Source of the DNA: an uncultured Clostridia bacterium | GTDB lineage: Bacteria; Acidobacteriota; Aminicenantia; UBA2199 | Assembly (NCBI GenBank): GCA_964633415.1 | Contig: CAZWFY010000003.1 | Location: forward strand, 12,460-76,459 | Reading direction: 5' to 3' | Length of the DNA: 64,000 nt | Shown: one piece after another, positions 1 through 64,000 of the stretch | How positions within the stretch are numbered: the stretch's first letter is position 1 | How the letters are laid out: the number at the start of each line of letters is the position of its first letter | Translations under genes and position numbers: made by a program | Notes under the pieces: generated by a model | The model's database searches: none | The model's input: the letters and a program-made list of their open reading frames with translations, nothing else | What the model was told of the DNA's origin: nothing

Positions 1-125
1 GCAATTGATTTTTCTATAGTGTTTACTTTTTCAGTGTCATTCGCTGTTACTTCATCTGCTTTTTTACATGAAACGATCATTAATAAGAATAGAAACAGAC
101 TAATAATTAAAATTAATTTTTTCAT
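1..125 (-). CDS. Lipoprotein, 5' part only (runs off window start)
   Basis: Translated manually: MKKLILIISLFLFLLMIVSCKKADEVTANDTEKVNTIEKSI. Basic N-terminus, hydrophobic core, lipobox IVS-C; SD-like GAGGTG just upstream. Not in ORF track because truncated. Confidence 0.8.
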   Translation of the reverse strand, partial: MKKLILIISLFLFLLMIVSCKKADEVTANDTEKVNTIEKSI

Positions 126-263
126 TTTCACCTCACAAATGAATTATGTGCTTATAGATAAAAATTGTCAACGGATAAATATCTTCTCAAATTTTAAAGA
201 AAATTAATAAAAATGTTGAAATATTAAAAAATAGTGAATATAATATTAATGATGAGGTAAAAG

Positions 264-611
264 ATGCCGAAAATAAAAAGAAAAGTTATAAATATTTCTC
301 TTGGAGATAAGACAAAGATGATGCTTTGGGAAGTATCGAAATATTTTAAAATCAGGGAATCAAATTTTATAGAGAAAGCTATAATGGATCTTGACAATGA
401 AGAGATAAGCAATGATTTCAAGAAGTTTTGTGAATTGATGGGCTATAAAAATATTGAAAAATCTGCAGAGCATAAACCTCTTTTTATTATGGAGAATCTT
501 GTATACAGAATAAAAAGAGATCATTTTGAATATAATTTAAAAAATCAGACGATTTTTATTAAATATTTGATATATTTTTATTATAATAAATATATCAAAC
601 CGATAATTTAA
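264..611 (+). CDS. Hypothetical protein, putative ribbon-helix-helix DNA-binding protein
   Basis: SD GAGGT before ATG. N-terminus RKVINISL-G-DKTKMMLWEVSKYF-KIR-ESNFIEKAIMDL fits the strand-helix-helix pattern of CopG/RHH proteins; a weaker second copy may lie in the C-terminal half. Confidence 0.5.
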   Translation: MPKIKRKVINISLGDKTKMMLWEVSKYFKIRESNFIEKAIMDLDNEEISNDFKKFCELMGYKNIEKSAEHKPLFIMENLVYRIKRDHFEYNLKNQTIFIKYLIYFYYNKYIKPII

Positions 612-793
612 AAATTCAAAAAATAAAACAGCGGAGGAAGGGGATTAGTAAATTTAAAAAGTTGAAAGTTTAACGAATTCTCAGGGTTTGAAGAAATGGA
701 AGAGAATCTGTTCTCAGTTAAGATGAAGAAAAAAAATAGTTTTTGCAAAAAACACTAATTCTCTTTGAAAAAACCGAAATCTCGTAAATATCT

Positions 794-1501
794 ATGAAAA
801 AAGCCATTATTTTAGTAGTGATATTAATTATTTGTTATTTAGATCTGCTTTCTTTTAAAAAAATTAATATTTTCGGCATCAGGTATGGTTTTTTTTTAAT
901 TTCAGTTTCAAAAAATCTAAATGTTTTTAAAAACGACAAATTAGTTTTTTCAGAAAAGGGAGATTTAATCTCCGAATATCTGATAATAGAAAGATCTGAT
1001 AATGTGATTTTATGTAAATCCAAAAAAGAATTTAAACTGCTTAATAAAAGATGTTATGTGAAAGCTGATCAAAATGTAATTATTGAGGAAACCGATAAGT
1101 TAATCGGGAATCGGAATTTAAAAAGTTATAAAAAGCGGTGGTTTGAATACATTAAAGGAATTGAGTTTAAAAGAGTAGCGGATAATGTCTTTGTAACTCT
1201 TGATCCTATTTCTGTTTCTATAATTATGGATTTGACTTATAAAGGATTAAAGAGATATGTAAAAAGTTTTCAGACTGAGTGTAAAACAGGATATAGCGTA
1301 GAAATGCTGAATACCATGGAGATAGAAAAATATATTGATTTAAAAAAGGGCAAAATACTACTCGGTATTTCGGAGGGGAGAGTGGTAATGGTTTATAAAA
1401 CAAACGGTAAGATACGAAGTAGTTTTATTACCGAATCTACAATAAGAAAGTTTAGTGGAAATATCTTTTTACCGCTGATACTTAAATATAAAAGGAGATA
1501 G
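794..1501 (+). CDS. Exported hypothetical protein
   Basis: 235-aa ORF with signal-peptide-like N-terminus (MKKAIILVVILIICY); first gene of a coupled operon. TLDPIS motif is faintly DUF3108-like. Confidence 0.6.
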   Translation: MKKAIILVVILIICYLDLLSFKKINIFGIRYGFFLISVSKNLNVFKNDKLVFSEKGDLISEYLIIERSDNVILCKSKKEFKLLNKRCYVKADQNVIIEETDKLIGNRNLKSYKKRWFEYIKGIEFKRVADNVFVTLDPISVSIIMDLTYKGLKRYVKSFQTECKTGYSVEMLNTMEIEKYIDLKKGKILLGISEGRVVMVYKTNGKIRSSFITESTIRKFSGNIFLPLILKYKRR

Positions 1502-1502
1502 A

Positions 1503-2597
1503 ATGAAAAAATTTTTAACTATTACACTGATTCTGTTTTTATCTCTGTTTTCCTATTCCGAATGGAAGAATAAAATATCAGAATATTGGGATGATTATGA
1601 AGATTTCAGTTCGATAATCAGATATCTCGAAAGAGATATTGAAAAAATTTCAAAAGTTGAGAGAGCAGAAGCTTTGGCAATTCTTTCTTATGCATATAAA
1701 AATGAGAATAATATTGCCGGAGAAGTGAGCTGTATTAAAAAACTATTTACGATGTTCGAGTTTAAATCAATTTCTCCGGATTTTTTAGATTTAAGTGCAA
1801 GAATGAAAATATTCGATTATATAGAGAGATGGAAAAAAGTATTTCCTGAGATATCGGGAGTTGAGTTTTGTAATATTGATGATGGAATAAGCTATTTTTC
1901 ACCACCTGAATTTATCAATATGAAAATCTGCTCTTCCACATCAGCCGGAATGAAATTAATTGATTCTTTAAACAGAGTGGTATTTTCAGTTTTCTTAAAA
2001 TCCGGGAAAAATTTTGTGAAAATTCCAATGAAAATTGTGGAAGTAGCTAATAATATTACAAAGTTTAGTATAAATGTTTATAGTGGTTCGGTTTCAATAA
2101 ATTATAAGTTTACTGTTGAAAAAGAGTATAAGATTCCTTCGGGAATAAACTTTAATCCCAATCTTGGATTTGTTAAATTGATTAACCGGAATTTTAAAAA
2201 GGAAAGCAAAAAGATAGTTAAAAAAGAAGGTAGAAGATATTTTGATAAAAAGATGTTTCTTGAAAAATCTTTGATTCCGTTAGGAGTAGGTATCACCTTT
2301 TTTTGTGCGGGAAATTTTTTGACGAATTCAAAAACAGTTACTCCCGATAAGTTTGTCAGCAGGCAGTCATTATGGTCTCTTGGGAAATCATCTAAATATT
2401 TCGGAGTAGGATTTTCAATTAAAAGCGTTATTAATTTAATACGATCATTCAAAAAGATAAATACATATAAAGTATATTTTGTAGAAGATCCCGATTCAAT
2501 TCATTATAACAATCTTCTCCGGAAAGTTCTGAAAAAAAAGAAAATGTTGATTAGAGTAAAACTAAAACTAACAAAGATGGAGGAAAAAAATGAATAG
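1503..2597 (+). CDS. Exported/membrane hypothetical protein with TPR-like helix pair
   Basis: SD GGAG, signal peptide MKKFLTITLILFLSLFSYS, TPR-like ERAEALAILSYAYKNENN, beta-rich middle, hydrophobic C-terminal segments. Confidence 0.65.
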   Translation: MKKFLTITLILFLSLFSYSEWKNKISEYWDDYEDFSSIIRYLERDIEKISKVERAEALAILSYAYKNENNIAGEVSCIKKLFTMFEFKSISPDFLDLSARMKIFDYIERWKKVFPEISGVEFCNIDDGISYFSPPEFINMKICSSTSAGMKLIDSLNRVVFSVFLKSGKNFVKIPMKIVEVANNITKFSINVYSGSVSINYKFTVEKEYKIPSGINFNPNLGFVKLINRNFKKESKKIVKKEGRRYFDKKMFLEKSLIPLGVGITFFCAGNFLTNSKTVTPDKFVSRQSLWSLGKSSKYFGVGFSIKSVINLIRSFKKINTYKVYFVEDPDSIHYNNLLRKVLKKKKMLIRVKLKLTKMEEKNE

Positions 2598-3210
2598 GGC
2601 AAGAATTGGAATAATACTGTTTGCTACCCTGTTAAGTTTTGGAATTGCCGAAACACAAACAGGTTTTTTTGTATCTTTAAAAGATATTGAAATGAGAGTT
2701 GATTTCTCAGGCGATGCGATAAAGAGTGACGATGTTAGCGGTAATTTAAGTGAATTTTTTTTTAAATTGTCAAATATCTCTCCCGGAAAAATCGAATTAA
2801 GTCTTATTCTTAATCTTTCCAAAGGATCTGTTATTAATGGTGAGAATCAGATAATAGAATACAGCCGTATAGGTACAGGTGCTGAATTAGGTAAAATATT
2901 TAATCTTTATTATGGGACCATTTTTGGGAAGAAGTGTATATTTGATATGGTTTGTGGGATTTCGGGAATAGTATATTTCAACGGGAAATCTGATACAGGA
3001 GAGTTTTCACTCACGGGGAGTGAGGAGCAAAAAGATAAACTTTTATATGATTTTGGAATATTTGCATCTTTAAAGATCGGGATAACAATGAGGAAGTTTT
3101 ATCTCTACATCGGTTTTCAATCAATCTATCCTCTGTATTCAAAGTCGATTTTAACAGATGAGAAAGTAAATTTCTTGAAATCTTATCTTTTTCTTGGAGT
3201 AGCATTTTGA
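2590..3210 (+). CDS. Putative outer-membrane beta-barrel protein
   Basis: Signal peptide, alternating Gly/aromatic strands, C-terminal YLFLGVAF with terminal Phe (BAM signal-like); overlaps both neighbours. Confidence 0.55.
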   Translation: MNRARIGIILFATLLSFGIAETQTGFFVSLKDIEMRVDFSGDAIKSDDVSGNLSEFFFKLSNISPGKIELSLILNLSKGSVINGENQIIEYSRIGTGAELGKIFNLYYGTIFGKKCIFDMVCGISGIVYFNGKSDTGEFSLTGSEEQKDKLLYDFGIFASLKIGITMRKFYLYIGFQSIYPLYSKSILTDEKVNFLKSYLFLGVAF

Positions 3211-4619
3211 AATATTGCCCCGAGTGTAATCGTTTTATTCCGCAAAAAAAATATATTTGCAGTCGTTGCGGATCATCCGGAATTTCAGATTTTATTTTAT
3301 TAAACAGAGAAAAAAAAGAGATTGATAAAATTATTCTATTTGTAGAATTACTAAAATTTGATGATTGTGAATATAAGATTATTGAAATTCTTGGGACCGG
3401 TGGATATGGAATAATTTTGAAAGTGGAAAGTGTTGAAAGAAAAAAATTTTATGCTCTTAAACTTCCGCTCTCATTCAAAAATATGTTTACAAACAGTGGA
3501 GGATATTCCGAAGAGGAGTTAAAAGGTTCTGATGAATCGGTTGAAAGTGAAATATCAATTCTCGAAAAATTTAGTGGAGAGAGATTGTTAAAATTGGAAG
3601 GAACAGGTGAGTTTGTTTGCCGGAATGGGAAGCTGGAGGGGAAATTTAAGGGAATCCTTCTTGAATTAGCAATTGGGACACTGAAGGACCTTATACTAAT
3701 GGAGTCGCGGGGAAAGGTTAAGATAGGGTTTAATGAAAAAATAGAAATATCGAGACAGATCATCGAAGATCTTCAATATTTACATTTAAGAAATACTGTT
3801 CATAGAGATATTGCCCTTGAGAATATCTTTATTGTTGATAGAGAGAATAAAATTAACTTTGTGCTTGGGGATTTCGGGACTTCAAAAGTCAGAAAGATTG
3901 TAAAGAACAGTTCAACAACCAAAATTATCGGTAAGGAAAAATATCTTGATCCGGCAAGGTTTATAAAAAAATACAGGACAGATCCGAGAATTGATATGTT
4001 TACTGCAGGAATTGTCATTACTGAAATTTTTATAGGGGATTTATGGGACAATATCATATTTGAACCACTTTCAGAGATGAATTTCGAGGAAGATTTTTTA
4101 AAAAATTATGTTTCAAGCCATCTTGATAAAAAATTTATAAGATTTATTGCAAAATCTTTAAAACCTGAAATAGAAAAGAGATATAGAAATACAGATGAGA
4201 TGAAAAAAAAATTTGAAAAACTTGTGAAATCTGTAAGAAAACGAAAACAGTCGATAAAAATCAGGAAAGATATAAAACTTCTTTACAATATAAAAATTCC
4301 ATGGGAAGAAAAAACAGGAAACAGAGAAAGGATTGTAGATTATGAAAATCACTGTAAGTTAAGTTTTGATGCTGATGAAAAGTTGGTGATCAACTTTAAA
4401 GGTGTCAGTATATCAAAGGTTATTTTGAAGAATACTCCGTTAATTAATATATCGAATTCAAAAAACAGTATAGAGATATCAATTGATAGAGATTTCGTAA
4501 AAGAGAGTTTGAGGATATTTTCGAAAAAGCATTATGACAAGGATAAAGGAATTCTCTATTTTCAAAATAACTTGAGAATTATCTATATTCTGTCTATGAC
4601 CAGATACAGGAGATATTAG
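3207..4619 (+). CDS. Hanks-type protein kinase with N-terminal zinc ribbon
   Basis: CPEC...CSRC ribbon; Gly loop LGTGGYG; YALKL lysine; HRDIALEN; DFG. TTG start overlaps upstream TGA. Confidence 0.88.
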   Translation: MKYCPECNRFIPQKKYICSRCGSSGISDFILLNREKKEIDKIILFVELLKFDDCEYKIIEILGTGGYGIILKVESVERKKFYALKLPLSFKNMFTNSGGYSEEELKGSDESVESEISILEKFSGERLLKLEGTGEFVCRNGKLEGKFKGILLELAIGTLKDLILMESRGKVKIGFNEKIEISRQIIEDLQYLHLRNTVHRDIALENIFIVDRENKINFVLGDFGTSKVRKIVKNSSTTKIIGKEKYLDPARFIKKYRTDPRIDMFTAGIVITEIFIGDLWDNIIFEPLSEMNFEEDFLKNYVSSHLDKKFIRFIAKSLKPEIEKRYRNTDEMKKKFEKLVKSVRKRKQSIKIRKDIKLLYNIKIPWEEKTGNRERIVDYENHCKLSFDADEKLVINFKGVSISKVILKNTPLINISNSKNSIEISIDRDFVKESLRIFSKKHYDKDKGILYFQNNLRIIYILSMTRYRRY

Positions 4620-5146
4620 TGAAGGAAAAATTTCTAAGAAAAAAATATAAAAGTTATCGGAAATTTTTCAGACTGTTGAAAAAATCCGGAATGTTTAAAG
4701 CGGTAATTTATGACGGAGAAAGTTTTAATGAATATTGCTACCCCGGAATAAGAATGGATTCATGGAAAGCAGAGCTGATAGTTCTTTTTATTCTTGTCTT
4801 AACTTTGGTATTAGTTCTTGAAATGAAAACCGTAGTACGTTTTGACTTGGCATATAATATCAGCGGAAGGATTAAGATTGAGAACAGGGTTGATAGAAAC
4901 GGTATATCAAATCTACATAAAGCTGTTATAAACAATAAGGAAAAATTTGTTAAAAAGATAGTTCAATATGGTGCTGACATTAATTCCACTGATGAGTATG
5001 GTTGGACACCTCTTCACTGGGCGAAGTTTCTCAAGAGATCAAAAATATCGGAATTTCTTATCAATCATGGTGCTCTATCTGACTTTCCTTCTGAAAAAGA
5101 TTGGTTTAAGTTTAAAAAAGGTACAACTCCCGATAGTATTAATTGA
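4619..5146 (+). CDS. Membrane-anchored ankyrin repeat protein
   Basis: TM segment LIVLFILVLTLVLVL, then NGISNLHKAV...GADIN and YGWTPLHWA...LINHGA ankyrin repeats. Confidence 0.85.
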   Translation: MKEKFLRKKYKSYRKFFRLLKKSGMFKAVIYDGESFNEYCYPGIRMDSWKAELIVLFILVLTLVLVLEMKTVVRFDLAYNISGRIKIENRVDRNGISNLHKAVINNKEKFVKKIVQYGADINSTDEYGWTPLHWAKFLKRSKISEFLINHGALSDFPSEKDWFKFKKGTTPDSIN

Positions 5147-5192
5147 TTATTTGAATTTAACTCTTTTCTTGAAAGATAGGAAAAAGTAAATG

Positions 5193-5225
5193 TATACACA
5201 ACCCCCTGGACGGGGGTTGTGTGTA
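5193..5225. terminator. Rho-independent, probably bidirectional terminator
   Basis: TATACACAACCCCC-TGGAC-GGGGGTTGTGTGTA, 14-bp stem with one G-U, between the convergent ankyrin and csp genes; short T-runs nearby on both strands. Confidence 0.8.
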
Positions 5226-5239
5226 ATGTTTTTAGTAGT

Positions 5240-5440
5240 CTATATTTTTACTACATTAGCTGCATAGTCACCCTTTTCATTCTGACGAATTTCAAATTCG
5301 ACCTGCTGCCCTTCATCTAACGATTTAAATCCGTCACCCTGGATCTCACTATGGTGCACAAAGATATCCTTGCTGCCTTCCATTTCGATAAATCCAAATC
5401 CTTTCTGAGGATCAAACCATTTTACTGTTCCGTTAGCCAT
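5240..5440 (-). CDS. cspA: Cold-shock protein (CSD)
   Basis: [18 protein letters not shown]...DIFVHHS (RNP1/RNP2); SD AGGAGG. Confidence 0.97.
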
Positions 5441-5555
5441 ATTTCTAACCTCCTTGTAAATTTAAAAGTAAATAGAGGTAGAAATTAAAACTTCAATAAA
5501 AAATAATTTTTGATTGGTCATTTTTATTATCTCTCACCTGTACTTACAAAATAAA

Positions 5556-5584
5556 ATTATATCAAATTGTTTTTTCTTTGTCAA
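5556..5584 (-). promoter_or_regulatory. Sigma70 promoter of csp gene
   Basis: Minus strand TTGACA-N17-TATAAT (perfect consensus), giving a ~110-nt 5' UTR typical of csp mRNAs. Confidence 0.85.
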
Positions 5585-5654
5585 AAATTTGATTTTTTTC
5601 TTGATTTCTTCAAATTATAGTTTAAAATAAAATAATAAGTACAAGGAGGAGGGA

Positions 5655-6044
5655 ATGAAAAGAGTTGTTTTATATTTTTCGATTTTTTTATTGGTTTTTG
5701 GGGTTGTTTCATTTCAGGGTTGCAAAAAAAGTGGAGATGATGAAAACATTGACGCTAATGCAGGTGTTGTAGGAACATGGAATCTTAGTATTACTTTTAA
5801 AAACAATTCTGTTGTTAAAAGAGTTATTACTTTTGCAGGAACAGCCGCCGAGGGAAAATTTTCGGATGATCTCGGTGATTCCGGAACATACAGGGTTGGT
5901 GATGTTGCAATTTATTTTACAAGAATCGCAAAGACAACAGGTGTTATTCAATATTTTATCGGAATAATTGCCGATAATAATAATATGTCCGGAACATTTA
6001 TCGGTACCGATACCGGAACAGGGACTTGGTCGGCAACAAGGTAA
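5655..6044 (+). CDS. Lipoprotein, lipocalin-like beta fold
   Basis: SD AGGAGG; lipobox FQG-C; VVGTWNL strand motif and beta-rich body. Confidence 0.7.
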   Translation: MKRVVLYFSIFLLVFGVVSFQGCKKSGDDENIDANAGVVGTWNLSITFKNNSVVKRVITFAGTAAEGKFSDDLGDSGTYRVGDVAIYFTRIAKTTGVIQYFIGIIADNNNMSGTFIGTDTGTGTWSATR

Positions 6045-6088
6045 ACAAGAAGTTTTTAATTTAGGAATAAATTTTTTATTTTAATAGG

Positions 6089-7231
6089 ATGTCTATGAAA
6101 CAAATAGGTTTTTATCAAAAAATTGTTTTAATGCTGATTGTTCTTTTTCTATTTAACTGTGATAGGGTTAGGGAGACGGAACATCATTATCATGTTGGAG
6201 ATGGAGAGTATTATGGAGAATATTATCCGACTGATTCTTGGAGAACCTGTTCCCCGGAAGCGGTGGGGATGGATTCCAAAAAACTTGAAATTGTTTATGA
6301 TTATGCCGCAAATCAAAATATACATACCGACGGACTGCTTATTGTAAAAAAAGGATATATTGTCCTTGAAGAATATTTCAGAGATTTTACGAAAAATTCA
6401 AGACATGAAAGCTATTCCGTTGCTAAAAGTTTTACAAATGCACTTATTGGAATAGCACTTGAAAAGGGGCTTATCGGATCTATAGATGAGAGAATTTCAA
6501 AATATTATCCTGAATTGAAAAAACCCGATGTTGATATCCGGAAAAAGGGCATAACGATAAAAAACCTGCTTTCTATGATGTCTGGCTTGACTTGGCAGGA
6601 AGAGGGAGAATTCTCCCATAGTGAAGATGATGCTTTTTTAATGATGGATCATGATGATTATATTAAATATGTTCTTGATAAACCGATGAGGTATAATCCG
6701 GGAAGTAAATGGTATTATTCAAGCGGTGATACAATGCTTTTATCAGGAATACTTGAAAAATCGACCGGAATGTCAGCGTTTTATTTTGCAAAAGAGAATC
6801 TTTTCAGTCATATTGGACTTCCTGATATTGAATGGGCTGCCGATCCGCTTGGTCATACGATTACACCCTGGGGTATTCAGGGAACATTGAAGGAGTTTGC
6901 AAAATTCGGTTTTTTGTATCTTAACAAAGGTAAGTGGGATGGAGAACAGGTTGTTAGCGAAAAGTGGATCGATGAATCTTTAAAGCCGGTTTTTCCTCCT
7001 GAAATATATTTCTATGGTTATCAATGGTGGCTTGGCAGTTCTTTTGAGAATTATAAAGCCTATGATCTTCCCGATGATATTTTTCTTGCATGGGGACTCT
7101 ATACTCAACTGGTATTTGTTATACCTTCACATGATCTGGTTATAGTCAGATTGGGTATGGACCCTTACAGTAGTTCCGACCAGTGGGATGAAGCGGAATT
7201 TATTTCATTGGTTCTTAATGCGGAAAAATAG
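6089..7231 (+). CDS. Serine hydrolase, beta-lactamase/class C-like family, likely lipoprotein
   Basis: SxxK (SVAK), LLSMMSG, Y-S-S, KFGFLYLNKGKWDGEQVVSEKW, YGYQWW; lipobox-like FLFN-C. Confidence 0.9.
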   Translation: MSMKQIGFYQKIVLMLIVLFLFNCDRVRETEHHYHVGDGEYYGEYYPTDSWRTCSPEAVGMDSKKLEIVYDYAANQNIHTDGLLIVKKGYIVLEEYFRDFTKNSRHESYSVAKSFTNALIGIALEKGLIGSIDERISKYYPELKKPDVDIRKKGITIKNLLSMMSGLTWQEEGEFSHSEDDAFLMMDHDDYIKYVLDKPMRYNPGSKWYYSSGDTMLLSGILEKSTGMSAFYFAKENLFSHIGLPDIEWAADPLGHTITPWGIQGTLKEFAKFGFLYLNKGKWDGEQVVSEKWIDESLKPVFPPEIYFYGYQWWLGSSFENYKAYDLPDDIFLAWGLYTQLVFVIPSHDLVIVRLGMDPYSSSDQWDEAEFISLVLNAEK

Positions 7232-7342
7232 GAGTAGAAACAATTTAAATAGTTAGAAATAACAGTTGTTTTTTGATTTATTCCTTTAATGAAATGTATA
7301 TTTTTGATATAAGTATTCATTAACCATAATTTGGAGATAAAA

Positions 7343-7744
7343 ATGGATATTTATAAACATAGATCGGATTTTGATGTCAGGGATTATGAACTTGATATGC
7401 AGGGGGTTGTGAATAATTCCGTTTATCAGAATTATCTTGAACATGCAAGGCATCTTTTCCTCAGAGATTTCGGAATAGATTTTTCGGAATTTACAAAAAA
7501 AGGAATTATTCTAACTGTAATTCGAGTTGAGATGGATTATAAATATCCTCTCGTTGGAGGAGATAAATTTTGGATAGGGACGAATCCGGTGAGAGTTTCA
7601 CCATTACGGATCGCATTTATTCAGGACATCTACAAATATCCGGATAATAAATTGATTTTAAAAGGGAAGGTTTTCGGGACGGTCCTGAATAAAAGCAGAA
7701 GACCAAAGATCCCTGAAGAGTTAGATAAATTGTTTCTGCATTAG
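7343..7744 (+). CDS. Acyl-CoA thioesterase (4HBT/YbgC hot-dog family)
   Basis: VRDYELDMQGVVNNSVYQNYLEHAR motif. ATG at 7343 with GGAG SD preferred over the ORF-track start at 7331. Confidence 0.92.
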   Translation: MDIYKHRSDFDVRDYELDMQGVVNNSVYQNYLEHARHLFLRDFGIDFSEFTKKGIILTVIRVEMDYKYPLVGGDKFWIGTNPVRVSPLRIAFIQDIYKYPDNKLILKGKVFGTVLNKSRRPKIPEELDKLFLH

Positions 7745-7793
7745 TTAGGAACGAATAGAAAGATATGTCATATACAACATTTATTGAAAATCA

Positions 7794-8684
7794 ATGAAAA
7801 TAATTACAAAACAGGATCTTTTCTTTAAGCTTTTTTATCTTTTTCTACCACTTATGACAGGAATATTTCTTGCTCTATATTCAAGAAAAATTGTTTTTAT
7901 AAAGGTAACTGTTATATTTCTCATTTTTTTTGCTTTGTTTATGTTTCGAAAGTCTTTGAGGAGAGCTAAAGCAGTAAGAGCCGTTCTACCCGATTTGTGG
8001 AAGCAGATAATTAAAAAGTATTCGGTCTTATACAGAGTGATTAATGGAGAGGAGAAGAAGCAATTTGAAAATGATATAAAAATTTTTTTAAAAGAATTTA
8101 ATATCACTGCCGCAGGATCGGTTGAAATTGATATCGAAACAAAACTACTTATTGCAATTGGAGTTGCTACAATTCTGCATGGACGAAAAGAGTGGGAACC
8201 TCCGTTTAAAGATGGTGTGGTTGTTTATCCGGGAGAGACATTTGACACTGATTTTAGGTTTAACAGGGGTGAGATCGCCGGGATGGCTGGAGAAAGGAGA
8301 CCACTTCTCATCACAAAGGATATTTTAAAAAAAAGTTTTGAAAATTCTTCAGACGGTTATAATTCACTGCTTCATGAGATTGCCCACTATTTTGATTTTG
8401 AGAATAGGGGATTAAGCGGGGTGCCATTAATCGGAAACAGTGCGGAGAATAGTTTAAAGTGGAAAAATGCTATTGAAAATGAGAGGGCAAAAATATCAGA
8501 TGGATCGTCTTTTTTAAGATCATATGGAGATGTTAATGATTCCGAATTCTTTGCAGTTGCAACGGAGTTCTTTTTTGAAAGACCTGAAGATATGTTTAAT
8601 GAAAATAAAGAATTATATCTTTTGCTAAAGAAATTTTATAATATTGATATGAAAGAATATTATAAAGAAAAATATTTAAATTAG
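7794..8684 (+). CDS. Zinc-dependent peptidase, MtfA/M90 family, with N-terminal membrane anchor
   Basis: HEIAH plus EFFAVATEFFFERP; two hydrophobic N-terminal segments. Confidence 0.85.
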   Translation: MKIITKQDLFFKLFYLFLPLMTGIFLALYSRKIVFIKVTVIFLIFFALFMFRKSLRRAKAVRAVLPDLWKQIIKKYSVLYRVINGEEKKQFENDIKIFLKEFNITAAGSVEIDIETKLLIAIGVATILHGRKEWEPPFKDGVVVYPGETFDTDFRFNRGEIAGMAGERRPLLITKDILKKSFENSSDGYNSLLHEIAHYFDFENRGLSGVPLIGNSAENSLKWKNAIENERAKISDGSSFLRSYGDVNDSEFFAVATEFFFERPEDMFNENKELYLLLKKFYNIDMKEYYKEKYLN

Positions 8685-8707
8685 TTATTTTTACAATTAT
8701 TATTTTT

Positions 8708-10318
8708 TTATTTGATTTTGACCTGGATAAAATCGGTTGCTATCTTACCGCTTATCATATCCTTTGCATCAATAACAAATTCATATCTACCTTTGCAAAT
8801 CCAATTAAACCCCATATTTAGATTTATTTCGGGTTTTGATGCAGATAATATTTTCTCTTTGTCAAAGATTGATATATCTTGCAAATTACTTATTCTGATC
8901 CTGAGACTTATCTGTCCGAAAGTTTGTTTATTAACTATCTTCATAAGAAATCCGTCTATTTTCATAGACAATTTTCTGTTTGAAAAACTCATATCCTTAA
9001 TTTTTATTTCGGAATTTTCATTAACATATTGAGATACGGTATTTTTCTTTGTGAATTCGGATCTTATATTATCATCGTATGCAAGTTTACATTTTTTTCT
9101 GTTAACTTTTATCTTAATTTTTTTCAGTTTTTCATTCTCTTTCGGCTCATAATTAAGTATGTAATAGACATCCTTTTTTTTTACGATTTTTGAAAGTGCT
9201 TCAGTTATGTTGTCAGATGCGATAAGCTCTCCGCCTGTCTTTTTTGTCAAGCTTCTTAAATTGTTTTCAAGGTCGGTTGATATTTTTTTGAACTCAATAT
9301 CCTTGCTGAATGTCTCTAAAGAAGATCTTATGAATACAGAATGAAAAGTTGCACCGACTTTAGTGAACATTTTTGTGATCTCTTCGGTTGGGAATCCTTT
9401 CGCAATATCCATCTCTTCTTTTAAATCGACAATCTGTCTGGAGACTATTCTTGACATACTGACGGTTTCGGGATTATTACTTGATTGCCATTTGTAGAGA
9501 AGTGATTGAAGCATTCTCATCAATTCTCCGGTAATTATTATTTTCGGGAACATCTCCTGTTGAAAAAAACTGATTACCCATTTCTCGTTTTTAATCTTTT
9601 GCAAATGTTTGGAAAAAAGAATATAGCTTTTCACATCGGGAATAAGATATTTGCTTTTATAATCTTTCCAGAGAATTGTATATTTTCTTAAAAATTCCGA
9701 AACAAATCTTGTATCATTCCTTAATTCAACGGGATTTTTTCCGCCTGTAGTAGTTTTTAGAGTGAGTTCAAATTTTGTTATATCTATTGCCTTTTCCAAT
9801 TCATTAAAATAGAGGATCATTCTTGTTCTGGCTTTTTGACTCTCCTCTTTTAGAAAGTGATTAAGTTTAGTTCTTATTGATTCTTTGTCGGCAATATTTC
9901 TAAAGAATTCAGTCCTGTTATTAATGAAAACAAGTAGTGAATCATTTTTTCTTAGGATTTGGTCAAGTAGATAGTCAACACCTTTTCTGATTTTATTTGA
10001 AAAATTTGTAATATTCATTGCAAGAATAAAATATCTTGAAGGAACTTGAGATTTTTTGGCTTCCAATCCGATGTTTTGGGTTTCTATAATTTTTCTCTTT
10101 ATATTGAAACCGGCAATTTCTTTTCTTTTACCGTTAATGAAAAGTTTAAAATCCTCTTTTTTTAAATTGTCAACTATTTTTCCTTTACTGAAAACTCTTA
10201 CCGGAATTTCAATATTGATTACGGAAACAGTCTCTCGTATTTTATTGTCTTTTCGGTCAGAATAAAGAGAGGCCAAAAACAGTATTATTGCTAACAATAT
10301 ATATAAAATCTTTTTCAT
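8708..10318 (-). CDS. VWFA-related (Acidobacterial-type) exported protein, degenerate MIDAS
   Basis: Signal peptide; VINIEIPVRVFSKGKIVDNLKKEDFKLF N-terminal motif; TKKTGGE and YYILNYEP late motifs; DxSxS replaced by NITNFS. Confidence 0.72.
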   Translation of the reverse strand: MKKILYILLAIILFLASLYSDRKDNKIRETVSVINIEIPVRVFSKGKIVDNLKKEDFKLFINGKRKEIAGFNIKRKIIETQNIGLEAKKSQVPSRYFILAMNITNFSNKIRKGVDYLLDQILRKNDSLLVFINNRTEFFRNIADKESIRTKLNHFLKEESQKARTRMILYFNELEKAIDITKFELTLKTTTGGKNPVELRNDTRFVSEFLRKYTILWKDYKSKYLIPDVKSYILFSKHLQKIKNEKWVISFFQQEMFPKIIITGELMRMLQSLLYKWQSSNNPETVSMSRIVSRQIVDLKEEMDIAKGFPTEEITKMFTKVGATFHSVFIRSSLETFSKDIEFKKISTDLENNLRSLTKKTGGELIASDNITEALSKIVKKKDVYYILNYEPKENEKLKKIKIKVNRKKCKLAYDDNIRSEFTKKNTVSQYVNENSEIKIKDMSFSNRKLSMKIDGFLMKIVNKQTFGQISLRIRISNLQDISIFDKEKILSASKPEINLNMGFNWICKGRYEFVIDAKDMISGKIATDFIQVKIK

Positions 10319-10327
10319 GTTTTCTCC

Positions 10328-11485
10328 TTAATAATAATAACCTTTAACAGTTCTTATTTTATAACCTCTTTTTTTGTTAAGTTTTACTTCTATCTTTCTG
10401 AATGTTTTAATCTTCCCTTTTGAAACAGGTGTGAAATATAATAGATATTTAGCTTGAATATCCCTTCTGATCTTTTTATACATTCTCTTTATATCTTTTA
10501 CATCATCAAAGAAGAAGGGGATTCCTCCCGAAGATTTAGAAATCTTTTCAAGCAGTGTTTTATATTGTTCGTCGGAATATGAATAGGTTCTTTTTCCTAT
10601 AGAGTAAATTTCTAAGTTTGATTTTTCGGCTTTTTTCATTAATGTATAAGGGTCAATAAAAGAGCTGTTATCCTCTCCATCCGAAAATACTACAATTATA
10701 TTCCTTCCGGGAATTCCTTTGACCAGATTTATGCAATGTGCTATTGCATCATAAAGAGCGGTCGCACCAAAGGGAAAAGCAAGTGAAATAGAGTTCACAA
10801 GATCATTAATATTATCGGTAAAATCCGTATCTTCAATAACTTCATGATTAAAGAAAATCACAATTGCCTGATCGTTTTTTTTCATAAGATCTTCAAGAAA
10901 CATTTTCGCAGCTTCTTTAATATATCCCATTTTATCTTTCATGGAAGAGCTTATATCAATAAGAAGTACAAGATGAGAGTTCCCCATCTGATTTTTGATT
11001 CGGTTTAAGATAGAGATCTCAATTGGTCTGCCATTCTCTATCAGTGTGAAATCTTCTTTTTTTAGCCCCTTAACATAATTCCCATGCCGGTCTATAACTG
11101 CGATTGGAATTGCCATCTCAACGACATTTACGCTCTGGACGTCATCAAAATGATATGATTTTATCTCTTTCCTAAGTAGAACTCCTCTAAAATCTCTTAA
11201 GATAACTTTTAACTTTCTGTTTTTCGGAGATTTCCCGAAATTATAATAGAATGAGAATGGAGGATTTTGAATCTCTTTTAAATATTTCCCGTTAAGATAA
11301 AATTCTACGGAATGGATCTCTTTCGTTTCGATACCGGTTATCTTGACTTCAATCTTTCTTTTCCCGACCCAGACATCTTCGGCATCCGGTGAAATAAATT
11401 TAATATCTATATTTTCCCGGGATAGAGAGAAAGAAAAAAGTATAAAAAGACCGATAGTTATTATAAAAAATTTTTTTATATTCAT
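10328..11485 (-). CDS. VWA domain protein with N-terminal Ig-like domain
   Basis: Signal peptide; Ig-like VEFYLNG...PPFSFYY; VKGLKKEDFTLIENG; MIDAS DISSS..T(ALYDA)..SDGED; C-terminal KIRTVKGYY. Confidence 0.9.
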   Translation of the reverse strand: MNIKKFFIITIGLFILFSFSLSRENIDIKFISPDAEDVWVGKRKIEVKITGIETKEIHSVEFYLNGKYLKEIQNPPFSFYYNFGKSPKNRKLKVILRDFRGVLLRKEIKSYHFDDVQSVNVVEMAIPIAVIDRHGNYVKGLKKEDFTLIENGRPIEISILNRIKNQMGNSHLVLLIDISSSMKDKMGYIKEAAKMFLEDLMKKNDQAIVIFFNHEVIEDTDFTDNINDLVNSISLAFPFGATALYDAIAHCINLVKGIPGRNIIVVFSDGEDNSSFIDPYTLMKKAEKSNLEIYSIGKRTYSYSDEQYKTLLEKISKSSGGIPFFFDDVKDIKRMYKKIRRDIQAKYLLYFTPVSKGKIKTFRKIEVKLNKKRGYKIRTVKGYYY

Positions 11486-14400
11486 CTTATCCTCACATAA
11501 CCTCTTCTTTTATATTTCTTGAGTATTTTTTTGAAGTTTGAATTATTCATAATATTAAATATAAAGTAAGTCGTAAAAATATCTTTTTCATAATTCTGCT
11601 GATAGAATCTCGGAAATGATGATAGCAGATAATTAAACAGGAAGTGACCGTAAAGAGCTGTAGAATATTTTTTCTTGGATGCAAGGTAAGAGAGTCTCAT
11701 TTTAAATTCATTGAACTCCTCACCGAGAAAATAACCGGATTTAAAAATGTCAGCTTCCTCAGGCGGAAAAAGGTCTCTCCATTTCGGTCTCAAAGAGCCT
11801 AAACAGTTATAATATATATTTCCGAAATTATCCTTTTCATGTAGAATTTCCAAGCTGAGCGGGAGTTGAAAATATTTTTTCAAACGATCCTTTTGAGAAA
11901 ATATTTCGAGACATTTATTACAATCAATAAGGGATTTTCCTATTTTAAAGTATTGATTATAGAAGAGCAACAATTCATCATTTTTTCCCTCAAGATATTC
12001 GGAAGATTTTTTATATGAGTATCCGGAAAACAATTTCCCGATCTTTTCCGAAAGGAGTTTGTTAATCATTTTATTCGATTTGGCTTTTTCCAGTAGCTCA
12101 AGTCCGTACTCTATCAGAAGGGATATATATTCGGGAAAATATTTTAAATTAACATATGGATAAAATTGAAGAACATTGTAAAGCAGAGATTGAACCAATT
12201 GACTGTCAAAAATTATATTACCTGCAAGCATCTGATCTTTCCACACAGATGCAAATAGAAGGTTAAGCCTTGATAATCCTCCTTTAAGTCTAAATCCGGG
12301 AATACTTTTAAGCGTGAGGCTGGATTCCGGTCTGCCGGAATAATTCCATGGAGTGTGGTTACTTGATGTTCTGAAATCATGTAGTTTCACAAGGTTTGGG
12401 TTAATGAACATTCGCAATCTTTCCGATTTTGCATTGATAGCATATGCAATTGTAACGAGAAAATTTTTCAAGTGTGGAAAAATATATTTTTTCCTGAATC
12501 GATTTAAAATATTTTGCAGTTTCTTTTCATTTCCGTCTTTTTTTAAACCAATCCCAAGTTTTTTCAGATCCCTGTTTAACTCCTTCCTGGAATATGTCAT
12601 TACCCTTCTTTTTATAAAATCCGGAGCTTCATCACTGATTTCAGGGTGAGGGATTATCTGGAATAGTTTAATGATATTTTTAAAGGCTCTGCTTCTTGTG
12701 TTTATATCAGAAGATAGAATGGCACTGAACAATTGCTCGAATTCAAAAATAGAGGATAGTCTGATCACTTCCTGGGAATTAATAATGCTGTTAATTGATT
12801 TTTTAGTTATATTATTTAATTGGAATTCATACTCTTCATCTTCAATGTCAATCATCCTATTATTCAATCCTTGTAAGAGAAATTCAATAAATCTGTTGTC
12901 GATATAATTTTTTTTTAACGGGATATTAAAATTTTTACCGAACCATTCAAACATATCGTGAATAAATGTAGATTTATTAAGAGGTATTTTCAGTAATTCG
13001 TTTATTGTGCGGTCAAAATCATTTCCGTTAGTGTGATTTTTTGTGACAAATGCAAGTATTTCGAAATATGATTGATAAACAGCTGAAAAGTCAGCCCTGT
13101 CCGAAAGATTTTTTGTTTGAAGTTTTTTTACCCAGTTGAACATATTTATTGCGGTTTCCCAATCCTTAATATCAATTTTATCAATAAAATCTATCAGTAT
13201 GTTGTAATCTTTGTATCCGTGAAAGAATAGTCTTAATGTATTTTCATCTAAAAGTTCAGGACGATCAAGAAATTTTGAGTAAATTGAAATAATCTTTTTG
13301 ACTGCCGGAAATTCATCTTTGTATGAATTTTTCTCAAGCACGGTTTTAATAAACAGAAATGTGAGCTTATTTGCGTCATCAATATTTTTAATTTTTTTTG
13401 TCAGTTTCTTCTTGTTTAATATTCTTATCCAATTTTTTATATTCCCCGGGAAATATATTTTTCCGTCCCTCTCTTCCAAAGCATAGAGAAGATTGAAAAA
13501 CCCCTGCTTTCTTAATCTGGCAAATCTGTTGTCGGTCAATTTTTCATTCTTACTAAGTTTCACTAAGGATAAAATTTTTTTCATTTTAATGGGATCGAAG
13601 TTAAAGAATAAGGATTTAAGCTTTTTATTTGATTGCCAAAAAGATATTGAGTAGAGATAGTTAAGCTTCCCGTCTAAAGATGTAGTAATATTTTTCAGGA
13701 ATTTAAATTTCTCCTTCGAATAATCGGCATCGGCTATAATTGACCAGAATTTAACCGCTTTGTCTCCTCCGGGAATGTTAAGCATGTTATTCTTAACCCT
13801 TAAAGAACCTGACAGATTAAACAGTCCCATTAAAAATTTCCCGTCTTCATAGATAGTTTTCCATGGATTTTTAATGCTCTTTGTTTTGAGGTTTGAGATA
13901 TAATCTATTTCCGAATCCGATAATCTGAAAATAATTCCAAGTAAGATAGAGAGTCTTTTTTCCCGAACTATTTTTAATAAAAAATTATCTTTGTTTAGTG
14001 AAAAACCGGTTATATTATTTAAAAAGTCAAAATTTATATTTGCAGGGATATCGGATGTGATGTGCCGGTAGAAAATACGTCTTGTTTTATTGATCTGCTT
14101 TTCAAGAGATTTAATGTTTAGGTTTATAAATTTATGATAATCAACTATTCCCGTGGAATTATCAGACTCTATATTATAACCTTCTCCGGATTTCTCCATT
14201 ATCAATCCAAGGTAATTCATTAGTTTAATTCCGTTCCGCAGCCCCTTTCTTTTTGAGATATTAATTGTAAACATATTTTTCTCGAACAGAAATTTCTTTT
14301 TTATCAACTGATCAATTCTTTTTTCCATTAATATGATATCCATGATCTTTTTTCTCACACCGTTTTTTATCAGGTTTTTTGTCGGGGATTCTGAAAATAT

Positions 14401-14583
14401 AAGAAGATCGTTGAAATGATACAAAAAGTCTTTTGTAGGTAGATTATAATAAAAGTTTATATACCTTGAAAGTAAAGTTGCATTTCCCGGAATTTTGATA
14501 TTTTCGGTTTTAGTCTCGGACATGAGAGTAAGTTGAAATAGGGAAATTATTATAATTATTTTAAGTATATTTTTTTTAAACAT
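11482..14583 (-). CDS. Large exported helical hypothetical protein (1033 aa)
   Basis: Intact long ORF with signal peptide; ATGA overlap with the VWA gene; no recognisable catalytic motif. Confidence 0.75.
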   Translation of the reverse strand: MFKKNILKIIIIISLFQLTLMSETKTENIKIPGNATLLSRYINFYYNLPTKDFLYHFNDLLIFSESPTKNLIKNGVRKKIMDIILMEKRIDQLIKKKFLFEKNMFTINISKRKGLRNGIKLMNYLGLIMEKSGEGYNIESDNSTGIVDYHKFINLNIKSLEKQINKTRRIFYRHITSDIPANINFDFLNNITGFSLNKDNFLLKIVREKRLSILLGIIFRLSDSEIDYISNLKTKSIKNPWKTIYEDGKFLMGLFNLSGSLRVKNNMLNIPGGDKAVKFWSIIADADYSKEKFKFLKNITTSLDGKLNYLYSISFWQSNKKLKSLFFNFDPIKMKKILSLVKLSKNEKLTDNRFARLRKQGFFNLLYALEERDGKIYFPGNIKNWIRILNKKKLTKKIKNIDDANKLTFLFIKTVLEKNSYKDEFPAVKKIISIYSKFLDRPELLDENTLRLFFHGYKDYNILIDFIDKIDIKDWETAINMFNWVKKLQTKNLSDRADFSAVYQSYFEILAFVTKNHTNGNDFDRTINELLKIPLNKSTFIHDMFEWFGKNFNIPLKKNYIDNRFIEFLLQGLNNRMIDIEDEEYEFQLNNITKKSINSIINSQEVIRLSSIFEFEQLFSAILSSDINTRSRAFKNIIKLFQIIPHPEISDEAPDFIKRRVMTYSRKELNRDLKKLGIGLKKDGNEKKLQNILNRFRKKYIFPHLKNFLVTIAYAINAKSERLRMFINPNLVKLHDFRTSSNHTPWNYSGRPESSLTLKSIPGFRLKGGLSRLNLLFASVWKDQMLAGNIIFDSQLVQSLLYNVLQFYPYVNLKYFPEYISLLIEYGLELLEKAKSNKMINKLLSEKIGKLFSGYSYKKSSEYLEGKNDELLLFYNQYFKIGKSLIDCNKCLEIFSQKDRLKKYFQLPLSLEILHEKDNFGNIYYNCLGSLRPKWRDLFPPEEADIFKSGYFLGEEFNEFKMRLSYLASKKKYSTALYGHFLFNYLLSSFPRFYQQNYEKDIFTTYFIFNIMNNSNFKKILKKYKRRGYVRIR

Positions 14584-14675
14584 TTTTGCTCCACTTCATT
14601 AATACGAATTAAAGATTAAAAACGGATTGAATATCGCTTCTAAAATAAAGAGTAATTCTATATAATGTATTAGTA

Positions 14676-17486
14676 ATGTCAATAAAAAAAAAAAAATTTA
14701 TTTTTATAAGTTTAATACTTATGTTTTTCTCCGTTTCTTGTAAAAAAAAAATAGATATTAAAACCGAACCGAAATTCGTTATAAGTGAAAATGAGAAGGC
14801 GGCAACAATTTTTGAAGATGAAGACTCATATAAGGCTTCAAATTTTTTTTTGAAAAGAGCGATAGATGATTACCTTAAAGAAGGACATTGGGAAAGAGCC
14901 ATTCAAAACTATATTAAGCTTGGAAATGGATTTTCAAGATTAAAAAATTTTAAATCCGCACTTAAATATTTGAATATGGGATTGAATTTATCGATGGAAC
15001 ATTCCGGATATAAGTATTCTATTCTTGCTAAGAGCTATCATAAAATAGCCTTCGGGTTTATGAAGGAGAGAAAGTTTGAAAAGGCTGTAGAGATATATAA
15101 GAAAGCTCTTAAATTGAAAAAATCAATTTACGGGAAATATCATAGTGAAGTTTCCAGAACATACAACAGCCTTTCTTTGGCATACAGAAACATGGGTGAT
15201 AGTAAAAATGCAGATAAATATTATTACAAATCTCTTTTGATAAAATTACACCATTTTGAGAAAATTGATGATAATTTTTTCAAGGGATTTAAGTTTGTTA
15301 ATCGAATAAGTGAAAAGAGAAAGCTGTATAAAGAGGCAAAAAAAGTTTTAAACAAATCATTGAAAGTCTATCTGGAAACTTTTGGAGGTTATAGTAATCT
15401 AACTGCTGTTATTTTTGAAAATATCGGAATAATATATGCAATGGAAGGTGCATTTGACAGATCATTGGAGAATTTCAGAAATGCTTTGAGAATAAGGATA
15501 AATCTTTTTGGAGAGAATAGTTTTGAGGCAGCTGATACACTTCATGATATGGGAGTAGTTTTTTCCCTCCGAGGAAATAACCGTGAAGCTAAAAAATATT
15601 TACAGGAATCTCTTAAGATAAAAATATCAAGAGTCGGTGAATTTCATCTCTTCACGGCCGACACCTATTTTCAACTGGGAAAAATTTGTTATTTAAAGGG
15701 TGATATTGACCATGCCCTTAAGTATTTTCAAAATTCTTTATATGCCATGAATAAAAAATTTTCAAAATGCAAATATTGTTCCGCTCAGTATGGAAATTTT
15801 AAAAAATCAGAATTTACCAAAGATATAATAAATGTACTGAAGTATAAAGCTAAATCCCTGGTGGCAAAATCGGAAGGAGGTAATAAAAAGTTTGAAATCC
15901 TTATATCGGCTCAAAAAACCTATATTTTTCTTGTTAAAATCATTGAAATATTAAAAGAGAGGTTTAGAAGAGGGGAGAATAACAGTGAATTCAATAAGAC
16001 AGCCCAGAAAACAATAAAAGATGCGATTGATATATCTTATCGATTATTTTCAATCAGTGGTGAAAACAGATATAAGAAAGAGGCTTTTTCCCTTTCCGAA
16101 AAGAGTAAAGCCTCTTTGCTTTTAAGCATGATACATGAATCCGAAGCAAAGCAATCTTTCGGTATTCCTGAAAAGTTGTTAATTAGAGAAAAATTTTTGC
16201 AAAAAAAAATATCAGATTTTCAACTCTATAATGCCAAGAAGAGATATCGAAATAATAGACTTTCAGAAGGTAATAAAGATCCGGAAGAGCTGGATTATTA
16301 TAAGACACAAAGAGAGTATAGAGTCCTATTAAAAAAATTTGAGAAGGATTACAAAAATTATTTTATGGTGAAATATGAAAAGAAAATTGTTGATCCGGAT
16401 CTGTTTAGGATGAGATTGAATAAAAACGAGGCTGTAATAGAATATCTTCTCGGAGCAAACTATATTTATACTTTTTTTCTTTCAAATGATGATTTTTTAT
16501 TTCAACGTTTTGAAATACCTGATGATTTTAAAAGTTTAATCAATACATTGTATATATCAATAGAAAAGATAGAAGAGGATATGTTTATTGATTCTTCTAA
16601 GGAGCTTTATAGGATTTTGATAAAGCCCTTCTTGAAAAATCTGTCCGGAAAGGAAAAGTTGGTGATAATTCCTCATGGAAAGCTATTTTTATTGCCTTTT
16701 GAAGTGTTAATACCGGATGATGTGGATTTTTCCTCATTCTCTGACTTGAAATATTTAGTGAAACGTTTTTCGATATCATATAACTATTCATTGACCATCC
16801 GGGATTATATTCATAGCAGAAAAGTGGAAAATAACGGAGGATTTATCGGATATGCTCCGGTTTTTGATTGGGCGGTTTCCGCTTTACCTTATTTAATGAA
16901 GAAGGAGTTGCCGAAACTGCCTGCATCGGATATAGAATTGAGAAGAATTATTGATCTGTTCAGAATGAAAAAATTGAAAGCAGAAGGTTTCTTTTATGAA
17001 GATGCAACGGAAAATAGTCTTAAGAAAAATTTATCTACTAAAGATTATGCATTTGTTCATATTGCAACTCATACGATAATAAACAGAGAAAAACCCAATT
17101 TGTCAGGATTGATTTTCTCAACCGAAGAGGAGAAACTCGGAGGAGATGACGGGATTTTATTTTCCGGAGAGATATATAATATGAAATTCAAAACTAATCT
17201 TCTTGTTCTGTCAAGTTGTGAGAGCGGTGTAGGAAAATTGATGGAGGGAGAGGGAGTCTTGACTTTAAGCAGAGGCTTTTTGTATGCAGGAGCTAATAAT
17301 ATTATCTTTTCTCTTTTGAAAGTTGAGGACAAATCAACCGGAAAGTTGATGATAAATTTTTATAGAAATGTTCTGAATGGAAAAGGGTTCGCCGAATCTC
17401 TGAGATCGGCTAAATTAAAGCTCGTAACCGACCCTTATACGGCTTTTCCAAAATATTGGGGCGGTTTTATTTTATTGGGGGAATAG
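14676..17486 (+). CDS. TPR-CHAT (caspase HetF-associated) protease, predicted lipoprotein
   Basis: Lipobox FSVS-C; KLC-type TPRs (GKYHSEVSRTYNSL, GENSFEAADTLHDMG); CHAT motifs LVIIPHGKLFLLPFEVL, VHIATH, LVLSSCESG, YWGGFILLG. Confidence 0.92.
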   Translation: MSIKKKKFIFISLILMFFSVSCKKKIDIKTEPKFVISENEKAATIFEDEDSYKASNFFLKRAIDDYLKEGHWERAIQNYIKLGNGFSRLKNFKSALKYLNMGLNLSMEHSGYKYSILAKSYHKIAFGFMKERKFEKAVEIYKKALKLKKSIYGKYHSEVSRTYNSLSLAYRNMGDSKNADKYYYKSLLIKLHHFEKIDDNFFKGFKFVNRISEKRKLYKEAKKVLNKSLKVYLETFGGYSNLTAVIFENIGIIYAMEGAFDRSLENFRNALRIRINLFGENSFEAADTLHDMGVVFSLRGNNREAKKYLQESLKIKISRVGEFHLFTADTYFQLGKICYLKGDIDHALKYFQNSLYAMNKKFSKCKYCSAQYGNFKKSEFTKDIINVLKYKAKSLVAKSEGGNKKFEILISAQKTYIFLVKIIEILKERFRRGENNSEFNKTAQKTIKDAIDISYRLFSISGENRYKKEAFSLSEKSKASLLLSMIHESEAKQSFGIPEKLLIREKFLQKKISDFQLYNAKKRYRNNRLSEGNKDPEELDYYKTQREYRVLLKKFEKDYKNYFMVKYEKKIVDPDLFRMRLNKNEAVIEYLLGANYIYTFFLSNDDFLFQRFEIPDDFKSLINTLYISIEKIEEDMFIDSSKELYRILIKPFLKNLSGKEKLVIIPHGKLFLLPFEVLIPDDVDFSSFSDLKYLVKRFSISYNYSLTIRDYIHSRKVENNGGFIGYAPVFDWAVSALPYLMKKELPKLPASDIELRRIIDLFRMKKLKAEGFFYEDATENSLKKNLSTKDYAFVHIATHTIINREKPNLSGLIFSTEEEKLGGDDGILFSGEIYNMKFKTNLLVLSSCESGVGKLMEGEGVLTLSRGFLYAGANNIIFSLLKVEDKSTGKLMINFYRNVLNGKGFAESLRSAKLKLVTDPYTAFPKYWGGFILLGE

Positions 17487-18246
17487 GATATGGGGCTATC
17501 TTAAATTTACCGATATAGTAGAGATTGTTTTTATCGGTAAGTTTCCAATAATACAATCCCGGAAGAAGTTTCTTGTTCAAGATAAAGTTATTTGCCGAAA
17601 CATTAAACGTAAAGACAATAAAATTTTTATTATCAACTATTGAAAGTGTGAGCTCTTTTGAATCTATTCTCCCCCAACTGAATTTCACATTGTCATTGCC
17701 TCTGACGAAAGAGTGAAAGGAGTTTTGCGAAGAAAGTGAACTTCTCTCTATGCCGTTAGTCATTGCTTCCATATTCGGATTAGGGTCAAATCTCAATGAG
17801 CTTTTAACTTTTGAATTGATCTCAGGGTTTTTCTTTTCGGTTTTAGCTTTATTGAGTATAAATGAAATTTTACTCTTTTTATTGTTAGTTTCCGTCAAAG
17901 TTCTTTTTTTTGAGATTTTCGTTGTGTAAAACACCGATAGAAAAAGAATAAGAATGAAAGTTGCTGCAATTTGACCTATATATCTTTTCTTAATAAGGTT
18001 GTCCGTGTAGGATTTTATTGCATTTTTTTTCTCTAAACTACTTCTTTTTGTTGGAGAAGAAGTGATAATAGTGGATGAAAGAATATCCATAATTTTATCT
18101 TTACAGGCTGGACATTTGTCAAGATGATCATCGACTTCAGGAGTAAGTTCTACTTTTGCTGTTTTTCTGATGTCATCAATTATGAGTGAAATTGAATAAT
18201 CATTTAAATGACCGTTTTTTAAAAAATAATCTTCTCTATGAAGCAT
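17467..18246 (-). CDS. Putative transmembrane anti-sigma factor
   Basis: N-terminal HLDKCPAC (zf-HC-like), TM IAATFILILFLSVFY, C-terminal beta domain (FSW...PGLYYWKL); overlaps the sigma gene. Confidence 0.72.
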   Translation of the reverse strand: MLHREDYFLKNGHLNDYSISLIIDDIRKTAKVELTPEVDDHLDKCPACKDKIMDILSSTIITSSPTKRSSLEKKNAIKSYTDNLIKKRYIGQIAATFILILFLSVFYTTKISKKRTLTETNNKKSKISFILNKAKTEKKNPEINSKVKSSLRFDPNPNMEAMTNGIERSSLSSQNSFHSFVRGNDNVKFSWGRIDSKELTLSIVDNKNFIVFTFNVSANNFILNKKLLPGLYYWKLTDKNNLYYIGKFKIAPYPIPPIK

Positions 18247-19237
18247 TCTTCATTCTCCCGGTTTGTTTGTTTCTGTTAAAAAAGATTAGAAAAAGATCTG
18301 GGATGTTTTTAGAGTTGTAAGGATTATTAGGATGTGTTTTATTCATATGGTCCTTTATTTCTCCGATTTTGTCTGATATCCATTTTCTTAATGAATCCGG
18401 TCTAAGTTTAGGAGAAGAATACCTACTGTAAACAGGAGTGATTATTTCAAAAATTTTCCTTTCGTAAAGTGTTGAAAAATCCGAGGACAGAATATCTATA
18501 TCACTCTTACTGCAATTTTCAAAGCAGGCAAGAATTTCATCCTTCGAAGGCTTCTGATTATATTTCATCTTAAGAGTTAAAATGATTTTTGCCTGATTTT
18601 TTCTATAAAGAGAAAGAAGCATTCTCAATTTTTGTAACTCTTCATCTATAATGAGATTTGTAAAACCCTCCTCTCTTTGTCTTCCGGCTATATTGAGAAT
18701 ATTCACTTCTTTTGCTACCTTTTTCTCCTCTTTTTTTTCTTTTCTAAGCATATCTATATATATATTACGTATTGTAACCATAAAGTAGGACGTAAAAGTC
18801 GGATTTTGTTTTTCGCTGAAAGAAAATACTGATTTAAACTTTTCTATTTTATTTTTTAAAACGATCGTTATTATATCATGAACGATATCTTCAACTTCAT
18901 TTTTATTAAAATGTTTTTGTGAAATATATCTCACTATTAGATTTCTGTATAGAAGAACAAGAACATTCGGATGGAATTTTATTAAAGAATTAAGATTTAA
19001 AGCTTTTTTTACATCTTCTTCTTTTACCTTAAAATATTGCCGATTATCATTTTTGTCTTGTTTTTCTTCTTTTTGTTTTGTTATTTTCAGATAAAGTCCG
19101 GATAGTAACGGAACAAGGTCAGGGAAAATAGTGATCGGGAATCTCTCTTCCGGATATAATTGTTCCGTGATTATTTTAATAAGCTTTTCCATGCTATCTT
19201 TCTGATATTTTTTATCCGGATTTTCTGTATTTTTCAT
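18236..19237 (-). CDS. Sigma70/ECF-like RNA polymerase sigma factor, atypically long
   Basis: Region 2-like EVEDIVHDII...FTSYFMVTIRNIYIDMLRK; divergent region 4-like C-terminus; precedes anti-sigma. Confidence 0.72.
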   Translation of the reverse strand: MKNTENPDKKYQKDSMEKLIKIITEQLYPEERFPITIFPDLVPLLSGLYLKITKQKEEKQDKNDNRQYFKVKEEDVKKALNLNSLIKFHPNVLVLLYRNLIVRYISQKHFNKNEVEDIVHDIITIVLKNKIEKFKSVFSFSEKQNPTFTSYFMVTIRNIYIDMLRKEKKEEKKVAKEVNILNIAGRQREEGFTNLIIDEELQKLRMLLSLYRKNQAKIILTLKMKYNQKPSKDEILACFENCSKSDIDILSSDFSTLYERKIFEIITPVYSRYSSPKLRPDSLRKWISDKIGEIKDHMNKTHPNNPYNSKNIPDLFLIFFNRNKQTGRMKNAS

Positions 19238-19399
19238 TTGGGATGATCATTATATCATAATATGCAGATGCATCTAAATCAAAATGAAAAAAAGAGAAGT
19301 TTTATAAAGATTTAATTGCAAAAGTGAAAAGTTTGCTATAGAATTGGATTTGATTTTTTTTATAATGATAAAGCAAATTAATTCCGGAGGTTTTCTGGT

Positions 19400-20698
19400 A
19401 TGAAAAAAGTTTATGTAGGAATGAGTGCGGATATAATCCACACGGGTCATCTAAATATAATTAACGAAGCAAAAAAATATGGAGAAGTTATAGTAGGAGT
19501 TTTAACTGACAAAGCGATTGCATCGTATAAAAGACTCCCGTATTTATCACTGGAAGAGAGAAAGACCATAATAGAAAATATAAAAGGTGTATCAAAAGTC
19601 GTTTTACAGGAAACCCTTGATTATGTTCCCAATTTAAAAAAAATAAAACCCGATTTTGTGGTTCACGGCGATGACTGGAGAACGGGTCCTCAAAGAGAGA
19701 CTAGAGAAAGAGTCCTTGAAACTTTAAAGGAGTGGGGAGGGAAGTTGATCGAACCGGAATATACTCCCGGAATATCTTCTACAATGCTGAATGCAAAGGT
19801 AAGAGAGGTCGGAACCACTCCGGGAATAAGGATAAGAGCCTTAAGACGATTACTTGCAGCAAAAGGAATTGTGAGAATTATGGAAGCTCATAACGGATTA
19901 ACCGGGCTTATAGTGGAAAAGACAAAAATAAAGAAGAATGGAAGTGAAAAAGAGTTCGACGGAATATGGCTAAGCAGTCTGACCGATTCCGTTTCAAAAG
20001 GCAAACCGGATATAGGTTTTGTGGATCTTACCTCCAGAATGAATACTTTGAATAATATTCTGGAAGTGACAACAAAACCGATTATATTTGACGGAGATTC
20101 GGGGGGTCTTTCCGAACATTTCAGCTTTATGGTGAAAACACTGGAGAGAGAGGGCATCTCTGCAGTAATAATCGAGGATAAGGTGGGATCAAAGAGAAAT
20201 TCGCTTTTCGGAACGGAGGTAAAGCAAACTCAGGATTCCATAGAAAATTTTTGTGAAAAAATACGTGCCGGAAAAGAATCGCTTGTAACAAATGATTTTA
20301 TGATAATTGCAAGAATTGAGAGTCTTATTTTAAAGGCGGGAATGGAGGATGCAATAAAGAGAGCCGAAGCTTATATCGAAGCCGGTGCCGATGCAATAAT
20401 GATACATAGTAAAGAGAAGAGAGCCGACGAGATTCTGGAATTCTGTAGAAGATATAAGAAAATAAAGAACAATGTCCCGCTTGTTGTCGTTCCGAGTACA
20501 TATTCACATATAACCGAGGAAGAACTTGGAAAAGAAGGAGTAAGAATTGTAATTTACGCCAATCAGTTGCTGAGAAGCAGTTATCCTGTTATGAAAAAGG
20601 TCGCTGAATCAATTCTTGAGCATGGAAGAGCGAAGGAATGCGATGAGATGTGTATATCGATAAAAGATATCTTAACACTTATTCCAGGGAGCAAATAG
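19400..20698 (+). CDS. pepM: Phosphoenolpyruvate mutase with N-terminal cytidylyltransferase domain
   Basis: N-terminal HxGH (HTGH) nucleotidyltransferase; PepM signature EDKxxxxxNS ([10 protein letters not shown]), EAHNGL, DGDSG, ARIESL. Confidence 0.97.
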
Positions 20699-20700
20699 TA

Positions 20701-21798
20701 ATGGATCCAAAAAATTTTGTTGATGAAATAATAAAAAAAGGTTTCAACCCTTTTATGGGAGTTCCCTGTTCCGTTTTCACTTCGCTTTTAAACTATATTA
20801 ACGACAGTGCAAATACGGAAAATTATATATGTACATCGGAAGGAGAAGCGATGGGACTTGCGGGAGGATTCGCTTTGTCGGGAAAATATCCTGTTGTCTA
20901 TATGCAAAACGACGGTTACGGAAATGCTGTGAATCCTTTATCGTCACTTCAACTGCTTTATGATCTTCCTGCTCTTTTGTTGATTTCGTGGAGAGGATTC
21001 CCCGGAAAGAAAGATGCGCCTCAACATATGCTGATGGGAAAAACGATCGTTGAATTCCTTGAAATTTTTAAAATCCCTTATAAAATCCTTTCTGAAACAG
21101 ACGAAGATCTGAGAGAAATCTTAAACGAAGCTTCGGAATATTGTAAGAAGGAGAGCAAACCATTTGCGTTGATAGTGAAAAAGGGATATTTCTCTGAATA
21201 TTTAAGTGAAAGAACAGATAAAAAGAATCTGTTACCCATAAGGATTGAATACCTTAATGCATTAAAATCGGAATTGAAGAAAGATGATATTCTGTTAGGT
21301 ACAACCGGATTTACCGGACGTGAACTATATCAATCTATAGAGCATCCCGGTAAATTTTATATGACCGGATCAATGGGTTGTCTTGCATCTTTAGGACTTG
21401 GGATTGCAACCGAGAACCGGGGGAAAAGGATATTCCTTCTTGATGGTGACGGAGCTGTACTTATGAAGATGGGAAGCCTTGCTACAATCGGACACTATTC
21501 TCCTAAAAATTTCATTCATATATGCTTTGATAATTCTGCATACGAATCTACCGGAAGTCAGCCCACGGTTTCTTCGGGAACCGACCTGTGTAAAGTTGCG
21601 GAAGCAAGCGGATACAAATATACGTTAACTGTAACCGGTATCGAACAATTCAAAGAGATAGTAAAAAGTATCGACAAGTTGGAAAAACCGATGTTTTTAA
21701 GAGTTATGATACGTCCCGGAACTATAAACGGTTTGCAAAGACCATCCGATACACCTTTGCAAATGAAAGAAAAATTCAGAGATTTTATAAGAAGGTGA
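20701..21798 (+). CDS. ppd: Phosphonopyruvate decarboxylase
   Basis: GVPCS, EGEAMGLAGG, QNDGYGNAVNPL, HPGKFYMTGSMG, ThDP motif DGDGAVLM...DN. ATG 20701 follows the pepM stop (ORF track starts at 20650). Confidence 0.95.
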   Translation: MDPKNFVDEIIKKGFNPFMGVPCSVFTSLLNYINDSANTENYICTSEGEAMGLAGGFALSGKYPVVYMQNDGYGNAVNPLSSLQLLYDLPALLLISWRGFPGKKDAPQHMLMGKTIVEFLEIFKIPYKILSETDEDLREILNEASEYCKKESKPFALIVKKGYFSEYLSERTDKKNLLPIRIEYLNALKSELKKDDILLGTTGFTGRELYQSIEHPGKFYMTGSMGCLASLGLGIATENRGKRIFLLDGDGAVLMKMGSLATIGHYSPKNFIHICFDNSAYESTGSQPTVSSGTDLCKVAEASGYKYTLTVTGIEQFKEIVKSIDKLEKPMFLRVMIRPGTINGLQRPSDTPLQMKEKFRDFIRR

Positions 21799-22910
21799 GG
21801 TTGGAATATTTCAATCCGGTAAAAATACTTTTTGAAAATTTAAACTCAAAAAAAATGTCTGATATTTCCGGAAAAGGGAAGAGAAGGCTGATATTCTGTT
21901 ACGGAGGTTTTAAGGAGACTCCGGAATTATCGGCTTTTACAAAAGACAGCAAAAATGATTATATATATGGCGAAATTGAGAAGAACCCCTCTTTGGATAG
22001 TATTGACAGAGCTCTTAAGTTTGCAAGAGAGATCAAACCGGAAGTGATAATTGCAATCGGAGGCGGGTCGGTTATCGATACAGCTAAAGTCGTAAGATTC
22101 GGATGTCATTCCGATATATTTGATTCTTCCGAACTCATAGCTTTATCGAAGAACAGTGATTTGTCCACCGTTAAAAAACCGGTTTTTATAGCAATACCTA
22201 CTACACACGGGACAGGGTCGGAACTGACAATGTGGGCGACTGTTTGGGATAAAAAGAACAAAAAAAAACACTCGATTTCAAATAAAGATAATTATCCTGA
22301 TTTTGCCGTATATGATTTCGGACTTTTTTACTCTATCCCGTTAGAGGTTTCTATCTCATCTACTCTTGATGCATTATCACACTCATTTGAAGCGATATGG
22401 AATATCAACTCCAATCCTGTATCGGATCGTTTTGCATATGAAAGCATAAGATTGATTGCTGAAAATATCGGAAAGCTTAGCAGGATTACTCCGAAGGCGG
22501 TAAGGAAAGAATTGGTGTTATCCTCAATGTATGCGGGGTTGGCTTTCTCAAATACTAAAACAGCCGCTGCTCATTCGATAAGCTATCCGTTAACTCTGGA
22601 ATATGGAATTCCTCATGGAATAGCCTGCTCCATGCCACTTTTCCCTCTGCTTAAAATTAACGGGAGTAAAATCAAAGATAAGCTTTATGAACTTTTTAAA
22701 TGCACAAATTTAAACACTCCTGAAGAGTTGGAGGAGAGAATAAAGAGATCTATTGCAAACAGAGTGAATTTTTCGTTGAGAGATTACGGAGTGAAAGAGA
22801 AAGATCTGATTAACCTTGCTGAAAAATCTTTTACGAAAGAGAGAATGGCAAACAATATCGTTGAATTGACAAATAAAGATGTGTTTGAAATATTAAAGAG
22901 TATCTATTGA
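21795..22910 (+). CDS. Iron-containing alcohol dehydrogenase, probable phosphonoacetaldehyde reductase (gives 2-hydroxyethylphosphonate)
   Basis: GGGSVID, IPTTHGTGSE, DALSH, AHSISYPL, HG metal ligands; GTG start coupled to the ppd stop. Substrate inferred from context. Confidence 0.88.
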   Translation: MRLEYFNPVKILFENLNSKKMSDISGKGKRRLIFCYGGFKETPELSAFTKDSKNDYIYGEIEKNPSLDSIDRALKFAREIKPEVIIAIGGGSVIDTAKVVRFGCHSDIFDSSELIALSKNSDLSTVKKPVFIAIPTTHGTGSELTMWATVWDKKNKKKHSISNKDNYPDFAVYDFGLFYSIPLEVSISSTLDALSHSFEAIWNINSNPVSDRFAYESIRLIAENIGKLSRITPKAVRKELVLSSMYAGLAFSNTKTAAAHSISYPLTLEYGIPHGIACSMPLFPLLKINGSKIKDKLYELFKCTNLNTPEELEERIKRSIANRVNFSLRDYGVKEKDLINLAEKSFTKERMANNIVELTNKDVFEILKSIY

Positions 22911-22919
22911 GGGTTTTAA

Positions 22920-23609
22920 ATGAACAGTAGCAAAAAAAAACGGCTAAAAAATAGTGAATACGATTATAAAAAGTCTTTAAAAAGCGACGGATCCGACGGA
23001 AAAATTTCCAAATATTTGAATGTTGAAAAATATATTAATCGTCCTCTTGCTTCTCTTGTCGTGAAAATGGTTTTCAATACTAAAATAACTCCGAATCAGA
23101 TAACGCTTTTTTCCTTTTTTATAGGATTACTTGGAGCAGTCTGTTTTTCAGTCGGTAGCTATTCCTATGTTATTACAGGTGGGATTTTGATTCAGATTGC
23201 ATCGGTTTTTGATTGTTCCGACGGGATGCTCGCCCGTTCAAGAGGAGGAGGAACAATATTCGGAAAGTATCTGGATCTTTTCCTGGATAGAGTATCGGAT
23301 TTTATCATATTCTTCGGTGTTATTGCAGGTGTTTTCAGGGTTACTGGAAATTTCGAATTTTTGATTCTCGGGCTTTTTACTATTGGACTTTATATGCTTC
23401 AAGTTAACCTATTCTATATAAATAACCTTCTTGAGAAAAAGGGAACCGGAGAAACAGGGGAATTCAGAGCATTGGGTTTTTTTATATTAATGCTCCTTTC
23501 CATATTTAATAGAGTTGATATTTTTATTTATCTCTTGTCCGTTGAAGTAGTCTTAAATCTTATATTCAGGATATTGTATTTTCTTAAAACCGGAAGAGAA
23601 CTTGACTGA
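22920..23609 (+). CDS. CDP-alcohol phosphotransferase family protein
   Basis: Full motif DGxxAR-x8-G-x3-D-x3-D (DGMLARSRGGGTIFGKYLDLFLD); TPNQIT helix; multiple TMs. Confidence 0.92.
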   Translation: MNSSKKKRLKNSEYDYKKSLKSDGSDGKISKYLNVEKYINRPLASLVVKMVFNTKITPNQITLFSFFIGLLGAVCFSVGSYSYVITGGILIQIASVFDCSDGMLARSRGGGTIFGKYLDLFLDRVSDFIIFFGVIAGVFRVTGNFEFLILGLFTIGLYMLQVNLFYINNLLEKKGTGETGEFRALGFFILMLLSIFNRVDIFIYLLSVEVVLNLIFRILYFLKTGRELD

Positions 23610-23622
23610 ATCCGTTCATCTT

Positions 23623-25485
23623 TTAGTTGTTTAAATCAATCCCCAATTTTTTTAGTGTTCCTTTATCCGGGATTCCATTTCCATTGTAACCTCTTAATCT
23701 ATAATATTTTTTCAGCATTTTTGTTAGAGGGAATTTTTTTGTTTTTCCTTTTTTCTTATTCATTAATAACAACTTATCCGGCAGAGTGTCGTGGGAGGAA
23801 TTAACTCCTTCCCTGCAGTTCATATATCTTTCAAGAATGTGAATTCTTTTTCCCGCTCTTAAAAATTCTCTGTTTGATAATTTAATTCCCGTTACCGATG
23901 TGAACAAACCGGAATAGATTGAAAAATCAAGAAACGGTTTGGATAATCCCGGTAACAGCGTCATAACGATTTTCAGCAATAGTTTAGGTAAATATCTCAA
24001 TCTTAATGATTCGAGTATATAGGGATAGAATGTAAATAAGCAGGTGTGAATGGAATTGATTGATGAGATAATATTTTCAAAGAGAAAAACATATTTGGCT
24101 TTATTAAGTGTTGAGTTTTTTGGAATAAAACCGAGAGTTGTCTCAAGGGAAAAAATTGCAGATGAGAGATGACAGCCCCCTCTGTTTGCGACTGCATAAT
24201 TTAATCCCATACCCAAACTTCCCCTCGGATCATATCCGGCGACCTCAAGCCCTTTAACCTGAATTGCAAACTCTTTTCCGCCGTATTTTTCCGAGAGTTT
24301 TTTGCTCCCCATGGCGAGTTCCGCTCCGAAATTTCTTCTATATGCAATATCATAAAGTGTTTCGGAAATATTTTCAGAATTGCCGAATTTTAACGGGGAG
24401 TCGATAATTCCTTGTCCGGATGCTTCCATTGCATAAGCTATAGTACCTCCGGTTGATATCGTATCCAATCCCATTTCGGAACATATGTCATTCCATATCG
24501 CAATTGATTCCATATCAAATATCCCTATGTTGGATCCGAGAAGGACAGCAGATTCATATTCCGGTATTTTCATCTCTTTTCCGTTAAAATCCCCTTTGTG
24601 TCCACATAAGATTGAACAGTTTTTGCAGCTTTGATGTTTTGTTTTGAATTTTTTACTTATATATTCCCCTGATAGTTGTTCAGCTTTTTCACTGGTTCCT
24701 GAGGAAAAGTTATTAACCGGTAGTATTCCGGCTCTATTGTTTGATTTCACATACATTAACGTTCCGAATTTATTATATGCAGTTCCCGTATAATAGTTTC
24801 TCTTTATATATTGGAAACCCCTTTTTACAATTTTTTTAAAGGTTTTTTTATCGACAGGGTTAATGGAAAATTCATCTCCTTCAGCGACAATACCTTTGAT
24901 TTTTTTTGATCCGAGAACTGCACCGAGTCCTCCTCTTCCGAGAAATCTGTCATCTGAAGCAATATTTGCAAAATTGACGAGATTTTCTCCTGCAGGTCCT
25001 ATGACCATAGAGCCTTTCCCGTATTTTTGTAATAAACCGGAAGTATCACTTGTTGTCTTTCCCCATAGCTTTTTTGCATTTCGGAATTCTACGCCTGAAG
25101 AATCAATTCTTAAAAAGATAGGTTCTTCAGATCTTCCGGTAATTATCAGTCCATCCCATCCGGATGTTTTAAGTGCGTTTCCGAAAGAACCTCCGCAGGA
25201 AGAGTGGGTGATTATTCCTGTCAGGGGAGATTTGGAAACGGCTGAAAATCTTGCTGAATTCGGAGCTCCGGTTCCTATCAGGATTCCGGTTGCAATGATA
25301 AAAATGTTTTCACTACTTAACGGGTCAATTCCGGGTTTTAATCGTTCATAGAGTAATTTTAGTGCAAGACCTTTGCCGCCTAAAAATTTTTTCCTCTCAT
25401 CTTTTGAGATCAAGATTTCTTTATATATCTTTTTAGTTAAGTTTATTTCAATAAATCTGTTTGAAGTTCCTATTATCTCTTTCAC
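23623..25485 (-). CDS. aor: Tungsten-type aldehyde:ferredoxin oxidoreductase family protein
   Basis: FLGGKGLA, SKSPLTG, GRGGLGAVLGSK, CxxCxxxC (CKNCSILC), GLDTISTG, YDPRG, NRGGCH, YYRLRG. Confidence 0.92.
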   Translation of the reverse strand: MKEIIGTSNRFIEINLTKKIYKEILISKDERKKFLGGKGLALKLLYERLKPGIDPLSSENIFIIATGILIGTGAPNSARFSAVSKSPLTGIITHSSCGGSFGNALKTSGWDGLIITGRSEEPIFLRIDSSGVEFRNAKKLWGKTTSDTSGLLQKYGKGSMVIGPAGENLVNFANIASDDRFLGRGGLGAVLGSKKIKGIVAEGDEFSINPVDKKTFKKIVKRGFQYIKRNYYTGTAYNKFGTLMYVKSNNRAGILPVNNFSSGTSEKAEQLSGEYISKKFKTKHQSCKNCSILCGHKGDFNGKEMKIPEYESAVLLGSNIGIFDMESIAIWNDICSEMGLDTISTGGTIAYAMEASGQGIIDSPLKFGNSENISETLYDIAYRRNFGAELAMGSKKLSEKYGGKEFAIQVKGLEVAGYDPRGSLGMGLNYAVANRGGCHLSSAIFSLETTLGFIPKNSTLNKAKYVFLFENIISSINSIHTCLFTFYPYILESLRLRYLPKLLLKIVMTLLPGLSKPFLDFSIYSGLFTSVTGIKLSNREFLRAGKRIHILERYMNCREGVNSSHDTLPDKLLLMNKKKGKTKKFPLTKMLKKYYRLRGYNGNGIPDKGTLKKLGIDLNN

Positions 25486-27077
25486 TGTTTTTCAGTTTTT
25501 TTTGGAATATAACTCATAACTCTTTCTGCCATTGCAGTAATTGTAAGGCTTGGATTGACTCCGAGATTTGCGGGGATTGATGATCCGTCGATCACATACA
25601 TATTTTCATAACCGAAAACCTTATGATATTTATCAATAACACCTTCGCCGGCATCTTTTCCCATGGGGCATCCTCCGATAAGGTGTGCGGAGACCGGAGA
25701 ATTGAACAATATTTCGGTTACGGCACTCTGAGGAATTCCGTCAATTTTTTTTGCCATTTCTCTTGCTGCATCATTTGCGACCTGAATGTAAGCCGGGATC
25801 TTTTTTTCTCCCGTTATTGATGTTAAAACTTTTTTAAAAGGAAACAGCAGTCTTCTTTTTTTTGTGAGCCTTATTTTATTATCCGTAGTCTGCATCACGA
25901 GAAGAATTGTGGAAAGTTCCGCCCATCTATATGGGATTGATATTTTTAAAAACCTTAAAGGATGGATGATTATATCTTTTATCAGTTTAAAAAATCGTGG
26001 AACTTTTCCGGTCTTATCTACAAGAAGAGTTGTAAGAAAGTTCATTGCACTTGAGCCCTTAGGATATCGGACAACTTCTATATGAGTGGAGTCATTGACA
26101 TAAACCCCGGAAGTTATCGAAACGCCTTCGACTTTAAATCCTTTTCTTCTGTTTGCTGTGATTCCCGTCATAACTTCACTATTGGTTCTCGCACTGAAGC
26201 CGACTTTTTCAGATAATTTTTTCAAATATTCTTTTTCTTTACATTTAAGAAGAAGTTCATTGGTTCCCAAAGCACCTGCTGAAAATATGATACCTTTGGA
26301 GATAAATTTTTTCTTTTTATGCAAAGTTGCGATCCCGGTAACTTTTTTTGCCGAAATGCTGTAAGTTCCGTCACTATTCTGTGTGACCGATAATACTTTG
26401 TGCTGAGGAAGTATTTCCAGACCACGGTTCTCAGCGAGCCAGAGATAGTTTTTATCAAGACTGTTTTTCCCGTCGTCTCTGCATCCGACCATACAGTGCC
26501 CTGTTTTTGTGCAGCCTGTTCTTTCCGGTCCCTCTCCGTTGAAAAACGGATCCGGAACCTTTTTGCCGGGTTCACCGAAGAAGACTCCGACATCAGTGTT
26601 TTTAAAAAACTTTTCTCTTCCTATCTCTTTAGAATATTCGTATAACAGTTTATCTGCATCTGTCATTCCACTGTTTTTTGTTACTCCGAGCATCCTTTTT
26701 GCAGTATTATAGTGTGGGATAAGCTCCTTTTTCCAATCTTTATCAAGAGAGATCCACGATGGATCCGTGAAAAAGGGGTCGGGCGGGACGAGTAACGTAT
26801 TTGCATATACGAGGCTCCCGCCGCCGACTCCGCTCCCTGCTAGTATAAGGACATTTTTTAACGGTTGGATCCTTAATATCCCGTATAATCCGATTGCAGG
26901 AGCCCAGAGGAATTTACGAAGATTCCAGTTGGTTTTCGGGAAATTTTTTGGACGATATCTTTTTCCGCTCTCTATCATTAAGACCGAATAGCCTTTCTCA
27001 ACAAGTCTTAAAGCCGAAACACTTCCACCGAAACCCGAACCGATAATGATGTAGTCATAACTATTTGAATTTTCCAT
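25482..27077 (-). CDS. GMC-family FAD oxidoreductase (cholesterol oxidase ChoD-like)
   Basis: IIIGSGFGGSV FAD loop, GSGVGGGSLVYAN, HLIGGCPMG, GVNPSLTITAMAER. Confidence 0.9.
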   Translation of the reverse strand: MENSNSYDYIIIGSGFGGSVSALRLVEKGYSVLMIESGKRYRPKNFPKTNWNLRKFLWAPAIGLYGILRIQPLKNVLILAGSGVGGGSLVYANTLLVPPDPFFTDPSWISLDKDWKKELIPHYNTAKRMLGVTKNSGMTDADKLLYEYSKEIGREKFFKNTDVGVFFGEPGKKVPDPFFNGEGPERTGCTKTGHCMVGCRDDGKNSLDKNYLWLAENRGLEILPQHKVLSVTQNSDGTYSISAKKVTGIATLHKKKKFISKGIIFSAGALGTNELLLKCKEKEYLKKLSEKVGFSARTNSEVMTGITANRRKGFKVEGVSITSGVYVNDSTHIEVVRYPKGSSAMNFLTTLLVDKTGKVPRFFKLIKDIIIHPLRFLKISIPYRWAELSTILLVMQTTDNKIRLTKKRRLLFPFKKVLTSITGEKKIPAYIQVANDAAREMAKKIDGIPQSAVTEILFNSPVSAHLIGGCPMGKDAGEGVIDKYHKVFGYENMYVIDGSSIPANLGVNPSLTITAMAERVMSYIPKKTEKQ

Positions 27078-27160
27078 ATTGTTAATATAGAAAATACCAC
27101 ATATGCATTTTTTTTTCTAAAAAAAAAGAGCTTTCAGTCTATATTAAGTACTTACAGGGA

Positions 27161-27264
27161 TTGTCATTTGTAGTCATTAGTTCACTTCGTGAACGTCATT
27201 AAGAATTTACGGAGCTTGTCATTTTAATTAAGAATTTAGAATTCAAAATTGAGAATTTATAATT
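27161..27264. repeat. Degenerate heptanucleotide tandem repeats with a small hairpin
   Basis: GTCATT x4; hairpin GTTCAC-TTC-GTGAAC (27180-27194); AAGAATT TAGAATT CAAAATT GAGAATT TATAATT in 7-nt register. Confidence 0.7.
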
Positions 27265-27317
27265 CCTCTAAGTTAAAGGAATTGGGTTTCCCTAACCCTA
27301 TAGCTGATAACTGTACA

Positions 27318-28451
27318 TCAATATTTCATTGCTTTATAATTTTTTATTATCAATTTTTTTATTTTTATATCTTCCTTATCACTTTTGTCCACTGTATAGA
27401 TTACTCCGTTTCGGATAATTCTCGGAACATAAGGCATATTGACACGATATAGTAATTGCCCTTTTGTTGAAAAAATATCAACCACTTCGTATTTTTTTCT
27501 TGTAAGTACAGATTGAATTCTGACTACATAAATTCTGTTTTTCTCATCACAAAGTATCCTGTTAAAATATGGTTTGAATTTGGGAATGGGTATCAGTTTA
27601 TAATAATTTTTATTATTTACTTTAAAAAGCAATGTATCTTTTATTGCATTGATCTCATTTGATTTTACTTCATCTTTTAATAAATCAACTTTAATTGTCT
27701 TAATAACTTTCCCTTCAGAATTTGCAATGTAAATAGAATAATCTTCGTTGTAACCAAAGCATAACCCCCCACTATCTGTGGCACAAAAATAGATATATGG
27801 TGTATAGTAGTGTTTACACCCCATAATTACTCTCCGTATCTTTATAATAGTTTGATTCGGATAAGATAAAAATTCATTAACTTTCTTCCCCTTAAAGTTA
27901 AACTGTTTTAATGTAATATATCTGTTTTTTTTTCTGTCCCCTCTGTATGTGCTTTTCACACAAAAAATATACTTTTTTGATGATAAAATAAAATCTCCAA
28001 CACCAAATACTTTAATATTTTTTATAAATTTTCCTTCAGAGTTAAATTGAACGATTTTATTGCCGTCTGTAATATACAAATTATCTTTTTGATCAATATA
28101 TAATCTAAAAGGCTCTTGTTGTAATTCTCCCGGACCTTCACCTTTAATATTACAGAACATCCTTTGAAATTTTCCTTTTTTATTAAATTTTAAAACCTTA
28201 CTCCATGTTACAAAATAAAGATTTTCCATTGAATCAATTGCCATATCATATACACCAAGCAAATATTCATCGGGACAGTTACTCCCATTGATAAATGTCT
28301 CTTCATTGTAGTGCAATCTGAAATTACTTATTATTGGATTTTTATTAGCTCTTATTTGTAAATGTGCATTTATTATATCTGTGCAAATCACTATTATAAT
28401 AAATACTGAAACGAATGAGTTCAATATTATTTTTTTAACTTCTCTCTCCAT
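27318..28451 (-). CDS. 6-bladed beta-propeller (NHL-like) exported protein
   Basis: Signal/anchor; GEGPGEL motif; repeated D..(E/D)N.Y blades; KFNKKGKF, QFNSEGKF, IFSTKGQL. Confidence 0.8.
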   Translation of the reverse strand: MEREVKKIILNSFVSVFIIIVICTDIINAHLQIRANKNPIISNFRLHYNEETFINGSNCPDEYLLGVYDMAIDSMENLYFVTWSKVLKFNKKGKFQRMFCNIKGEGPGELQQEPFRLYIDQKDNLYITDGNKIVQFNSEGKFIKNIKVFGVGDFILSSKKYIFCVKSTYRGDRKKNRYITLKQFNFKGKKVNEFLSYPNQTIIKIRRVIMGCKHYYTPYIYFCATDSGGLCFGYNEDYSIYIANSEGKVIKTIKVDLLKDEVKSNEINAIKDTLLFKVNNKNYYKLIPIPKFKPYFNRILCDEKNRIYVVRIQSVLTRKKYEVVDIFSTKGQLLYRVNMPYVPRIIRNGVIYTVDKSDKEDIKIKKLIIKNYKAMKY

Positions 28452-28745
28452 ACAATTCTATAAAAGATAAAATAACCATTAATAAAAATATAGAAAATAT
28501 TGTATACAGCTTCATTTTTTTCTATTTATTTTTGTTTTAAGAAATCCCATTGTTTTCCATTCTCCTAAAACTGTTCCTTAAAAGCCATAAATATAAATTT
28601 AAATTCATACTATTGTATTAAAAATGGAAAATCAATTTTTTTTTTACGAAATATTTCGGTAAATTTTTTTCTTCTGCCGGAATTCAACTGATCAATAACT
28701 TTTTGAATAAATAACTTATAAAAAGTATGAGCATCTTAGTGAACG

Positions 28746-29426
28746 CTATTGAATGGTTGCATTTATTATAAGAATAAGTGCATTCCCGTTGTCCCCGAGT
28801 TTTGAGACCCCCGCAACGAGATACCCTTTATTCTTGATAAATGTTCTGGAATCCATTAAATGTGAGAGACTGAAACTAAAATAGATAATATCTTCATCTG
28901 ATCTGTTTTTACGTAAGTTTACTTTCCCTAACATAAGCTTAAATAACAGTCCGGTTTTTGACGGAAGAGTAACTCCATTAAAGTTAGAACCGTCTATAAC
29001 GTTTAGAAATGCAGTTCCATCAAGCTTAAATGATTTAAAACTAAGAACATCCTTTAATTCGGTAATGACTTTTCTTAGATCTCTGTTCTCAAATTTTTCT
29101 CCGGATGAATCTTTTTTATGTGAGCCTATAACAGAAAATATTCTAAAGCTTATTCTGCGTTTTTCAGTATCGATTTTTTTTAGAATTTTTTCAAATTTCC
29201 CAATATTTTTTCTTGCCATTTCAACCGATAAAATGTTTTTTTTTAAGGAATAGGTTTCAGTGTAAATTCTTAAAGTATCAATGGCATCTTTGGCTGAAAT
29301 ATTTTTCAGGAAATATGTTTTTTTTACATATTTACTAATATTATTGTTTTTGCTTTCTGCAAAAACCGAAAAAGATCCTGCCGTAAACAAAATTACAAAT
29401 AAAAAGATTAAAGATTTTTTTTTCAT
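28746..29426 (-). CDS. Exported protein with secretin-N-like (ring-building) domain
   Basis: Start re-called at MKKKSLIF (SD GGAGG, ATGA overlap with anti-sigma). KTYFLKNISAKDAIDTL...IEKILKKID resembles secretin N repeats; no full secretin barrel. Confidence 0.55.
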   Translation of the reverse strand: MKKKSLIFLFVILFTAGSFSVFAESKNNNISKYVKKTYFLKNISAKDAIDTLRIYTETYSLKKNILSVEMARKNIGKFEKILKKIDTEKRRISFRIFSVIGSHKKDSSGEKFENRDLRKVITELKDVLSFKSFKLDGTAFLNVIDGSNFNGVTLPSKTGLLFKLMLGKVNLRKNRSDEDIIYFSFSLSHLMDSRTFIKNKGYLVAGVSKLGDNGNALILIINATIQ

Positions 29427-29734
29427 TGTTTTATCCTCCGGAGTGAAAAATCCTTTTTTTTCACCCATATGATTTTTATATTTTTTCCTTTTAATTCATA
29501 CTCTATTTTAATCTCGTTCCGAATATTAAAACTCTCTTTATTTTCTAAAGAGAAGAAAATTCCCGCAACCAGCAATAATAGGGTTAATAGTACCGGAGTC
29601 CAATTGAATCCGTGTATGAAATTTTTTTGTCTGTATATTTTTTTGTTGATTTTATTCTCGATTTCATAAGGAATCTTCAGATCGACAGATTTTACAATAG
29701 TTTTTATACGTTCATTATTAATTTTATTTTTCAT
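29423..29734 (-). CDS. Putative anti-sigma factor (single TM)
   Basis: 103 aa, one TM (VLLTLLLLVAGIFFSL), coupled to the ECF gene. Confidence 0.65.
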   Translation of the reverse strand: MKNKINNERIKTIVKSVDLKIPYEIENKINKKIYRQKNFIHGFNWTPVLLTLLLLVAGIFFSLENKESFNIRNEIKIEYELKGKNIKIIWVKKKDFSLRRIKQ

Positions 29735-30300
29735 TTTTTTACTCCGAGTGATCTTCTTATTTTTTTTCTGGAATCCGATAGGATGACTTTTACGTTTCCG
29801 GGTTTAATTCCAATAATTTCAGAGATCTCATTGATATTGAAGCCACTGTCATAAAACATGAAAAAAATCTGTCTTTCCCTAAGTTTTAACTCTTGTGCGA
29901 TAGAGAAGATAATTTGGACAATCTCTTTGCCGGAGTCCTCCACCGACTGGAATTCCGTTGAATTGAATATGTTATCGACGAATTTGAACTGCGAGTTTTT
30001 TTTATAAAACCTTTTTATTTCATTATTGGCTATAGCAAATATCCATGGCTTGAAATCCAAAGATCTATCGAAATTTTTAAAATATTTAAATGCTCGTAAC
30101 ACTGTATTTTGATATATATCATTTCCGTCTTCTGCAAAATTAAGGGATTTCATAATAAAATTGTAGAGATTGATTTTTACGGGAGTAAATAAGTTCTTGA
30201 AAATTTCACTTCTTTGTTTATGGGTAGTTTTGTAAATACTTTTAGATTTTTTCTTTCCTGAAAATAAAAGTGACGAAAATCCCAATGCGATCTCTTTCAT
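29731..30300 (-). CDS. ECF RNA polymerase sigma factor
   Basis: DIYQNTVLRAFKY...FKPWIFAIANN (region 2); RERQIFFMFYDSGFNINEISEIIGIKPGNVKVILS (region 4). Confidence 0.92.
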   Translation of the reverse strand: MKEIALGFSSLLFSGKKKSKSIYKTTHKQRSEIFKNLFTPVKINLYNFIMKSLNFAEDGNDIYQNTVLRAFKYFKNFDRSLDFKPWIFAIANNEIKRFYKKNSQFKFVDNIFNSTEFQSVEDSGKEIVQIIFSIAQELKLRERQIFFMFYDSGFNINEISEIIGIKPGNVKVILSDSRKKIRRSLGVKK

Positions 30301-30370
30301 ATTATTTATATCACAAATATATCAAAAAGGTAAAAAAATAGATTAAGTTTACACTCAATACAATTAATTT

Positions 30371-30982
30371 CTAATGAGTGTTACCTGAATCAAGGAGGAA
30401 AATTGCTTCCTTTGCGAGAAGGTTAGGAAAAATTCTTATAATTCTGTTTTGAGAAATAAATGCCGAATTTAAAATTTTTATTTTTTTCTTGTCACAAAAG
30501 AGCATAAAATCCTTTATAGAAAGAAATCTCAGGTTTGGTGTTCCGAACCATTCATAGGGCAGGGAAGTTGTCATAGGGGTTCTTCCCCGAAAGAAGAGTT
30601 GATAACGTGTTTTAAAATATGCAAAGTTGGGAAATGCGATTATAACGGATCTTCCTATCCTCAATGCTTCATCTATGATCTTTTTCGGAAATTCCGTTTT
30701 CTGAAGACTGTTGTTAAGAATTACAAAGTCAAATGACTTGTCGGGAAAATGTATAAGACAGTCATTAAAGTCGAGGTTAAATACATTAAGCCCTTTTGAA
30801 ATACATTCGGATACTTTCTCACTGTCTCTCTCAATCCCTTGACATTTAGCTCCTCTTCTATCTTTTAATTTTTTCATAAGAGTTCCCGACCCGCATCCGA
30901 GATCCATGACTTTTGCTCTATCCGAGATAAATTCCGATATTATTTTATGATTTTTATCTTTTTTATAATTCATTTTCTTCAC
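30371..30982 (-). CDS. metW: Methionine biosynthesis protein MetW
   Basis: VMDLGCGSG SAM motif, AFPNFAY, GRTPMTTSLPYEWFGTPN; downstream of metX. Confidence 0.93.
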   Translation of the reverse strand: MKKMNYKKDKNHKIISEFISDRAKVMDLGCGSGTLMKKLKDRRGAKCQGIERDSEKVSECISKGLNVFNLDFNDCLIHFPDKSFDFVILNNSLQKTEFPKKIIDEALRIGRSVIIAFPNFAYFKTRYQLFFRGRTPMTTSLPYEWFGTPNLRFLSIKDFMLFCDKKKIKILNSAFISQNRIIRIFPNLLAKEAIFLLDSGNTH

Positions 30983-32099
30983 AAATCCTTTCTAAAAAAT
31001 TCTTTATTATTCCGGACTCTTTTTCCTGCTCAAGTAAAAATGCATCGTGTCCGTATGAAGATTTGATTTTTGCATATGTAGTGTTGACTCCTTTGCTCAT
31101 TAGAAAGTGAATTATATCTTCCGAATAGCTGTGAGGATAGAGCCAGTCCGAATCAAAAGAGATGAGAAGGAAGGATGGAAAGATATCGGAATAGTTCTTT
31201 ATCAGCTTGTCTTCTGAAACGTCAAAATAGTTGAGGGCACGTGTTATATAGAGGAAACTGTTTGCATCAAACCTATCAACAAAAGAGTTACCGTTATAAT
31301 TCAGATAACTCTCAACTTCAAAATCAATATCAAACGAATTGCTGAATTTTTTATTTTTTAATCGTCTTGAAAATTTTTCTTCCATGGAGATCTCGCTCAT
31401 ATAGGTGATATGTCCTATCATTCTTGACAATGACAATCCTTTTTTCGGGATTTGTTTTTCATAATAATTTCCGTTATTCCAGTTTGGATCCCTTATTATC
31501 GATTGTCTGGCAACTTCTGAGAAAGCAATTTGCATGGGAGATTGTTTCCATGCGGCTGAAATTGAGATTACTGAAGCGGTAAATTCTGGGAAATCCGATG
31601 CAATTTGCAAAGCAAGCATTCCGCCCATTGAACCTCCGGCGACAGAAAATAATTTTTTAATTCCCAGAAAATCCAATAATTTTTTTTGAGCTTTGATCAT
31701 ATCCGATAATGAAATAAACGGAAATTCAGTGCCATAAGGTTTCCCCGTATCCGGATTGTTTGAGGAAGGACCGGTAGATCCGCTGCAACCTCCGATGATA
31801 TTTGAACAGATAATGAAAAATTTTTCCGTATCAAATGCTTTTTTAGGACCGATAAGGTTATCCCACCACCCCGGTTTTTTATCCGAATTGTTGTAATATC
31901 CGGCCGCATGTGAATCCATAGTTAATGTGTGCTGGATCAATATGGCATTGTCTCTTTTAACATTTAAAGTGCCGTATGTTTCATAGGCGATTGTTATGGG
32001 GCCAAACACTATTCCCGACTCAAGTAAAAGACGGTCACTCTTTTTCCCCCCGAATGTAAAATAATTTTTCTTTACTTTCCCTATCGATCTGTTTCCCAT
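30963..32099 (-). CDS. metX: Homoserine O-acetyltransferase
   Basis: AYETYGTLN, GGSMGGM nucleophile elbow, FDANS, YGHDAFLLE. Confidence 0.95.
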   Translation of the reverse strand: MGNRSIGKVKKNYFTFGGKKSDRLLLESGIVFGPITIAYETYGTLNVKRDNAILIQHTLTMDSHAAGYYNNSDKKPGWWDNLIGPKKAFDTEKFFIICSNIIGGCSGSTGPSSNNPDTGKPYGTEFPFISLSDMIKAQKKLLDFLGIKKLFSVAGGSMGGMLALQIASDFPEFTASVISISAAWKQSPMQIAFSEVARQSIIRDPNWNNGNYYEKQIPKKGLSLSRMIGHITYMSEISMEEKFSRRLKNKKFSNSFDIDFEVESYLNYNGNSFVDRFDANSFLYITRALNYFDVSEDKLIKNYSDIFPSFLLISFDSDWLYPHSYSEDIIHFLMSKGVNTTYAKIKSSYGHDAFLLEQEKESGIIKNFLERICEENEL

Positions 32100-32100
32100 T

Positions 32101-33408
32101 TTATTCTCCGCCGTTTACTTTTTTTAATGCCTGATCCAGATCAGAGATGATATCGTCAGGGTTCTCTATTCCGACCGAGAGTCTTATAAAATCTTCCGTT
32201 ACTCCGGCTTCCAGTCTCTCTTTTGCCGTTAATCTCCGGTGGGTTGTTGACGCAGGATGAATTGCAAGTGTTCGTGTATCTCCGATATTTGCGAGATGAG
32301 CGATCAATCCGAGTGAATCAATAAATTTTTTTCCGGACTCCTTTCCGCCTTTTATTCCGAATCCGATCACAGCTCCGGTACCTTTCGGGAAATATTTATT
32401 TGCGAGAATATCATTCTCTTTGCTTCCCGAACCGGGAAAATTAACCCACGAAACTTTCGGATGCTCTTTTAAAAAAACAGTGATTTTTTTTGCATTTTTT
32501 ATATGTTCTCTCATTCTTACATGAAGTGTTTCAAGACCTTGCAGTAGAAGAAATGAATTAAATGGTGAAATGGATCCTCCGAGATCTCTTAACATAGTCA
32601 ATCTTGCTTTCATAATATAGGGTGTGCTTGCAGATACATTTTTAAATTTTTCGGAAAAAATCATTCCGTGGAATTCAGGGTCAGGTTCCGAGATATCCGG
32701 ATATTTCCCTTTACTCCAGTCGAATTTTCCGGAATCGACAACAAGTCCTCCCATTGAATTTCCGTGTCCTCCGATATATTTTGTTGCAGAATATACAACG
32801 ATGTCCGCTCCGAAATGAAAGGGCTGAAAAATATAGGGAGAAAAAGTGTTGTCAACGATCAAAGGAATATTATATTTTTTTAAAATATCCTTTAATCCTT
32901 CTATATCTGAAATAGTCAGAGAAGGATTACCAATTGATTCTGTGAAAACCGCTCTTGTTTTCTCGTTAATTAAAGGCTTAATCTTTTCAAATTCGTTGAT
33001 CGGAACAAAATGTGTGGTTATTCCGAATTTTTTAAATGTATATCTGAAAAGATTATGTGTGCCGCCATAGAGAGATTGGGAGGATATTATTTCATCTCCG
33101 GCTTTGGCGATTGATAATATAGATGAAGATATTGCTGCCAATCCGCTCGCAAATGCAACCGCACCTTTGCCACCCTCCAGTTCTGCTATCCGCTTTTCCA
33201 GAACGTCGGTCGTCGGGTTTGAGATCCGTGTATATATATTGCCTGCTTCATTCGATTCGAAGAGGGATGTTGCATGATCACTGTTTTTAAATCGAAATGA
33301 TGTGCTTTGGATAATAGGAACCGCTTGTGCTCCGAAAGCATCCCGGGGATCATATCCTGCATGCAGTAAAATTGTCTCTCTGTTATATTTTTTCTTTTTT
33401 TCAGTCAT
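32101..33408 (-). CDS. metY: O-acetylhomoserine sulfhydrylase (PLP)
   Basis: [22 protein letters not shown] (PLP Lys), [18 protein letters not shown]. Confidence 0.95.
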
Positions 33409-34793
33409 TTTTTATCCTTTATTCGGTTGAAAAATTCTTTATGAATGGCAGTCAATGCTTTTTTGCAATCACTGTCGTCTATGATCAGATACATTGAAGT
33501 CTCTGATGCTCCGAGAGAGATTATCCGGACGTTTATCTTCTCTTTGTTTAAAGCGGATAAAATTTTTGAAGCTATTCCGAATCGTTCTCCGATTCCTTCT
33601 CCGACTGCAGCAAGGATGGAAATATTATCTATTATTGAGATTTCTTCAAGTATAAAACTTTCGATATTTTCAAGTATTTTAAAGCTTTCCCTAATATCTT
33701 CCGTTGAAAGAAGAAAGTTTATAGATGTCTGTGATGTGATTATTGACTTGATGTTGATTCCGGCTTTATTGAATTTTTTAGATACAACAGCTATTATTCC
33801 CGGTTTTTCTCCGACATTGGCACCTTTAAGTCTTAGTATCGAGATATCATTATCATAAGTAATACTTTTTATTACATCTTTTACGACAGATCTTTTTGAA
33901 TTAATAACCGTAGCCGGCGAATATTTTCCGGAAATATCTCCCAAACCGAATATTCTCAATTCTATGTTTCTTTCCTTAATAGGGATGAATGCACCCGGAT
34001 GGATTATTTTAGCTCCGAAATATGATAATTCGGCAGCTTCTTCATAGCTTAAATGTTCAATAGGTTTCACCTCTTTTACTATTTTCGGATCGGATGTCAT
34101 AAACCCTTCGACATCTTTCCACAGATCAAGGAATTCGGCATCAATACATTTTGCGATCGATGCCGCTGTATAATCGCTTCCACCTCTTCCGAAAACCGAA
34201 ATACGCGAACCTTCGGAAATACCGTAAAATCCCGGAATTATATAATTTTTCTCCGGAGATAAGTTTTTCTTGACGGAATCAATTGAACGATTAAAATCGA
34301 CACCCGACCTGTCCGAAGAATCATATGAATATAATCCTATCTTTTCAGGGAGTGCTACACTGTTCACTATCCCGTAATGATTAAGGAACAGTGAAATAAG
34401 ATTTGATGACAATCTTTCCCCGAAACTGAGAACATATGAATGTGAAAAATCGGGAACATCGCTTATAAGTTGAAGTCCTGTGAGATAATTCTTTAATTGT
34501 TTCAGAAGTATAAGTATCTTCCTTCTGATTTCATTGGAGCTGCTTTTTTTATCTATGTTAATATTGATGAATGTAAAATGCAGTTCTTTCAAATATTCAA
34601 TGATATTATCAATGCTTTTTTTGTTAAAAACTCCCTTCTTTAAAAAGCAGGAGAGTTTGTCGGTAACTCCATACAGGGCAGATACCACAATTATCAGATA
34701 TTGAGAATATGACCGGACAGCGGAAAGGATCTTTTTAAAATCCGACGGCTCCTTTAGTACCGATCCGCCGAATTTAACTACGATCTTTTTCAC
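33405..34793 (-). CDS. lysC: Aspartate kinase with two ACT domains
   Basis: [36 protein letters not shown], two ACT repeats. GTG 34793 with SD GGAG preferred (alternatives 34805, 34829). Confidence 0.92.
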
Positions 34794-35817
34794 TGTTCTC
34801 TCCATAGAGTGATTGGAAGTATTCGGCATTAATCACCGATCCCCCCGCTCCTCCCCTTACAACGTTGTTCACAAGAAGATTGAATCCTATTTTCTCACCT
34901 TTTATTTTAAGTCCACCGGTAAAAACCTGCATTCCCCGGGGGGTTCCGAGGAAGGAGAGATTGTTGCGTGGTATTCCCTCATCGTCAAGATATATTACCG
35001 GTTTTTTTGGAATTGAAGGAAGATCTGTTATCTGTGACAATAAACCCCATTTTTTCAAAATACTTTCTTTGTCAGGATATGTGTTTAATTTCACCCAGAC
35101 GGTTTCGAGATGTCCGAATCTGACGGGAACTCTGACTGATGAAGCGAATATATCAAAATTGATATTGAGTATCGCCTTTGTCTCAAACTCAATTTTTTCT
35201 TCTTCACCCTTTATGAAAGGTATAACGTTATCTGAAATATCGATTGCAGAATGACCCGGATATCCGGCTCCCGAGATTGCCTGATAAGTGGATACGGTGA
35301 CCTCTTTAATCCCGAACTCTTTTAAAGGTGAAAGTGCTATTGCAAGTCCCGATGTGCTGCAATTAGAATTTGTGATTATAAATCCTTTATCAGGGAAGCC
35401 CTGCTTTTTTATCAGCTCTATAGTATCCGGGTTTACATCCGGGATAAGTATCGGAACGTCTTTATCCCGCCTGTGTGCCGATGAATTTGAAAAGATATAG
35501 AATCCTCCTTCGCGGAGGAATGATTCGATCTTATTTCCCGATTCCGCCGGTAGTGCTGAAAAGATATATTTAATTCCGCGTGACTTAAGTGCCCCGGCAT
35601 CGAGTTCTTCAAGAGTCATATTGAATATTTTCTCGTTCGGAGCGAAGGGAAGTTGCCATTTCACTTGATCCTTATATCTTTTTCCCGCTCTTTTTTTTGA
35701 AGCGATCAAGCTTTTAATTTCAAAAACATCATGATCCGAAAGCATACTGGTAAAGACCTGTCCTATAATTCCGGTAGCACCGATTATCGCTGCTTTTTCA
35801 GTTTTATTTTTCTTCAT
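34774..35817 (-). CDS. asd: Aspartate-semialdehyde dehydrogenase (archaeal/eukaryote-type)
   Basis: IIGATGIIG, SALP, NSNCSTSG catalytic Cys, QAISGAGYPG, VRVPVRFGH, NNVVRGGAG; SD AAGGAG. Confidence 0.94.
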   Translation of the reverse strand: MKKNKTEKAAIIGATGIIGQVFTSMLSDHDVFEIKSLIASKKRAGKRYKDQVKWQLPFAPNEKIFNMTLEELDAGALKSRGIKYIFSALPAESGNKIESFLREGGFYIFSNSSAHRRDKDVPILIPDVNPDTIELIKKQGFPDKGFIITNSNCSTSGLAIALSPLKEFGIKEVTVSTYQAISGAGYPGHSAIDISDNVIPFIKGEEEKIEFETKAILNINFDIFASSVRVPVRFGHLETVWVKLNTYPDKESILKKWGLLSQITDLPSIPKKPVIYLDDEGIPRNNLSFLGTPRGMQVFTGGLKIKGEKIGFNLLVNNVVRGGAGGSVINAEYFQSLYGENSEKDRS

Positions 35818-35876
35818 TTGAATTTCTCCTTTGATTTTTTTTGTATGGATTTCCCTAAGGAAAATAGATTTGAGAT

Positions 35877-35895
35877 GCCCCGATAGTTTCGGGGC
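35877..35895 (-). terminator. GC-rich hairpin in met leader (attenuator-like, no canonical U-tract on the coding strand)
   Basis: GCCCCGA-AACTA-TCGGGGC, starting 1 nt after the leader ORF stop. Confidence 0.5.
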
Positions 35896-35896
35896 T

Positions 35897-35926
35897 TTAC
35901 ATCAACATAAGTGAAAATATAAACAT
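35897..35926 (-). CDS. Putative Met-rich leader peptide MFIFSLMLM
   Basis: AGGAGG-CGGTAA-ATG TTT ATA TTT TCA CTT ATG TTG ATG TAA; 3 of 9 codons Met, upstream of a Met biosynthesis operon. Confidence 0.55.
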   Translation of the reverse strand: MFIFSLMLM

Positions 35927-35942
35927 TTACCGCCTCCTGAAT

Positions 35943-36042
35943 ACTATTCAGGGAAATAGTCCCTGCCGGATTACCACCTTATTCATAGAGAACAGGTTGG
36001 TGAGGATCGTAGAGTTCCGGACTCTCACCTCGTCTTCATAGC
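35943..36042 (-). ncRNA. SAM-I (S-box) riboswitch, non-consensus variant
   Basis: Folded by hand: P1 GCUAU/AUAGU; J1/2 GAAGAC; P2 GAGG/CCUC and GAGU/ACUC around a K-turn (tandem GA, UAC bulge); L2 CCGGA pairs with J3/4 UCCGG (pseudoknot); P3 ACC-AA-CC/GG-U-GGU; P4 CAGGGA/UCCCUG; upstream of met genes. Confidence 0.88.
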
Positions 36043-36072
36043 GTAAAGGCTCTGAAGAGATTAAACGAAATA

Positions 36073-36101
36073 AAGTTATCAAAAAATGTCGAATGTGTCA
36101 A
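36073..36101 (-). promoter_or_regulatory. Sigma70 promoter of riboswitch/met operon
   Basis: Minus strand TTGACA-N17-TAACTT, about 30 nt upstream of P1. Confidence 0.7.
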
Positions 36102-36147
36102 GCGAGTTTAAAATATTTTGGTTTTGAAGTGACATATAGTATATTAT

Positions 36148-37326
36148 GTGACTGGAATAAAAATGGATCAGATAAAAAAGTTTTATATTACCGAGTTTTT
36201 AAAAACACAGAACTATTTTATCCCTGTAATGATACTTTTTCTTCAGTTCAACAAGCTTAATTACACTCAGATCTTTACATTATACTCCATTCAATCTGCA
36301 GCTGTTTTTCTCCTTGAAATCCCGAGCGGAATACTTGCGGATCGAATAGGAAAGAAACCCGCTCTGTTAGTTTCCAGAGTTTCTCTTATTCCTGCTTATT
36401 TTATTTTTGCTTTTCTTTCCGGATTCTTATGGTTCCTGTTTGCAATGATATTTCTTGCTGTAAATAAAGCCTTTAAGTCGGGTACTCATAAAGCGTTTAT
36501 TTTTGACTATCTGAAATATAGCGGCTCGGAAGTGACTCCAACCGAAGTTTATGGCAAGTGTAAGTTCTGGGCAAGGATCGGTGAAGCCATCGCTTCCGTT
36601 GCAGGAGGGGTTATTGCCGTAAAATACGGATATGAAACGGTTTTTCTTGCAGCGTTAATACCGGTTATTCTGAATATATTTAATACTGTAAGTTATGCTG
36701 ATATTGAGGGAAAAATTGGGATACGAATTCCGGGATTAAGAGAACAGTTCATTCATATTAAGAATTCAGCTATGGAGATATATGGGAAGAAAAATATGTT
36801 AAAGCTGATTCTTAATTCCGCTCTTTTTATTTTTTGTATCGAAGCTTCTGAAAAATTCCTTCAGCCATATATGGTGTCGGCAAAGATAAAAGTTGAATAT
36901 TTCGGTGTAATTTATATGATATTTATGCTCATAACCGCTTTTGCATCGAGATATTCATATACATTGGAAAAGCATTTCAAAAGATATTCGATAATAAATT
37001 CTCTGGGAATATTTGCGATCATCCCGTTTATATTTTTTTGGATCGGTATTGTTGAAAAATGGGGGATAGTTTTTTTTCTGATGATCTTTTTGTTAAAAAA
37101 TCTAAGAAGACCCATCTTAACTACAGCGTTGAATGAAAATATATCTTCATCAAACAGAGCGACGATTCTTTCGATCACGGCTCTTGCAAAATCAGTTTTC
37201 CTTATGCTTTTTCTACCGGTTATCGGATATATCTCCGATAATTTTTCAATGACCGGTGCTTTTATTGTAATCGGTCTGCTTGCTTTAATAAACGGAATTG
37301 TTTTTAAAATAGACAATACACCCTGA
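36148..37326 (+). CDS. MFS transporter
   Basis: LEIPSGILADRIGKK motif A; about 12 hydrophobic segments; NRATILSI. Start may be ATG 36163. Confidence 0.92.
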   Translation: MTGIKMDQIKKFYITEFLKTQNYFIPVMILFLQFNKLNYTQIFTLYSIQSAAVFLLEIPSGILADRIGKKPALLVSRVSLIPAYFIFAFLSGFLWFLFAMIFLAVNKAFKSGTHKAFIFDYLKYSGSEVTPTEVYGKCKFWARIGEAIASVAGGVIAVKYGYETVFLAALIPVILNIFNTVSYADIEGKIGIRIPGLREQFIHIKNSAMEIYGKKNMLKLILNSALFIFCIEASEKFLQPYMVSAKIKVEYFGVIYMIFMLITAFASRYSYTLEKHFKRYSIINSLGIFAIIPFIFFWIGIVEKWGIVFFLMIFLLKNLRRPILTTALNENISSSNRATILSITALAKSVFLMLFLPVIGYISDNFSMTGAFIVIGLLALINGIVFKIDNTP

Positions 37327-37408
37327 GTTGTTAAAAAAACAGAAAAATTTCCGAAATAGTTTTTGATCTTACATAAAAAAGTATCTTAAAACAGAATTAA
37401 GAAATTTT

Positions 37409-38605
37409 TTATTTACTCCATGTCTGTCCCCAGTTAATAAACTTAGTCTTCAAGTTTTTCTTCTTTGTATACATGAATACTTCGATTTTCTGAGAAGAAA
37501 AAGGTGAAGATCCAGTGTAGTTCAACTCTACAATCACTTGATTTTTAAAGTGAACCTGCCCTTTCGGTACTCCGTAAGGAAGACCTCCCGCCGGAATATA
37601 TGACCAGTTATTGGTTCCCACGATATGAGCTCCTAAAAAACATGCTTTTTGAAATTCGGGTGATATGAAATATCTGACCTGAAATTTTACTTTGGAGGGG
37701 GTAATGAAAATCATATTTATATCCTGAATATCAAACTTATATTGAGGTATTGCTTTCATAAGTTTTACCGGATCATATGCTTTTAGTAATTTCTTTGGAA
37801 AAAATTTGTTTTTATTACTGTTTTTACTCCATGTTTTTACCCAGTTCACTCTGGTACTCCTCAGAGTATTCTCTTTAGTATAAATAAAAAATTCTATCTT
37901 TTTTGAAGTAAAGGGTGCAGATCCGGTATAGTTTAATTCAAGGGAAATATTGTCTCTAAAGTTTATCTGTCCTTTCGGTACTCCATTAGGAATTCTTCCT
38001 GCAGGGATATATGACCAGTTATTAGTTCCGACTATGCGTGCTCCGATAAAGCATGGTTTGTTATATTTGGGGGTAATAAAATATCGGATTAAAAACTTTT
38101 CTTTGGAAGGTGATTTAAAAGTGCTCCTTACATTGAAAATCTGAAATTTATCAAAATCTTTATTCCATGTTTGTCCCCAATTTATATCCATACTTTTCAA
38201 TGTCTTATCCTTTGTATAGATATATACTTCAATCTTTTCCGATGTAAAGGGAGATGATCCGGTATAGTTTAATTCAACGGATACATTATTATCAAAATGT
38301 ATTTGTCCTTTCGGAACACCATAGGGAACTCTTCCTGCGGGGATATATGACCAATTGTCTGTCCCTTTAATATGTGCTCCTATAAAGCAGGGTTTTGGGA
38401 ATTTTGGAGATATGAAATATTGAACCAAAAATTTTATTTTGGCTGGATTTGTAATAATTCTCTTTATACCCTGAATATCAAATTTATAAAGCTGCATAAC
38501 CTTTAAAGCTTTAACAGGATATACTTCTGCATACTGAAATTGTCGAGAAAAGAAAAACAGAGATAATGCAAATAAAATTAAGATAAAAATTGTTGATTTT
38601 TTCAT
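37409..38605 (-). CDS. Secreted protein of three ~110-aa tandem repeats (unrecognised domain)
   Basis: Signal peptide; repeats at aa 40-149, 152-261, 289-398 share CFxGAxIxGTxNWSYIPAGxxPxGVPKGQ and ELNYTGSxPFxSxKIE. Confidence 0.85.
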   Translation of the reverse strand: MKKSTIFILILFALSLFFFSRQFQYAEVYPVKALKVMQLYKFDIQGIKRIITNPAKIKFLVQYFISPKFPKPCFIGAHIKGTDNWSYIPAGRVPYGVPKGQIHFDNNVSVELNYTGSSPFTSEKIEVYIYTKDKTLKSMDINWGQTWNKDFDKFQIFNVRSTFKSPSKEKFLIRYFITPKYNKPCFIGARIVGTNNWSYIPAGRIPNGVPKGQINFRDNISLELNYTGSAPFTSKKIEFFIYTKENTLRSTRVNWVKTWSKNSNKNKFFPKKLLKAYDPVKLMKAIPQYKFDIQDINMIFITPSKVKFQVRYFISPEFQKACFLGAHIVGTNNWSYIPAGGLPYGVPKGQVHFKNQVIVELNYTGSSPFSSQKIEVFMYTKKKNLKTKFINWGQTWSK

Positions 38606-38760
38606 TATTCCTCCATAATTTATTTTAGTATAATTAAATATAAAAATTCAATATAAGTCTCAAAAAATATTTAGATAGAAGAATTTATGATTCTTCTTGG
38701 TACAGCAATTTTTAGTATAACTTCAGCAAATGGTCTTGTTTTTATTCTATTTCAGCTTTT

Positions 38761-39993
38761 CTATTCCGTCCAAAGTTTCATTAGGTTGACTATTACTTCG
38801 GAGGCTTTTTCCATATCTTCAAGAGTGATCCATTCATATCTTGAATGGAAATTTGAACCGCCTGTGAAAATATTGGGTGTCGGTAGTCCCATGAAGCTTA
38901 ATCTTGCACCGTCTGTCCCGCCTCTGATAATATTTTTCTTCGGTTCTATTCCCGACAATTTTATTGCATCAACCGCTTTTTTTGTAACTTGAGGATACTT
39001 ATCAAGAATGATCTTCATATTTCTATATGATTCGATCTCTTTGATCTCCGCTTTGGCACCTTTGAATTGTTTCAATACTTCATCGACCGTATTTTTAATA
39101 TATATCTCTTTTTCTTTAAGTCCGGATTCTTCAAAATCTCTGATAAGTATTTTTATTATTACTTTTTCACCGCCCCCGGAAATAGTAAAAGGATGTATAT
39201 ATCCCTCACGTTTTTCAGTTGTTTCAGGAGACAATGAATCTTTCGGAAAAGAATCGATTATCGCTCCTGCAACTTTGATGGCGTTTACCAGTTTCCCTTT
39301 GGCATATCCCGGATGAACCATAATTCCGGTAATATGAATTTCAACCGTATCCGCACAGAAAGTTTCATCTTCTATCTCTCCCAGTTTCTCTCCGTCAAGT
39401 GTATATCCGTAATCAGCGTTTATCTGTTCCGTTGTAATGTGCTCTGTCCCTCTTCCGACCTCTTCATCGGGTGTGAATAGTATCCTGATATTAGGTCGGG
39501 GAGAATCCGGATTGTTTATAAGATAATTGATCGCACACATTATTTCGGATACACCGGCTTTGTCATCAGCTCCGAGAAGTGTAGTGCCGTCGGATGTTAT
39601 TATGGTCTTTCCTGTTTTTTTAGATAACTCGGGGGTCTCTGAAATTTTTAATATTATATTTTCGTTTCTGTTTATTACTATATCCTTTCCATTATAATTT
39701 TTATGAATCAGAGGTTTTACATCTTTCCCCGATACATCCGGAGAAGTATCAACATGGCTTATTAGTGCAATAGTAGGCATTTTTTCTTTTTGGTTTGTTT
39801 TTAACGTAGCCGTCAGGTATCCCCATTTATCAAGATTGACATCATCAAGATTCATATCATTTAATTCGGATTTCAATTTGTTTAAAAGGTCGAATTGTTT
39901 TTTTGTTGAAGGAAAGCTTTCCGATTCTTCATCGGATTGAGTATCGATCTTAACATAACTAAGAAATCTGTCTAAAATATTCGGAAAATTCAT
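38761..39993 (-). CDS. pepT: Peptidase T (M20B tripeptidase)
   Basis: SHVDTS, TLLGADDKAG, PDEEVG, HPGYAKGK, IRGGTDG, NFHSRYE. Confidence 0.96.
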   Translation of the reverse strand: MNFPNILDRFLSYVKIDTQSDEESESFPSTKKQFDLLNKLKSELNDMNLDDVNLDKWGYLTATLKTNQKEKMPTIALISHVDTSPDVSGKDVKPLIHKNYNGKDIVINRNENIILKISETPELSKKTGKTIITSDGTTLLGADDKAGVSEIMCAINYLINNPDSPRPNIRILFTPDEEVGRGTEHITTEQINADYGYTLDGEKLGEIEDETFCADTVEIHITGIMVHPGYAKGKLVNAIKVAGAIIDSFPKDSLSPETTEKREGYIHPFTISGGGEKVIIKILIRDFEESGLKEKEIYIKNTVDEVLKQFKGAKAEIKEIESYRNMKIILDKYPQVTKKAVDAIKLSGIEPKKNIIRGGTDGARLSFMGLPTPNIFTGGSNFHSRYEWITLEDMEKASEVIVNLMKLWTE

Positions 39994-40272
39994 TGTTTAC
40001 CTCCATTAAAACTTAATACAAATATTATATAGCAATTCAACAATCAATAACAGAAAAAGATTAATTTTTTTGTTGAGAATTTTTTCCCGTTATTCTACTA
40101 TGTTATATATGAAAAGAAATATGTCGGGAAACTGTTATCTATTTCCGACAGAAGAAGTAAACTTTTTTAAAATAATATCTATAATAACTATTTGTATCCT
40201 TTTTACAGGGTTATATTCTTTTACTTCCGGTAATTCTATTGTATATTTTGGAAATGTTTACAGGGAGAAAAG

Positions 40273-41802
40273 TTGAAAAAGAAAATAGTTTTAATAATTA
40301 TATTAATGCTGACAATAGTTATAAACGGTTTTGGAGAATGCAATATTATAGTTGCAGGAACTTCAAGATTCCCGGTTACTTTGGATCCGGCAGAACCATG
40401 GGATGACAGTTCAACAATTTATATAAAAAGCATTTTTGATACACTTGTAACGTTAGAGCCTTCAACTCTTAGAGTATTGCCGTCACTTGCCATATCATGG
40501 AAATCATCTGACAATGGGTTAAACTGGATATTTAATTTAAGACACGGAGTAAGCTTTCACGATGGAACTCCTTTTAATGCGGATGCTGTCGTTTTTACAT
40601 TTGATAGATTGAGAAATAAAAAATCCAAGTATAGATTTTATGCTTTCCCTCTATATGATGAGATATTCTATGCATTAAAGGAAGTTAAAAAGATTGATGA
40701 ATATACGGTTGCTTTCACTCTTTCCGAGCCTTTTGCTCCTTTTCTTGCTACTTTAAGTGTTGATTGCGTGTCAATTATTTCACCTTCAGCAGTGAAAAAT
40801 CATAAAGCTGATTTTCACAACCATCCGGTAGGAACCGGTCCCTTTAAGTTAAGTATGTGGAAAAAAGAGAAAAGACTAGAGCTTCTGAGATTTGATGGTT
40901 ACTGGGGAAAGAAACCAGGTTTTTCTAAATATATCACTATTTTGAGTAATAATCTTAATAGTCTGCTTAACTCTTTTAAAGAAAAGAAAATTGATGTATT
41001 GTTTAGTTTTTCTATTTCCCGACTTGTATCTTTAAAAGGACTTAGTTGGGTTGGAAGATCGGAAACAATGAGTCTGGCTTCAACCTTTCTTGTGTTTAAT
41101 TTTAACAATACTTATTTAAAGAACCCTCTCTTCAGGAAAGCTATGAATTATTTGTGGAATCCGAAAATCGTAAAACTTGTATATCAAAATTATGCATCAC
41201 CACTTTATTCTGTAATTCCTTATGGAGTTCCGGGTTACAGAAAAGATAATTTATATCCGTTCTCTGTGGAGAAAGCAAAAAGAATGCTATCAAAAGCAGG
41301 CATTAAGAATAATATTAATCTACGTTTTCTCTTAATGGAAGGATCCGGGCTTGCTCTTCATATTATTACACTTTATTCAAGAAATCTTAGAAAAGCAGGA
41401 ATAAAATTGAAAATTGAAAGAGTTAAAACCGGAAAAGAGTATAATGATAAAATAGTTAAAGGGGATTTTGATCTTACTTATTCAGGTTGGATCGCTGATT
41501 ATCCCGACACTGATTCAATGGTAAGACCTCTATTTTCCAAAGATATGAAAAAAAATGGGTTTCCGAATTTTTCGGAATGGAAAAATGATAAGGTAAGAAA
41601 ACTGATAAATGAAGCGAGGAAGACAGGGGATATTAAAAAGAGGGAATTGTTGTATAAGAAGATAAATAATATTATAAGTATAAATGCTCTGAGTGTTCCT
41701 TTATATCAGAGTAAATTGGTTGTGATATACAATAGGAGAATAGGGGAATTAAAGGTAACACCGTTTAGAATGATGAATTTATTGTCACTCGGGGAAAAAT
41801 GA
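40273..41802 (+). CDS. Family 5 (Opp/Dpp-like) extracellular solute-binding protein
   Basis: TLDPAE, LAISWKSSDNGLNWIFNLRHGVSFHDGTPFNADAVVFT signature, GTGPFKL; no permease/ATPase adjacent. Confidence 0.92.
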   Translation: MKKKIVLIIILMLTIVINGFGECNIIVAGTSRFPVTLDPAEPWDDSSTIYIKSIFDTLVTLEPSTLRVLPSLAISWKSSDNGLNWIFNLRHGVSFHDGTPFNADAVVFTFDRLRNKKSKYRFYAFPLYDEIFYALKEVKKIDEYTVAFTLSEPFAPFLATLSVDCVSIISPSAVKNHKADFHNHPVGTGPFKLSMWKKEKRLELLRFDGYWGKKPGFSKYITILSNNLNSLLNSFKEKKIDVLFSFSISRLVSLKGLSWVGRSETMSLASTFLVFNFNNTYLKNPLFRKAMNYLWNPKIVKLVYQNYASPLYSVIPYGVPGYRKDNLYPFSVEKAKRMLSKAGIKNNINLRFLLMEGSGLALHIITLYSRNLRKAGIKLKIERVKTGKEYNDKIVKGDFDLTYSGWIADYPDTDSMVRPLFSKDMKKNGFPNFSEWKNDKVRKLINEARKTGDIKKRELLYKKINNIISINALSVPLYQSKLVVIYNRRIGELKVTPFRMMNLLSLGEK

Positions 41803-43994
41803 AGATAACATTAAAGCTATTTATTTCGTTTTTTATTATTGCTGCTTTGGTATCATTTGTCTCGATATTTTTCTCTATAAAATCAATCTCATCCAGATAT
41901 GAGAGTTCTGCAAATAATGAAATCAGAGATTTATCTCAACAAACCGAGAATGTTTTTTATGAATATCTCAGTGAATTATCAAGGAAGGCACTCTTTTTGT
42001 CGGAGTTGAGAGAGATTACGGATAATCTGGATAATCCGGATGAGATTTTAACTATGATCGAATTGAAAGCTTTTTTTCTTACATCTGTAAATGTCAGAAT
42101 TATAAACGAAAAGAATAAAATAGTTGTTTATAAGAATTTTTCGTCCGAGTGTAATCTTCCGAAAGATAATCTGTTTAAAATATCATTTTTTTCCAACATA
42201 AAAGATACTTTCCTTAGAAAATCAGGTCTTGTGGAGATAAACGGGAATATTTCCATGCTCTCTATTTCACCGATAATTGATTCCGACTCATTTGAAAGTA
42301 TAGGCAGACTTATTCTTGAAATCCCCATAGATTCCGAATTTGCAGATCAGATCAGGGAAAAGGTAAAATCCGAGATAATTTTATCTTCAAATAGAAAAAA
42401 GATAGGTACGACATTTTTGGATTCCAATGGGGAAAGGTTGTTCCCGAAAACAAAATTAGTTTCTAATAACAAAGATAAAAGGGTTAGAATTGAGAATAAA
42501 ACATACCTATCAAATTTTATCTCTATAAAGGATAATCTCGGAGAAAAAGTCGGGTATATTGAAGTGTTTTTGAATATTGATGATCTTTTGCAGGCAAAAA
42601 GTCTTGATATAAGAAGTCTGATATGGGTATCGTTTATTGTATTTGTTGTTATCATAATAATCAGCTTTATTATCGGTAGAAAATTATCGGAACCAATATT
42701 AAATCTTTCGAAAAGTGCCGAATCGATATCAAAAGGTGATCTTGATATTAGTATAAAAGCGGTTTCTCATGATGAGATAGGGACTTTAACGGTCACATTC
42801 AACAAGATGGCGGAATCTCTGAAATCTCAAAGGGAAAATCTTGAGCATATACGTCTATATCTGAAAAATATTATTGATTCAATGCCTTCTATCCTGATCG
42901 GTGTCGATACGAATGGCAGGGTAACCCAGTGGAATGCCGAAGCAGAAAGAAAAACATCAGTTGCAAGCGATAATGCAATAGGTAAATCATTGAAGGATCT
43001 TTTCCCTCAATTCGAAAATGATCTGGAACTTATAAAGAGATCTATTAAGGATAAAAAACCCCAGAAGATAGAAAAAGTTCTTGCTAAAATTCAGGATGAT
43101 ATTCAATATACGGATATTATGATATATCCTTTGGTTGCAAACGGAGTAGAGGGTGCCGTTATACGGATGGACGATGTGACTTCCCGTGTAAGAATTGAGA
43201 ATATGATGATGCAGACGGAAAAAATGATGTCTGTCGGAGGACTTGCTGCAGGAATGGCACATGAGATAAACAATCCTTTGGGCGGAATACTGCTCGGAGT
43301 CCAGAATATTTTGAGAAGATTATCCGATGATTTTGAGTCTAATGTAAAAACAGCTGAAGAGTGCGGAATTGATTTTGAAAAATTGAAATTATATATGGAA
43401 AAACAGAAGATTATTAGTTTTCTTGAAATTATTCATAAGTCGGGAGAAAGGGCTTCTAATATTGTTTCAAATATGCTTAATTTCAGCAGAAGAAGTGAAT
43501 CAAAAAAGGGTCCGGTTGATCTTGACATTGTTATTAATACTACTATCGAACTTGCAAGAAATGATTATGATTTAAAGAAAAAATATGATTTCAGACATAT
43601 GGATATCTCATTGGAGTATGATGATCCCATACCCAAGATTATGTGTGTGGAAAATGAGATACAACAGGTAATATTAAATCTACTGAAGAATTCCGTCCAG
43701 GCTATTTTTAACATGAAAAATATCGTTAAAGATCCGAAAATTGTGATCTCTCTGAAAAAAGAGGATAAAATGGCAGTGATTAGAATTAGGGATAATGGTC
43801 CCGGAATGGATGAGGATACTCTTAAAAGAATTTTTGAACCGTTTTTTACAACTAAGGTTGTAGGAGAAGGAACCGGGTTGGGTTTGTCGGTTTCATATTT
43901 TATTATTTCCACAAATCATAAGGGGGTTATTTATGCCGAGTCGGAACTTGGGAAGGGGACTACTTTTGTTGTAAAACTTCCCTATACGGAGTAA
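41799..43994 (+). CDS. Sensor histidine kinase (TM sensor-HAMP-PAS-HisKA-HATPase)
   Basis: Two TMs, HAMP (DEIGTL), PAS (WNAEAE), [35 protein letters not shown]. Confidence 0.96.
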
Positions 43995-43999
43995 CCGGA

Positions 44000-44368
44000 T
44001 TGGGGAAAAAAATCAAAATCCTTATAGTAGATGATGAAGATATTGTAAGGATTGCATTGGAAGAATATTTAAAAGATGAAGGGTTTGATGTATCTTCTTC
44101 GGTAAGCGGGGAAGAGGCTCTCGAAATAATTAAAAAAAAAATAATGGATATCGGGATAATTGATATGAGATTACCCGGTATTGACGGAAATTCTCTTATT
44201 ATTGAAGCGAAAAAGATCAATCCGGATATGAAGTTTGTTGTCCATACCGGGTCGATGGGATATTCAATTCCAAAATCTTTGCAGGAAATCGGAATAACAG
44301 AATCTCTGGTATTTAAGAAACCGATCAGTGATATTAATCTTTTTGTGAAAACATTAAAAACACTTTAA
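44000..44368 (+). CDS. Stand-alone response regulator receiver
   Basis: ILIVDDE, IIDMRLPGIDG (phospho-Asp), HTG, FKKP; no output domain. Confidence 0.93.
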   Translation: MGKKIKILIVDDEDIVRIALEEYLKDEGFDVSSSVSGEEALEIIKKKIMDIGIIDMRLPGIDGNSLIIEAKKINPDMKFVVHTGSMGYSIPKSLQEIGITESLVFKKPISDINLFVKTLKTL

Positions 44369-44492
44369 AATAATTTTTCTATTTTACAAGCTTATAATTT
44401 CTAAATTCTATCTAAATTGAAATAACTCATTTACTTTGTTAAAATATATTATATTCGGGAAAGTTAAAATAAAGAGTTTTTAGGAGAAAATT

Positions 44493-45761
44493 TTGAACTT
44501 AGCAGTAATGGGACTTCAATGGGGAGATGAAGGTAAAGGTAAAGCAATAGATTTTCTGGCATCGGATTATGAAGTTGTAATTAGATATCAGGGAGGGCAT
44601 AATGCGGGGCATACAATATATTTTAAGGGGAAAAAAATTGTACTCCACCTTTTACCCTCGGGGATCTTTTCACCGGAGACAGTTTCCGTGATCGGAAATG
44701 GAGTTGTTATCAATCCTGTCGAACTTCTCAAAGAGATGAAAGCTGTAGAAAATAGCGGTATCAAGTTGGATAATCTGATCTTAAGTTCGATGGCACCGTT
44801 GATACTTCCTATGCATCAAAAGCTTGATATGATCTATGAAAATTCCAGATATATAAAAATCGGAACTACGAAAAGAGGCATCGGTCCTGCTTATGAGGAT
44901 TTGACAGGAAGAAGATCACTCTTTGTAAAAGATCTGTTTGACAGGGATGTTTTTTTGAGAAAGGTAAAGCCTTTAAATGAGTATTACAACAGAATAGTTG
45001 AAGTTTACGGAGGGGAAAAGATCGATATGTATTCCTATGTAGATAGTTATATCGAAGCCGGTGCCGATTTAAAAAAATATACTAAAGATACCGTTTATCT
45101 TTTAAACTCATTATTCAATAAAGGAAAAAAAATTCTATTTGAGGGAGCGCAGGGATCACTTCTTGATATAAATTTCGGGACTTTTCCTTATGTTACTTCA
45201 TCCAATCCTACTGTCGGAGGAATATTTACCGGGTCAGGTCTTTCTCATAAAGCTTTGGATAAGATTATCGGTGTGACGAAAGCATATACAACAAGAGTCG
45301 GGGGAGGTCCTTTCCCATCGGAGTTGACAGATTCAACAGGAGAATATTTAAGAAAAAAAGGTAATGAGTTCGGAGCGACTACCGGAAGACCGAGAAGAGT
45401 CGGTTGGCTTGATCTGGTTGCTCTTAAATATGCAGTAATGATAAACGGAGTTGATTCTCTATTCCTTACGAAACTTGACGTACTTGATGATCTGGATGAG
45501 ATTAAGCTCATTACCTCTTATAAAGATATTTCCGGTGAGAGTAAAGAGTTTATTTCGTATCTGGAGTATATTGAGTCCGTAAAAGGCATCGGAAATTCAT
45601 TTCCGGGATGGAAAGAGAGAACTGATCAAGTTGTAAAATATACCGATCTTCCTGTAAATTCAAAGAGATATATAAAATTTATTGAAGATTATGTTGGGAT
45701 TCCGGTTGAATTTATATCAAATGGAGTAAAGAGAGATCAAACTATCAGGAGAAGCATCTGA
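44493..45761 (+). CDS. purA: Adenylosuccinate synthetase
   Basis: GLQWGDEGKGK, GGHNAGHT, EGAQG, EFGATTGRPRRVGW; TTG start with AGGAG SD. Confidence 0.98.
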   Translation: MNLAVMGLQWGDEGKGKAIDFLASDYEVVIRYQGGHNAGHTIYFKGKKIVLHLLPSGIFSPETVSVIGNGVVINPVELLKEMKAVENSGIKLDNLILSSMAPLILPMHQKLDMIYENSRYIKIGTTKRGIGPAYEDLTGRRSLFVKDLFDRDVFLRKVKPLNEYYNRIVEVYGGEKIDMYSYVDSYIEAGADLKKYTKDTVYLLNSLFNKGKKILFEGAQGSLLDINFGTFPYVTSSNPTVGGIFTGSGLSHKALDKIIGVTKAYTTRVGGGPFPSELTDSTGEYLRKKGNEFGATTGRPRRVGWLDLVALKYAVMINGVDSLFLTKLDVLDDLDEIKLITSYKDISGESKEFISYLEYIESVKGIGNSFPGWKERTDQVVKYTDLPVNSKRYIKFIEDYVGIPVEFISNGVKRDQTIRRSI

Positions 45762-45764
45762 TAA

Positions 45765-46778
45765 ATGTATGATAAAAATCAAATTATAAAAGAAATAAAA
45801 AGAGTGGCCAAAGTTTTAGGGGAAAAAAGTTTAGACAGGAGTGACTTTATTTCCCGGACAATGATCCCTGAAAAAACAGTGGATTTTTATATAGTCTCTT
45901 GGCAGGATGCATTGGTTGAGGCAGGACTAGAGCCCCATGGTAAAAAACTGAATGATATTTCCGACAATAAACTCCTTGAGGATCTTATCAGGTTGTATAA
46001 TCAGTATGGGGAAATACCTACTATGTCTCTGATTCACGACAGTGGGAAATATCCCGGCGAAAAATACAAAGAGAGATGGAGAACTTTGGAAGATGCAATG
46101 AATGTTGCAAAAAGAAAATTTCCTGAATATATTAAAGAAAATGAGGTTAATCACATTTATGAGGATAAGAGTGCGGCTTCCGATTCTTCGATCTTTAATC
46201 TTGATGATACCATGGTCTCAATTAACAGAGAAGATCTGATACTGAAAAAAAGTGATAATAAGGAGATAAAGCATAAAGAGGAAAAAGATGAGGATTACGA
46301 TTTTAATTTCAGAACGGATAATGTTGGAATTGAAAATCTTCTTAGTGAACTGCCGAAAAAAAACAAAAAGAAAAAAAGAAAGATAATACCTAAAACAATT
46401 AAGCCGGATAAAAAAAATATTCTTAAAGACGATATAATAGATTTCAGAGGTTTAAAAACAATTCCGGATAAAAAAGAGGAGCTGATATTTCTGTTCGGGA
46501 TGGTTTGCGAGGAGTTGAATTATAATATTATCTCTTTTTCGAAAAAGAGCGGGTGCTTCTCCGGGAAAAGACTTTCCGGAGAAAAAAAGAGTGCATGGGA
46601 GAATATAAACATCTCTTTTTTTGTAAACAGTTCCGACTGTAAAGATTATTTAAGTTCAGACCATAGTTGTGATCTTGTTGTATGCTGGAATCATGATTGG
46701 ATTAAATGTCCGGTTGAGATCTTAGAGTTGAAATCGACAATAGAGTTGCTTGAAAATTACAGCCCTTTCGAAAAATAG
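45765..46778 (+). CDS. Homing-endonuclease-associated (HNH) repeat protein with degenerate nuclease-like C-terminal domain
   Basis: Two helical repeats (IIKEIKRVAKVLG...SWQDALVEAGL; LLEDLIRLYNQYGEIPT...RWRTLEDAM); acidic/basic linker; C-terminal LFGMVCEEL...CDLVVCWNHDWIKCPVEILELK. Confidence 0.65.
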   Translation: MYDKNQIIKEIKRVAKVLGEKSLDRSDFISRTMIPEKTVDFYIVSWQDALVEAGLEPHGKKLNDISDNKLLEDLIRLYNQYGEIPTMSLIHDSGKYPGEKYKERWRTLEDAMNVAKRKFPEYIKENEVNHIYEDKSAASDSSIFNLDDTMVSINREDLILKKSDNKEIKHKEEKDEDYDFNFRTDNVGIENLLSELPKKNKKKKRKIIPKTIKPDKKNILKDDIIDFRGLKTIPDKKEELIFLFGMVCEELNYNIISFSKKSGCFSGKRLSGEKKSAWENINISFFVNSSDCKDYLSSDHSCDLVVCWNHDWIKCPVEILELKSTIELLENYSPFEK

Positions 46779-46780
46779 CG

Positions 46781-46809
46781 TTGACTTAATAGCACTAATA
46801 AGGTATAAT
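46781..46809 (+). promoter_or_regulatory. Sigma70 promoter of thioredoxin
   Basis: TTGACT-N17-TATAAT. Confidence 0.8.
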
Positions 46810-46858
46810 TAAACTTTAACATTAAAAATTCTTGTAAAGAATTCGATAGAGGAGAAAA

Positions 46859-47215
46859 ATGGAACATTTAACTAAAGAAACTTTTATTGAAAAGGTTTTT
46901 GATTATGAAAATGAAAAAGAGTGGAAATTCAAGGGAGAACTTCCCTGTATAATAGATTTTTATGCCGATTGGTGTCAGCCGTGTAAAATTGTTTCACCGG
47001 TCTTGGAAAAACTTCAGAAAGAGTATGAAGGAAAGATAAATATATTTAAAATTGATACTGAAGCTGAGAGAGAACTTGCGGGAGTATTTCAAATTACAAG
47101 CATCCCCTCAATTCTTTTCTGCCCCAAAGGTGAGAAACCTCAGATGGCACTCGGTGCTCTACCGAAAGCCAGCATTGAAGATGCTATCAAAAATGTTCTC
47201 AAAGTAGAAAAATAG
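46859..47215 (+). CDS. trxA: Thioredoxin
   Basis: DFYADWCQPCK active site, cis-Pro SIP; SD AGGAG. Confidence 0.95.
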   Translation: MEHLTKETFIEKVFDYENEKEWKFKGELPCIIDFYADWCQPCKIVSPVLEKLQKEYEGKINIFKIDTEAERELAGVFQITSIPSILFCPKGEKPQMALGALPKASIEDAIKNVLKVEK

Positions 47216-47239
47216 TATTTTATTTTTCTACTTTGAAGA

Positions 47240-49324
47240 TCAGGTACCGCCGCATCTTGTCCATGCACAATTAGGACATGTTGGGCATTTTTCATCAGGA
47301 AGAGTTGCCCCGCACATCGGACAGGTTATTGAATTGACATCTTGATTTGCTACATTTACTTCCCCGATGTGTTTCTCAAGAGCTTGGGCTATAGCATCCG
47401 GAATTGACTGTATTAATGCACCGTTGTGAAATGTCGGCTCCGATCCGCCTATTCCTTTAAGTTGGCTTACTACATCTGCAGCTGAGATCCCGCTCCTTAA
47501 TGCAAGAGATGTCAGTCTGCCTATGGCTTCCGCATCAGCCATTGTGGTGTATCCGCTTTTTCCAATAGAGCAAAATACTTCAAACGGCTGTTTGTTAAAA
47601 TGAGTTATTGTAATATAAAGTCTTCCCAATCCGGTTGATATTTTGTGTGTTGTTGACGGCAGAGAATCCGGTCTGTCCATAGGTTGAGGGTTATTCTCTC
47701 CGTCCATCTTGTTAAGAACTTGAATTGCTCTACAGCCGTCACGATAAACGGTGATTCCTTTAATATCCATTTCAAACGCTTTGAGATAAGCATTTGCAAT
47801 ATCTTCTCTTGATGCATTATTCGGAAAATTAATTGTTTTTGACACGGCACTGTCAACGCTTTTCTGAAATACTTCTTGCATTTTCAGATGGTCTTCCGGA
47901 GAAATTTCAGAAGCGGTTATGAAATAATCAGGTGGCTCTTTGCCTTCGTTTTTAGTTTCCCATTCCAGAAATAACGGGTGAAAATCTTTTATCTCTCCGT
48001 CCAGTATTTTTGAAACAATCTTGAAAGCAAACACCGGTTCGATACTTGAAGAACATCCTGCAATTCTTGATATTGTTCCCGTAGGTGCAACGGTTAAAAT
48101 CGCCGCATTTCTCATGGTTTTCCCTTTATAGATGGATTTTTCAATATTGGGGAAATTTCCTCTTTCAACTGCGAGTTCCTCCGAAGCTGTTTCTGCTTCC
48201 TTCCTTAAAAATATTGCAATTTTTTCTCCGAAATCGCGGGCTTTTTTTGTATTGTATCTGATCTTTCTTTTAATTAAGAGATCCGCAAATCCCATGACAC
48301 CAAGTCCTATCCTTCTATTGGCTTTCGCAATCTCATCTATCTGTTGTAAGGGATATATATTCATGTCAATTACATCATCGAGAAATCGGACACCCATTTT
48401 TATTGTCTCTCTGAACCTTTCCCAGTCAAATTCATCTTTGTTGTCCGGAATATAATAATTTGAAAGATTTATCGAACCGAGGTTACATGATTCATAGTCA
48501 TGCAGCGGTTGCTCACCGCAGGGGTTTGTTGCTCGGATCGGTCCCTGTGCTCTTGTCGGGTTTAATCTGTTTACTTTGTCAATAAAAATTAATCCGGGAT
48601 CACCGTTTCTCCATGCGGAATCGACGATGATGTCAAATATCTCTTCCGCATCCATCTTGCCGCTCTCTTTTCCTGTTTTCGGATCAATCAGATCGTATGT
48701 GCCTTTATTTTTAAGAGCTTCAATGAATTTATCGGTAATTGCAACAGAGATATTGAAGTTTTGAGCAGTTCTTCCATTGAGTTTCATGGTTATAAACTCT
48801 TTGATGTCCGGATGATCGACACGAAGAACTCCCATATTAGCTCCTCTTCTTGTTCCTCCCTGTTTAACGGCTTCGGTTCCGGCATCAATGACTTTTAAAA
48901 ATGAAACAGGTCCTGAAGCGATACCCTGAGTTTTTTTCACAAAACTCCCCTGAGGTCTGATTAGTGAAAAATCAAAACCAGTACCGCCGCCTTCTTTATG
49001 AACCAGTGCAGCATTTTTTACAGTTTCAAAAATATTTTCAAGAGAATCTTTGATAGGCAGAACAAAGCATGCAGAGAGACACATCCCTCTGTCCGCTCCC
49101 GTTAATGTCGGGGAATTCGGCATAAAATCTCTGTTCATCATTGTATTGAAAAATTTTTTTTCCCAATATACTCTGTCTTTATCGGTTTTTTCGGCTTTTG
49201 CTATATATTTTGATACTCTTTTAAATAGGTCGGAAGGTTTTTTCTCAAGAAGCGAACCGTCCGCATTTTTTTTGAAATATCTTGCCTTTAGTATTTTTAG
49301 TGCATTTTCAGAAAAATTTTCCAT
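47240..49324 (-). CDS. nrdJ: Adenosylcobalamin-dependent (class II) ribonucleotide reductase with C-terminal TSCPD domain and zinc ribbon
   Basis: PNSPTL, LSACFV, RRGANMG, NPCGEQ, CNLGS, APTGTIS, SAVSKTIN, VYRDG; C-terminal CPMC...CPTC. Confidence 0.96.
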   Translation of the reverse strand: MENFSENALKILKARYFKKNADGSLLEKKPSDLFKRVSKYIAKAEKTDKDRVYWEKKFFNTMMNRDFMPNSPTLTGADRGMCLSACFVLPIKDSLENIFETVKNAALVHKEGGGTGFDFSLIRPQGSFVKKTQGIASGPVSFLKVIDAGTEAVKQGGTRRGANMGVLRVDHPDIKEFITMKLNGRTAQNFNISVAITDKFIEALKNKGTYDLIDPKTGKESGKMDAEEIFDIIVDSAWRNGDPGLIFIDKVNRLNPTRAQGPIRATNPCGEQPLHDYESCNLGSINLSNYYIPDNKDEFDWERFRETIKMGVRFLDDVIDMNIYPLQQIDEIAKANRRIGLGVMGFADLLIKRKIRYNTKKARDFGEKIAIFLRKEAETASEELAVERGNFPNIEKSIYKGKTMRNAAILTVAPTGTISRIAGCSSSIEPVFAFKIVSKILDGEIKDFHPLFLEWETKNEGKEPPDYFITASEISPEDHLKMQEVFQKSVDSAVSKTINFPNNASREDIANAYLKAFEMDIKGITVYRDGCRAIQVLNKMDGENNPQPMDRPDSLPSTTHKISTGLGRLYITITHFNKQPFEVFCSIGKSGYTTMADAEAIGRLTSLALRSGISAADVVSQLKGIGGSEPTFHNGALIQSIPDAIAQALEKHIGEVNVANQDVNSITCPMCGATLPDEKCPTCPNCAWTRCGGT

Positions 49325-49338
49325 TTCTTTCTCCTTTA

Positions 49339-49385
49339 GTGTTGTATATAGTTATGTGTAAATTTTAAAACACTATATATAGTGT
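49339..49385. promoter_or_regulatory. Tandem NrdR boxes upstream of nrdJ
   Basis: Perfect palindrome ACACTATATATAGTGT (49370-49385) matches the NrdR consensus; degenerate copy (minus strand TAACTATATACAACAC, 49339-49354) lies 31 bp away. Confidence 0.85.
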
Positions 49386-49450
49386 GTCAATAGATATATT
49401 TAAAAAAAAATATTTTTTTTTTAAATAATACATTTTTTTTTTGAAAAATC

Positions 49451-49480
49451 TTGACATTTAAAGTATATATATATTAATAT
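49451..49480 (+). promoter_or_regulatory. Sigma70 promoter of dcw cluster
   Basis: TTGACA-N18-TAATAT upstream of mraZ. Confidence 0.6.
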
Positions 49481-49510
49481 AAATGGGAAGAAATGGGACA
49501 AAATGGGATG
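49481..49510 (+). promoter_or_regulatory. MraZ-binding direct repeats
   Basis: AAATGGGAAG AAATGGGACA AAATGGGATG: three TGGGA at 10-nt period, matching the described TGGGN-N5 MraZ boxes. Confidence 0.85.
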
Positions 49511-49984
49511 AAGAAAAGATTTAGAGGAAGTTTTATACTTAAAATTGATGATCGAAGCAGAATAAAGATACCATCGCAGTATAAAAATATCCTTGAAAAC
49601 CAGTATGGTAAGGAGGTGTATCTCACTTCTGTAAATAATGATCATATTCTGTTTTATCCTCTGAAAACTTGGGAAACTATAGAACAGAAGATTGAAAAAA
49701 ACAAATTCAGAAGCAGAAAGATAGAAGATTTTATAAGATTGACAAGTTACTGGGGGACGGAAACCGAAATAGATCCGAGAGGAAGGATCTTAATTCCTTC
49801 CAAGTTGAGAGAAAAGATAAATTTACAAGAAAATGTTTTGATTATCGGACAGATTGACTATTTGGCAATCTGGAATTGTGAGGAGTATGAAAGTAAATAT
49901 GCTTCCAAATCTTTCTCAGACAGAGAACTTGATGAGATATCGAGGATATTAAATGATGAACCGGCACTATCCGGTAATGAATAG
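49508..49984 (+). CDS. mraZ: Division/cell-wall cluster transcriptional repressor MraZ
   Basis: Two DxxxR motifs (IDDRSRIKIP, IDPRGRILIP). ATG 49508 preferred; ORF track starts at 49493. Confidence 0.95.
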   Translation: MKKRFRGSFILKIDDRSRIKIPSQYKNILENQYGKEVYLTSVNNDHILFYPLKTWETIEQKIEKNKFRSRKIEDFIRLTSYWGTETEIDPRGRILIPSKLREKINLQENVLIIGQIDYLAIWNCEEYESKYASKSFSDRELDEISRILNDEPALSGNE

Positions 49985-50837
49985 GGAGGTTTTGTCTCTC
50001 TTTAAAACAAGGGGGAGAGGTCTTTATATTGATTGTACGGTAGGATTGGGAGGTCATGCAGGTTTGATTCTGAAAAACATACCGGATTCGAAACTAATAG
50101 GAATTGATGTTGACGAGGAGAGCCTTGATATTGCGAGAAAGAATTTGGAAGAGTTCGGGGATAGAGCAGAGTTGTTGAAAATGGAATTTAAAGATATTTT
50201 TAATGTCAAAGAAATTGAGTGGAAAAATGTTAAAGGTGTGCTTGTTGATCCGGGGCTGTCAATGTTTCAGTTAAGGAGTAATGAACGCGGCTTTTCCTAT
50301 ATTGAGGATTCAAAACTTGATATGAGAAAGGACAGATCGGGTAAAATGGACGCAGAACAGGTCGTGAATACTTTCTCTGAGAAAGATCTGTCGGAAATAT
50401 TTAAAAAATATGGAGATGTGAAGGGTTCGAAAGGGCTTGCGAAAAGAATTATCGAAAGAAGGCTTTTTGACCGTATCGACACTACACATAAATTAAAAGC
50501 AATTATTGAGAAGTTTTTCGGTTGGAAACCCACAAAAGGGAAATCCCATCCTGCCGCGAAAGTTTTTCAGGCACTGAGGATATTTATTAACAATGAACTT
50601 GAAGGAGTTGAGGAGTTTATAAAAAATATTCCGAATTATCTGCAGAGCGGGTCATTATTTGTTTTTTTAACATATCATTCCACTGAAGACAGAATAGTTA
50701 AAAAAACGTTGAAATCACTTGAAGAGGAAAAGATTGTAAAACTTGTGAAACCGTTTCCGATGAAACCAAAAGATGGAGAAGTCAGAGAGAATTTTCCTTC
50801 AAGATCTGCGAGTCTCAGGGCTGTGGAGTTGTTGTGA
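49953..50837 (+). CDS. rsmH: 16S rRNA m4C1402 methyltransferase
   Basis: HYPVM, DCTVGLGGH, RGFSY, LDMR, VFQALRIFINNEL, YHSTEDRIVK, RSASLR. Confidence 0.97.
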   Translation: MMNRHYPVMNREVLSLFKTRGRGLYIDCTVGLGGHAGLILKNIPDSKLIGIDVDEESLDIARKNLEEFGDRAELLKMEFKDIFNVKEIEWKNVKGVLVDPGLSMFQLRSNERGFSYIEDSKLDMRKDRSGKMDAEQVVNTFSEKDLSEIFKKYGDVKGSKGLAKRIIERRLFDRIDTTHKLKAIIEKFFGWKPTKGKSHPAAKVFQALRIFINNELEGVEEFIKNIPNYLQSGSLFVFLTYHSTEDRIVKKTLKSLEEEKIVKLVKPFPMKPKDGEVRENFPSRSASLRAVELL

Positions 50838-51115
50838 AAAAAAAGAAATATTTAGGTACTGCTTTTTTTGCCATTGCATTAATGGTTTTTATATTGCTGT
50901 TCACATATTCCAGCCTTAATCTTAAAAATATAGATTACGGTTATGAGTTACAAAAATTATTGAGAAAGGAAGAAAAATTAAAAGAGGCAATAAATATCCT
51001 CGAAGCGGAAAGAGCTAAATTGCTTAAACTGAGCAGAATTGAAAATATTGTCAAGAACAAACTGGGATATATATATCCGTCGGAAGAACAGATAATCAGG
51101 GTATATGAGGATTAG
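50834..51115 (+). CDS. ftsL: Cell division protein FtsL
   Basis: Short TM plus coiled coil, RIENIVKNKLG; position between rsmH and ftsI. Confidence 0.85.
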   Translation: MKKKKYLGTAFFAIALMVFILLFTYSSLNLKNIDYGYELQKLLRKEEKLKEAINILEAERAKLLKLSRIENIVKNKLGYIYPSEEQIIRVYED

Positions 51116-52816
51116 ATGAAAATAAACAGAAACGAAAGAAGAAGAGTCCTTGTGGTTTTTTCTGTTTTTGTTTTATGGCTTGTCGCTGTTATTGTAATGC
51201 TCTTTAAAATTCAGGTTTTCGGTTTTAACAAATATCTGGAAAAGATAAAAATTCAAAGCAACAGAGTAATGACACTGCATCCGAAGCGGGGAACTATTTT
51301 TGACAGCAACAATGAGATTATGTCAATATCAATTCTATCAAAGTCATTGTTTATTACCAATAAAAAGAAAAGCAGTTCTTTAAAATTATTGAATAGAATT
51401 AAAAAGAAAATTTATATAAGTAATAATGATAAGAAAAAAATAGTTAAAAGAATAAATTCCGGGAAAAGTTTTATATGGATAAAGAGGAAATTGACCGGAA
51501 ACGAATATAGATCCGTATTAAAAATAGATGTAAAAAAATATCTGTCGAAATTTAGTTTTGTTGACGAATATAAGAGGATATATCCCAATGGAGAACTAAG
51601 CGGTCATATACTCGGAGGTGTCGGAGTTGATGAGCAGGGTTTGGCAGGGCTCGAATTCTCACTTGATTCCGTAATTATGGGTAAAGGTGGGAAAATCAGT
51701 GCACAGATTGATGCGAGAAGTAAGATATTTAAATTCGATTATATTAGAGAGAGGGTTCCGGGCAGGAATATTTCTTTGACAATAGATTCTTCCGTACAGT
51801 ATTTTGTTCAGAAAGAATTAAAAAATACTATTCGTAAATATCATGCCAGATCCGGATCGGTAATAGTGATGGATAGCAATGACGGCTCAATTCTTGCAAT
51901 GGCAAGTTATCCCTATTATAACCCTTCAAATATTAAATATACGAAACCGAGTATTGTAAAAAACAATGCCGTTTCTTTCCTGTATTATCCCGGTTCCACA
52001 TTTAAAGTCATACTTGCGGCTTCAGCACTTAAGCGAGGTGTATGTAATCTGGGAAAAATGATTAATTGTTATAACGGTTCTTTCTCAATAAATAGTTTGA
52101 AGATCACTGATGATCATCCACATAGTGAATTGAGTTTCAGAGAGGTCATCATATATTCAAGCAATATCGGAGCTGCACAGATTGGAATGAAAATAGGCGA
52201 CAGCAGATTGTATAATGATATTAATAAATTCGGGATAGGAGTTCCTCTTGAGATAAGATTACCTGCCAAGGAAAAGGGTATTCTCAACCCGCTTAATAGA
52301 TGGGATAAATATTCAGCTGCCTATATTTCCCATGGATATGAAGTTTATGTGACCCCGATACAGATGATAAGGGCTTTTAATGTGATTGCATCGGGAGGAT
52401 TCATGGTTGAACCCAGGATATTGAATTCGGTTGATGGAATCGTTTTTAAAAAAATTCACAAAGAAAGAATTATTTCAGAGAGTATTGCTTCGGATATTAG
52501 AGACGTGATGATAGATGTAGTTAAGCAGGGAACCGGAAAAAAAGCTTTTATAAACGGGGTGGATATTGCAGGGAAAACCGGAACGGCTAAAAAGTATAAA
52601 AGAAATAAATTCATTGATATGTATGTATCCTCGTTCGGAGGATTTTTTCCGGCAAAAAAGCCTGAAGTTACGATGTTTGTTGTCATTAACGAACCTAAGG
52701 GAAGTTTTTACGGTGGAGATGTTGCTGCACCGCTTTTTAAAAAAATTGCCGAAAAAATTATAGTTTTAAGAGAAATCAACTATCCTGCCGGAAAAAGCGG
52801 AGTGATAAAACTATGA
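51116..52816 (+). CDS. ftsI: Class B penicillin-binding protein (septal transpeptidase)
   Basis: RGTIFD, RIYP, GLE, SxxK (STFK), SxN (SSN), KTG; TM anchor. Confidence 0.95.
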   Translation: MKINRNERRRVLVVFSVFVLWLVAVIVMLFKIQVFGFNKYLEKIKIQSNRVMTLHPKRGTIFDSNNEIMSISILSKSLFITNKKKSSSLKLLNRIKKKIYISNNDKKKIVKRINSGKSFIWIKRKLTGNEYRSVLKIDVKKYLSKFSFVDEYKRIYPNGELSGHILGGVGVDEQGLAGLEFSLDSVIMGKGGKISAQIDARSKIFKFDYIRERVPGRNISLTIDSSVQYFVQKELKNTIRKYHARSGSVIVMDSNDGSILAMASYPYYNPSNIKYTKPSIVKNNAVSFLYYPGSTFKVILAASALKRGVCNLGKMINCYNGSFSINSLKITDDHPHSELSFREVIIYSSNIGAAQIGMKIGDSRLYNDINKFGIGVPLEIRLPAKEKGILNPLNRWDKYSAAYISHGYEVYVTPIQMIRAFNVIASGGFMVEPRILNSVDGIVFKKIHKERIISESIASDIRDVMIDVVKQGTGKKAFINGVDIAGKTGTAKKYKRNKFIDMYVSSFGGFFPAKKPEVTMFVVINEPKGSFYGGDVAAPLFKKIAEKIIVLREINYPAGKSGVIKL

Positions 52817-54282
52817 TCAGAGCAAAAGAACTGATCCGGGGGATTGAGATAATAGATTGTTATGGAAGTTGTGAGATCTCTATCTCAGGAGTTTCATACG
52901 ATTCAAGAAGTGTAGAAAACGGTTTTTGTTTTATTGCCATAGAGGGATTCAATAGTGATGGGAACAGGTTTGTCATAGATGCGGTTAACAAAGGAGCATC
53001 TATGATCATATCTGAAAAGAACCCTCCGGAAGATCTTAAGCAATCTATTGTCTGGGTTATTTTAAAGGATATAAGGAAAGCTTATTTCCAGATTGTTTCG
53101 AATTTTTACGGAGATCCTCTCTCGGAAAAATATGTGATCGGAGTGACGGGGACAAATGGTAAGACAACCGTTGTATCCATTCTATATAAGATATTTTCAA
53201 ATATTTTTAAAGTTGTGAAAACCGGTACACTCGGAATGGAATGCAATGGTGTTTTTTGTGAAACTAAGTTAACCACACCCGAAGCCGGAGATCTTTTCAG
53301 ATTTTTATCTGAAGATTGCAAAAATGATTTTGATACGGTGATAATGGAAGTATCTTCCGCCGGGCTGACAATGAATAGGGTTGAAGGAATTAAATTTTCT
53401 CAGGCGGTTTTTACGAATTTGTCCGGAGATCATCTCGATTTTCATGGCACAATGGATGAATATTTTTCTTCTAAATTATCTCTTTTTAGAAATCTCTCTT
53501 CGGACAGTTGGGCTGTTATTAACATTGATGATAAAAAAGGTGAAAAGATAATTAAAGAGAGTAACTCAAAATATATTACGTTTGGATTCTCTGATGAAGC
53601 TGATGTATATCCGGAAAAATATAAAACGGACATTGACGGAATAAGTGCTAGAATTGTCTCACCCAGGGGAATTCTGAATATAAAAAGCAGCTTGATCGGA
53701 AGAGTAAATCTATATAATATTCTGGCTGCGGTTGCCTCTTCAACTGTAAAGAATATTCCGATTAGTATTATTGAAAGATCAATAGAAGATTTTAAGCAGG
53801 TTAAAGGGAGATTGAATTTCGCCTATAAGGGAGATTTCTCCGTAATTGTTGATTATGCTCACAGTGATGATGCTTTAAAAAATCTCTTAGAGTCAATAAG
53901 GGAATTAACGGAGGAAAAGTTAATTCTTGTTTTTGGTGCGGGAGGTTCGAGAGATATTTCAAAAAGACCGAGAATGGGAAAGATTGCTTCGGAATATGCT
54001 GACATTGTAATTATTACGAGTGATAATCCGAGAAGGGAAGAACCAATGGATATCATATCTCAGATAATCTCCGGATTTCCGAAAAGTTTTAACGGATATG
54101 TAGTTGAATCGGACAGAAAAAAAGCAATTGAGACCGGACTCTCTCTTGCAGGAAAGGGAGATATTGTGGTTATTGCAGGGAAAGGTCATGAAGATTATCA
54201 GATTTTCAAGGACCGAACGATACATTTTGATGATTTTGAAATAGTCGAATCTTTAACGGGAGGATCGTATGCCGGCGTTTAA
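52813..54282 (+). CDS. murE: UDP-MurNAc-dipeptide:meso-DAP ligase
   Basis: GVTGTNGKTT, MEVSS, TNLSGDHLDFH, DYAH, DNPR (DAP specificity), AGKGHE. Confidence 0.97.
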   Translation: MIRAKELIRGIEIIDCYGSCEISISGVSYDSRSVENGFCFIAIEGFNSDGNRFVIDAVNKGASMIISEKNPPEDLKQSIVWVILKDIRKAYFQIVSNFYGDPLSEKYVIGVTGTNGKTTVVSILYKIFSNIFKVVKTGTLGMECNGVFCETKLTTPEAGDLFRFLSEDCKNDFDTVIMEVSSAGLTMNRVEGIKFSQAVFTNLSGDHLDFHGTMDEYFSSKLSLFRNLSSDSWAVINIDDKKGEKIIKESNSKYITFGFSDEADVYPEKYKTDIDGISARIVSPRGILNIKSSLIGRVNLYNILAAVASSTVKNIPISIIERSIEDFKQVKGRLNFAYKGDFSVIVDYAHSDDALKNLLESIRELTEEKLILVFGAGGSRDISKRPRMGKIASEYADIVIITSDNPRREEPMDIISQIISGFPKSFNGYVVESDRKKAIETGLSLAGKGDIVVIAGKGHEDYQIFKDRTIHFDDFEIVESLTGGSYAGV

Positions 54283-55657
54283 ATTAGATGAGATCTCAAA
54301 AATCATAGATGGAGTGATTGTTAATAGTACCTCCGATATTGTTTTTACAGATTATCAGTTTGATACAAGGTTGATCGGAAGTGAGCCGACTCTTTTTTTT
54401 GCATTAAAGTCTGAAAAAGGACACGGGCATAAATTTGTGGGAAAACTTAATGGAAACAATCAAATAGCTGCAGTGGTTGAAAAAGATTTTGATACTTCCG
54501 GTGTCAAAATACCTTTAATAGTTGTGAGTGATTCGTTAAAAGCAGCTCATAAGCTTGCTTCATATATAAGAAATAAGTTTAATAACATTAAATATATAGG
54601 AATTACGGGAAGTGCGGGAAAAACAACTTCCAAAGAATTTGTTGCACAGTTACTCTCTTTTAAATATAAGGTTTTTAAATCTTTTCAAAACTGGAATAAC
54701 TGGATCGGAATGCCGTTTTCCATGATGAAATTGAAAGGTGATGAGGATTTTGCCGTTTTTGAATTGGCAATGAGTTATCCGGGAATAGGAGAAATTGATC
54801 TGTTGACCGAAATACTAAAACCGGATATAGCTGTAATTCTTAATGTTTTTCCCGTTCATCTTGAATTTTTAAAAACTTTGGAAAATGTTGCATTGGGAAA
54901 ATCCGAGATATTGAATTATCTTGATTCCGACTCTATCGCATTTGTAACCGGAGATTCCCCCGAAGTGCTTGATATTGTAAAAGGGAAACGAGGAAGAAAA
55001 ATATTTTTCGGAAATAATAACGATTCAAACGATATAATTTTGAAAAAGAGCGAAAGATATGAGGATGGAACAAAACTGCTGATAGATTTTTATGGAATTG
55101 AAACCCGGTTTTTTACACCTTTTGTGAATAGAATTCATGTTGAGAATCTTTTTGCGGCAATTATAGTGTCTCAAAATGCAGGTATGAAAAATTTTGAAAT
55201 GGAGGAAGCTATAAAGAGAATAAAGCCTCTAAGTAACAGGGGAAGGATTAAGGAAATAAAGGATTTCACGGTAATTGATGAAACCTATAACTCCAATCCC
55301 ATGGCTCTTGAAAAAACACTTTCCTGGGTTGACCGGGAGTTTGAAAAAGTAAAGATAGCGGTTATAGGAGATATGCTTGAACTCGGGGAAAAAGAAAATG
55401 ACTATCATCTTAAAGCAGGAAGGTTTTTTTCAGGGCTCAATTTTTCTCTTCTTATCACTGTAGGAAAGAGAGCGGAAAAGATTGCAGACGGAGCTGTTGA
55501 AGGAGGATTCCCGTCAGAGAGTATAGTGAGTTTTGCAGACTCCTCCGATGCGGGGAAATTTATATTTAAAGAAGTCAAAAAGGGAAGTGTCATTCTTTTT
55601 AAAGCATCCAGAGGGATCGCCTTGGAGAATGCAATTAAAGAGATAGAAAATGGGTAA
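54269..55657 (+). CDS. murF: UDP-MurNAc-tripeptide:D-Ala-D-Ala ligase
   Basis: GITGSAGKTT, NNWIG.P, FELAM, DETYNSNP, GDMLELG, KASRG. Confidence 0.97.
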   Translation: MPAFKLDEISKIIDGVIVNSTSDIVFTDYQFDTRLIGSEPTLFFALKSEKGHGHKFVGKLNGNNQIAAVVEKDFDTSGVKIPLIVVSDSLKAAHKLASYIRNKFNNIKYIGITGSAGKTTSKEFVAQLLSFKYKVFKSFQNWNNWIGMPFSMMKLKGDEDFAVFELAMSYPGIGEIDLLTEILKPDIAVILNVFPVHLEFLKTLENVALGKSEILNYLDSDSIAFVTGDSPEVLDIVKGKRGRKIFFGNNNDSNDIILKKSERYEDGTKLLIDFYGIETRFFTPFVNRIHVENLFAAIIVSQNAGMKNFEMEEAIKRIKPLSNRGRIKEIKDFTVIDETYNSNPMALEKTLSWVDREFEKVKIAVIGDMLELGEKENDYHLKAGRFFSGLNFSLLITVGKRAEKIADGAVEGGFPSESIVSFADSSDAGKFIFKEVKKGSVILFKASRGIALENAIKEIENG

Positions 55658-57032
55658 TGGTATAGGAATAGTCGGATTCGGGAAAACGGGACGTGCAGTT
55701 CTCGATTTTCTCTTTGGAAGAGATGATAAAAGAAAAATTATAATTTTTGATGATAAAAAATCCGAGCAGATTGTATTGGGAAGCAAATATAAAGGGATGA
55801 ATATATCGGTCATTCAGGATCCGGCTGGAATTAATAGATTATTTGAGATTGATAAAATTGTAATTAGTCCCGGTGTAAACGGCAGGGAAAAAAGATTTAA
55901 TCTGCTTAAAAATTCAGGCATTGATATTGTTTCGGAAATAGAATTTGCTTATGATTATATCTCATCTCCGATAATAGCTGTAACCGGAAGTAATGGAAAA
56001 TCAACTACGGTAAGTCTTATTCACCATTTTTTAGAGAATGGAAATAAAAGATCTGTTCTTGCCGGTAATATAGGAACTCCTTTAATATCCGTTGTTGATA
56101 AGATAACTCCTGAAACTTTTGTTGTTTTGGAAGTGTCAAGTTTCCAACTTGAAGAGATAAAGAGATTTAAGCCGTTTATTTCGGTTTTGCTTAATCTTAC
56201 ACCGGATCATCTTGACAGATATGATAACTTTGATGAGTATGTGGAAGCAAAACTTCGTTTGATGGAAAATCAGAAAGACGGGGATTTCTCTATACTCAAT
56301 TATTCGGATGATCTTATCAGAGAAAAATTCTTTAAAAACAATGGAAGCGGAATAAGTCCTGAAAAAATCTGGTTTCAGTTGAATAATAATAATGAGGGGG
56401 CGTATGCCTATACGGATGGTTTGGGAATAAATGTCAGATTGAATAATCAAGTAGAAAGAATCTCTCTTGCATCTAATACTCTTATAGGATCTCATAATAA
56501 AGAAAATATCATGGCTGCTTCTGTTGCATCGCTGATTGCGGGAGTTACACCGAAAGATATAGAAAGGTCTCTGAGAAGTTTTAGAGGACTTTCTCACAGA
56601 ATGGAAAAATGCGGCAGTTTCGGGAATATAGAATTTATAAATGATTCGAAAGCAACAAATATAGATGCAACATTAAAGGCTATAACAGGGATTGATAAAG
56701 ATATAGTCATTATTTTAGGCGGGAAGGATAAAGGGAGTGATTTTTCAGTTCTCACAAAATATATCGGTGATAGAGTGAAACAGGTCATGTTGATCGGTGA
56801 AGCATCGGAAATTATTGCAAATCAGCTTAGACCCGTAAGTAAATATTTGAACCGGATAAAGGATCTGAAGGATGGGATAAGATCAGGATATGATTTTCTG
56901 AAAGATTCCGGCGGTGTTGTGCTTCTTTCTCCCGGCTGTGCAAGTTATGACATGTTTAACAACTTTGAGGAGAGAGGTGATGAGTTTAAAAAGGAAGTTA
57001 TGAAGTTTGTAGGAAATTTAAAAAATGGTTAA
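55650..57032 (+). CDS. murD: UDP-MurNAc-L-Ala:D-Glu ligase
   Basis: TGSNGKST, GNIG.P, EVSSFQL, PDHLDRY, NDSKATN, LSPGCASYD. Confidence 0.97.
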   Translation: MGNGIGIVGFGKTGRAVLDFLFGRDDKRKIIIFDDKKSEQIVLGSKYKGMNISVIQDPAGINRLFEIDKIVISPGVNGREKRFNLLKNSGIDIVSEIEFAYDYISSPIIAVTGSNGKSTTVSLIHHFLENGNKRSVLAGNIGTPLISVVDKITPETFVVLEVSSFQLEEIKRFKPFISVLLNLTPDHLDRYDNFDEYVEAKLRLMENQKDGDFSILNYSDDLIREKFFKNNGSGISPEKIWFQLNNNNEGAYAYTDGLGINVRLNNQVERISLASNTLIGSHNKENIMAASVASLIAGVTPKDIERSLRSFRGLSHRMEKCGSFGNIEFINDSKATNIDATLKAITGIDKDIVIILGGKDKGSDFSVLTKYIGDRVKQVMLIGEASEIIANQLRPVSKYLNRIKDLKDGIRSGYDFLKDSGGVVLLSPGCASYDMFNNFEERGDEFKKEVMKFVGNLKNG

Positions 57033-58131
57033 GAGTGTAGGGGTTGATAAAATTATGATAGCAGTGGTAACCATACTTATACTTTTCGGACTTATAATGG
57101 TTTACAGCTCAACCATGATAATTGCCAAAGAAAAATTTGGTGACAGTCTTCATTTTCTGAAACGACAGATAATTTGGCTTATTTTGGGAAGCTTGATATT
57201 CGGTTTTTTAGCCTCATTAAAGAGACCTCTGTTTCTTGAGAGAAATTTTATCTATATTTTTATGTTTTTAACCTATTTAGGCCTTATATCAGTCTTTTTC
57301 ATAGGAAAGATTAACAATAGTTTCCGATGGATTAAATTGGGGAATTTTTCAGTGCAGCCGTCCGAATTTGCAAAAATAGCAGTTGTGCTTTATCTGGCGT
57401 TCAGTCTTACAAAAAAAAAGTCTGATGTGAACGATCCGAAAAAATTACTAATGCTGCTTATTCCCGTGATAATCATAGAACTACTTATTCTTCGCGAACC
57501 TGATTTCGGTACATTTACTCTTATTTTAATTGTAACTGTCATTATGTTGTTTATATCAGGTTTGAAATTTTCATATCTTTTCGGAGGTTTTTTGTTTATT
57601 CTTCCTTCACTTATACTTGTTGTTAAAATGAATCCCGACAAGATGAACAGAATACTCGCATTTATGAATCCGGAGGCGTTTTCATCAACTTATGGATTTC
57701 AAGCCTTACAGTCCGTCTATGCAATAGGGTCGGGAGGAATATTCGGACAGGGATTGGGGAATTCGGTTCAGAAACTATATTTTCTCCCTTATGCATATTC
57801 GGATTTTATTTTTTCAATAATAGGGGAAGAAGTAGGGTTGATAGGGTGTTTGCTTCTGATTTCTCTATTTTTTGTTTTTCTTGTAAGAGGATTAAATATT
57901 GCCAAGATGTCCGGAAACAGTTATACATATCTTCTTGTAACCGGGCTTACATTCATGGTTGTAATTCAGGCAATGATAAATATTTCAGTATCTATAGGAC
58001 TTTTCCCTACGAAAGGAATTCCTCTTCCGTTTATTTCAAACGGAGGAAGTTCACTCATCTCAAGCCTTATAATTGCAGGTATTGTTTTAAATGTTTCGAG
58101 ACAGAGAAAAATGGTGTTGTTAAATGATTAG
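57025..58131 (+). CDS. ftsW: SEDS peptidoglycan polymerase FtsW
   Basis: RWI, QPSEFAK, EPDFGT, LPYAYSDFIF, PTKGIPLPFISNGGSS. Confidence 0.96.
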   Translation: MVKSVGVDKIMIAVVTILILFGLIMVYSSTMIIAKEKFGDSLHFLKRQIIWLILGSLIFGFLASLKRPLFLERNFIYIFMFLTYLGLISVFFIGKINNSFRWIKLGNFSVQPSEFAKIAVVLYLAFSLTKKKSDVNDPKKLLMLLIPVIIIELLILREPDFGTFTLILIVTVIMLFISGLKFSYLFGGFLFILPSLILVVKMNPDKMNRILAFMNPEAFSSTYGFQALQSVYAIGSGGIFGQGLGNSVQKLYFLPYAYSDFIFSIIGEEVGLIGCLLLISLFFVFLVRGLNIAKMSGNSYTYLLVTGLTFMVVIQAMINISVSIGLFPTKGIPLPFISNGGSSLISSLIIAGIVLNVSRQRKMVLLND

Positions 58132-59509
58132 ATTCAGCCGGATTAAAAAGTTGCATTTTGTTGGAATAGGCGGTTCGGGTATGTCCGGAATTGCCGAAGT
58201 TTTAAATAATATGGGTTTTATCGTGTCCGGATCCGACATAGCTGAAAGTAAAGTAATATCACGTTTGAGAAAATCAGGAATTAAAATTTATATCGGTCAT
58301 AGTGGTGAAAATATAAGAGATTCCGAAACACTTATATATTCCAGTGCAATAAATAGTGATAATGTTGAGATAAAAGCGGCAAGGGAAAATAATATTCCAA
58401 TTATCCCGAGAGCTGAAATGTTAGCGGAACTTATGAGGGTAAAATATTCCATTTCTATTGCAGGTACGCATGGAAAGACTACAACGACATCGATGATTGC
58501 AACGATTTTAAGTGAAGCGGGAAAGGATCCCACTTATGTTGTAGGGGGAAAGTTGATGATGCAGGAAAGTGGTGCCAAGCTCGGGAAATCAAATTTTCTT
58601 GTAGCTGAAGCCGATGAGTCGGATGGCAGTTTTTTACAGCTTTTCCCAACTATTGCCGTGATAACAAATATAGAGAATGATCATCTGGATTATTACGGGT
58701 CAATGGAGAATTTGATTAAGGCTTTTGAAAGTTTCGGAAATAAAGTACCTTTTTACGGTTTGGTGGTAATTAATGCCGATTGTAAAAATTCCGAAAAAGT
58801 AATAAAAAATTTAAACAAAAGAGTTATCACCTTCGGTCTTTCCGATGATGCTGATATCAGAGCAAAGGAGATAAAAACAGATGTAAAGGGAACAAGTTAT
58901 AAACTTATAATTAACGGGAAAAAAGAAGGAACAGTGAAAATGAAGATCGGTGGGATTCACAATGTGATGAACTCACTTGCATCGATTGCAGCTTCGATTG
59001 AATCGGGAATTGATCTTGAAACGGTGAAAAACGGACTTATGGAATTTTGTTTGCCGGAAAGAAGATTTCAAAAACTCTATGATTCAAACGGCATTTTGGT
59101 TGTTGATGATTATGCCCATCATCCGACTGAGATAAAAGCGGCTTTAAGTATTCTGTCGGGTAGTGAATATAAACGAGTAATTGCCGTGTTTCAACCTCAC
59201 CGATATACAAGACTGAAACTGCTGATGAAAGAATTTGCCGAATCATTTGATGTGGTGGATAAGTTAATTATTGCAAAACTTTATAGTGCTAATCAGAAAG
59301 AGATTAAAGATGTAAATAGCGGAAGATTGACTGAATTAGTTAAATCATATGGTATTAAAGATGTAATTTATATTGAGGATTTTGATGAGATTGCGAAATA
59401 TCTTTTGAGTATAGTTAAGAAGAGTGATGCGATTATTTTTCTTTCAGCCGGAAATTTGACAAAGACTGCACATGAATTCGGAAACTCTCTTCGGGAGAGA
59501 ATAAAATGA
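58124..59509 (+). CDS. murC: UDP-MurNAc:L-Ala ligase
   Basis: GIGGSGMS, GTHGKTTT, EADESD, DHLD, DDYAHHPTEI, FQPHRY. Confidence 0.97.
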   Translation: MIRFSRIKKLHFVGIGGSGMSGIAEVLNNMGFIVSGSDIAESKVISRLRKSGIKIYIGHSGENIRDSETLIYSSAINSDNVEIKAARENNIPIIPRAEMLAELMRVKYSISIAGTHGKTTTTSMIATILSEAGKDPTYVVGGKLMMQESGAKLGKSNFLVAEADESDGSFLQLFPTIAVITNIENDHLDYYGSMENLIKAFESFGNKVPFYGLVVINADCKNSEKVIKNLNKRVITFGLSDDADIRAKEIKTDVKGTSYKLIINGKKEGTVKMKIGGIHNVMNSLASIAASIESGIDLETVKNGLMEFCLPERRFQKLYDSNGILVVDDYAHHPTEIKAALSILSGSEYKRVIAVFQPHRYTRLKLLMKEFAESFDVVDKLIIAKLYSANQKEIKDVNSGRLTELVKSYGIKDVIYIEDFDEIAKYLLSIVKKSDAIIFLSAGNLTKTAHEFGNSLRERIK

Positions 59510-60309
59510 GGCGTGCCGCTGTTTTTAATCCCGGTGGGGAGATAGAATTTCTAAGAAAAAGAAATAATAAAAACCTTTATAGAAAAAAAAAGATAAGGTC
59601 AATCAAATTGAAGGGATTTCATATATTTTTATTGGTTCTTTTCTTTATGATTATTGCTTTAGGTGTTTTTAAAATGGGAAAATTCATAACCGAGTGGGAA
59701 GTGTTGTCGGTTAAATCCTTTAAACTTGTTAATCCGCCTCATTATATGAAACATAAGGTTAGAGATATTTTGAAATCATTCGGTGGGAATATTTTAACAA
59801 TTAATTTAAAAGAATTGAGACGAAAATTAATAGGAATAGGAGAGATAAGAGATGTTAACATTTCCAGAAAACTTCCTTCCACATTACAAATTGATTTTTT
59901 TCTAAGGAAACCGGTTTTTCAGATACGGGATGGAAAAATTGTAAAATTAATAGACAGGGAGGGAGTTATTGTTAATGAATCTAAAAGTTTACAGCCGGAT
60001 CTTATATTAATAAAAGACGGTGCCGGGATTAATCTTGGAGAATTAAATTCCGGATTAACGGAGTTGAGTAAAATACGAAGATCAATTGAATATATTTCTT
60101 ATAAAAATCCTTACGGTTTGGTTCTTAAACTAAAAAGATCGAAAGAACTGTTTTACACCGGGGAGAAAAATTTTATCCCGAAGTTAAAGAAGTTTTTCAA
60201 ATTAGAGAAGAAACTTGTTTTGAATGGAAATAGAATAAAAGCGGTTGATCTCAGATTTAAGGATAGGTTTTATCTTGAGTTCGAGAGGGGGTGTGTAAAT
60301 GAAGAATAA
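59506..60309 (+). CDS. ftsQ: Cell division protein FtsQ/DivIB
   Basis: Basic N-terminus, TM, POTRA-like (RKLPSTLQI), C-terminal VDLRF; position before ftsA. Confidence 0.88.
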   Translation: MRRAAVFNPGGEIEFLRKRNNKNLYRKKKIRSIKLKGFHIFLLVLFFMIIALGVFKMGKFITEWEVLSVKSFKLVNPPHYMKHKVRDILKSFGGNILTINLKELRRKLIGIGEIRDVNISRKLPSTLQIDFFLRKPVFQIRDGKIVKLIDREGVIVNESKSLQPDLILIKDGAGINLGELNSGLTELSKIRRSIEYISYKNPYGLVLKLKRSKELFYTGEKNFIPKLKKFFKLEKKLVLNGNRIKAVDLRFKDRFYLEFERGCVNEE

Positions 60310-61522
60310 TTTTTTGGTTGGAATTGATGTCGGTACTAATAAAATAAGTACGATTATCGGTCAGGTTAAAACTGAAGAGGGTAATGATGATATTGAAGTA
60401 ATCGGTTATGGCGTTTCGGAATCAAACGGAATGAAAAGAGGCGTTATAGTCGACATGAACAGAACAGTCGAGGATATAAAAAAATCAGTAAAGGAAGCGG
60501 AGCTGACAGCCGGGGTGGAAGTAGAGTCGGCATACGTTAATATTTCAGGAAATCATATACAATCGATAAGTGCAAAGGGTAGCATCAATATTACGGGAGG
60601 AAGAAACAGAGAGATCACTCAGGATGATGTGGACAGGGCAATTACCCACGGAAGTAGCATAATGCTTCCGAATGACAAGGATATTCTTCATGTTCTTCCG
60701 CAGGAATTTATAATTGATTTGCAGGAGGATATTAAAAATCCTGTGGGAATGACGGGTTCAAATCTCGAAGTATATATTCTTATTGTTACAGCTGCACGTT
60801 CAGCCACAAGAAATCTACTGATATGTCTGAAAAAAGCAAAAATTGATGTGTTGAAAATGGTTCTTTCACATATAGCAACGGCAGAAGCGGTTTTGACTCC
60901 GGATGAGAAGGAACTTGGCGTGCTGTTAGTCGATATTGGCGGAGGAACTACGGATTTTTCGATCTACGAAAAGGGAGCTCTTAAATTTTCTTCAACAATC
61001 GGGGTCGGTGGTTTTAATTTTACAAATGATCTTGCAATCGGAACAAGAACACCTATAGATAAAGCGGAACTTATTAAAAGAAAATATGGAAGCGGAACCG
61101 ATCCCAATTTACGAAATCAGAATATTGAGATCCCAAGTGTAGGGGGCAAGAAAGTACGATTGATTAATCCGTCTCTTCTGACTGAGATTCTTAAGCCCAG
61201 AGCCGAAGAGATATTTGAAATGATTAAAAATAAAATTGAGCAGGAGGGGCTGGAAAATAAGATAAATGCAGGTGTTGTTCTCACGGGAGGAACATCGCAG
61301 CTTGACGGATTGCTTGAAATAGCAGACGATATCTTTGCAGCTCCTATAAGGATTGGGAAACCGTTCGGACTTGGCGGTCTTATTGATAAAGTTAATACAC
61401 CGGATTTTTCAACTTCCCTCGGTCTTATTAAATATGGTCTGCTTGATATGAGAACTCGTGGAGTAATTTCCGGTTCTTCGCAAGGTTTTATGCAAAAATT
61501 AAGGGATTTTTTAGGTTTTTAG
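60299..61522 (+). CDS. ftsA: Cell division protein FtsA
   Basis: GIDVGTNKI, DIGGGTTD, GVVLTGG, C-terminal amphipathic MQKLRDFLGF. Confidence 0.98.
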   Translation: MKNNFLVGIDVGTNKISTIIGQVKTEEGNDDIEVIGYGVSESNGMKRGVIVDMNRTVEDIKKSVKEAELTAGVEVESAYVNISGNHIQSISAKGSINITGGRNREITQDDVDRAITHGSSIMLPNDKDILHVLPQEFIIDLQEDIKNPVGMTGSNLEVYILIVTAARSATRNLLICLKKAKIDVLKMVLSHIATAEAVLTPDEKELGVLLVDIGGGTTDFSIYEKGALKFSSTIGVGGFNFTNDLAIGTRTPIDKAELIKRKYGSGTDPNLRNQNIEIPSVGGKKVRLINPSLLTEILKPRAEEIFEMIKNKIEQEGLENKINAGVVLTGGTSQLDGLLEIADDIFAAPIRIGKPFGLGGLIDKVNTPDFSTSLGLIKYGLLDMRTRGVISGSSQGFMQKLRDFLGF

Positions 61523-61531
61523 GAGGTTTTT

Positions 61532-62812
61532 ATGGGAGAAGAAATGAAAATAACCATTAAAAAGGAACGTAAACTCGGTGCAGTATTGAAAGTTATCGGG
61601 ATTGGTGGCGGTGGAGGTAATGCAATAAACAGAATGATAGAGGAAAAATTGTCGGGTGTTGATTTTATTGCTGTAAATACCGATCTGCAGGATCTCTCAA
61701 CTGTGAAAACTCCTGCAATTCCATTGCAGATAGGTGAAAAACTTACAAAGGGATTAGGCAGCGGGTCAAATGCCGAGATCGGAATGCAGGCAGCGTTGGA
61801 AAGCACGGAGATAATTACAGATATTCTCGAAAATGCCGATATGGTTTTTCTTACGGCGGGAATGGGAGGAGGAACCGGAACGGGAGCTTCTCAGGTTATT
61901 GCAAATCATGCATCTTCAATGGGTATTTTAACTGTAGCGATTGTTACAAAACCATTTGAGTTTGAGGGACAACATAGAATGGAAGTTGCTGAAGAGGGTG
62001 TTAAAAATCTGCTCGGCAGTGTAGATGCAATAATTGTTATTCCTAATGAAAAATTGTTTGAGATTGATGATGATGATATACCGTTGAGAGATTCATATAG
62101 AAAGGTTGATGAAATACTTTTAAAAGCTGTAAGGGGTATATCGGATATAATAAACACTTCGGGTTTTCAGAATGTTGATTTTGCCGATGTTAAAGCTACA
62201 ATGGCCGAAAAAGGTATGACTATGATGGGAACAGGTGAATCCAAAGGTGAAAATCGTGCTGAGGAAGCGGTTAATAAAGCACTCAATTCTCCTCTACTTG
62301 ACAATATATCTATCGAAGGTGCAACTGGAGTGCTGTTTAATATTACTACATCTCCTGCTTATCCTTTGAGAAGAGATGAACTGAAAATTATTGCCGATAC
62401 AATTGGTAAAAAGGTTGCTCCCGATGTAAAAAGTAAATTCGGTGTTGTTGAAGATGATAATTTAGGAGATATTTTAAGGGTTACTGTTATTGCAACAGGT
62501 TTTGACAGTGTTAAAAAGAAAAAGTTTTTTAAGGAGAAAACTCAGGTTGAAGAAAGTATCTCTTTACCTTCAAATCGTGCCGTAACTCCTCAAAGAGTTA
62601 ATACCGATGAGATCTCAAGCTTGAGTTTTGTTAGAAGAAAGGAAGAAAATAACCCGCTAAGAGAAAGAGATGTAACTCCTTTGAATCTTATCAATAATGG
62701 AAGAGAGTATATAACGGAGGGAAATCATCCTAATATTACACACAGTGATGATTATCCGGAAGAAGATTTATTAGATGTTCCGACCTTCCAGAGACCGAAG
62801 AGAAGAAGTTGA
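61532..62812 (+). CDS. ftsZ: Cell division protein FtsZ
   Basis: GGGGGNA, GGGTGTG signature, NVDFAD, C-terminal LDVPTFQR peptide. Confidence 0.99.
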   Translation: MGEEMKITIKKERKLGAVLKVIGIGGGGGNAINRMIEEKLSGVDFIAVNTDLQDLSTVKTPAIPLQIGEKLTKGLGSGSNAEIGMQAALESTEIITDILENADMVFLTAGMGGGTGTGASQVIANHASSMGILTVAIVTKPFEFEGQHRMEVAEEGVKNLLGSVDAIIVIPNEKLFEIDDDDIPLRDSYRKVDEILLKAVRGISDIINTSGFQNVDFADVKATMAEKGMTMMGTGESKGENRAEEAVNKALNSPLLDNISIEGATGVLFNITTSPAYPLRRDELKIIADTIGKKVAPDVKSKFGVVEDDNLGDILRVTVIATGFDSVKKKKFFKEKTQVEESISLPSNRAVTPQRVNTDEISSLSFVRRKEENNPLRERDVTPLNLINNGREYITEGNHPNITHSDDYPEEDLLDVPTFQRPKRRS

Positions 62813-62813
62813 A

Positions 62814-64000
62814 ATGATAGAGATAGATTTACTTATTAAAAATATTAAAGAGCTTGTTAACCCTCCTTCCGATCGGGTTGTTCGAGGAGAAGAACTGAAC
62901 TCAATAAAAGTATCGAAGAATGTATGGTTAGGTTCAACCGGGGAGCAGATATCATTTCTCGGTTTTGAAAATGATTTTAATGAGAAATGTATTTTAAGTG
63001 AAGATGCGGTTATAATTGACGGCTCGGATTTTGTAGTAATACCGGGATTTGTAGATCCTCATACACATCTTCCTTTCGCAGGAACCAGACAAGATGAATT
63101 CAGAAGAAAACTTCAGGGCGTAAGTTATGTCGAGATAGCTAAAGAGGGCGGGGGAATTAAGGGGACGGTAAAAAAAACGCGAGAGATAACAATGAAAGAT
63201 CTTCTGTTTCAAAGTGAATGGAGATTGGACAGAATTCTTCTTGCAGGTACAACAACTTTAGAAGCAAAGAGCGGATACGGTTTAAACAAGGATGCAGAGT
63301 TAAAACAATTAGAGACACTTAAAGCACTGAACTCTTTCCATCCTGTTGAAATTGTATCAACTTTTATGGGAGCACATGATATCCCTGAAGAGTTCAAGGG
63401 CAGAAATATGGACTTCCTCAAATATATGTCGGAAGAAGTTCTCCCGGAAGTAAAAGAGAGAGAACTGGCCGAGTTTGGCGATATTTTTTGTGAAGACGGA
63501 TACTTTTCATATAAGGATTCGGAATACTATTTGGATAAATTGATAAGTAATGGTTTAAAAGTTAAAGTTCATTCCGATGAATTCAGTTCGAATAACGCAG
63601 CATTGCTTGCCGTAAAGAAAAATGCAGTTTCAGCGGAGCATCTGATTGAGATGACAGATGAAGAGATCGATACTATTGCAATGTCAGATACGGCAGCAGT
63701 ATTTCTTCCGGGAGTTTCATTTTTTTTAAAGATGGATAAATATGCTCCTGCAAAAAAAGTGATGGAAAAAAATGGAATTGTTTCACTCGGCTCGGATTTC
63801 AATCCCGGCAGTTCAATGGTTTCATCACAGCTGTTTATTTTTTATCTTGCAATTTTTAAAATGGGATTTACTATTGAAGAAGCAATAAATGCGGTAACTA
63901 TTAATGCGGCTTATGCAATTGACAGATCGGATAAGATCGGCTCTTTTGCACTTGGAAAAAAGATGGATGCACTTTTACTTGAGATACCGGATTACAGCTA
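62814..64000 (+). CDS. hutI: Imidazolonepropionase (partial, runs off window end)
   Basis: Translated manually from ATG 62814: PGFVDPHTHLPFAG.RQDEF, GGGI, EAKSGYG, MGAH, VHSDE, SAEHL, GSDFNPGSS. Absent from the ORF track because the stop is outside the window. Confidence 0.94.
   Translation, partial: MIEIDLLIKNIKELVNPPSDRVVRGEELNSIKVSKNVWLGSTGEQISFLGFENDFNEKCILSEDAVIIDGSDFVVIPGFVDPHTHLPFAGTRQDEFRRKLQGVSYVEIAKEGGGIKGTVKKTREITMKDLLFQSEWRLDRILLAGTTTLEAKSGYGLNKDAELKQLETLKALNSFHPVEIVSTFMGAHDIPEEFKGRNMDFLKYMSEEVLPEVKERELAEFGDIFCEDGYFSYKDSEYYLDKLISNGLKVKVHSDEFSSNNAALLAVKKNAVSAEHLIEMTDEEIDTIAMSDTAAVFLPGVSFFLKMDKYAPAKKVMEKNGIVSLGSDFNPGSSMVSSQLFIFYLAIFKMGFTIEEAINAVTINAAYAIDRSDKIGSFALGKKMDALLLEIPDYS

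Follow-up and report, generated by a model that had tools for sequence, protein, structure and literature searches.

The closest known system to the module described here is DdvA/DdvS of Myxococcus xanthus. DdvA is a transmembrane anti-sigma factor of the ZAS type, the periplasmic domain of which is itself a TPR-CHAT domain, for which cleavage of its own tether has been proposed (PMC11506125). This tether comprises 49 amino acids, removal of the TPR-CHAT part leads to RseP-dependent degradation of DdvA, the CHAT active site is incomplete in the resting state, and proteolysis itself is so far hypothetical (PMC11506125). The window analysed here, a stretch of 64,000 nucleotides from an uncultured hydrothermal-vent bacterium (Aminicenantes), contains a comparable set of genes. 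As in DdvA/DdvS (PMC11506125; PMC6061681), a putative ECF-type sigma factor is accompanied by a single-pass anti-sigma-like protein with a zinc-binding (ZAS) three-helix cytoplasmic domain, a flexible periplasmic tether of about 50 amino acids and a predicted periplasmic TPR-CHAT protein with a His/Cys dyad, for which a role as site-1 protease in trans, acting before RseP, can be proposed. The TPR-CHAT part is fused to the anti-sigma factor in DdvA, whereas it is a separate lipoprotein here; moreover, our anti-sigma-like protein ends in a small Ig-like domain, the sigma-like protein carries long extensions at both termini, an exported-protein operon rather than a CBASS/CRISPR defence island is the likely regulon, and the hosts are Aminicenantes and an Ignavibacteriaceae-like clade instead of Myxococcota. 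The resemblance is an architectural one, because the CHAT half did not match any solved structure by sequence and hence neither DdvA nor Csx29. Our preferred but tentative reading is that of an envelope-to-cytoplasm signalling module, a split version of DdvA/DdvS, in which cleavage of the anti-sigma factor by the CHAT protein would free the sigma factor.

The initial annotation had taken type III-E Craspase as precedent. Craspase, consisting of Cas7-11, Csx29 (TPR-CHAT), Csx30, Csx31 and CASP-sigma (PMC10028731), also links a TPR-CHAT protease genetically with an ECF-like sigma factor and a sigma-sequestering protein, with cleavage as the proposed activation. It is, however, cytoplasmic, RNA-guided and CRISPR-encoded, whereas the protease here has a lipoprotein signal, and DdvA/DdvS is the better precedent. 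The supposed independence from CRISPR held: there is no Cas gene near the trio, CRISPR or known defence genes were not found at the locus, and the sigma-like protein reached 16.9 bits with the CAS_III-E_sigma model (cut-off 100).

The proposed scheme follows the classical regulated intramembrane proteolysis of RseA-DegS-RseP and RsiW-PrsW-RasP in combining a single-pass anti-sigma factor, a periplasmic cut by a site-1 protease that a signal activates and a subsequent M50 site-2 protease. What differs is the enzyme proposed for site 1: instead of a serine or metallo protease, it would be a cysteine protease of caspase fold that carries a TPR sensor, and its gene adjoins that of the substrate. 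According to PMC8999054, which refers to Huang et al. and Casas-Pastor et al., genes for CHAT, subtilase or carboxypeptidase proteins lie near those of ECF54-type sigma factors. A conserved CHAT gene beside an ECF sigma gene and proposed proteolytic control are common features, but the ECF54 type is presented there as actinobacterial and without recognisable anti-sigma factor, whereas here a ZAS anti-sigma-like protein is the best-conserved partner of CHAT. FecA-FecR-FecI and the SusC-like systems of Bacteroides likewise connect an outer sensor, via an inner-membrane anti-sigma factor and its periplasmic domain, with genes for exported or surface proteins. The outer component here would be the TPR-CHAT lipoprotein, not a TonB-dependent transducer, and profile searches detected neither a TonB box nor a FecR domain in the module proteins.

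Gene layout and conservation

The trio comprises the following features:

14676..17486, + strand: TPR-CHAT lipoprotein, 936 aa (ORF; Pfam CHAT and TPR families)
17467..18246, - strand: single-pass ZAS-type anti-sigma-like protein, 259 aa
18236..19237, - strand: putative divergent ECF-like sigma factor, 333 aa
17467..17486, no strand: overlap of the convergent 3' ends, 20 nt

Every element listed in the initial annotation (ORFs, lipobox, TPRs, dyad, overlap, anti-sigma-like gene and the sigma-like gene coupled to it) was found again at its position, and the trio is a conserved gene module. Synteny comparison showed the sigma gene, followed by the anti-sigma gene and facing the CHAT gene, at 19 of 24 Aminicenantes loci, with a 3' gap between anti-sigma and CHAT genes of -20 to +13 nt in 17 of these 19. 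As the trio-bearing loci share only 25-50% protein identity with one another, this conservation is far beyond chance. The orthologue sets comprised 20 CHAT, 24 anti-sigma and 23 sigma sequences. Of 41 related genomes, 11 encode an anti-sigma orthologue, and these are precisely the ones with a full-length CHAT orthologue; all 11 also encode the 1033-aa protein described below, as do two incomplete genomes.

The convergent anti-sigma/TPR-CHAT pair was also present in all five distant contigs with enough flank, and the module thus recurs in a second phylum-level lineage. Four of them (L049, L081, L082, L083) belong to an Ignavibacteriaceae-like clade; L075 is an unplaced contig bearing a randomly sampled remote family member, with the pair convergent there, too. 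The CHAT proteins of the distant contigs are about 30-36% identical to that of the window over 580-910 aa. A sigma-like gene lies upstream of the pair on all four Ignavibacteriaceae-like contigs, but homology of its product to the Aminicenantes sigma-like protein was not detectable (probability 1-3%). The anti-sigma/CHAT pair is therefore the conserved unit, and the deepest one of the module.

At a small number of loci (L038, L041, possibly L029 and L037) the neighbouring CHAT gene is missing, which counts against the proposed mechanism. Together with the convergent orientation, which precludes co-transcription, this would fit a sigma/anti-sigma pair and a CHAT lipoprotein that are mere neighbours serving unrelated pathways. 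We regard such a coincidence as highly improbable, as presence and absence match perfectly over the 41 genomes and the genes remain adjacent in two phylum-level lineages with protein identities of 25-35%.

The 20-nt overlap is exact, and the identical value recurs at 10 of the 19 Aminicenantes trio loci and at L081. This recurrence is due to the anti-sigma stop codon being the reverse complement of the conserved C-terminal Phe-Ile codons of CHAT (TTTATT). It had been suggested that the overlap could provide antisense feedback, and read-through transcripts might indeed pair or collide, leading to mutual antisense control or transcriptional interference of protease and anti-sigma genes. The tail-to-tail packing (-20 to +24 nt), kept across two lineages, and the failure to find a terminator or any significant RNA structure, including a stable hairpin, at the junction would suit such a role. 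But the exact length of the overlap follows from the conserved CHAT codons, and nine loci have no overlap, so that the feedback idea found no support. We consider a regulatory function improbable; it would, moreover, supplement the protein-level mechanisms rather than replace them.

The TPR-CHAT lipoprotein and its putative substrate

The TPR-CHAT gene and its upstream region show these features:

14661..14666, + strand: TATAAT -10 box, 15 nt upstream of the CHAT start
14676..14741, + strand: lipoprotein signal peptide ending at lipobox Cys22
14853..15755, + strand: kinesin-light-chain-like TPR array (Pfam TPR; PDB sequence matches)
16593..17483, + strand: CHAT caspase-fold domain, with catalytic His799 (17070-17072) and Cys848 (17217-17219)

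A TATAAT hexamer is located 9-25 nt in front of the CHAT start codon at 16 of 20 loci, which points to a constitutively made transcript with a short leader. The protein starts with MSIKKKKFIFISLILMFFSVS-C22. All 20 orthologues have n- and h-regions as well as a (G/A/S/N)-C junction, Cys22 being invariant, and the genome encodes LspA and Omp85. These signals support the export predicted in the initial annotation. The four Ignavibacteriaceae-like CHAT proteins have hydrophobic Sec-type N-termini. TPR_12 and related Pfam TPR families cover residues ~60-360, with PDB sequence matches to KLC TPR domains (E~1e-14). The CHAT domain (residues 640-936) was detected with E=7.8e-57 and 193 bits (cut-off 24).

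The dyad is intact. It lies in the motifs VHIATH(799)T and LSSC(848)ESG, and H795, H799 and C848 are invariant across the 20 orthologues. In the entire Aminicenantes clade, Thr or Ser takes the place of the Gly that usually comes after the catalytic His, which counts against the proposed mechanism. Accordingly, the TPR-CHAT protein might be a non-proteolytic envelope receptor or scaffold, analogous to RcsF or a TonB-dependent transducer, that binds the Ig-like ectodomain of the anti-sigma-like protein with ligand-dependent release or engagement. The dyad would then be weakly active or kept for another reason, and the anti-sigma factor would be inactivated by a conventional protease (DegS/Prc type) or by a conformational change. 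The incomplete resting active site of DdvA and a tether long enough (45-76 aa) to span the periplasm agree with this. On the other hand, neither His nor Cys varies even at ~30% identity and between two phylum-level lineages, a degree of conservation unusual for a pseudo-enzyme, and the canonical HG is retained in the Ignavibacteriaceae-like orthologues. A receptor without proteolytic function thus appears rather unlikely.

Its putative substrate, the anti-sigma-like protein, is composed as follows:

18103..18210, - strand: cytoplasmic zinc-binding anti-sigma domain, H13...H41-x3-C45-x2-C48, three-helix bundle
17923..17979, - strand: transmembrane helix, residues 90-108 (hydropathy)
17782..17922, - strand: variable, polar, disordered periplasmic tether, 47 aa
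17743..17781, - strand: juxta-domain motif NPNLExM..S..R, residues 156-168
17494..17709, - strand: periplasmic Ig/FN3-like beta-sandwich with conserved PGLYYWK...GKF signature

As described in the initial annotation, the protein combines the HxxxCxxC motif and a single transmembrane helix with a beta-domain, Ig-like in the AF2 model. In the family alignment, H13, C45 and C48 are invariant and H41 is near-invariant; the domain was modelled by AF2 with helices at residues 16-26, 36-44 and 46-62 (pLDDT ~90). Pfam gave no match above cut-off, with zf-HC2 appearing sub-threshold in 4 of 24 members, while an Ignavibacteriaceae-like homologue is labelled 'zf-HC2 domain-containing protein' by NCBI. 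The transmembrane helix is the hydropathy maximum in 24 of 24 orthologues, and the count of Lys and Arg (94 on its N-terminal, 56 on its C-terminal side) is consistent with an N-in topology. The beta-sandwich (residues ~180-251, pLDDT ~90) matched FN3/Ig domains in Foldseek with E~1e-3; for the protein as a whole no sequence or fold match was found in PDB.

The tether varies between 45 and 76 aa among orthologues, and its residues 120-147 have a pLDDT below 50 in the AF2 model. It parallels the 49-aa linker of DdvA, the cleavage target proposed there, and is a candidate cleavage region. In the adjacent motif N156, N158, E160, M162 and R168 are invariant among 24 sequences, and the Ignavibacteriaceae-like proteins have a related one, LENF(V/I)xRNVRSE. 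Docking or cleavage may take place at this motif.

The sigma-like protein and the divergent operon

19249..19278, - strand: candidate sigma-70-type promoter of the sigma/anti-sigma operon, TTTAGA-18-TATAAT with extended -10, TGATATAAT (consensus scan)
14603..14626, - strand: candidate ECF-type promoter TCCGTTTTT-N-CGTA, 42 nt in front of the ATG of the 1033-aa protein
11482..14583, - strand: exported 1033-aa protein, divergent from CHAT, putative first gene of the output operon
10328..11485, - strand: exported VWA protein, overlapping the upstream gene by 4 nt (Pfam VWA, TIGR03436)
8708..10318, - strand: exported 536-aa protein, third gene in this orientation, without Pfam match

The sigma ORF overlaps the anti-sigma start by 11 nt, in line with the translational coupling noted initially; the sigma assignment itself stays below curated cut-offs. 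Regions sigma2 and sigma4 lie at residues ~96-251, flanked by an N-terminal extension of ~90 aa with a conserved LYPxExFPxxLFPDL motif and a C-terminal one of ~80 aa. Sigma70_r2 was hit with E=2.8e-4 and 21 bits (cut-off 24) and TIGR02937 with E=6e-7 and 29 bits (cut-off 42.9). The AF2 model is all-helical (pLDDT 83), and neither a sequence nor a fold match was found in PDB. Nevertheless, the protein looks like a very divergent ECF-like sigma factor, because 15 of 23 orthologues match Sigma70_r2, hhalign aligns the family with nine canonical ECFs of the same genome (probability 95.2%, E=2.8e-8) and the genomic context agrees. That the sigma- and anti-sigma-like proteins both stay under curated HMM cut-offs and lack a PDB match counts against the proposed mechanism. 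Upstream of the sigma gene, TGnTATAAA/T was present at 10 of 24 loci and an ECF-like motif at none of the 24.

The 1033-aa protein gave no match in Pfam and NCBIfam searches, no fold could be assigned, and homologues occur in Aminicenantes or Acidobacteriota MAGs only. The VWA protein (Pfam VWA 2.2e-14, TIGR03436 1.1e-46) is encoded syntenically at five loci (L015, L016, L019, L020, L023), and the gene of the 536-aa protein probably belongs to the same operon. CCG[AT]TT-N13/14-CGTA, with ECF-like spacing, occurs upstream of the divergent gene at 13 loci. It is also found in front of unlinked homologues of the 1033-aa gene (G003, G020, G005) and thus tracks this gene even away from the trio; the strict form has 3 matches in the 2.5-Mb genome compared to ~1 expected. 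The operon is therefore a likely output of the module via this motif, as judged from the sequence. Since a near-consensus sigma-70 promoter is also present upstream of the operon (consensus scan), the motif could instead be an operator or leader element. The Ignavibacteriaceae-like loci share a motif of their own, TGAAAGTTTTT..AACTATAG, in front of divergent T9SS cargo genes.

CHAT is always back-to-back with a gene for a large exported protein, the family of which differs by lineage, and CHAT, cargo and anti-sigma genes co-occur. Clan-CD peptidases often mature secreted proteins. The substrate of CHAT might thus be this cargo, which comprises the 1033-aa protein and the VWA proteins in the window and proteins with T9SS tails in the Ignavibacteriaceae-like clade. 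In that case, the ectodomain of the anti-sigma factor would monitor protease or cargo by binding, uncut by CHAT, and may compete for the TPR groove, thereby tuning cargo transcription; any site-1 cleavage would fall to another periplasmic protease. However, in several genomes the cargo gene is relocated while CHAT still adjoins the anti-sigma gene, this pair is the deepest conserved unit, and the tether, long and disordered, looks like the substrate of a protease. We consider cargo processing a less probable explanation, albeit the most serious competitor of anti-sigma cleavage.

Proposed mechanism

With cleavage of the anti-sigma factor as the preferred reading, the sigma/anti-sigma operon and the CHAT gene would probably be expressed constitutively from housekeeping-type promoters. 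The zinc-binding three-helix domain would hold the ECF-like sigma factor at the inner membrane, with the Ig-like ectodomain at the tip of the flexible 45-76-residue tether. We infer, as did the initial annotation, that the envelope-anchored lipoprotein senses a ligand, possibly a protein or peptide cue, via its TPR array. Its caspase-type His/Cys dyad would then clip the tether or the NPNLExM..S..R segment as site-1 protease. Removal of the remaining stub by an RseP-type site-2 protease would free the sigma factor, which may transcribe the 1033-aa/VWA operon from the CCGTTT-N13/14-CGTA promoter. Since protease and anti-sigma factor are two separate proteins in this version of DdvA/DdvS, the proposed step, in which the protease frees the sigma factor, is directly testable. 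A homologue of M50/RseP, the site-2 protease type, is encoded in the genome.

Products of the three genes

The module consists of a sigma-like and an anti-sigma-like gene facing the gene of a TPR-CHAT lipoprotein:

14676-17486, plus strand: TPR-CHAT protein of 936 aa, matching Pfam CHAT and TPR families
17467-18246, minus strand: anti-sigma-like protein of 259 aa, with an 11-nt overlap between its start and the sigma-like stop
18236-19237, minus strand: sigma-like protein of 333 aa with sub-threshold matches to sigma profiles

The region (G+C about 30%) belongs to contig C3 of a 2.5-Mb metagenome-assembled genome that is 94% complete. The presence of genes for LspA, Omp85-family proteins and an RseP-type M50 protease in this genome indicates a diderm organism with lipoprotein processing and a site-2 protease. 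DNA runs containing the locus came from hydrothermal-vent and epibiont metagenomes; the search of sequencing runs found no RNA runs with it.

In the TPR-CHAT protein, the Pfam CHAT domain (PF12770) covers residues 640-936 (E=7.8e-57, 193.4 bits versus a cut-off of 24, profile positions 3-289 of 289) and several Pfam TPR families match residues ~60-360. Searched by sequence against the PDB, the whole protein matched kinesin-light-chain-type TPR domains alone, and a profile of the CHAT half (C-terminal 560 positions) found no chain at E<=1. Cys22 of the lipobox, H795, H799 and C848 are retained without exception in 20 orthologues of 30-54% identity. With H799 in the motif ATH-T and C848 in LSSCESG the His/Cys dyad is intact, and the protein is a predicted CHAT peptidase of caspase fold. 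The residue following the catalytic His is Thr or Ser, not Gly, in all 20 orthologues of the Aminicenantes clade; the CHAT relatives of the second, Ignavibacteriaceae-like lineage described below retain His-Gly. That the protein is a non-catalytic sensor, signalling without cleavage, appears improbable to us beside the invariant dyad.

In all 20 orthologues the n-region carries positive charge, the core is hydrophobic and the Cys is preceded by a small residue; predicted lipoprotein export is thus conserved. The signal peptide with its lipobox Cys, together with LspA in the genome, is as expected of a Sec/SPII lipoprotein. The description of an exported TPR-CHAT lipoprotein with a His/Cys dyad in the initial annotation was thus confirmed by the domain matches and the conserved residues. 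In 16 of 20 loci a TATAAT sequence (14661-14666 in the window) precedes the CHAT start codon by 9-25 nt, which suggests a very short or absent 5' leader.

No Pfam family was found for the 259-aa protein. The zinc-finger model zf-HC2 (PF13490) scored 12 bits versus a cut-off of 22.2; 4 of the 24 family members gave sub-threshold matches (best E=0.013), and one Ignavibacteriaceae-like homologue is labelled 'zf-HC2 domain-containing' by NCBI. As the curated models miss the protein, its assignment as anti-sigma factor rests on motif, fold, topology and gene coupling. H13, C45 and C48 are invariant in an alignment of 24 sequences, at least 90% of which also have H41; these residues form a predicted HHCC zinc site with the classic H-x3-C-x2-C spacing. 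There is a single hydrophobic helix; the Lys+Arg counts, 94 on the N-terminal and 56 on the C-terminal side of it, agree with an N-in topology. A polar periplasmic tether of 45-76 residues, variable in sequence, is followed by the segment NPNLExM..S..R and a conserved C-terminal domain, the segment being invariant in the 24 sequences. AlphaFold2 with the family alignment (mean pLDDT 73) modelled a three-helix N-domain and a beta-sandwich (pLDDT ~90 each), the TM helix and a disordered tether. Foldseek with this model returned a generic Ig/FN3 sandwich as sole match, for the beta-sandwich, and the anti-sigma profile had no meaningful match in the PDB. Class I ZAS proteins have a helical N-domain, one TM helix and a gene coupled directly downstream of the sigma gene, and the same traits were found here; the order sigma to anti-sigma is kept in 24/24 loci. 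The HxxxCxxC transmembrane protein with a beta domain, as originally proposed, is thereby well supported.

The Ig-like domain (17494-17709) showed a sub-threshold match to the T9SS C-terminal sorting domain TIGR04183 (E=0.0099). Further hints of this type were CHU_C in two orthologues and the Foldseek match 8glk_D. A search of the window genome for Por_Secre_tail gave no matches, the positive control also remaining without a match. We dropped the idea of T9SS-CTD mimicry because these hints are too weak; the resemblance may be a coincidence between small beta-sandwiches. Genuine T9SS tails are borne by the cargo proteins adjoining the module in the Ignavibacteriaceae-like clade.

The 333-aa protein remained below the curated cut-offs (Sigma70_r2 21 bits versus 24; TIGR02937 29.2 versus 42.9). 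Nevertheless, 15 of its 23 orthologues match Sigma70_r2 at E<0.01, with no competing family, and hhalign aligned the family (alignment A3) to nine canonical ECFs of the same genome with a probability of 95.2% (E=2.8e-8). This match spans sigma2 and sigma4 (residues 96-251). Conserved extensions of ~90 aa at the N-terminus and ~80 aa at the C-terminus distinguish the protein from the compact ECF architecture (~170-200 aa). The sigma profile found no matches in the PDB; Foldseek with the whole model gave nothing at E<1, and the only sigma chains it matched were weak (probability 0.1-0.16). The most fitting description of the protein is an ECF-like sigma factor that has diverged strongly. The sigma gene of the initial annotation therefore holds at the level of family comparison and orthologues, but not by the curated Sigma70_r2 and TIGR02937 thresholds. 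Its N-terminal extension carries a strongly conserved motif, LYPxExFPxxLFPDLxxxL (window 19072-19159, residues ~27-55), which hhalign weakly aligned to a region-2.1-like segment of the Ignavibacteriaceae-like sigma-like proteins.

Occurrence of the module in Aminicenantes and in a second lineage

Scanning the genome contigs with a single sigma sequence returned nothing; the alignment-based scan of the public genome collection yielded 24 loci with the sigma gene, from Candidatus Aminicenantes/Acidobacteriota MAGs. The anti-sigma gene adjoins in all 24. In 19 of them a convergent CHAT gene lies directly downstream of the anti-sigma gene, with a 3' distance of -20 nt in 10 loci and of +1 to +13 nt in 7; two loci have wider spacings of +147 and +322 nt. 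Elsewhere, the contig ends just past the anti-sigma start (L033), there is an insertion and the CHAT gene is 7 kb away (L041), or other genes follow the anti-sigma gene with no CHAT match within the available flank (L029, L037, L038).

Among 41 related genomes, 12 contain anti-sigma homologues, one of them marginal (E 8e-4). The genomes with a full-length CHAT orthologue are exactly the 11 that have a solid anti-sigma match, the others having weak paralogues alone. The 1033-aa protein encoded divergently from CHAT is present in the same 11 and in two incomplete genomes. Exhaustive HMMER searches of metagenome proteins clustered at 50% identity detected 1,913 clusters of the anti-sigma family at E<=1e-3 and 302 at E<=1e-30; a word-indexed protein search, with 40 matches, had pointed to a tiny family. 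Within 401 sampled genomes of the phylum, matches over the full length were confined to the window's own family; one further genome there gave a weak match restricted to the N-terminus.

An outlier match (P0040) led to a second lineage, labelled Ignavibacteriaceae by NCBI. Four contigs (L049, L081, L082, L083) contain a sigma-like gene of ~200 aa, an anti-sigma homologue, a convergent TPR-CHAT gene at a 3' distance of -20 to +74 nt, and a divergently transcribed gene whose large product bears a T9SS tail. A convergent CHAT gene was likewise observed in L075, a taxonomically unplaced contig carrying a randomly sampled remote family member. The TPR-CHAT proteins of the Ignavibacteriaceae-like clade have hydrophobic Sec-type N-termini and share ~31% identity over ~900 aa with the window CHAT (E~1e-118). 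They are far closer to it than the second CHAT of the window genome itself (24% over 417 aa). The sigma-like proteins, in contrast, match canonical ECFs (probability 81%, E=1.3e-5) and gave no match to the sigma family of Aminicenantes (probability 1-3%). Since the pair is kept while the sigma factor differs, the anti-sigma ectodomain and the TPR-CHAT protein form the unit staying together. Their joint retention is the strongest comparative argument for a predicted interaction of the two.

The trio suggested initially is thus conserved in 19/24 loci and in the 11 matching genomes of the 41, and recurs in a second lineage. That the genes are mere neighbours is barely conceivable with this distribution, the few loci lacking an adjacent CHAT gene notwithstanding.

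In two of the Ignavibacteriaceae-like loci (L049:4053-7132 and L081:7037-9873) the gene calls place the TPR half and the CHAT half in two genes, 180-290 nt apart; a frameshift or an assembly error may explain this, or the gene may truly be split.

The tail-to-tail junction and the divergent operon

The CHAT and anti-sigma genes converge and share 20 nt at their 3' ends (17467-17486), exactly as the initial annotation had described. It had also proposed antisense feedback from this overlap. Beyond the usual end of the anti-sigma protein (GKFxIEK*), the first stop in its frame is the reverse complement of the CHAT Phe-Ile codons (TTTATT). The -20 overlap recurs because the anti-sigma stop falls in these conserved codons near the CHAT C-terminus, and its exact length is therefore no evidence of selection for antisense pairing. 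Consequently, we rejected antisense regulation as the reason for this length. Neither a terminator nor a stable hairpin was found at the junction (z-scores -0.8 and 0.0). What is conserved is the very tight tail-to-tail packing. Transcriptional interference between the convergent genes may occur; antisense regulation as an additional layer, for which the tight packing without a terminator or hairpin speaks, is decidedly improbable given the codon-based origin of the overlap length.

On the other side, CHAT is separated by a spacer of 92 bp from a putative output operon. A phosphonate operon flanks the trio on the side away from it. The relevant features are:

11482-14583, minus strand: gene of the 1033-aa protein (no family), the first of three co-oriented exported-protein genes divergent from CHAT, the others encoding a VWA protein (TIGR03436 at 1.1e-46) and a 536-aa protein
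14603-14626, minus strand: candidate ECF-type motif TCCGTTTTT-N-CGTA, 42 nt upstream of the ATG of the 1033-aa gene
14682-14655, minus strand: near-consensus sigma-70 promoter TTGACA-16-TAGAAT preceding the 1033-aa operon

In ten loci, CCG[AT]TT-N13/14-CGTA is located 24-46 nt upstream of the start of the 1033-aa gene; the distance is 91 nt in three others, in which this gene has moved away from CHAT. Homologues of the 1033-aa gene on other contigs of three related genomes (G003, G020, G005) are preceded by the motif, too. The distance from CCG to CGTA is 16-17 nt, a spacing typical of ECF promoters of the sigW/sigE type. We consider TCCGTTTTT-N-CGTA a candidate target promoter of the sigma factor. 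The strict form has 3 matches in the whole genome versus ~1 expected, on which ground a large regulon was rejected.

Upstream of the sigma gene, CCGTTT..CGTA is absent in 24/24 loci and sigma autoregulation was therefore rejected; an extended -10 sequence, TGnTATAAA/T, is present there in 10/24 loci. We infer from these patterns that the sensor components would be constitutive and the exported-protein operon the inducible target. Read on the opposite strand, the CHAT start context ATGTCAA provides the -35 hexamer of the sigma-70 promoter, so that both divergent promoters and the CHAT start codon interlock. As a sigma-70 promoter also precedes the 1033-aa operon, the conserved motif could alternatively be an operator or leader element.

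A different motif, TGAAAGTTTTT(C/T)(G/C)(C/T)-N-AACTATAG, was detected upstream of the divergent T9SS-tailed cargo genes of the Ignavibacteriaceae-like clade, in these regions:

L049:7133-7323, upstream region with TGAAAGTTTTT..AACTATAG
L081:9874-10071, the same motif
L082:10283-10462, the same motif
L083:9949-10071, the same motif

In L082 a near copy of it lies upstream of the sigma-like gene. The constant neighbourhood of exported cargo also bears on an alternative role of the protease: it might process the cargo proteins, with feedback on their expression. We regard this as doubtful, given that the anti-sigma ectodomain and the TPR-CHAT protein stay together as a unit. In L015, from a genome of the same genus (G001), the 1033-aa orthologue (2853-5878) consists of two overlapping fragments, and reading through them meets several in-frame stops, possibly a pseudogene or an assembly error; the trio beside it is intact.

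Relation to DdvA/DdvS and the proposed switch

CHAT caspase-fold proteases are common in bacteria and, to our knowledge, almost all of their substrates are unknown. A full-text literature search for characterised systems combining a periplasmic CHAT with a sigma factor yielded one, DdvA/DdvS of Myxococcus xanthus. DdvA is a ZAS-TM anti-sigma factor with a ~900-residue periplasmic TPR-CHAT on a flexible linker of 49 aa; its authors propose that this linker is cleaved in trans by CHAT, which would serve as site-1 protease before RseP acts (PMC11506125, PMC6061681). Whereas these parts are on one polypeptide in DdvA, the window encodes two, the TPR-CHAT being a separate, convergently encoded lipoprotein and the anti-sigma ectodomain comprising the tether and the Ig-like domain in place of the fused TPR-CHAT. 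No sequence homology between the window CHAT and DdvA was detected (C-terminal profile versus PDB chains, E<=1), and PDB sequence searches showed none of the module to DdvA, Csx29 or solved sigma/anti-sigma structures. The DdvA-type regulon is a defence island (CBASS/CRISPR), while the neighbours in the window are the VWA protein, uncharacterised exported proteins and the phosphonate operon. The module, being unfused, without detected homology and without a defence regulon, is outside the DdvA family but follows the same logic.

A reading as defence system was rejected, as PADLOC matched none of the six module proteins. The same result agrees with the CRISPR independence claimed along with the initial analogy to Craspase, the type III-E CRISPR system with the TPR-CHAT protease Csx29. 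In other respects this analogy fits less well than DdvA/DdvS, the characterised match: Craspase is cytoplasmic and Cas-dependent whereas the window CHAT carries a lipoprotein signal, and the window sigma scores 16.9 bits with the CASP-sigma model NF041236 versus a cut-off of 100. ECF54 sigma factors have CHAT genes nearby and no recognisable anti-sigma factor (PMC8999054).

The initially proposed trans-envelope protease mechanism is topologically sound and is supported by conservation, export signals and the intact dyad. For the full protease-switch model, with cleavage of the anti-sigma factor as a proposal, we see slightly less than an even chance. In a wider sense, envelope caspase-fold proteases might act as dedicated site-1 proteases of separate anti-sigma factors in a widespread extracytoplasmic ECF activation, a generalization toward which we are somewhat more reserved. 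The lineage-specific secreted cargo switched on would be VWA proteins and a giant protein in Aminicenantes and T9SS substrates in the Ignavibacteriaceae-like clade.

With protease and presumed substrate on one chain and an unknown trigger, the cleavage step of DdvA is still hypothetical. Here the two are separate proteins which can each be expressed, mutated and mixed separately, making the DdvA-type hypothesis directly testable, and the candidate output promoter is at hand as a possible reporter. If the model is true, the module would be the first system with genetically separable parts in which the mechanism hypothesised for DdvA could be proved. Confirmed cleavage would add a cysteine-protease branch to regulated intramembrane proteolysis and give a function to ~1,900 uncharacterised anti-sigma-like clusters, together with the proteases partnering them, in uncultured lineages that are abundant in the environment.

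The window genome contains a second module of the same theme, independent of the trio, on contig C16 (L024:1548-8240). Its 824-aa CHAT lipoprotein, which has a signal peptide and a Cys (LDIFC-SGK), is encoded divergently from a canonical ECF sigma factor of 187 aa. The latter is followed by a 246-aa ZAS anti-sigma factor (HYFSCDSC) that combines a TM helix with a TPR-like ectodomain, and a 956-aa exported PKD-repeat protein is encoded downstream of CHAT.

Follow-up and report, generated by a model that had tools for sequence, protein, structure and literature searches.

The 64,000-nucleotide stretch of Aminicenantia (Acidobacteriota) DNA analysed here, which we call the window, carries four plus-strand genes packed into positions 19400-23609: a cytidylyltransferase-PEP mutase fusion (CyT-PepM), a phosphonopyruvate decarboxylase (Ppd), an Fe-type alcohol dehydrogenase (Fe-ADH) and a CDP-alcohol phosphotransferase (PT). 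The first two genes lie 2 bp apart, the second and third overlap by 4 bp and the last two are separated by 9 bp; inspection found the catalytic motifs complete in all four proteins. The original prediction had described a tightly spaced operon of this extent, strand and gene content, set between a divergent and a convergent gene, and it was right on each of these points. The features are as follows:

18236-19237, minus strand: sigma-70-like gene, divergent from the operon
19238-19399, plus strand: intergenic leader, with the sigma-like gene on one side and the operon on the other
19316-19344, plus strand: promoter-like site in the leader, TTGCAA-17-TAGAAT
19387-19391, plus strand: ribosome-binding site GGAGG, 9 nt ahead of the first ATG of the operon
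19400-20698, plus strand: CyT-PepM fusion, 432 aa; PF01467 at aa 9-130, PEP_mutase at aa 148-406
19400-19819, plus strand: Fom1-type cytidylyltransferase domain, N-terminal to the PEP mutase; PF01467, E 1.5e-17
19820-20698, plus strand: PEP mutase domain; TIGR02320, 410 bits (cut-off 319.55)
20701-21798, plus strand: TPP-dependent Ppd (phosphonopyruvate to phosphonoacetaldehyde), 365 aa; TIGR03297, 381 bits (cut-off 312.5)
21795-22910, plus strand: PhpC-like group III (Fe/Zn) alcohol dehydrogenase; PF00465, PF25137
22920-23609, plus strand: class I CDP-alcohol phosphotransferase (PT), 229 aa; PF01066, 54 bits
23623-25485, minus strand: aldehyde:ferredoxin oxidoreductase gene, convergent with the operon, its stop codon 13 bp from that of PT

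The leader site is promoter-like only, a candidate rather than a demonstrated promoter, and such sites are not enriched (12 found versus 13.9 expected in shuffled sequence); the leader matched no Rfam family. Within the operon there is no aminotransferase, glycosyltransferase or transporter, as had been claimed.

PepM and Ppd both exceed their NCBIfam equivalog cut-offs. The mutase domain carries a ten-residue PEP mutase motif at aa 259-268 and matches the solved PEP mutases 5unc and 1m1b (E 2e-44 and 8e-39), and Ppd has the TPP motif GDG-x26-NS and, as its closest solved structure, the phosphonopyruvate decarboxylase 9iz3 (alpha and beta subunits). We place the start of Ppd at ATG 20701, following gene calls in three assemblies and the profile alignment; the list of open reading frames had given 20650-21798. 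The N-terminal domain of the fusion matches the Fom1 cytidylyltransferase domain (PDB 5x3d) with E 1.4e-56, aligning gap-free over 134 aa at 64% identity, and contains the motifs HTGH (aa 14-17) and YTPGISST (aa 121-128). Since the Fom1 domain makes the CMP conjugate of 2-hydroxyethylphosphonate (HEP) (Rice 2019, PMC6697681), the predicted reaction CTP + HEP -> CMP-HEP + PPi is well supported by homology. Across relatives, conservation of this domain equals or exceeds that of the mutase domain (73-91% versus 65-88%).

The four-gene set is found again in about 20 Aminicenantes/Acidobacteriota genomes. Three further assemblies with the same PT protein show exactly this arrangement, and GTDB species representatives contribute 15 complete loci, 2 partial ones and another 3 that are rearranged, with PT identities of just 43-75% (same gene order at loci L001, 3, 4, 6, 7, 9-13, 16, 17, 21, 23 and 24; an independent rearranged version at L005/L083, L018 and L019). 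The gene arrangement is more than chance. The rearranged order in three genomes, with divergent Ppd and ADH, argues that linkage of the four genes is selected; in L005 and L019 these two proteins show just 34% identity, and L018 is too short to cover them.

The dehydrogenase is predicted, from family-level homology and genomic context, to be a phosphonoacetaldehyde reductase yielding HEP. Its top NCBIfam match is TIGR03405 (PhpC/PsrA type, 273 bits), with the runner-up more than 100 bits behind at 160; it carries GGGS, the PS00913 signature and H260/H274, and 6jko, which we take to be a sulfoacetaldehyde reductase, ranks second among its closest solved structures (E 7.9e-35). The TIGR03405 score lies below the curated cut-off of 423.7 bits, an observation that weighs against the HEP route. 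Because every syntenic locus (about 20, rearranged ones included) has an Fe-ADH and lacks an aminotransferase, and because no aminotransferase occurs within 10 kb on either side of the operon or among the scanned ORFs of the window, where glycosyltransferase and LicD-type genes were likewise absent, we read the phosphonate as HEP and not aminoethylphosphonate (AEP). We give almost no credence to an AEP-based product, in which a distant aminotransferase would act on phosphonoacetaldehyde and the dehydrogenase would be a side activity. AEP is the commonest phosphonate (56% of neighbourhoods; PMC8942020) and inspection covered 64 kb of the genome only, but the scanned window ORFs include no PF00266-type transaminase (seven smaller ORFs judged by eye only). 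The closest PLP enzyme is a Cys/Met-metabolism enzyme at 32101-33408, part of a methionine operon; moreover, tblastn detected no Fe-ADH or Ppd beside PT paralogs not linked to PepM, and all syntenic loci keep the ADH. Both the assignment of the enzymes and the path to CMP-HEP put forward for this operon are well supported, with PepM and Ppd past their cut-offs, the close Fom1 match, and the ADH nearest the PhpC/PsrA model.

Up to CMP-HEP, this predicted chemistry is that of fosfomycin biosynthesis, and the Fom1-Fom2-FomC segment of Streptomyces encodes the same three proteins, including the PF01467-PEP mutase fusion, with Ppd and Fe-ADH (PMC6697681). In that pathway, however, cytidylylation is transient, with methylation by Fom3, hydrolysis by FomD and epoxidation by Fom4 coming after it; the genes for Fom3, FomD and Fom4 are absent here, and CMP-HEP would instead presumably be the donor for a membrane phosphotransferase. 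The same logic of making, activating and transferring a phosphonate is seen in the Pnt pathways with PntC (Treponema denticola, Atopobium rimae; Rice et al. 2019), where a cytidylyltransferase, often fused to PEP mutase, forms a CMP conjugate that a transferase uses in cell-surface decoration. The PntC enzymes that have been characterised belong to the LicC-like type (PF12804) and favour AEP, and their clusters include a transaminase for AEP together with glycosyl or LicD-like transferases, whereas here the cytidylyltransferase is of PF01467 type, the phosphonate would be HEP and a CDP-alcohol phosphotransferase would serve as transferase.

PT has a juxtamembrane helix, six transmembrane helices and the motif D98xxDGxxARx8Gx3Dx3D123-RxxD127 (AF2 model pLDDT 87.6). 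Its nearest structures, AF2299 (profile E 2.3e-26, Foldseek TMq 0.72) and IPCT-DIPPS, both from Archaeoglobus fulgidus, share its six-helix-plus-juxtamembrane fold and extended DxxDGxxAR...DxxxDRxxD motif at just about 25-27% identity; its top NCBIfam matches are archaetidylinositol-phosphate synthase and DIPP synthase, PIP synthases are also related, and a search for class-specific residues gave three weak positions only. AF2299 binds CDP-glycerol and DIPPS CDP-inositol, and as here a partner cytidylyltransferase makes the small CDP-alcohol donor. In the archaeal enzymes the cytidylyltransferase-like domain lies on the same chain and the products are soluble phosphodiesters, whereas here PEP mutase bears the cytidylyltransferase domain, a phosphonate would serve as donor, and a lipid-flippase-like gene neighbours PT in relatives.

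This kinship raises the possibility, which we consider unlikely, that PT moves HEP from CMP-HEP to a small soluble alcohol (glycerol-3-phosphate, inositol-1-phosphate, glycerol or HEP itself) to give a soluble phosphonate diester analogous to the di-myo-inositol-phosphate/diglycerol-phosphate solute family. The literature credits the six-helix AF2299/DIPPS-like class with soluble acceptors, describing it as 'not processing lipids' (PMC4634129), Clarke et al. assign soluble acceptors to six-helix enzymes and 3-4 extra helices to lipid-acceptor enzymes, and the window lacks a flippase-like gene. Such a product would leave unexplained both the MprF-type flippase-like gene after PT in most relatives and the Wzx-like flippase after an analogous Spirochaetota PT, and PepM-type loci have no accompanying phosphatase gene, although a phosphorylated acceptor, as in DIP synthesis, would be expected to call for one. 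PT's small helix count, its AF2299/DIPPS-like fold and the missing flippase-like gene also speak against the lipid acceptor of our main reading.

Evidence on the donor comes from sister paralogs of PT, about 31 of 58 of which adjoin a stand-alone cytidylyltransferase or NTP-transferase (PF01467 in 11 loci, PF12804/PF00483 in about 20), a pairing which, together with the CDP-alcohols bound by AF2299 and DIPPS, suggests that PT takes a small CMP/CDP donor. A subtype in which PT is followed by flippase and HAD genes has no cytidylyltransferase neighbour, and so some family members may use CDP-diacylglycerol. Were that true of PT itself, free HEP could offer its hydroxyl as acceptor, in the way that PgsA or PIP synthase use their phosphorylated alcohols, giving phosphatidyl-HEP with a terminal free phosphonate while the cytidylyltransferase domain served another purpose. 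HEP does resemble the small anionic alcohols accepted by those enzymes, PT is related to PIP synthases, and this product would agree with the six-helix rule and the flippase association alike. We nonetheless regard it as improbable: the strongly conserved Fom1-type domain would have no consumer for its CMP-HEP, the donor-substituent pocket in the closest structures is small and hydrophilic, and in a rough NJ tree PepM-type PTs cluster mainly with cytidylyltransferase-linked paralogs and not the flippase-HAD clade, three PepM-linked loci falling outside the main clade.

Evidence on the acceptor comes from a PF03706/TIGR00374 MprF-type flippase-like gene. It lies convergent directly after PT at 39 of 78 loci, among them 11 of the 17 PepM-type loci, and is missing from the window. 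Elsewhere this family adjoins lipid head-group enzymes (clsB-ybhN, gpgSDF, MprF), and its position after PT in most relatives points to a membrane-anchored product. The description of the operon as minimal and self-contained is not quite right for the family, given this frequent fifth gene, which the window lacks; the flippase-like gene favours the proposed HEP phosphonolipid, which, given the six-helix PT, is not established. In a Spirochaetota MAG, a separate AF2299-like PT lineage adjoins the same CyT-PepM/Ppd/ADH triad, which further ties PT to the pathway. The triad is widespread, recurring in other phyla with other transferases, so that the operon is a variant of known phosphonyl-tailoring logic.

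Some of these other loci are clear polysaccharide loci, with GT4, Wzx/Wzy, TagF-like and sulfatase/LtaS-like genes, and known HEP conjugates are glycans (PMC8942020, PMC13576164), as had been noted originally; the only ones isolated are the phosphonoglycans of Stackebrandtia nassauensis and Glycomyces, which make HEP by the same PepM-Ppd-ADH route and attach it to exopolysaccharide (PMC8942020). Decoration of a surface glycan or polymer that is itself no membrane lipid is, even so, very improbable here. The Stackebrandtia and Glycomyces clusters contain polysaccharide genes, whereas the surroundings of the operon, here as in Aminicenantes relatives, include no glycosyltransferase, Wzx/Wzy or polysaccharide gene. 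Furthermore, we know of no class I CDP-alcohol phosphotransferase that modifies free glycans.

We propose that the four genes act as a single operon for building a phosphonate head group and, probably, attaching HEP to an alcohol, a membrane-anchored acceptor being our best guess. PEP mutase would convert PEP to phosphonopyruvate, which Ppd would decarboxylate to phosphonoacetaldehyde, pulling the unfavourable mutase equilibrium forward; the PhpC-like dehydrogenase would reduce this to HEP, and the mutase-fused cytidylyltransferase domain would join HEP to CTP. The route as a whole is well supported: strong homology to characterised enzymes backs the PepM, Ppd and cytidylyltransferase steps, and HEP formation is predicted. 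For the last step we reasonably infer from context, with comparative-genomic backing, that PT is a CMP-HEP:alcohol HEP-phosphonotransferase. At the membrane, the acceptor hydroxyl (of diacylglycerol, another glycerolipid or glycolipid, or a lipid-linked glycan) would attack the phosphonate phosphorus of CMP-HEP and CMP would leave, giving the mono-ester R-O-P(O)(O-)-CH2CH2OH. This HEP lipid would be anionic and resistant to phosphatases, and in relatives the MprF/YbhN-type flippase-like protein would then move it across the membrane. If this is true, the HEP-alcohol conjugate would be a phosphonate conjugate of a kind not yet described, made by a variant of known pathway logic.

The proposed transfer has a eukaryotic parallel in ciliates, where a Kennedy-type CDP-alcohol phosphotransferase uses CMP-AEP, not a CDP-alcohol, on diacylglycerol to form a phosphonolipid; the chemistry is the same, but the ciliate enzymes have additional transmembrane helices and the head group there is AEP, not HEP. 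Among bacteria, the 'Burkholderiales_CDP-OH' or Group 1 clusters likewise place PEP mutase, Ppd and a fused cytidylyltransferase beside CDP-OH-type phospholipid genes, and no one has yet isolated the phosphonolipid predicted for them (Li & Horsman 2022; Yu et al. 2013). Seven core genes make up those clusters, among them two cytidylyltransferases, a 2-oxoglutarate oxygenase and an AEP transaminase, and the predicted phosphonate is 1-hydroxy-AEP, whereas the operon described here, from another phylum, has an Fe-ADH in place of transaminase and oxygenase.

The four genes of the operon lie on one strand and, together with their divergent and convergent flanking genes, match the layout put forward in the original prediction to the base, filling 19400-23609 as follows:

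19400-20698, + strand: 432-aa fusion of a cytidylyltransferase domain (CyT; PF01467, aa 9-130) and a PEP mutase (PepM; PEP_mutase, aa 148-406)
From ATG 20701, + strand: phosphonopyruvate decarboxylase (Ppd; TIGR03297)
21795-22910, + strand: group III 'iron' alcohol dehydrogenase (ADH; PF00465, PF25137)
22920-23609, + strand: 229-aa CDP-alcohol phosphotransferase (PT; PF01066)

The first two genes are 2 bp apart, the second and third overlap by 4 bp, and 9 bp separate the third from the fourth; GGAGG precedes the operon's first ATG, and gene calls in three independent assemblies place the Ppd start at ATG 20701, not at the mechanically listed upstream GTG. On one side the operon diverges from a sigma-70-like gene, and on the other it converges with an aldehyde:ferredoxin oxidoreductase (AFOR) gene, whose stop lies 13 bp from that of PT. 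Promoter and terminator scans gave site counts no higher than in shuffled sequence, with no terminator-like site detected 3' of PT. A search of the entire window for Rfam families and tRNAs returned no match, so there is no riboswitch upstream of the operon.

The same arrangement occurs in three further assemblies from different samples. A PT profile scan over one genome per GTDB species yielded 80 loci, nearly all labelled Aminicenantes or Acidobacteriota, and tblastn with the window's proteins located all four genes in unchanged order in 15 loci (L001, 3, 4, 6, 7, 9-13, 16, 17, 21, 23 and 24) and a partial set on two short contigs; across these 15 complete and two partial loci, PT is just 43-75% identical to the window's. 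Three more loci are rearranged, with Ppd, ADH and CyT-PepM in that order on one strand converging on PT, and where contigs are long enough (L005/L083 and L019) their Ppd and ADH share just 34% identity with those of the window. Because linkage is kept across such wide divergence, and in two architectures, we conclude that the four genes work together.

The chemistry upstream of PT can be assigned step by step. The mutase passes the TIGR02320 equivalog cut-off (410.1 bits against 319.55) and carries EDKxxxxxNS at aa 259-268, a motif that has served as a filter to separate true mutases from isocitrate-lyase relatives (PMC6697681). Ppd likewise passes its equivalog, TIGR03297 (381.2 bits against 312.5), and has the TPP-binding motif GDG-x26-NS at aa 249-279. 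PEP mutase and Ppd form the established entry to phosphonoacetaldehyde (PnAA) by way of phosphonopyruvate (PnPy), and PhpC/FomC-type iron ADHs are the established onward route to 2-hydroxyethylphosphonate (HEP) (PMC8942020, PMC13576164). The operon's ADH scores 272.9 bits against TIGR03405 (PhpC/PsrA), which is under the cut-off of 423.7 but still makes this the top family, 113 bits above the next; PhpC-type enzymes are highly divergent, with a mean identity of 39% (PMC13576164). Its signatures are intact (GGGS at 89-92, PS00913 at 171-199, H260 and H274), and it adjoins pepM and ppd here and in all syntenic loci.

The CyT domain has the features by which Fom1-type enzymes are recognised, namely PF01467 N-terminal to the mutase with HxGH and RTxGISTT-like motifs; its nucleotide-binding motifs HTGH (aa 14-17) and YTPGISST (aa 121-128) both match the Fom1 sequence. 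Against 5x3d, the crystal-structure construct of the Fom1 CyT domain, it aligns without gaps at E 1.4e-56 and 86 of 134 identical residues (64%), an identity that by itself is no proof of a preference for HEP over aminoethylphosphonate (AEP). CMP-HEP is the product that Fom1, an enzyme of fosfomycin biosynthesis, was shown to form from HEP with CTP (Cho et al. 2017, as summarised in PMC6697681). In relatives, the CyT domain is conserved no less than the mutase domain and is therefore under selection. That the domain would make CMP-HEP from CTP and HEP is thus a well-supported prediction.

The search for an AEP aminotransferase that the original prediction had proposed turned up none within 10 kb of the operon, in syntenic loci or among the other window ORFs scanned. 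In every syntenic locus found by tblastn with the window's proteins, the iron ADH occupies the position of the AEP transaminase (PF00266) beside Ppd, and the sole PLP enzyme, at 32101-33408, is part of a methionine operon. The predicted route from PEP through PnPy, PnAA and HEP to CMP-HEP, as put forward in the original prediction, is well supported by homology. The CyT-PepM/Ppd/ADH triad corresponds to the Fom1-Fom2-FomC module of fosfomycin biosynthesis minus Fom3, Fom4 and FomD; neither Fom3 (the B12 radical-SAM methyltransferase), Fom4 (the epoxidase) nor FomD was found within 10 kb on either side or among the other window ORFs scanned, and on their absence we rejected a fosfomycin-like antibiotic cluster. 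Judged from its sequences, the operon is a real and coherent finding, well supported up to the point where PT acts.

PT itself carries the family signature D1xxD2G1xxAR...G2xxxD3xxxD4 as DCSDGMLARSRGGGTIFGKYLDLFLD at aa 98-123, a perfect DxxDGxxARx8Gx3Dx3D, and all eight signature residues are invariant in a 24-sequence alignment. Its AF2 model (pLDDT 87.6) places helices at 35-51, 58-78, 81-107, 113-142, 145-171, 180-195 and 199-228, a predicted architecture of one juxtamembrane helix and six TM helices and no more. Among solved structures, those nearest to PT are AF2299 (profile E 2.3e-26; Foldseek TMq 0.72) and IPCT-DIPPS, which bind CDP-glycerol and CDP-inositol, respectively, in a small hydrophilic pocket (PMC4634129); PIP synthases are next nearest, and eukaryotic choline/ethanolamine phosphotransferases are far behind. 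PT falls in none of the characterised AIP, PIP, DIPP, PGP or PS synthase subfamilies, as all NCBIfam equivalogs score far under their cut-offs (the best, AIP synthase, at 79.5 bits against 180), and its clade is uncharacterised.

PT is the obvious user of CMP-HEP, because no other operon product can consume it. Most Aminicenantes PT subtypes are paired with a nucleotidyltransferase: a stand-alone PF01467 enzyme, with glycerol-3-phosphate cytidylyltransferase as top model, in 11 sister-paralog loci, and a PF12804/PF00483 NTP-transferase with IPCT-like similarity in about 20. PepM-linked and cytidylyltransferase-linked copies coexist in single genomes (L001 with L026, L011 with L014), and a Spirochaetota MAG has, after its own copy of the triad, another AF2299-like PT of about 400 aa, 27% identical to the window's. 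The nearest structures, the pairing of paralogs and the independent Spirochaetota pairing support a small CMP- or CDP-linked molecule as donor, and we consider it likely that this molecule is CMP-HEP. Less probably, the roles are reversed, with HEP as the acceptor alcohol and CDP-diacylglycerol as donor: one PT subtype (PT-flippase-HAD phosphatase) lacks a nucleotidyltransferase beside it and may take CDP-diacylglycerol.

More broadly, the AF2299-like PTs of Aminicenantes form an uncharacterised radiation in at least five gene contexts, none of its members reaching an NCBIfam equivalog cut-off (loci L014, L015, L020, L022, L025, L026, L037, L044, L030 and L046, plus about 20 such as L052 and L041). 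The contexts are these:

stand-alone TagD-like cytidylyltransferase
epimerase-SDR-NTP-transferase
methyltransferase-NTP-transferase
M16-like peptidase with flippase and HAD phosphatase
PepM

A neighbour-joining tree of the PTs is rough and serves for broad grouping only. Just three weak positions (E36, G180 and E209) set the PepM-linked PTs apart from other subtypes, and as markers of donor or acceptor they are not diagnostic.

With CMP-HEP as the donor, we lean slightly towards an acceptor that is a lipid or lipid-linked. In 39 of 78 loci, spanning several subtypes, a flippase-like gene of the MprF type (PF03706, E 1.8e-34; TIGR00374, above cut-off; top model HpnL) lies convergent directly after PT. 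The original prediction had called the operon self-contained, which needs qualifying for the family: in 11 of the 17 PepM-type loci, among them the closest relative, L001, this fifth gene follows PT. Two examples are:

L001, 9345-10307, - strand: flippase-like gene
L007, 10675-11688, - strand: flippase-like gene

By tblastn, the window holds neither a flippase-like gene nor another PT or cytidylyltransferase, and the flippase-like gene has been lost or moved in this genome. Elsewhere PF03706-type proteins are encoded beside lipid head-group modifiers, as in clsB-ybhN, gpgSDF and MprF itself, and the gene after PT in the Spirochaetota analogue encodes a Wzx-type flippase. The association in relatives would thus favour a membrane-anchored acceptor. 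The architecture of PT, however, points the other way: Clarke et al. (PMC4634129) tie six TM helices to soluble acceptors, ascribe three to four additional helices to enzymes with lipid acceptors, and state that lipids are not processed by AF2299 or DIPPS; PT has its juxtamembrane helix and six TM helices only. Given a CMP-HEP donor, we regard a soluble acceptor as a less probable outcome that still deserves weight, and leave the small remainder to a non-lipid glycan.

A bolder proposal within the lipid reading, which we regard as somewhat less likely than not, is that PT acts as a bacterial Kennedy-type phosphonotransferase that would attach HEP straight to diacylglycerol or some other membrane lipid. 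In most Aminicenantes, the resulting HEP lipid would be exported by a dedicated MprF-like flippase. Less likely than such a direct ester is that PT adds further HEP units via the free hydroxyl of HEP, building a teichoic-acid-like poly-phosphonate. If the lipid proposal is true, the product would belong to a lipid class not seen before: an anionic counterpart of phosphatidylglycerol that lacks an amine and has a C-P-bonded and hence phosphatase-resistant head group.

Roughly half of the phosphonate gene clusters in bacteria are considered to serve the decoration of lipids or glycans. The operon is a variation on known phosphonyl-tailoring logic, not a new kind of system. In the literature searched we found no description of a HEP lipid, of a CMP-HEP-dependent transferase or of phosphonate biosynthesis in Aminicenantes, and no characterised bacterial enzyme that moves a CMP-phosphonate to its acceptor. 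The operon comprises just four genes, lacks tailoring steps and offers only one transferase as a candidate, so that hardly any simpler test case is at hand; expressing it should reveal directly which product a CDP-alcohol phosphotransferase forms from a CMP-phosphonate. For Aminicenantes, a lineage of anaerobes that is widespread but uncultured, it would open the cell envelope to biochemical study for the first time, and it would help account for the source of environmental HEP, for which dedicated catabolic pathways have recently been described.

Outside this lineage the triad is far from rare. In the collection searched, more than 8000 proteins are related to the CyT-PepM fusion, with 72-77% identical ones in WOR-3, Spirochaetota and unclassified bacteria, and PF01467-Ppm fusions make up 23.6% of PEP mutases (PMC6697681). 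Among six contexts examined, five hold the full triad; the sixth has the fusion beside a PF03706 gene and a sulfatase-like gene, with no adjacent Ppd or ADH. Neighbours of the triad are:

sulfatase/LtaS-like proteins with GT4 and Wzx-like genes
YidC-sulfatase fusions
TagF-like glycerophosphotransferases
an O-antigen-like locus
long CDP-alcohol phosphotransferases

HEP activation thus serves widely as a module in the synthesis of conjugates, and the short AF2299-like PT partner is what Aminicenantes have adopted for it. At 3905-14495 of the Spirochaetota locus L088, the triad lies amid three AF2299-like CDP-alcohol phosphotransferases of about 400 aa, a PLD-family protein and a Wzx-like flippase, a candidate for a richer HEP-lipid or HEP-glycolipid locus. 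A phosphonolipid was predicted earlier for the 'Burkholderiales_CDP-OH' or Group 1 clusters, which combine PEP mutase with CDP-OH phospholipid genes and whose product was never isolated; phosphonolipid groups were reportedly defined by Yu and colleagues in PNAS in 2013. Group 1 clusters concern AEP or 1-hydroxy-AEP and include a transaminase and an oxygenase, whereas the window's operon has no AEP transaminase beside Ppd.

The genes on either side of the operon form two pairs:

17467-19237, - strand: 333-aa sigma-70/ECF-like protein with a long N-terminal extension and weak region-2 matches only, overlapped by 11 bp by the gene for a 259-aa protein that has a single hydrophobic segment and a CPACKDK motif; divergent from the operon
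23623-27077, - strand: tungsten-type AFOR (PF02730/PF01314) and GMC oxidoreductase, overlapping by 4 bp; convergent to the operon

The 259-aa protein is a possible anti-sigma factor. In L001 the counterpart of the sigma-like gene shows 47% identity, but in other relatives different genes lie upstream. The GMC oxidoreductase has cholesterol oxidase as its top model, at 612 bits against a cut-off of 850. We dropped the idea that the AFOR and GMC oxidoreductase act on phosphonoacetaldehyde or HEP: the pair also lies 3' of PT in L001, L007 and L011, within the closest subclade only, and after a non-PepM PT in L002. It looks like lineage synteny and not a part of the pathway, curious as an alcohol-to-aldehyde-to-acid pair beside a HEP operon may be.

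Several further features of the window deserve mention:

8708-17486, just upstream of the sigma pair: block of large proteins, comprising a 936-aa TPR-CHAT (caspase-like) protein, a 1033-aa protein without Pfam match, a VWA-domain protein and a 536-aa protein without Pfam match
37409-38605, - strand: 398-aa secreted-looking protein without Pfam match, with three internal repeats of about 130 aa (motif ...PCFIGAHI.GT.NWSYIPAG..P.GVPKGQ...)
49493-62812, + strand: division/cell-wall cluster of overlapping genes, mraZ-rsmH-ftsI-murE-murF-murD-ftsW-murC-(ftsQ-like, no Pfam match)-ftsA-ftsZ, without mraY between murF and murD or murG between ftsW and murC
45765-46778, + strand: 337-aa protein carrying homing-endonuclease-associated repeats (PF18780), its gene flanked by purA and a thioredoxin-like gene

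Follow-up and report, generated by a model that had tools for sequence, protein, structure and literature searches.

An apparent 2-hydroxyethylphosphonate variant of the Group 1 phosphonolipid cluster, in a CDP-alcohol phosphotransferase family with apparently exchangeable head groups

The CDP-alcohol phosphotransferase encoded at positions 22920–23609 of the window (the whole stretch of 64,000 nucleotides analysed here) probably transfers 2-hydroxyethylphosphonate (HEP) from CMP-HEP to a membrane lipid, which would make the operon an HEP form of the Group 1 phosphonolipid design, itself uncharacterised. The case for a lipid product is built on gene content, family boundaries, genomic linkage and residue patterns. 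The transferase is the last gene of a four-gene operon with intergenic gaps of 2, −4 and 9 bp. The genes, and the segments of the transferase discussed below, are as follows:

19400..20698, + strand: cytidylyltransferase (PF01467, Fom1-type) fused to PEP mutase (PepM), TIGR02320
20701..21798, + strand: phosphonopyruvate decarboxylase (Ppd), TIGR03297 at 381 bits, above cut-off
21795..22910, + strand: iron-containing alcohol dehydrogenase, PhpC-like, TIGR03405, with metal and NAD motifs
22920..23609, + strand: CDP-alcohol phosphotransferase of 229 amino acids, PF01066 at 54 bits (the gene under study)
23025..23114, + strand: JM1 to the start of TM1, with E36, NRP and TPNQIT; CMP-binding motif and donor-substituent side
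23211..23291, + strand: catalytic signature D98 to D123, with R124, C99 and L122
23388..23570, + strand: acceptor half, TM4 to TM6, with the family motif LYxLQxxL(F/Y)Y...GExGExR and R217

The operon and its predicted donor

The fusion of cytidylyltransferase and PepM (CT-PepM) scores 410 bits against TIGR02320, above its cut-off, and contains the EDK-x5-NS motif. For the alcohol dehydrogenase, the top NCBIfam model is the phosphonate-associated TIGR03405, at 273 bits and below its cut-off of 424; the enzyme is predicted to reduce phosphonoacetaldehyde to HEP, a step performed by a PhpC-type reductase in the pathway of PMC8942020. The cytidylyltransferase N-domain matches PDB 5x3d with an E-value of 2.8e-58, far better than it matches ethanolamine- or glycerol-phosphate cytidylyltransferases. 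PDB 5x3d is the Fom1 domain that makes CMP-HEP, and because of this close match the donor of the transferase is very probably CMP-HEP, supplied by the operon's own cytidylyltransferase. Activity of the Fom1 cytidylyltransferase on HEP has been described (PMC6697681). The operon thereby resembles the early steps of the fosfomycin pathway (Fom1/Fom2/FomC), where a CT-PepM fusion, Ppd and an iron-containing alcohol dehydrogenase lead to CMP-HEP, but it has no radical-SAM methyltransferase or epoxidase, and a membrane transferase would here consume CMP-HEP.

The transferase carries the complete signature D-x2-DG-x2-AR-x7-G-x3-D-x3-D at residues 98–123, which together with P(D/N)xx(T/S) and a six-TM core places it in PF01066 class I. 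Its AlphaFold model (pLDDT 89.8) has a juxtamembrane (JM) helix and six long transmembrane (TM) helices. At 229 amino acids and six TM helices, with no extra C-terminal helices and no signature His, it is unlike the eukaryotic-type CPT/EPT enzymes. Separate PgsA-like and PssA-like genes are found elsewhere in the genome, so the operon transferase is additional to core phospholipid synthesis. A promoter and terminator scan gave no signal beyond chance level. Hydrothermal-vent samples contain this DNA, among them one that is not flagged as a possible source; none of the samples listed as containing it is an RNA sample.

Similarity to DIPP synthase and placement of the family

The preliminary description had compared a segment preceding the catalytic motif (residues 38–65, first letter at window position 23031) to di-myo-inositol-phosphate (DIPP) synthases, and had seen in it, and in the pairing with a cytidylyltransferase, the logic of a soluble acceptor and possibly of a C–P compatible solute. 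The resemblance is real, with AF2299 and the A. fulgidus IPCT/DIPPS both showing INRK(V/I)S...PNQ(I/M)T. Among proteins of solved structure, AF2299 is the best sequence match at 75 bits, followed by A. fulgidus IPCT/DIPPS at 44 and M. tuberculosis PIPS at 42. Foldseek ranks AF2299 first, and fold matches are found to 4MND (Z 20.1), PIPS (18.8 and 17.2), human and Xenopus CPT (12–13) and PgsA (12.2). Among the NCBIfam models, archaetidylinositol-phosphate synthase (AIPS, lipid-making) comes first with 79.5 bits, IPCT/DIPPS second with 59.6 and PIPS third with 57.2, all far below the respective cut-offs of 180, 580 (a fused-protein model) and 170 bits. In line with the preliminary description, the enzyme is not PgsA-, PssA- or CPT-like, and it sits in a branch with DIPPS and AF2299, to which PIPS and AIPS also belong. 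However, the segment does not single out DIPP synthase: 83 of 140 more distant homologues have a pre-motif of the NR(P/K) type, and of these 83 only 36 also have the DIPPS-type SY and RxxR while 32 have neither (these homologues were chosen by similarity to the query, and the counts are indicative).

It has been shown that P(D/N)xx(T/S) is a family-wide CMP (cytosine) binding motif, and that JM1/TM2 forms the donor-substituent site (PMC4634129). Since the pre-motif lies on the donor side (JM1/TM1), it carries no information on the acceptor, and the hint of a soluble acceptor drawn from it has no support. The proposed pairing with a cytidylyltransferase survives in part: a soluble CDP-type donor is very probable, but the partner is a Fom1/TagD-type PF01467 protein and not a member of the IPCT family. 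Nor does a cytidylyltransferase beside a CDP-alcohol phosphotransferase point to an osmolyte, as it is also the logic of lipid pathways. In the Rhodothermus marinus BEPIS system a soluble CDP-donor, in which the head group and not the lipid is activated, feeds a lipid (PMC4587543); a CDP-activated head group is likewise used in the proposed alternative inositol-lipid route of Bacteroides vulgatus (PMC9246714), and a soluble CDP-donor feeds a lipid in CPG2 synthesis by Caulobacter CpgD/CpgA. Unlike in BEPIS, the head group here is a phosphonate. The B. vulgatus set of MIPS, NTP transferase, phosphotransferase and LPG-synthase-TM (with or without HAD) matches the inositol-linked members of the family described here.

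This family is well delimited in a profile search, full-length members scoring 190–335 bits and everything else at most 130. By record titles, the homologues are mostly from Candidatus Aminicenantes. The family is found in 17 of 41 related genomes, and PepM in 7 of these 17; the family is therefore not phosphonate-specific. In a mixture-model tree it makes up one starred group (98/95), and the DIPPS-like and PIPS sequences make up a different one, also starred (100/95); in this tree the DIPPS rows are IPCT-fused SY/RDxR proteins used as proxies, aligned against 4MND and 4O6M, and the PIPS row is the annotated Tsukamurella PIPS. Forcing the family together with the DIPPS-like set alone was rejected by the AU test (p=0.037) and was borderline with PIPS included (p=0.054); a grouping with the Burkholderia-type enzymes was neither demonstrated nor ruled out (p=0.17). 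The tree leaves the transferase outside the DIPPS-like clade, as represented by these proxies, and the transferase also lacks the acceptor motifs of that clade. The nearest outgroup proteins are ∼290 amino acids long, lie beside aminotransferase and NTP transferase genes, and give no pointer to the acceptor.

In summary of this comparison, the transferase shares with DIPPS (A. fulgidus, 4MND) and AF2299 (4O6M) the fold, JM1 and six TM helices, the INR..PNQxT segment and, probably, a soluble CDP-donor and the counterparts of three pocket arginines. Unlike them, it is neither fused to nor paired with an IPCT-type (PF12804/PF00483) transferase, does not possess SY(T/S)-x-K and RDxR, and has a flippase-like partner, and no inositol-phosphate synthase was found in the genome. 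Judged from its sequence, it works like the soluble-donor branch but fails every DIPP synthase sequence test.

Active-site residues and genomic partners

Inositol-linked members differ consistently from two separate groups of PepM-linked members at columns 36, 99 and 122 only. Column 36, in JM1, is Glu in phosphonate-linked and Asp in inositol-linked members. Column 99, in TM2, corresponds to the donor contact M69 of PIPS, and is Cys (C99) in phosphonate-linked members but Gly in inositol-linked members, DIPPS and AF2299. Column 122, in TM3 and beside the catalytic Asp, is Leu (L122) in the former and Phe in the latter. None of these columns is in TM4–TM6, where Y158, Q161, Y166, G177, E181 and R183 are shared by both kinds of member. 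This suggests a variable soluble CDP-donor and an acceptor that looks common to inositol- and phosphonate-linked members, which argues against a DIP-type symmetry (CDP-X plus X-phosphate), and also against CDP-diacylglycerol with a variable head group. The residue pattern alone fits a common lipid as well as a common soluble acceptor, for example glycerol-3-phosphate; it is the flippase linkage that discriminates between these.

The acceptor motifs are SYTSEKY...RDER in AfDIPPS (4MND), AYTGDKF...RDFR in AF2299 and SY(I/A)KAR...ERPER in PIPS. In the family, the corresponding motif is LQxxL(F/Y)Y...GExR (LFYINN and GEFR in the query), with Arg at position 180 in 0 of 150 sequences. PIPS residues S132, K135 and R137 have no counterparts, and the PIPS groove proline P153 is replaced by the conserved Glu181, which is acidic as in soluble-donor enzymes. 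In contrast, R94, R155 and R195, the most important PIPS residues for inositol-phosphate binding according to the PIPS papers, appear to be kept as R124 (100%), R/K183 (100%, with a HMMER register that is ambiguous by three residues) and R217 (all PepM-linked members). On these alignments the acceptor pocket is remodelled, yet still basic. I had considered the missing first Arg of RxxR as a lost phosphate site, but this was dropped: in PIPS it is the second Arg, R155, that binds phosphate, while R152 contributes its main chain (PIPS papers). The transferase therefore resembles PIPS and AIPS in branch, fold, these three arginines and the top NCBIfam score (AIPS), but those enzymes use a CDP-lipid donor and inositol-1-phosphate, and their SYxKAR/ERPER motifs differ. 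As to a closed, hydrophilic donor pocket between JM1 and TM2, expected for a soluble CDP donor, fold scores slightly favour 4MND and AF2299, and the invariant R41 and acidic E181 resemble both.

I compared gene neighbourhoods over 160 family loci. The partner that stays the same is an HpnL-like protein of PF03706/UPF0104. Downstream sequence is available for 140 of the loci, and 86 of these have the flippase-like gene, which is directly convergent in 66; among phosphonate-type loci it is found in 24 of 33. Across the 41 related genomes, the flippase profile has a match in all 17 with the family, versus 6 of 24 without it. All these counts include near-duplicates and kin, which are not independent. 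DIPPS-like fused genes, of which about eight loci were sampled as a control (one adjoining an inositol-phosphate synthase), have no flippase-like neighbour. The family thus travels with a lipid-flippase-like gene where the sampled DIPPS-like genes do not, contrary to the earlier suggestion of a soluble C–P solute. UPF0104 genes occur in lipid-modification and glycolipid operons such as gpgSDF, their flippase activity being only predicted (PMC12713373), as is that of HpnL. In addition, pgsA-like genes adjoin in 6 family loci.

The window itself has no flippase gene between the transferase and the aldehyde:ferredoxin oxidoreductase (AOR) gene, its place in close relatives (L005, L011, L015); a homologue is found unlinked in this genome, on contig C47, and is closer to another subclade. 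Positions 23623–27077 of the window hold a GMC oxidoreductase and the AOR; in close relatives a same-strand flippase gene comes next, which is missing here. Outside the family, an 808-amino-acid fusion of phosphotransferase and PF03706 (P0143, L168:2001-6706) lies downstream of split ppd-like and class V aminotransferase genes, with no pepM among the called genes shown at that locus. From L190:8469 onward (G026:C2), a 590-amino-acid frame scores as flippase plus NTP transferase, and is divergent from phosphotransferase and inositol-phosphate synthase genes. Similar long frames are seen near MIPS in G004 and G023.

The variable partner is the donor module, which can be CT-PepM, a stand-alone PF01467/TagD-like protein or a LicC/IPCT-like NTP transferase. 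A cytidylyltransferase is present in 57 of 76 well-flanked loci, and an inositol-phosphate synthase accompanies 10 of 150 sequences. In the same-genus relative G001 (L006 and L179) the transferase is kept and no PepM was found, while the place of the flippase gene is taken by a TagD-like cytidylyltransferase; head-group modules have thus been exchanged inside one genus. One subclade (L032, L044, L049 and similar loci) is linked to a HAD phosphatase and DUF3943, with Lys replacing Arg183 and no cytidylyltransferase nearby, and may run with a different donor or in a different direction. At L087, L100, L102 and L113, CT-PepM lies beside a GT4 gene and the transferase/flippase pair, with no ppd or alcohol dehydrogenase gene within the stretch.

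The acceptor and the relation to Group 1 clusters

The reading favoured here is that PepM, Ppd and the alcohol dehydrogenase would convert PEP to HEP, which the fused Fom1-type domain, by close homology, would activate to CMP-HEP. This would bind at the JM1/TM1–3 donor site of the transferase, and the HEP-phosphonyl group would pass to a membrane-lipid hydroxyl with release of CMP, in the Kennedy/BEPIS direction; the UPF0104 flippase-like protein, linked in most relatives, would then move the product across the membrane. The acceptor could be a lipid not open to CDP activation, with ceramide, dialkylglycerol ether and DAG as candidates, or else an anionic lipid, for instance phosphatidylglycerol, modified at its head-group hydroxyl. 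The retained R124, R183 and R217 suit an anionic acceptor, and a lipid of the latter kind would account for them. A ceramide acceptor is possible: 38 of the 41 genomes from the class have a serine-palmitoyltransferase-like (Spt-like) gene, under the cut-off and not discriminating (for L199:665-1846, that is G000 C31:8664-9845, 557 bits against a cut-off of 640), and a rough and weak scan for a bCerS motif found no ceramide synthase. A hopanoid acceptor is unlikely and was rejected for the family, as none of the 41 genomes has a squalene-hopene cyclase over the cut-off. Against a lipid acceptor stand the six TM helices of the transferase, as Clarke et al. report soluble acceptors for members with six TM helices, and three to four extra helices for those that accept lipids; so do the retained arginines, the absence of the flippase gene from its usual position in this genome, the merely predicted activity of UPF0104/HpnL flippases, the lack of any isolated Group 1 lipid, the vent habitat and the modest AU support.

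Several of these points favour a soluble phosphonate ester, made by the four genes from CMP-HEP and glycerol-3-phosphate, a polyol (or its phosphate) or a second HEP, and serving as a compatible solute. I consider this unlikely, and no less so its more specific form, a phosphatase-resistant counterpart of di-myo-inositol phosphate that would protect a vent bacterium against heat or osmotic stress. Of the solved structures, those of AF2299 and DIPPS, both soluble-donor enzymes, are nearest (Z 20.1 versus 18.8 for PIPS), the operon is self-contained with no linked flippase in this genome, its DNA is present in vent samples, and a soluble product is kept in play by the three pocket arginines and the six-helix build. 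However, the transferase is outside the DIPPS-like clade, and SY(T/S), the K/R pair that follows and the first Arg of RxxR (position 180) are lost. The acceptor half is the same in inositol- and phosphonate-linked members, where a reaction with identical donor and acceptor would need it to change. The strong flippase linkage, absent from the DIPPS-like loci sampled, also speaks against it, as does the absence of a phosphatase gene from the phosphonate-type loci. By record titles, lake, river and soil samples have yielded phosphonate-type relatives as well, and no inositol-phosphate synthase (PF01658) was found in this 94%-complete genome. No C–P compatible solute is known to have been described. 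On sequence grounds, a better candidate for a soluble C–P product than the window gene is found on Agrobacterium vitis pAvCG412 (L178:405-5609), where pepM, aminotransferase, NTP transferase, oxidoreductase and CDP-alcohol phosphotransferase genes occur with no flippase gene in the stretch; this phosphotransferase keeps SYT and RDxR, and falls in the DIPPS/PIPS clade on a long branch.

Two further acceptor–donor arrangements were weighed. Transfer of HEP to a lipid-linked glycan or glycolipid (a polyprenyl-linked repeat unit, or a sugar head group), giving a surface substituent, would fit with related enzymes that sit with TagD in an exopolysaccharide locus, with the GT4 gene that adjoins CT-PepM in four or five loci, with HEP being known on exopolysaccharide and with UPF0104 genes in glycolipid operons. 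It is nonetheless improbable: genes for a glycosyltransferase, a polymerase or LicD are absent from the operon studied and from most of the family loci, and GT4 is unlinked in this genome. The conventional direction, with CDP-diacylglycerol as donor and the HEP hydroxyl as acceptor, would give phosphatidyl-HEP, a phosphonolipid with a free phosphonate. For it speak the retained arginines, the six-TM build, the presence of CdsA in the genome and the HAD-linked subclade that has no nearby cytidylyltransferase. But it would leave a highly conserved HEP cytidylyltransferase without a role, the head-group-dependent differences are on the donor and not the acceptor side, and the groove proline of PIPS is replaced by the acidic Glu181. 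This arrangement is very improbable, and there is correspondingly little chance that HEP is held by R124, R183 and R217 as PIPS holds inositol phosphate. That some explanation other than these and a membrane-lipid acceptor applies has only a marginal chance.

With a membrane lipid as the favoured acceptor, the closest known design is the Group 1 phosphonolipid cluster (Yu et al., 2013, as cited in PMC8942020); its product is predicted, and none has been isolated (PMC8942020). Such clusters also go under the name 'Burkholderiales_CDP-OH' (PMC5987646), and in the Burkholderia cluster of this predicted type I read the gene order as phosphotransferase, oxygenase, HpnL, PntC, PepM-PntC, Ppd. As in Group 1, the window encodes PepM-cytidylyltransferase, Ppd and a CDP-alcohol phosphotransferase, with an HpnL-like protein that is unlinked here, and the Burkholderia transferase has the same JM1-TPN segment. 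In contrast to Group 1, the operon has a PhpC-like alcohol dehydrogenase (the HEP branch) and not an AEP transaminase and 2OG oxygenase, and its cytidylyltransferase is of the PF01467 Fom1 type and not PF12804 PntC. Its transferase falls in a clade of its own (30% identity over 103 amino acids), the acceptor half differs, the genomes searched gave no squalene-hopene cyclase, and the flippase gene is convergent or unlinked. The operon thus appears to be an HEP variant of a known but uncharacterised cluster type, and its family seems to exchange one head group for another.

Reconstitution of a bacterial pathway that links a phosphonate head group to a lipid does not appear to have been achieved so far, and the operon is a minimal test case for such a pathway, with four genes and an activating domain close to a characterised HEP cytidylyltransferase. 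If the product is soluble, it would represent a new osmolyte class. If the acceptor is a lipid, this would contradict the rule that six-helix members use soluble acceptors only, and an HEP phosphonolipid would be expected in vents and in anoxic sediments. The family is also a natural experiment, in which one small six-helix transferase is combined with glycerol-phosphate, inositol-phosphate, LicC-type or phosphonate donor modules; this pairing spans the Aminicenantes, and the inositol and phosphonate members differ at three residues.

Follow-up and report, generated by a model that had tools for sequence, protein, structure and literature searches.

A SAM-I-like aptamer joined to a Met-codon mini-ORF in an asd-ask-metYXW leader: a possible two-sensor device in an uncultured, Aminicenantes-like bacterium

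Introduction

What can a leader RNA sense when a SAM-I-like aptamer stands directly before a short open reading frame (ORF) that ends in Met codons? Such a leader precedes asd in the window (the whole 64-kb stretch of DNA analyzed here), which comes from an uncultured, Aminicenantes-like bacterium. Methionine regulons serve as textbook examples of control by RNA, with S-box, T-box, SAM-II and related elements, and methionine is awkward for leader-peptide attenuation because it is also the initiator amino acid. A first-pass annotation of this DNA proposed that SAM binding exposes the Shine-Dalgarno (SD) sequence of the leader ORF and that repression needs both SAM and Met-tRNA. Here the leader was compared with those of related asd genes, and these proposals were weighed against other readings of the same RNA.

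Results

Anatomy of the leader and its operon

The features of the locus are as follows (window coordinates; (-), minus strand).

36101-36096 (-): predicted -35 element TTGACA, inferred from conservation
36078-36073 (-): predicted -10 element TAACTT, with a 17-nt spacer from the -35 and a TG at 36081-36080 (predicted promoter 36073..36101)
near 36066 (-): predicted transcription start
36033..36058 (-): 5' hairpin of the ligand-free state, UCUUCA (36058-36053) with UGAAGA (36038-36033), predicted by RNAalifold, with an inner stem AGC:GCU
36045..36050 (-): anti-SD GCCUUU, which pairs with leader GGAGGC as the 5' strand of P0, a lower extension of P1
35941..36044 (-): divergent SAM-I (S-box) aptamer, P1-P4, RF00162 match with a sub-gathering score
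35947-35943 (-): P1 3' strand AUAGU, read from the sequence
35938-35933 (-): leader SD AGGAGG, which with the next conserved C (35932) includes the 3' strand of P0; the spacer CGGUAA, read from the sequence, lies between AGGAGG and the leader AUG
35926-35897 (-): leader ORF AUG UUU AUA UUU UCA CUU AUG UUG AUG UAA (MFIFSLMLM-stop)
35926-35924 (-): leader start AUG
35908-35906 (-): Met7 of the leader ORF
35902-35900 (-): Met9 of the leader ORF
35899-35897 (-): leader stop UAA, 79 nt from the asd start
35896 (-): single A between leader stop and hairpin
35895-35877 (-): G+C hairpin GCCCCGA-AACUA-UCGGGGC, 7 bp
35831..35876 (-): spacer after the hairpin, G-poor and pyrimidine-containing, with AAUCU and UUUUCCUU (35864-35857); candidate pause site, rut site or anti-SD
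35829-35826 (-): asd SD GGAG
35817 (-): asd start ATG, 59 nt after the hairpin
34774..35829 (-): asd with its SD, archaeal-type aspartate-semialdehyde dehydrogenase (NCBIfam TIGR00978, 323 bits), first gene of the operon
33405-34829 (-): aspartate kinase gene ask (NCBIfam/Pfam matches)
32101-33408 (-): metY, O-acetylhomoserine sulfhydrylase (NCBIfam/Pfam matches)
30963-32099 (-): alpha/beta-hydrolase of metX type (NCBIfam/Pfam matches)
30371-30982 (-): metW (NCBIfam/Pfam matches)

The anatomy described in the first-pass annotation (aptamer, SD, Met-codon ORF and hairpin) was exact to the base when read on the minus strand, and the hairpin, placed there about 60 nt before asd, lies at a measured 59 nt. 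The operon order behind the leader is asd-ask-metY-metX-metW; in relatives, asd-ask is followed by metY, metX, HcyBio or another gene. The aptamer is thus associated with methionine-biosynthesis genes in the window and in relatives, as the SAM-I class requires. The promoter arrangement TTGACA-N17-(TG)n-TAnnTT recurs at equal distance in orthologous leaders; the promoter scan did not report the window promoter because its -10, TAACTT, falls below the rule of that scan.

A divergent SAM-I aptamer

The match to RF00162 is full-length (model positions 1-108, window 36044-35941) and scores 40.6 bits (E = 8e-8, 551 bases scanned) against a gathering score of 44.4, so that it lies below the family's membership threshold and a default Rfam scan of the window is empty. 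Homologous aptamers in relatives scored 34.3, 29.3 and 25.1 bits against the same model, and two relatives went undetected at E < 0.01. In the RNAalifold consensus of 15 leaders, P2, P3 and P4 were predicted with compensatory changes and P1 was paired in 100% of cells, so that covariation in this alignment supports the four-way junction P1-P4. A CCGG in the P2 loop and another in J3/4 are placed for the pseudoknot; they are self-complementary and invariant or nearly so, and they offer no variation. The core is divergent, with ACCAACC...GGUGGU in P3. The Rfam scan found no other riboswitch at gathering score in the retrieved relatives' loci, and in L024, a named Aminicenantes genome, no riboswitch was found before asd.

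The four helices and the position upstream of methionine-biosynthesis genes resemble those of SAM-I, for which repression in the SAM-bound state is expected, and SAM is the presumed ligand of the window aptamer. The platform differs from that of SAM-I in that it is neither a terminator nor the ribosome-binding site (RBS) of the first gene: it is a predicted extension of P1 over the SD of a 6-9 codon leader ORF, and the leader carries an unusual 5' anti-P1/anti-anti-SD hairpin.

Conservation of the mini-ORF

The comparison set consisted of 17 leaders, that of the window and those of 16 related asd genes (Asd 54-64% identical). A scan of genome contigs gave 3 loci, and a metagenome pattern search gave 8 matches, of which 3 were chance matches in coding DNA. 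The structure alignment comprised 15 leaders of a single lineage.

An SD, an in-frame start, an ORF of 6-9 codons and a stop were kept in 17/17 leaders. ORF lengths were 21, 24, 27 or 30 nt, all length changes being multiples of 3, and the SD-AUG spacing was 4-7 nt throughout. GGAGG was invariant, and the C after it was kept in at least 90% of sequences. The last sense codon was AUG in 16/17 leaders, Met-x-Met-stop was present in 15/17, and the hairpin began 1 nt past the stop in 16/17. The N-terminal codons drifted among relatives (MLLSKSMLM, MLLTPHMLM, MLFRLFMSM, MNPLMYM, MNPLMSM, MNPLMFM, MNSLMIM, MISSKLM, MILHMIM, MRNNFMIM and MIIIMS), and the only conserved codons were the start, the final AUG (usually also the AUG at -3, which is dispensable in L009) and the stop, which alternated between UAA and UGA and was never lost. 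Cognate codons were enriched, with AUG accounting for 28 of the 98 internal codons. In one outlier, L021, P0, the Met-stop end and the adjacency of the hairpin were degraded together.

In 20,000 dinucleotide shuffles per sequence, at most 0.3% combined an SD-spaced AUG and open frame with a terminal AUG and a stop lying 1 nt before the hairpin; once Met-x-Met was also required, the share was at most 0.02% (2e-4) per sequence. The combination of mini-ORF and hairpin is more than chance. The first-pass annotation had proposed the conservation of SD, ORF and Met codons as the test of its own reading; because the SD, frame, stop and terminal Met codons were kept across the 16 relatives, the reading came through that test. 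Its central observation, a SAM-I-type aptamer wired to an SD and a short ORF with 3'-clustered Met codons and an adjoining hairpin, was thereby upheld.

The same data bear on whether the ORF is translated. Its SD and AUG motifs could instead be parts of an RNA-only platform or the relic of a lost first gene, a reading to which the shortness of the region and the origin of the alignment in one lineage lend something. It is, however, most improbable, given that the frame survives indels of 3, 6 and 9 nt, that the stop is always a stop and the SD-AUG spacing always 4-7 nt while the N-terminal codons vary freely, that RNAalifold found no conserved pairing of the ORF stretch in the 15 leaders, and that the shuffle probabilities are low. 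The mini-ORF thus appears, from its pattern of conservation, to be translated.

Effect of SAM on the leader SD

The proposed exposure of the SD by SAM relied on an alternative hairpin, CCUGAAU-AGU-AUUCAGG. The window does contain this hairpin (-7.5 kcal/mol, z = -2.3 against dinucleotide shuffles), which reaches 8 bp and -6.2 kcal/mol in L023, and is moderate (-5.5 kcal/mol) in L009, L013 and L014, but it is weak or absent in 10/15 leaders (-0.7 to -3.8 kcal/mol, z > -1.4). Its columns paired in 62.5% of cells, with the inner pairs broken in 7-11 of 15 sequences. The column test and local refolding therefore rejected it as a feature of the family; the window and L023 alone form it strongly.

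P0, formed by GCCUU(U) with GGAGGC, was paired in 97.6% of cells in 15 sequences, and the complementarity of SD and anti-SD is conserved. One-sided changes kept the pairing, with C-G changed to U.G in 2 leaders, U.G to C-G in 1 and G-C to G.U in 1; L020 and L023 carry the anti-SD variant GCUUCU. Two-sided covariation was absent for P0 because its strands are nearly invariant. When P1 was forced, P0 was present in the minimum-energy fold of 15/15 leaders, and these folds cost 1.6-8.8 kcal/mol over the free fold, a cost that tight SAM binding could, by estimate, supply. In the ligand-free consensus fold of the 15 leaders (RNAalifold), the 5' hairpin was present and the stretch from SD to ORF was unpaired. 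The outer stem of this hairpin was paired in 98.9% of cells in the 15 leaders but was invariant; the inner stem changed in sequence and length in L020, L023 and L021 with pairing kept. A pairing of CUUUAC in the 5' element with GUAAAG in the region of the stop codon was seen by eye in a few leaders only. For most sequences, mimics of the free and the ligand-bound state gave similar predicted accessibilities of the SD, and in the window the SD can, by folding, be partly hidden even in the ligand-free state.

Because the conserved partner of the SD is GCCUU(U), which stacks under P1, SAM binding would most likely hide the leader SD, contrary to the exposure proposed by the first-pass annotation. 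If so, there is no ground for the two-input rule, by which repression takes SAM and Met-tRNA together.

The scheme of the first-pass annotation is a classical attenuator: the hairpin of the P4 and P1 3' strands would hide the SD, SAM would free it, and a ribosome supplied with Met-tRNA would reach the stop and open the downstream hairpin (operon OFF), a stalled or absent ribosome leaving the operon ON, with the consequence that repression requires SAM plus charged Met-tRNA. This scheme gives a sensible sign for Met starvation and fits the register of the ORF, in which both Met stalls keep the downstream hairpin intact and the stop codon alone opens it. With the last Met codon in the A site, the base of that hairpin lies at about +11 from the P site, and Takyar, Hickerson and Noller reportedly placed the helicase boundary of the ribosome at +11 in 2005. 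Besides the window and the four leaders with a good or moderate alternative hairpin, some complementarity to GGAGG is present in every P4 3' strand (CCCU or CCUC). The scheme nevertheless needs a hairpin that 10/15 leaders form weakly or not at all and that fails the column test, requires melting of the more stable P4, and leaves out the conserved architecture of P0 and 5' hairpin; opening of the downstream hairpin, moreover, produces nothing conserved, terminator or otherwise, beyond a GGG/UCC mini-stem of 3 bp. We know of no SAM-I switch that turns translation on. On balance we consider this scheme unlikely.

The hairpin after the stop codon

No other perfect hairpin of the 64-kb window is as rich in G+C as GCCCCGA-AACUA-UCGGGGC. 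In the 15 leaders it is conserved as a structure, with variation in loop and stem length and compensatory changes of C-G to U-A and C-G to G-C. The claim that no classical terminator follows the aptamer and no U-tract the hairpin was corroborated: the terminator scan past the aptamer found no terminator-like site, and the first 8 nt after the hairpin contain 2 U in the window and 2-4 in relatives, as read from the sequences. U-runs or U-rich tracts begin 7-15 nt 3' of the hairpin. With no adjacent U-tract and no scan match, the hairpin was rejected as an intrinsic terminator. A near-canonical terminator occurs elsewhere in the window, at 5196-5222.

An antiterminator/terminator pair with a U-tract was not found; the leader has a single hairpin. 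When the 5' arm of this hairpin was masked, no conserved alternative hairpin appeared, just the 3-bp GGG/UCC consensus stem. An antiterminator seen in the window, CCCUGA-A-UAGU with ACUA-UCGGGG (loop and 3' arm), was not reproduced in L004-L006 and was discarded. A four-segment translational attenuator, in which the 3' arm would pair with a downstream UUCC anti-SD and free the asd SD, was also rejected: folding with the stretch masked that a ribosome would occupy had no consistent effect on asd SD accessibility, and the masked consensus folds gave the 3-bp stem alone.

The spacer that follows the hairpin and stops just short of the asd SD measured 28-222 nt across leaders, and a structured insertion of about 90 nt was present in some of them. 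Most relatives have a YUCC motif past the hairpin. C/G was 3.0 in the spacer of the window against 0.83 in asd, and 2-6 in the spacers of compact leaders, which are just 28-45 nt long. The variable distance and the insertions suggest that the output is exerted on the transcript from a distance and not through pairing with the asd SD.

Pairing at the asd RBS is central to another explanation, in which two independent repressors share one leader and the mini-ORF with its hairpin forms a separate Met-tRNA attenuator that matters at low SAM only. In the minimum-energy fold of the window, UCUUCA (36058-36053) pairs with UGAAGA at the start of asd; duplexes of the 5' tract with the asd RBS reach -4.0 to -14.1 kcal/mol in 13 leaders, those of L013 and L014 having an uninterrupted run of 12 pairs from the SD through the GUG start. 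The explanation is also compatible with P0 and with the register of the hairpin. Non-cognate combinations of 5' tract and RBS, however, paired at least as well as cognate ones, which hardly surpassed shuffled sequences (p = 0.04-0.8). What complementarity there is reflects a generic match of pyrimidines to purines, and a long-range contact between the 5' pyrimidine tract and the asd RBS was rejected on this ground. It would also have to span roughly 200-400 nt, and UCUUCA is already accounted for by its UGAAGA partner in the aptamer core. Two independent repressors are thus very unlikely.

A two-sensor reading of the leader

We tentatively favor a model in which the leader of asd-ask-metYXW is a two-sensor device composed of a SAM aptamer and a Met-codon ORF. 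We think it probable that SAM and the supply of methionyl-tRNA are both read by this one leader; the sign of each input, like the entire output step, is inferred.

The first sensor would be the divergent SAM-I aptamer, acting as a translational OFF switch. Without SAM, the 5' hairpin would hold the P1 5' strand and the anti-SD GCCUUU, and the leader SD and mini-ORF would be unpaired; with SAM, P1 would form and the freed anti-SD would stack beneath it as P0, burying GGAGGC. The second sensor would be the SAM-gated ORF of 6-9 codons with its terminal Met codons. A ribosome awaiting Met-tRNA at either Met codon would abut the intact hairpin, since the hairpin starts 1 nt after the stop, and the hairpin would open only once the stop codon is in the A site. 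At high SAM, no ribosome would load and the leader would be unprotected; premature termination, polarity or decay would then remove the transcript ahead of asd, and the operon would be OFF. This loss would be counteracted by a ribosome translating the mini-ORF, and scarce Met-tRNA would lengthen its dwell and give full induction.

The terminator scan, the masked folds and the asd SD accessibility yielded no element that would execute the OFF state. A rut site is a candidate for this step: the spacer is G-poor, an indirect hint of Rho-dependent termination, but it is only 28-45 nt long in compact leaders. The geometry also speaks against the favored model, in that an absent ribosome and a Met-stalled ribosome both leave the hairpin folded and yet must give opposite outputs. 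The signal must therefore be the presence of the ribosome and not the state of the hairpin, which leaves the exact 1-nt spacing of stop and hairpin unexplained.

This sign paradox disappears if SAM is the only input and the mini-ORF is a translated relay without amino-acid sensing. AUG-UGA or AUG-UAA would let terminating ribosomes restart, idle and hold the hairpin open, and RNA polymerase would escape a hairpin-dependent pause or termination. An AUG immediately before the stop is the most conserved feature (16/17), consistent with such a relay, as is the dispensable -3 AUG of L009, and the U-rich tracts 7-15 nt past the hairpin are possible pause sites. The end of the ORF, 1 nt from the hairpin, resembles the ribosome-dependent anti-termination of pyrE and pyrBI. 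To our knowledge, however, restart trapping at an AUG-stop after a leader ORF is no established regulatory mechanism in bacteria. The hairpin has no adjoining terminator U-tract, and the Met codons in the leader of a Met operon would become coincidental. Riboswitch-controlled relays through upstream ORFs (uORFs) are known (PMC11260477), but we judge this relay quite unlikely.

Discussion

Several known leaders share parts of this arrangement. In 2006, Sudarsan et al. reportedly described tandem SAM-I and AdoCbl riboswitches before Bacillus clausii metE, where two sensors in series likewise give two-input logic in the leader of a methionine gene. Both of those sensors are RNA aptamers with their own terminators, whereas the second sensor in the window would be a translating ribosome. 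The attenuators trpL, hisL, pheL, leuL, thrL and ilv also have an SD, 3'-clustered cognate codons and then a stable hairpin before a biosynthetic operon. In contrast to them, the window has no conserved terminator/antiterminator pair or U-tract, its ORF is much shorter, and initiation itself would be riboswitch-gated.

In the literature searched, neither a SAM-I switch joined to a Met-codon leader nor a Met-codon leader-peptide attenuator was found. The novelty claimed for the combination of SAM-I and Met leader holds to that extent, but riboswitch-gated uORFs and leaders with a riboswitch plus a leader peptide have been described, and both the masking of a uORF SD by a ligand and Rho attenuation that depends on a uORF have precedents (PMC11260477, PMC12810186, PMC12360218). 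In Mycobacterium tuberculosis, a B12 switch before ppe2 and an Mbox before pe20 control uORFs; the ligand-bound aptamer masks the uORF SD, and the state of the uORF decides expression of the downstream operon, with Rho-dependent termination involved at the Mbox and termination-reinitiation at an overlapping AUGA for ppe2 (PMC11260477, PMC12810186). With regard to such masking, the conserved P0 covers GGAGGC in folds with P1 formed, with little change in predicted accessibility in most sequences and no two-sided covariation. The M. tuberculosis uORFs are longer and their codon content is unrelated to the ligand, whereas the leader ORFs here have 6-9 codons, conserve only Met codons and end against a hairpin. 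Unlike ppe2, there is no overlap of stop and start, and the ORF lies at a distance from asd that ranges from 59 nt (from the hairpin, in the window) to more than 200 nt.

As summarized in PMC12360218, the Salmonella mgtA leader combines a Mg2+ riboswitch with a proline-codon leader ORF, mgtL. The likeness lies in a short ORF beside an RNA that senses an ion or metabolite, with the speed of codon translation altering folding and read-through. The signals of mgtA are chemically unrelated (Mg2+, and proline or translation), whereas the inputs in the window would be SAM and Met-tRNA, consecutive products of the regulated pathway; mgtA has defined alternative stem-loops and a rut site, and the window leader has no such defined elements. 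In tnaC and speFL, a ribosome arrested at the end of the uORF blocks Rho (PMC12360218), so that a ribosome held at the last codons and operon read-through as output are shared with the favored model. Those arrests depend on the nascent peptide and a free ligand and mask an adjacent rut site (PMC12360218); in the window the peptide is not conserved, a hairpin occupies the place of the rut site, and stalling would be of the hungry-codon type.

A likeness in layout is also seen in Sinorhizobium meliloti metA, where a SAM-II riboswitch masks an SD, AUG1 and a hairpin follow, and the functional start lies tens of nucleotides further downstream (PMC9373788). There the aptamer is of another class, AUG1 is in frame with metA and unused, no Met-codon mini-ORF is present, and the hairpin, unlike that of the window, is a validated intrinsic terminator with U stretches.

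It is possible, if somewhat doubtful, that the leader computes on two consecutive products of its pathway, with SAM gating the loading of ribosomes and hungry Met codons setting their dwell. If so, the 1-nt register would place the Met codons at the end of the ORF against the hairpin at the helicase boundary of the ribosome, and the leader would be without precedent on two counts, as a methionine leader-peptide sensor and as a riboswitch with a cognate-codon attenuator for its direct regulatory target. A ribosome-based sensor of Met-tRNA would then exist, commanded by a SAM aptamer, with two-input control in about 250 nt of RNA. The leader would be a further example, here from an uncultured phylum, of a recently recognized mode in which riboswitches work by way of tiny uORFs and not directly on a gene or terminator, and its 1-nt register of stop and hairpin would offer a sharp, testable rule by which the position of a ribosome is converted into RNA structure.

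Leader of the asd operon

The operon behind the leader comprises asd, an aspartate kinase gene, metY, a metX-type hydrolase gene and metW, on the minus strand. The leader contains the following elements.

Features of the asd leader in the window
36101-36073 (-): promoter-like TTGACA-N17-TAACTT, read from sequence
between promoter and aptamer (-): conserved 5' element
36044-35941 (-): SAM-I-aligning stretch of 104 nt, covering the whole Rfam SAM-I model
35947-35943 (-): P1 3' strand, AUAGU
35938-35933 (-): leader SD, AGGAGG, then a 6-nt spacer
35926 (-): leader start AUG
35926-35897 (-): mini-ORF, frame MFIFSLMLM, stop UAA at 35899-35897, then a single A
35895-35877 (-): hairpin GCCCCGA-AACUA-UCGGGGC

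The first-pass annotation had described this sequence correctly in all details, and scanning found no terminator-like site in it. The aptamer scored 40.6 bits against a SAM-I gathering score of 44.4, which explains why a default scan of the window gave no match; as it aligns as SAM-I but misses the curated score, we classed it as a divergent aptamer of the SAM-I type, with SAM as putative ligand. The asd start lies 59 nt 3' of the leader hairpin, the most G+C-rich of the perfect hairpins in the 64-kb window.

The met leader shares a 330-nt intergenic region with a divergent MFS transporter gene (36148-37326, +), and the same synteny was seen at the homologous asd locus L004, with a divergent MFS_1 gene. 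The longest aspartate kinase ORF overlaps the asd end by 56 nt (34774-34829, -). Family alignments start at about residue 14, so translation probably begins further downstream, near the asd stop. On the same strand, 70 nt beyond metW, lies a gene for an ECF-type sigma factor (Sigma70_r2/r4; 29731-30300, -).

Conservation of the Met-codon mini-ORF

The host organism is thinly sampled: its best Asd relatives are 54-64% identical, the nearest named one coming from a Candidatus Aminicenantes MAG. Relatives' loci were gathered by using Asd homologues and a DNA pattern based on the 5' element, which brought in 16 more leaders organized in the same way (17 with the window); one named Aminicenantes genome had no such leader. 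Promoter, 5' element and aptamer were present in all 16. Clades A and B had the 5' element UCUUCAGAGCCUU; the distant loci L020, L021 and L023 had variants such as GCUUCAAAGCUUCU, and CUUCA was invariant throughout. Every leader also carried GGAGG, an AUG 4-7 nt on, and a short reading frame closed by a stop codon.

Peptides encoded by the mini-ORFs
Clade A: MFIFSLMLM, MLLSKSMLM, MLLTPHMLM, MLFRLFMSM
Clade B: MNPLMYM, MNPLMSM, MNPLMFM, MNSLMIM, MISSKLM
More distant: MILHMIM, MRNNFMIM, MIIIMS

The N-terminal codons varied freely, length shifted by whole codons only, and the stop alternated between UAA and UGA among leaders. AUG was the last sense codon in 16 of the 17 leaders, Met-x-Met-stop occurred in 15, and AUG accounted for 28/98 internal codons. 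In the same 16 leaders the G+C hairpin began exactly 1 nt past the stop; its stems varied with compensation (GCCCC/GGGGC, GCCCG/CGGGC, UCCCCAC/GUGGGGA, GCCC/GGGC), and its loop sequence was not conserved. The full feature set arose in at most 2 of 10,000 dinucleotide shuffles per sequence. The leader observation is confirmed and clearly non-random. A lack of conservation of the ORF and Met codons had been named as the finding that would refute it; the opposite was seen, both being kept across relatives. Strong comparative evidence thus points to a translated mini-ORF, with its terminal AUG codon(s) and register with the hairpin under selection; that the mini-ORF is not translated appears highly improbable.

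Predicted effect of SAM on the leader SD

SAM had been proposed to expose the leader SD, with an alternative hairpin, CCUGAAU/AUUCAGG. The window does contain this hairpin (-7.5 kcal/mol, z = -2.3), and L023 has a longer form. In most relatives it was weak; 7-11 of the 15 sequences aligned had lost its central pairs, and its formation requires opening of the more stable P4. The conserved partner of the SD was GCCUU(U), immediately 5' of P1, which pairs with (G)GAGGC (97.6% of cells paired) in a helix extending P1, termed P0 (36050-36045 with 35937-35932). Exposure of the SD by SAM is therefore unsupported.

Changes in P0 were one-sided with pairing retained (e.g., GCUUCU in L020, and the same variant in L023); because both strands were almost invariant, two-sided covariation was absent. 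The C after GGAGG was conserved, although the ribosome has no need of it. When P1 was forced, P0 appeared in the minimum-energy fold of 15/15 sequences. In the unconstrained consensus fold, the 5' element was held in a 5' hairpin with the outer stem UCUUCA:UGAAGA and an inner stem, differing in length and sequence between lineages, that takes up the P1 5' strand; the stretch from SD to stop was unpaired. These folds are laid out as in a translational OFF switch, so SAM most likely conceals the SD of the leader. Ensemble calculations gave only modest differences in SD accessibility in most leaders.

P0, terminal Met and hairpin adjacency were all degraded in a single outlier, L021, which suggests that they are parts of one mechanism. 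This leader (L021:1223-1500) encodes MIIIMS and has a weak hairpin 8 nt past the stop and poor anti-SD complementarity; its aptamer is the same as in other leaders, and an HcyBio (PF01837) gene replaces metY in its operon.

In the clade A leaders L004, L005 and L006, GGAGGCA and (A)UGCUUUU (codons Met-Leu-Leu/Phe) can form a local, G.U-rich hairpin that would cover the SD as well as the start codon; the window leader lacks it.

Ribosome register and proposed mechanism

When the final Met codon occupies the A site, the hairpin begins ~11 nt from the first P-site base, about the distance at which the ribosome reportedly begins mRNA unwinding (work of Takyar, Hickerson and Noller in 2005). A ribosome awaiting Met-tRNA would thus abut an intact hairpin, which arrival at the stop codon alone would open. 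At high SAM, the leader SD would be hidden and no ribosome would occupy the mini-ORF. Absent and stalled ribosomes would both leave the hairpin folded, yet their outputs must differ, so ribosome presence itself would be the signal.

We tentatively prefer this reading, in which SAM hides the SD and ribosome presence signals. The first-pass annotation had SAM expose the SD, with repression needing both SAM and Met-tRNA; as classical attenuator logic, a folded hairpin would then mean ON. The stop-hairpin register fits that logic, but its premise of SAM exposing the SD finds no support in the comparative data, and we consider it unlikely. A relay or restart-trap without amino-acid sensing seems somewhat less likely still, and two independent outputs are improbable. 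The first-pass interpretation is thus supported in part: a conserved riboswitch-linked Met-codon leader exists, whereas the switch geometry and the logic gate proposed for it are unsupported.

Output step

No U-tract adjoins the leader hairpin; U-runs start 7-15 nt further on. A near-canonical intrinsic terminator lies elsewhere in the window (5196-5222, +), 50 nt past the gene at 4619-5146 (+). Its perfect hairpin of 9 bp contains G+C, can be lengthened through G.U and A-U pairs, and precedes a U-run, indicating that the host does use such terminators. Folding with the ribosome-covered stretch masked gave neither a conserved second hairpin nor a consistent change in asd SD accessibility. The spacer between hairpin and asd SD ranged from 28 to 222 nt and tolerated a structured insertion of ~90 nt, so the output probably acts via the transcript (termination, polarity or stability) and not through local pairing at the asd ribosome-binding site. 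This spacer contains little G (C/G of 2-6 in compact leaders) but is short.

The insertion (L015:1880-1975; also L009, L013 and L022) occurs in some clade B leaders and is missing in their close relatives L014, L001 and L008. It comprises two conserved hairpins, CCGGAUC...GAUCCGG and then a long stem beginning GGGGUUAGGGG, and matched no Rfam family. It may represent either a small mobile element or repeat, or an additional regulatory module.

UCUUCA of the 5' element (36058-36053) has a second complement, UGAAGA at the start of asd (35816-35811, minus strand), with which it pairs in the whole-leader minimum-energy fold of the window. Across relatives, complementarity between the 5' pyrimidine tract and the purine-rich asd RBS was generic, without cognate-specific covariation. 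The segment 35815-35894 (-) weakly resembles the Rfam freshwater-2 motif, a hairpin followed by a AAGGAGAAA-type RBS (17.6 bits, gathering score 49.9, E = 3.4), probably by chance.

Relation to known systems

Related architectures are already known. In M. tuberculosis, the B12 switch ahead of ppe2 and the Mbox ahead of pe20 are riboswitches in which ligand masks the SD of a short uORF (PMC11260477, PMC12810186), and mgtA/mgtL combines a riboswitch and a codon-sensing leader ORF in one leader (PMC12360218). Ribosome arrest at the uORF end controls Rho in tnaC and speFL (PMC12360218), and the SAM-II switch of S. meliloti metA involves an SD acting across a hairpin (PMC9373788). Classical attenuators are defined by a terminator/antiterminator pair, which is missing in the window leader. 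A full-text literature search found neither a SAM riboswitch joined to a Met-codon leader nor a Met leader-peptide attenuator. The leader offers a compact system in which integration of two signals can be tested, and a first candidate for a leader that senses Met-tRNA.
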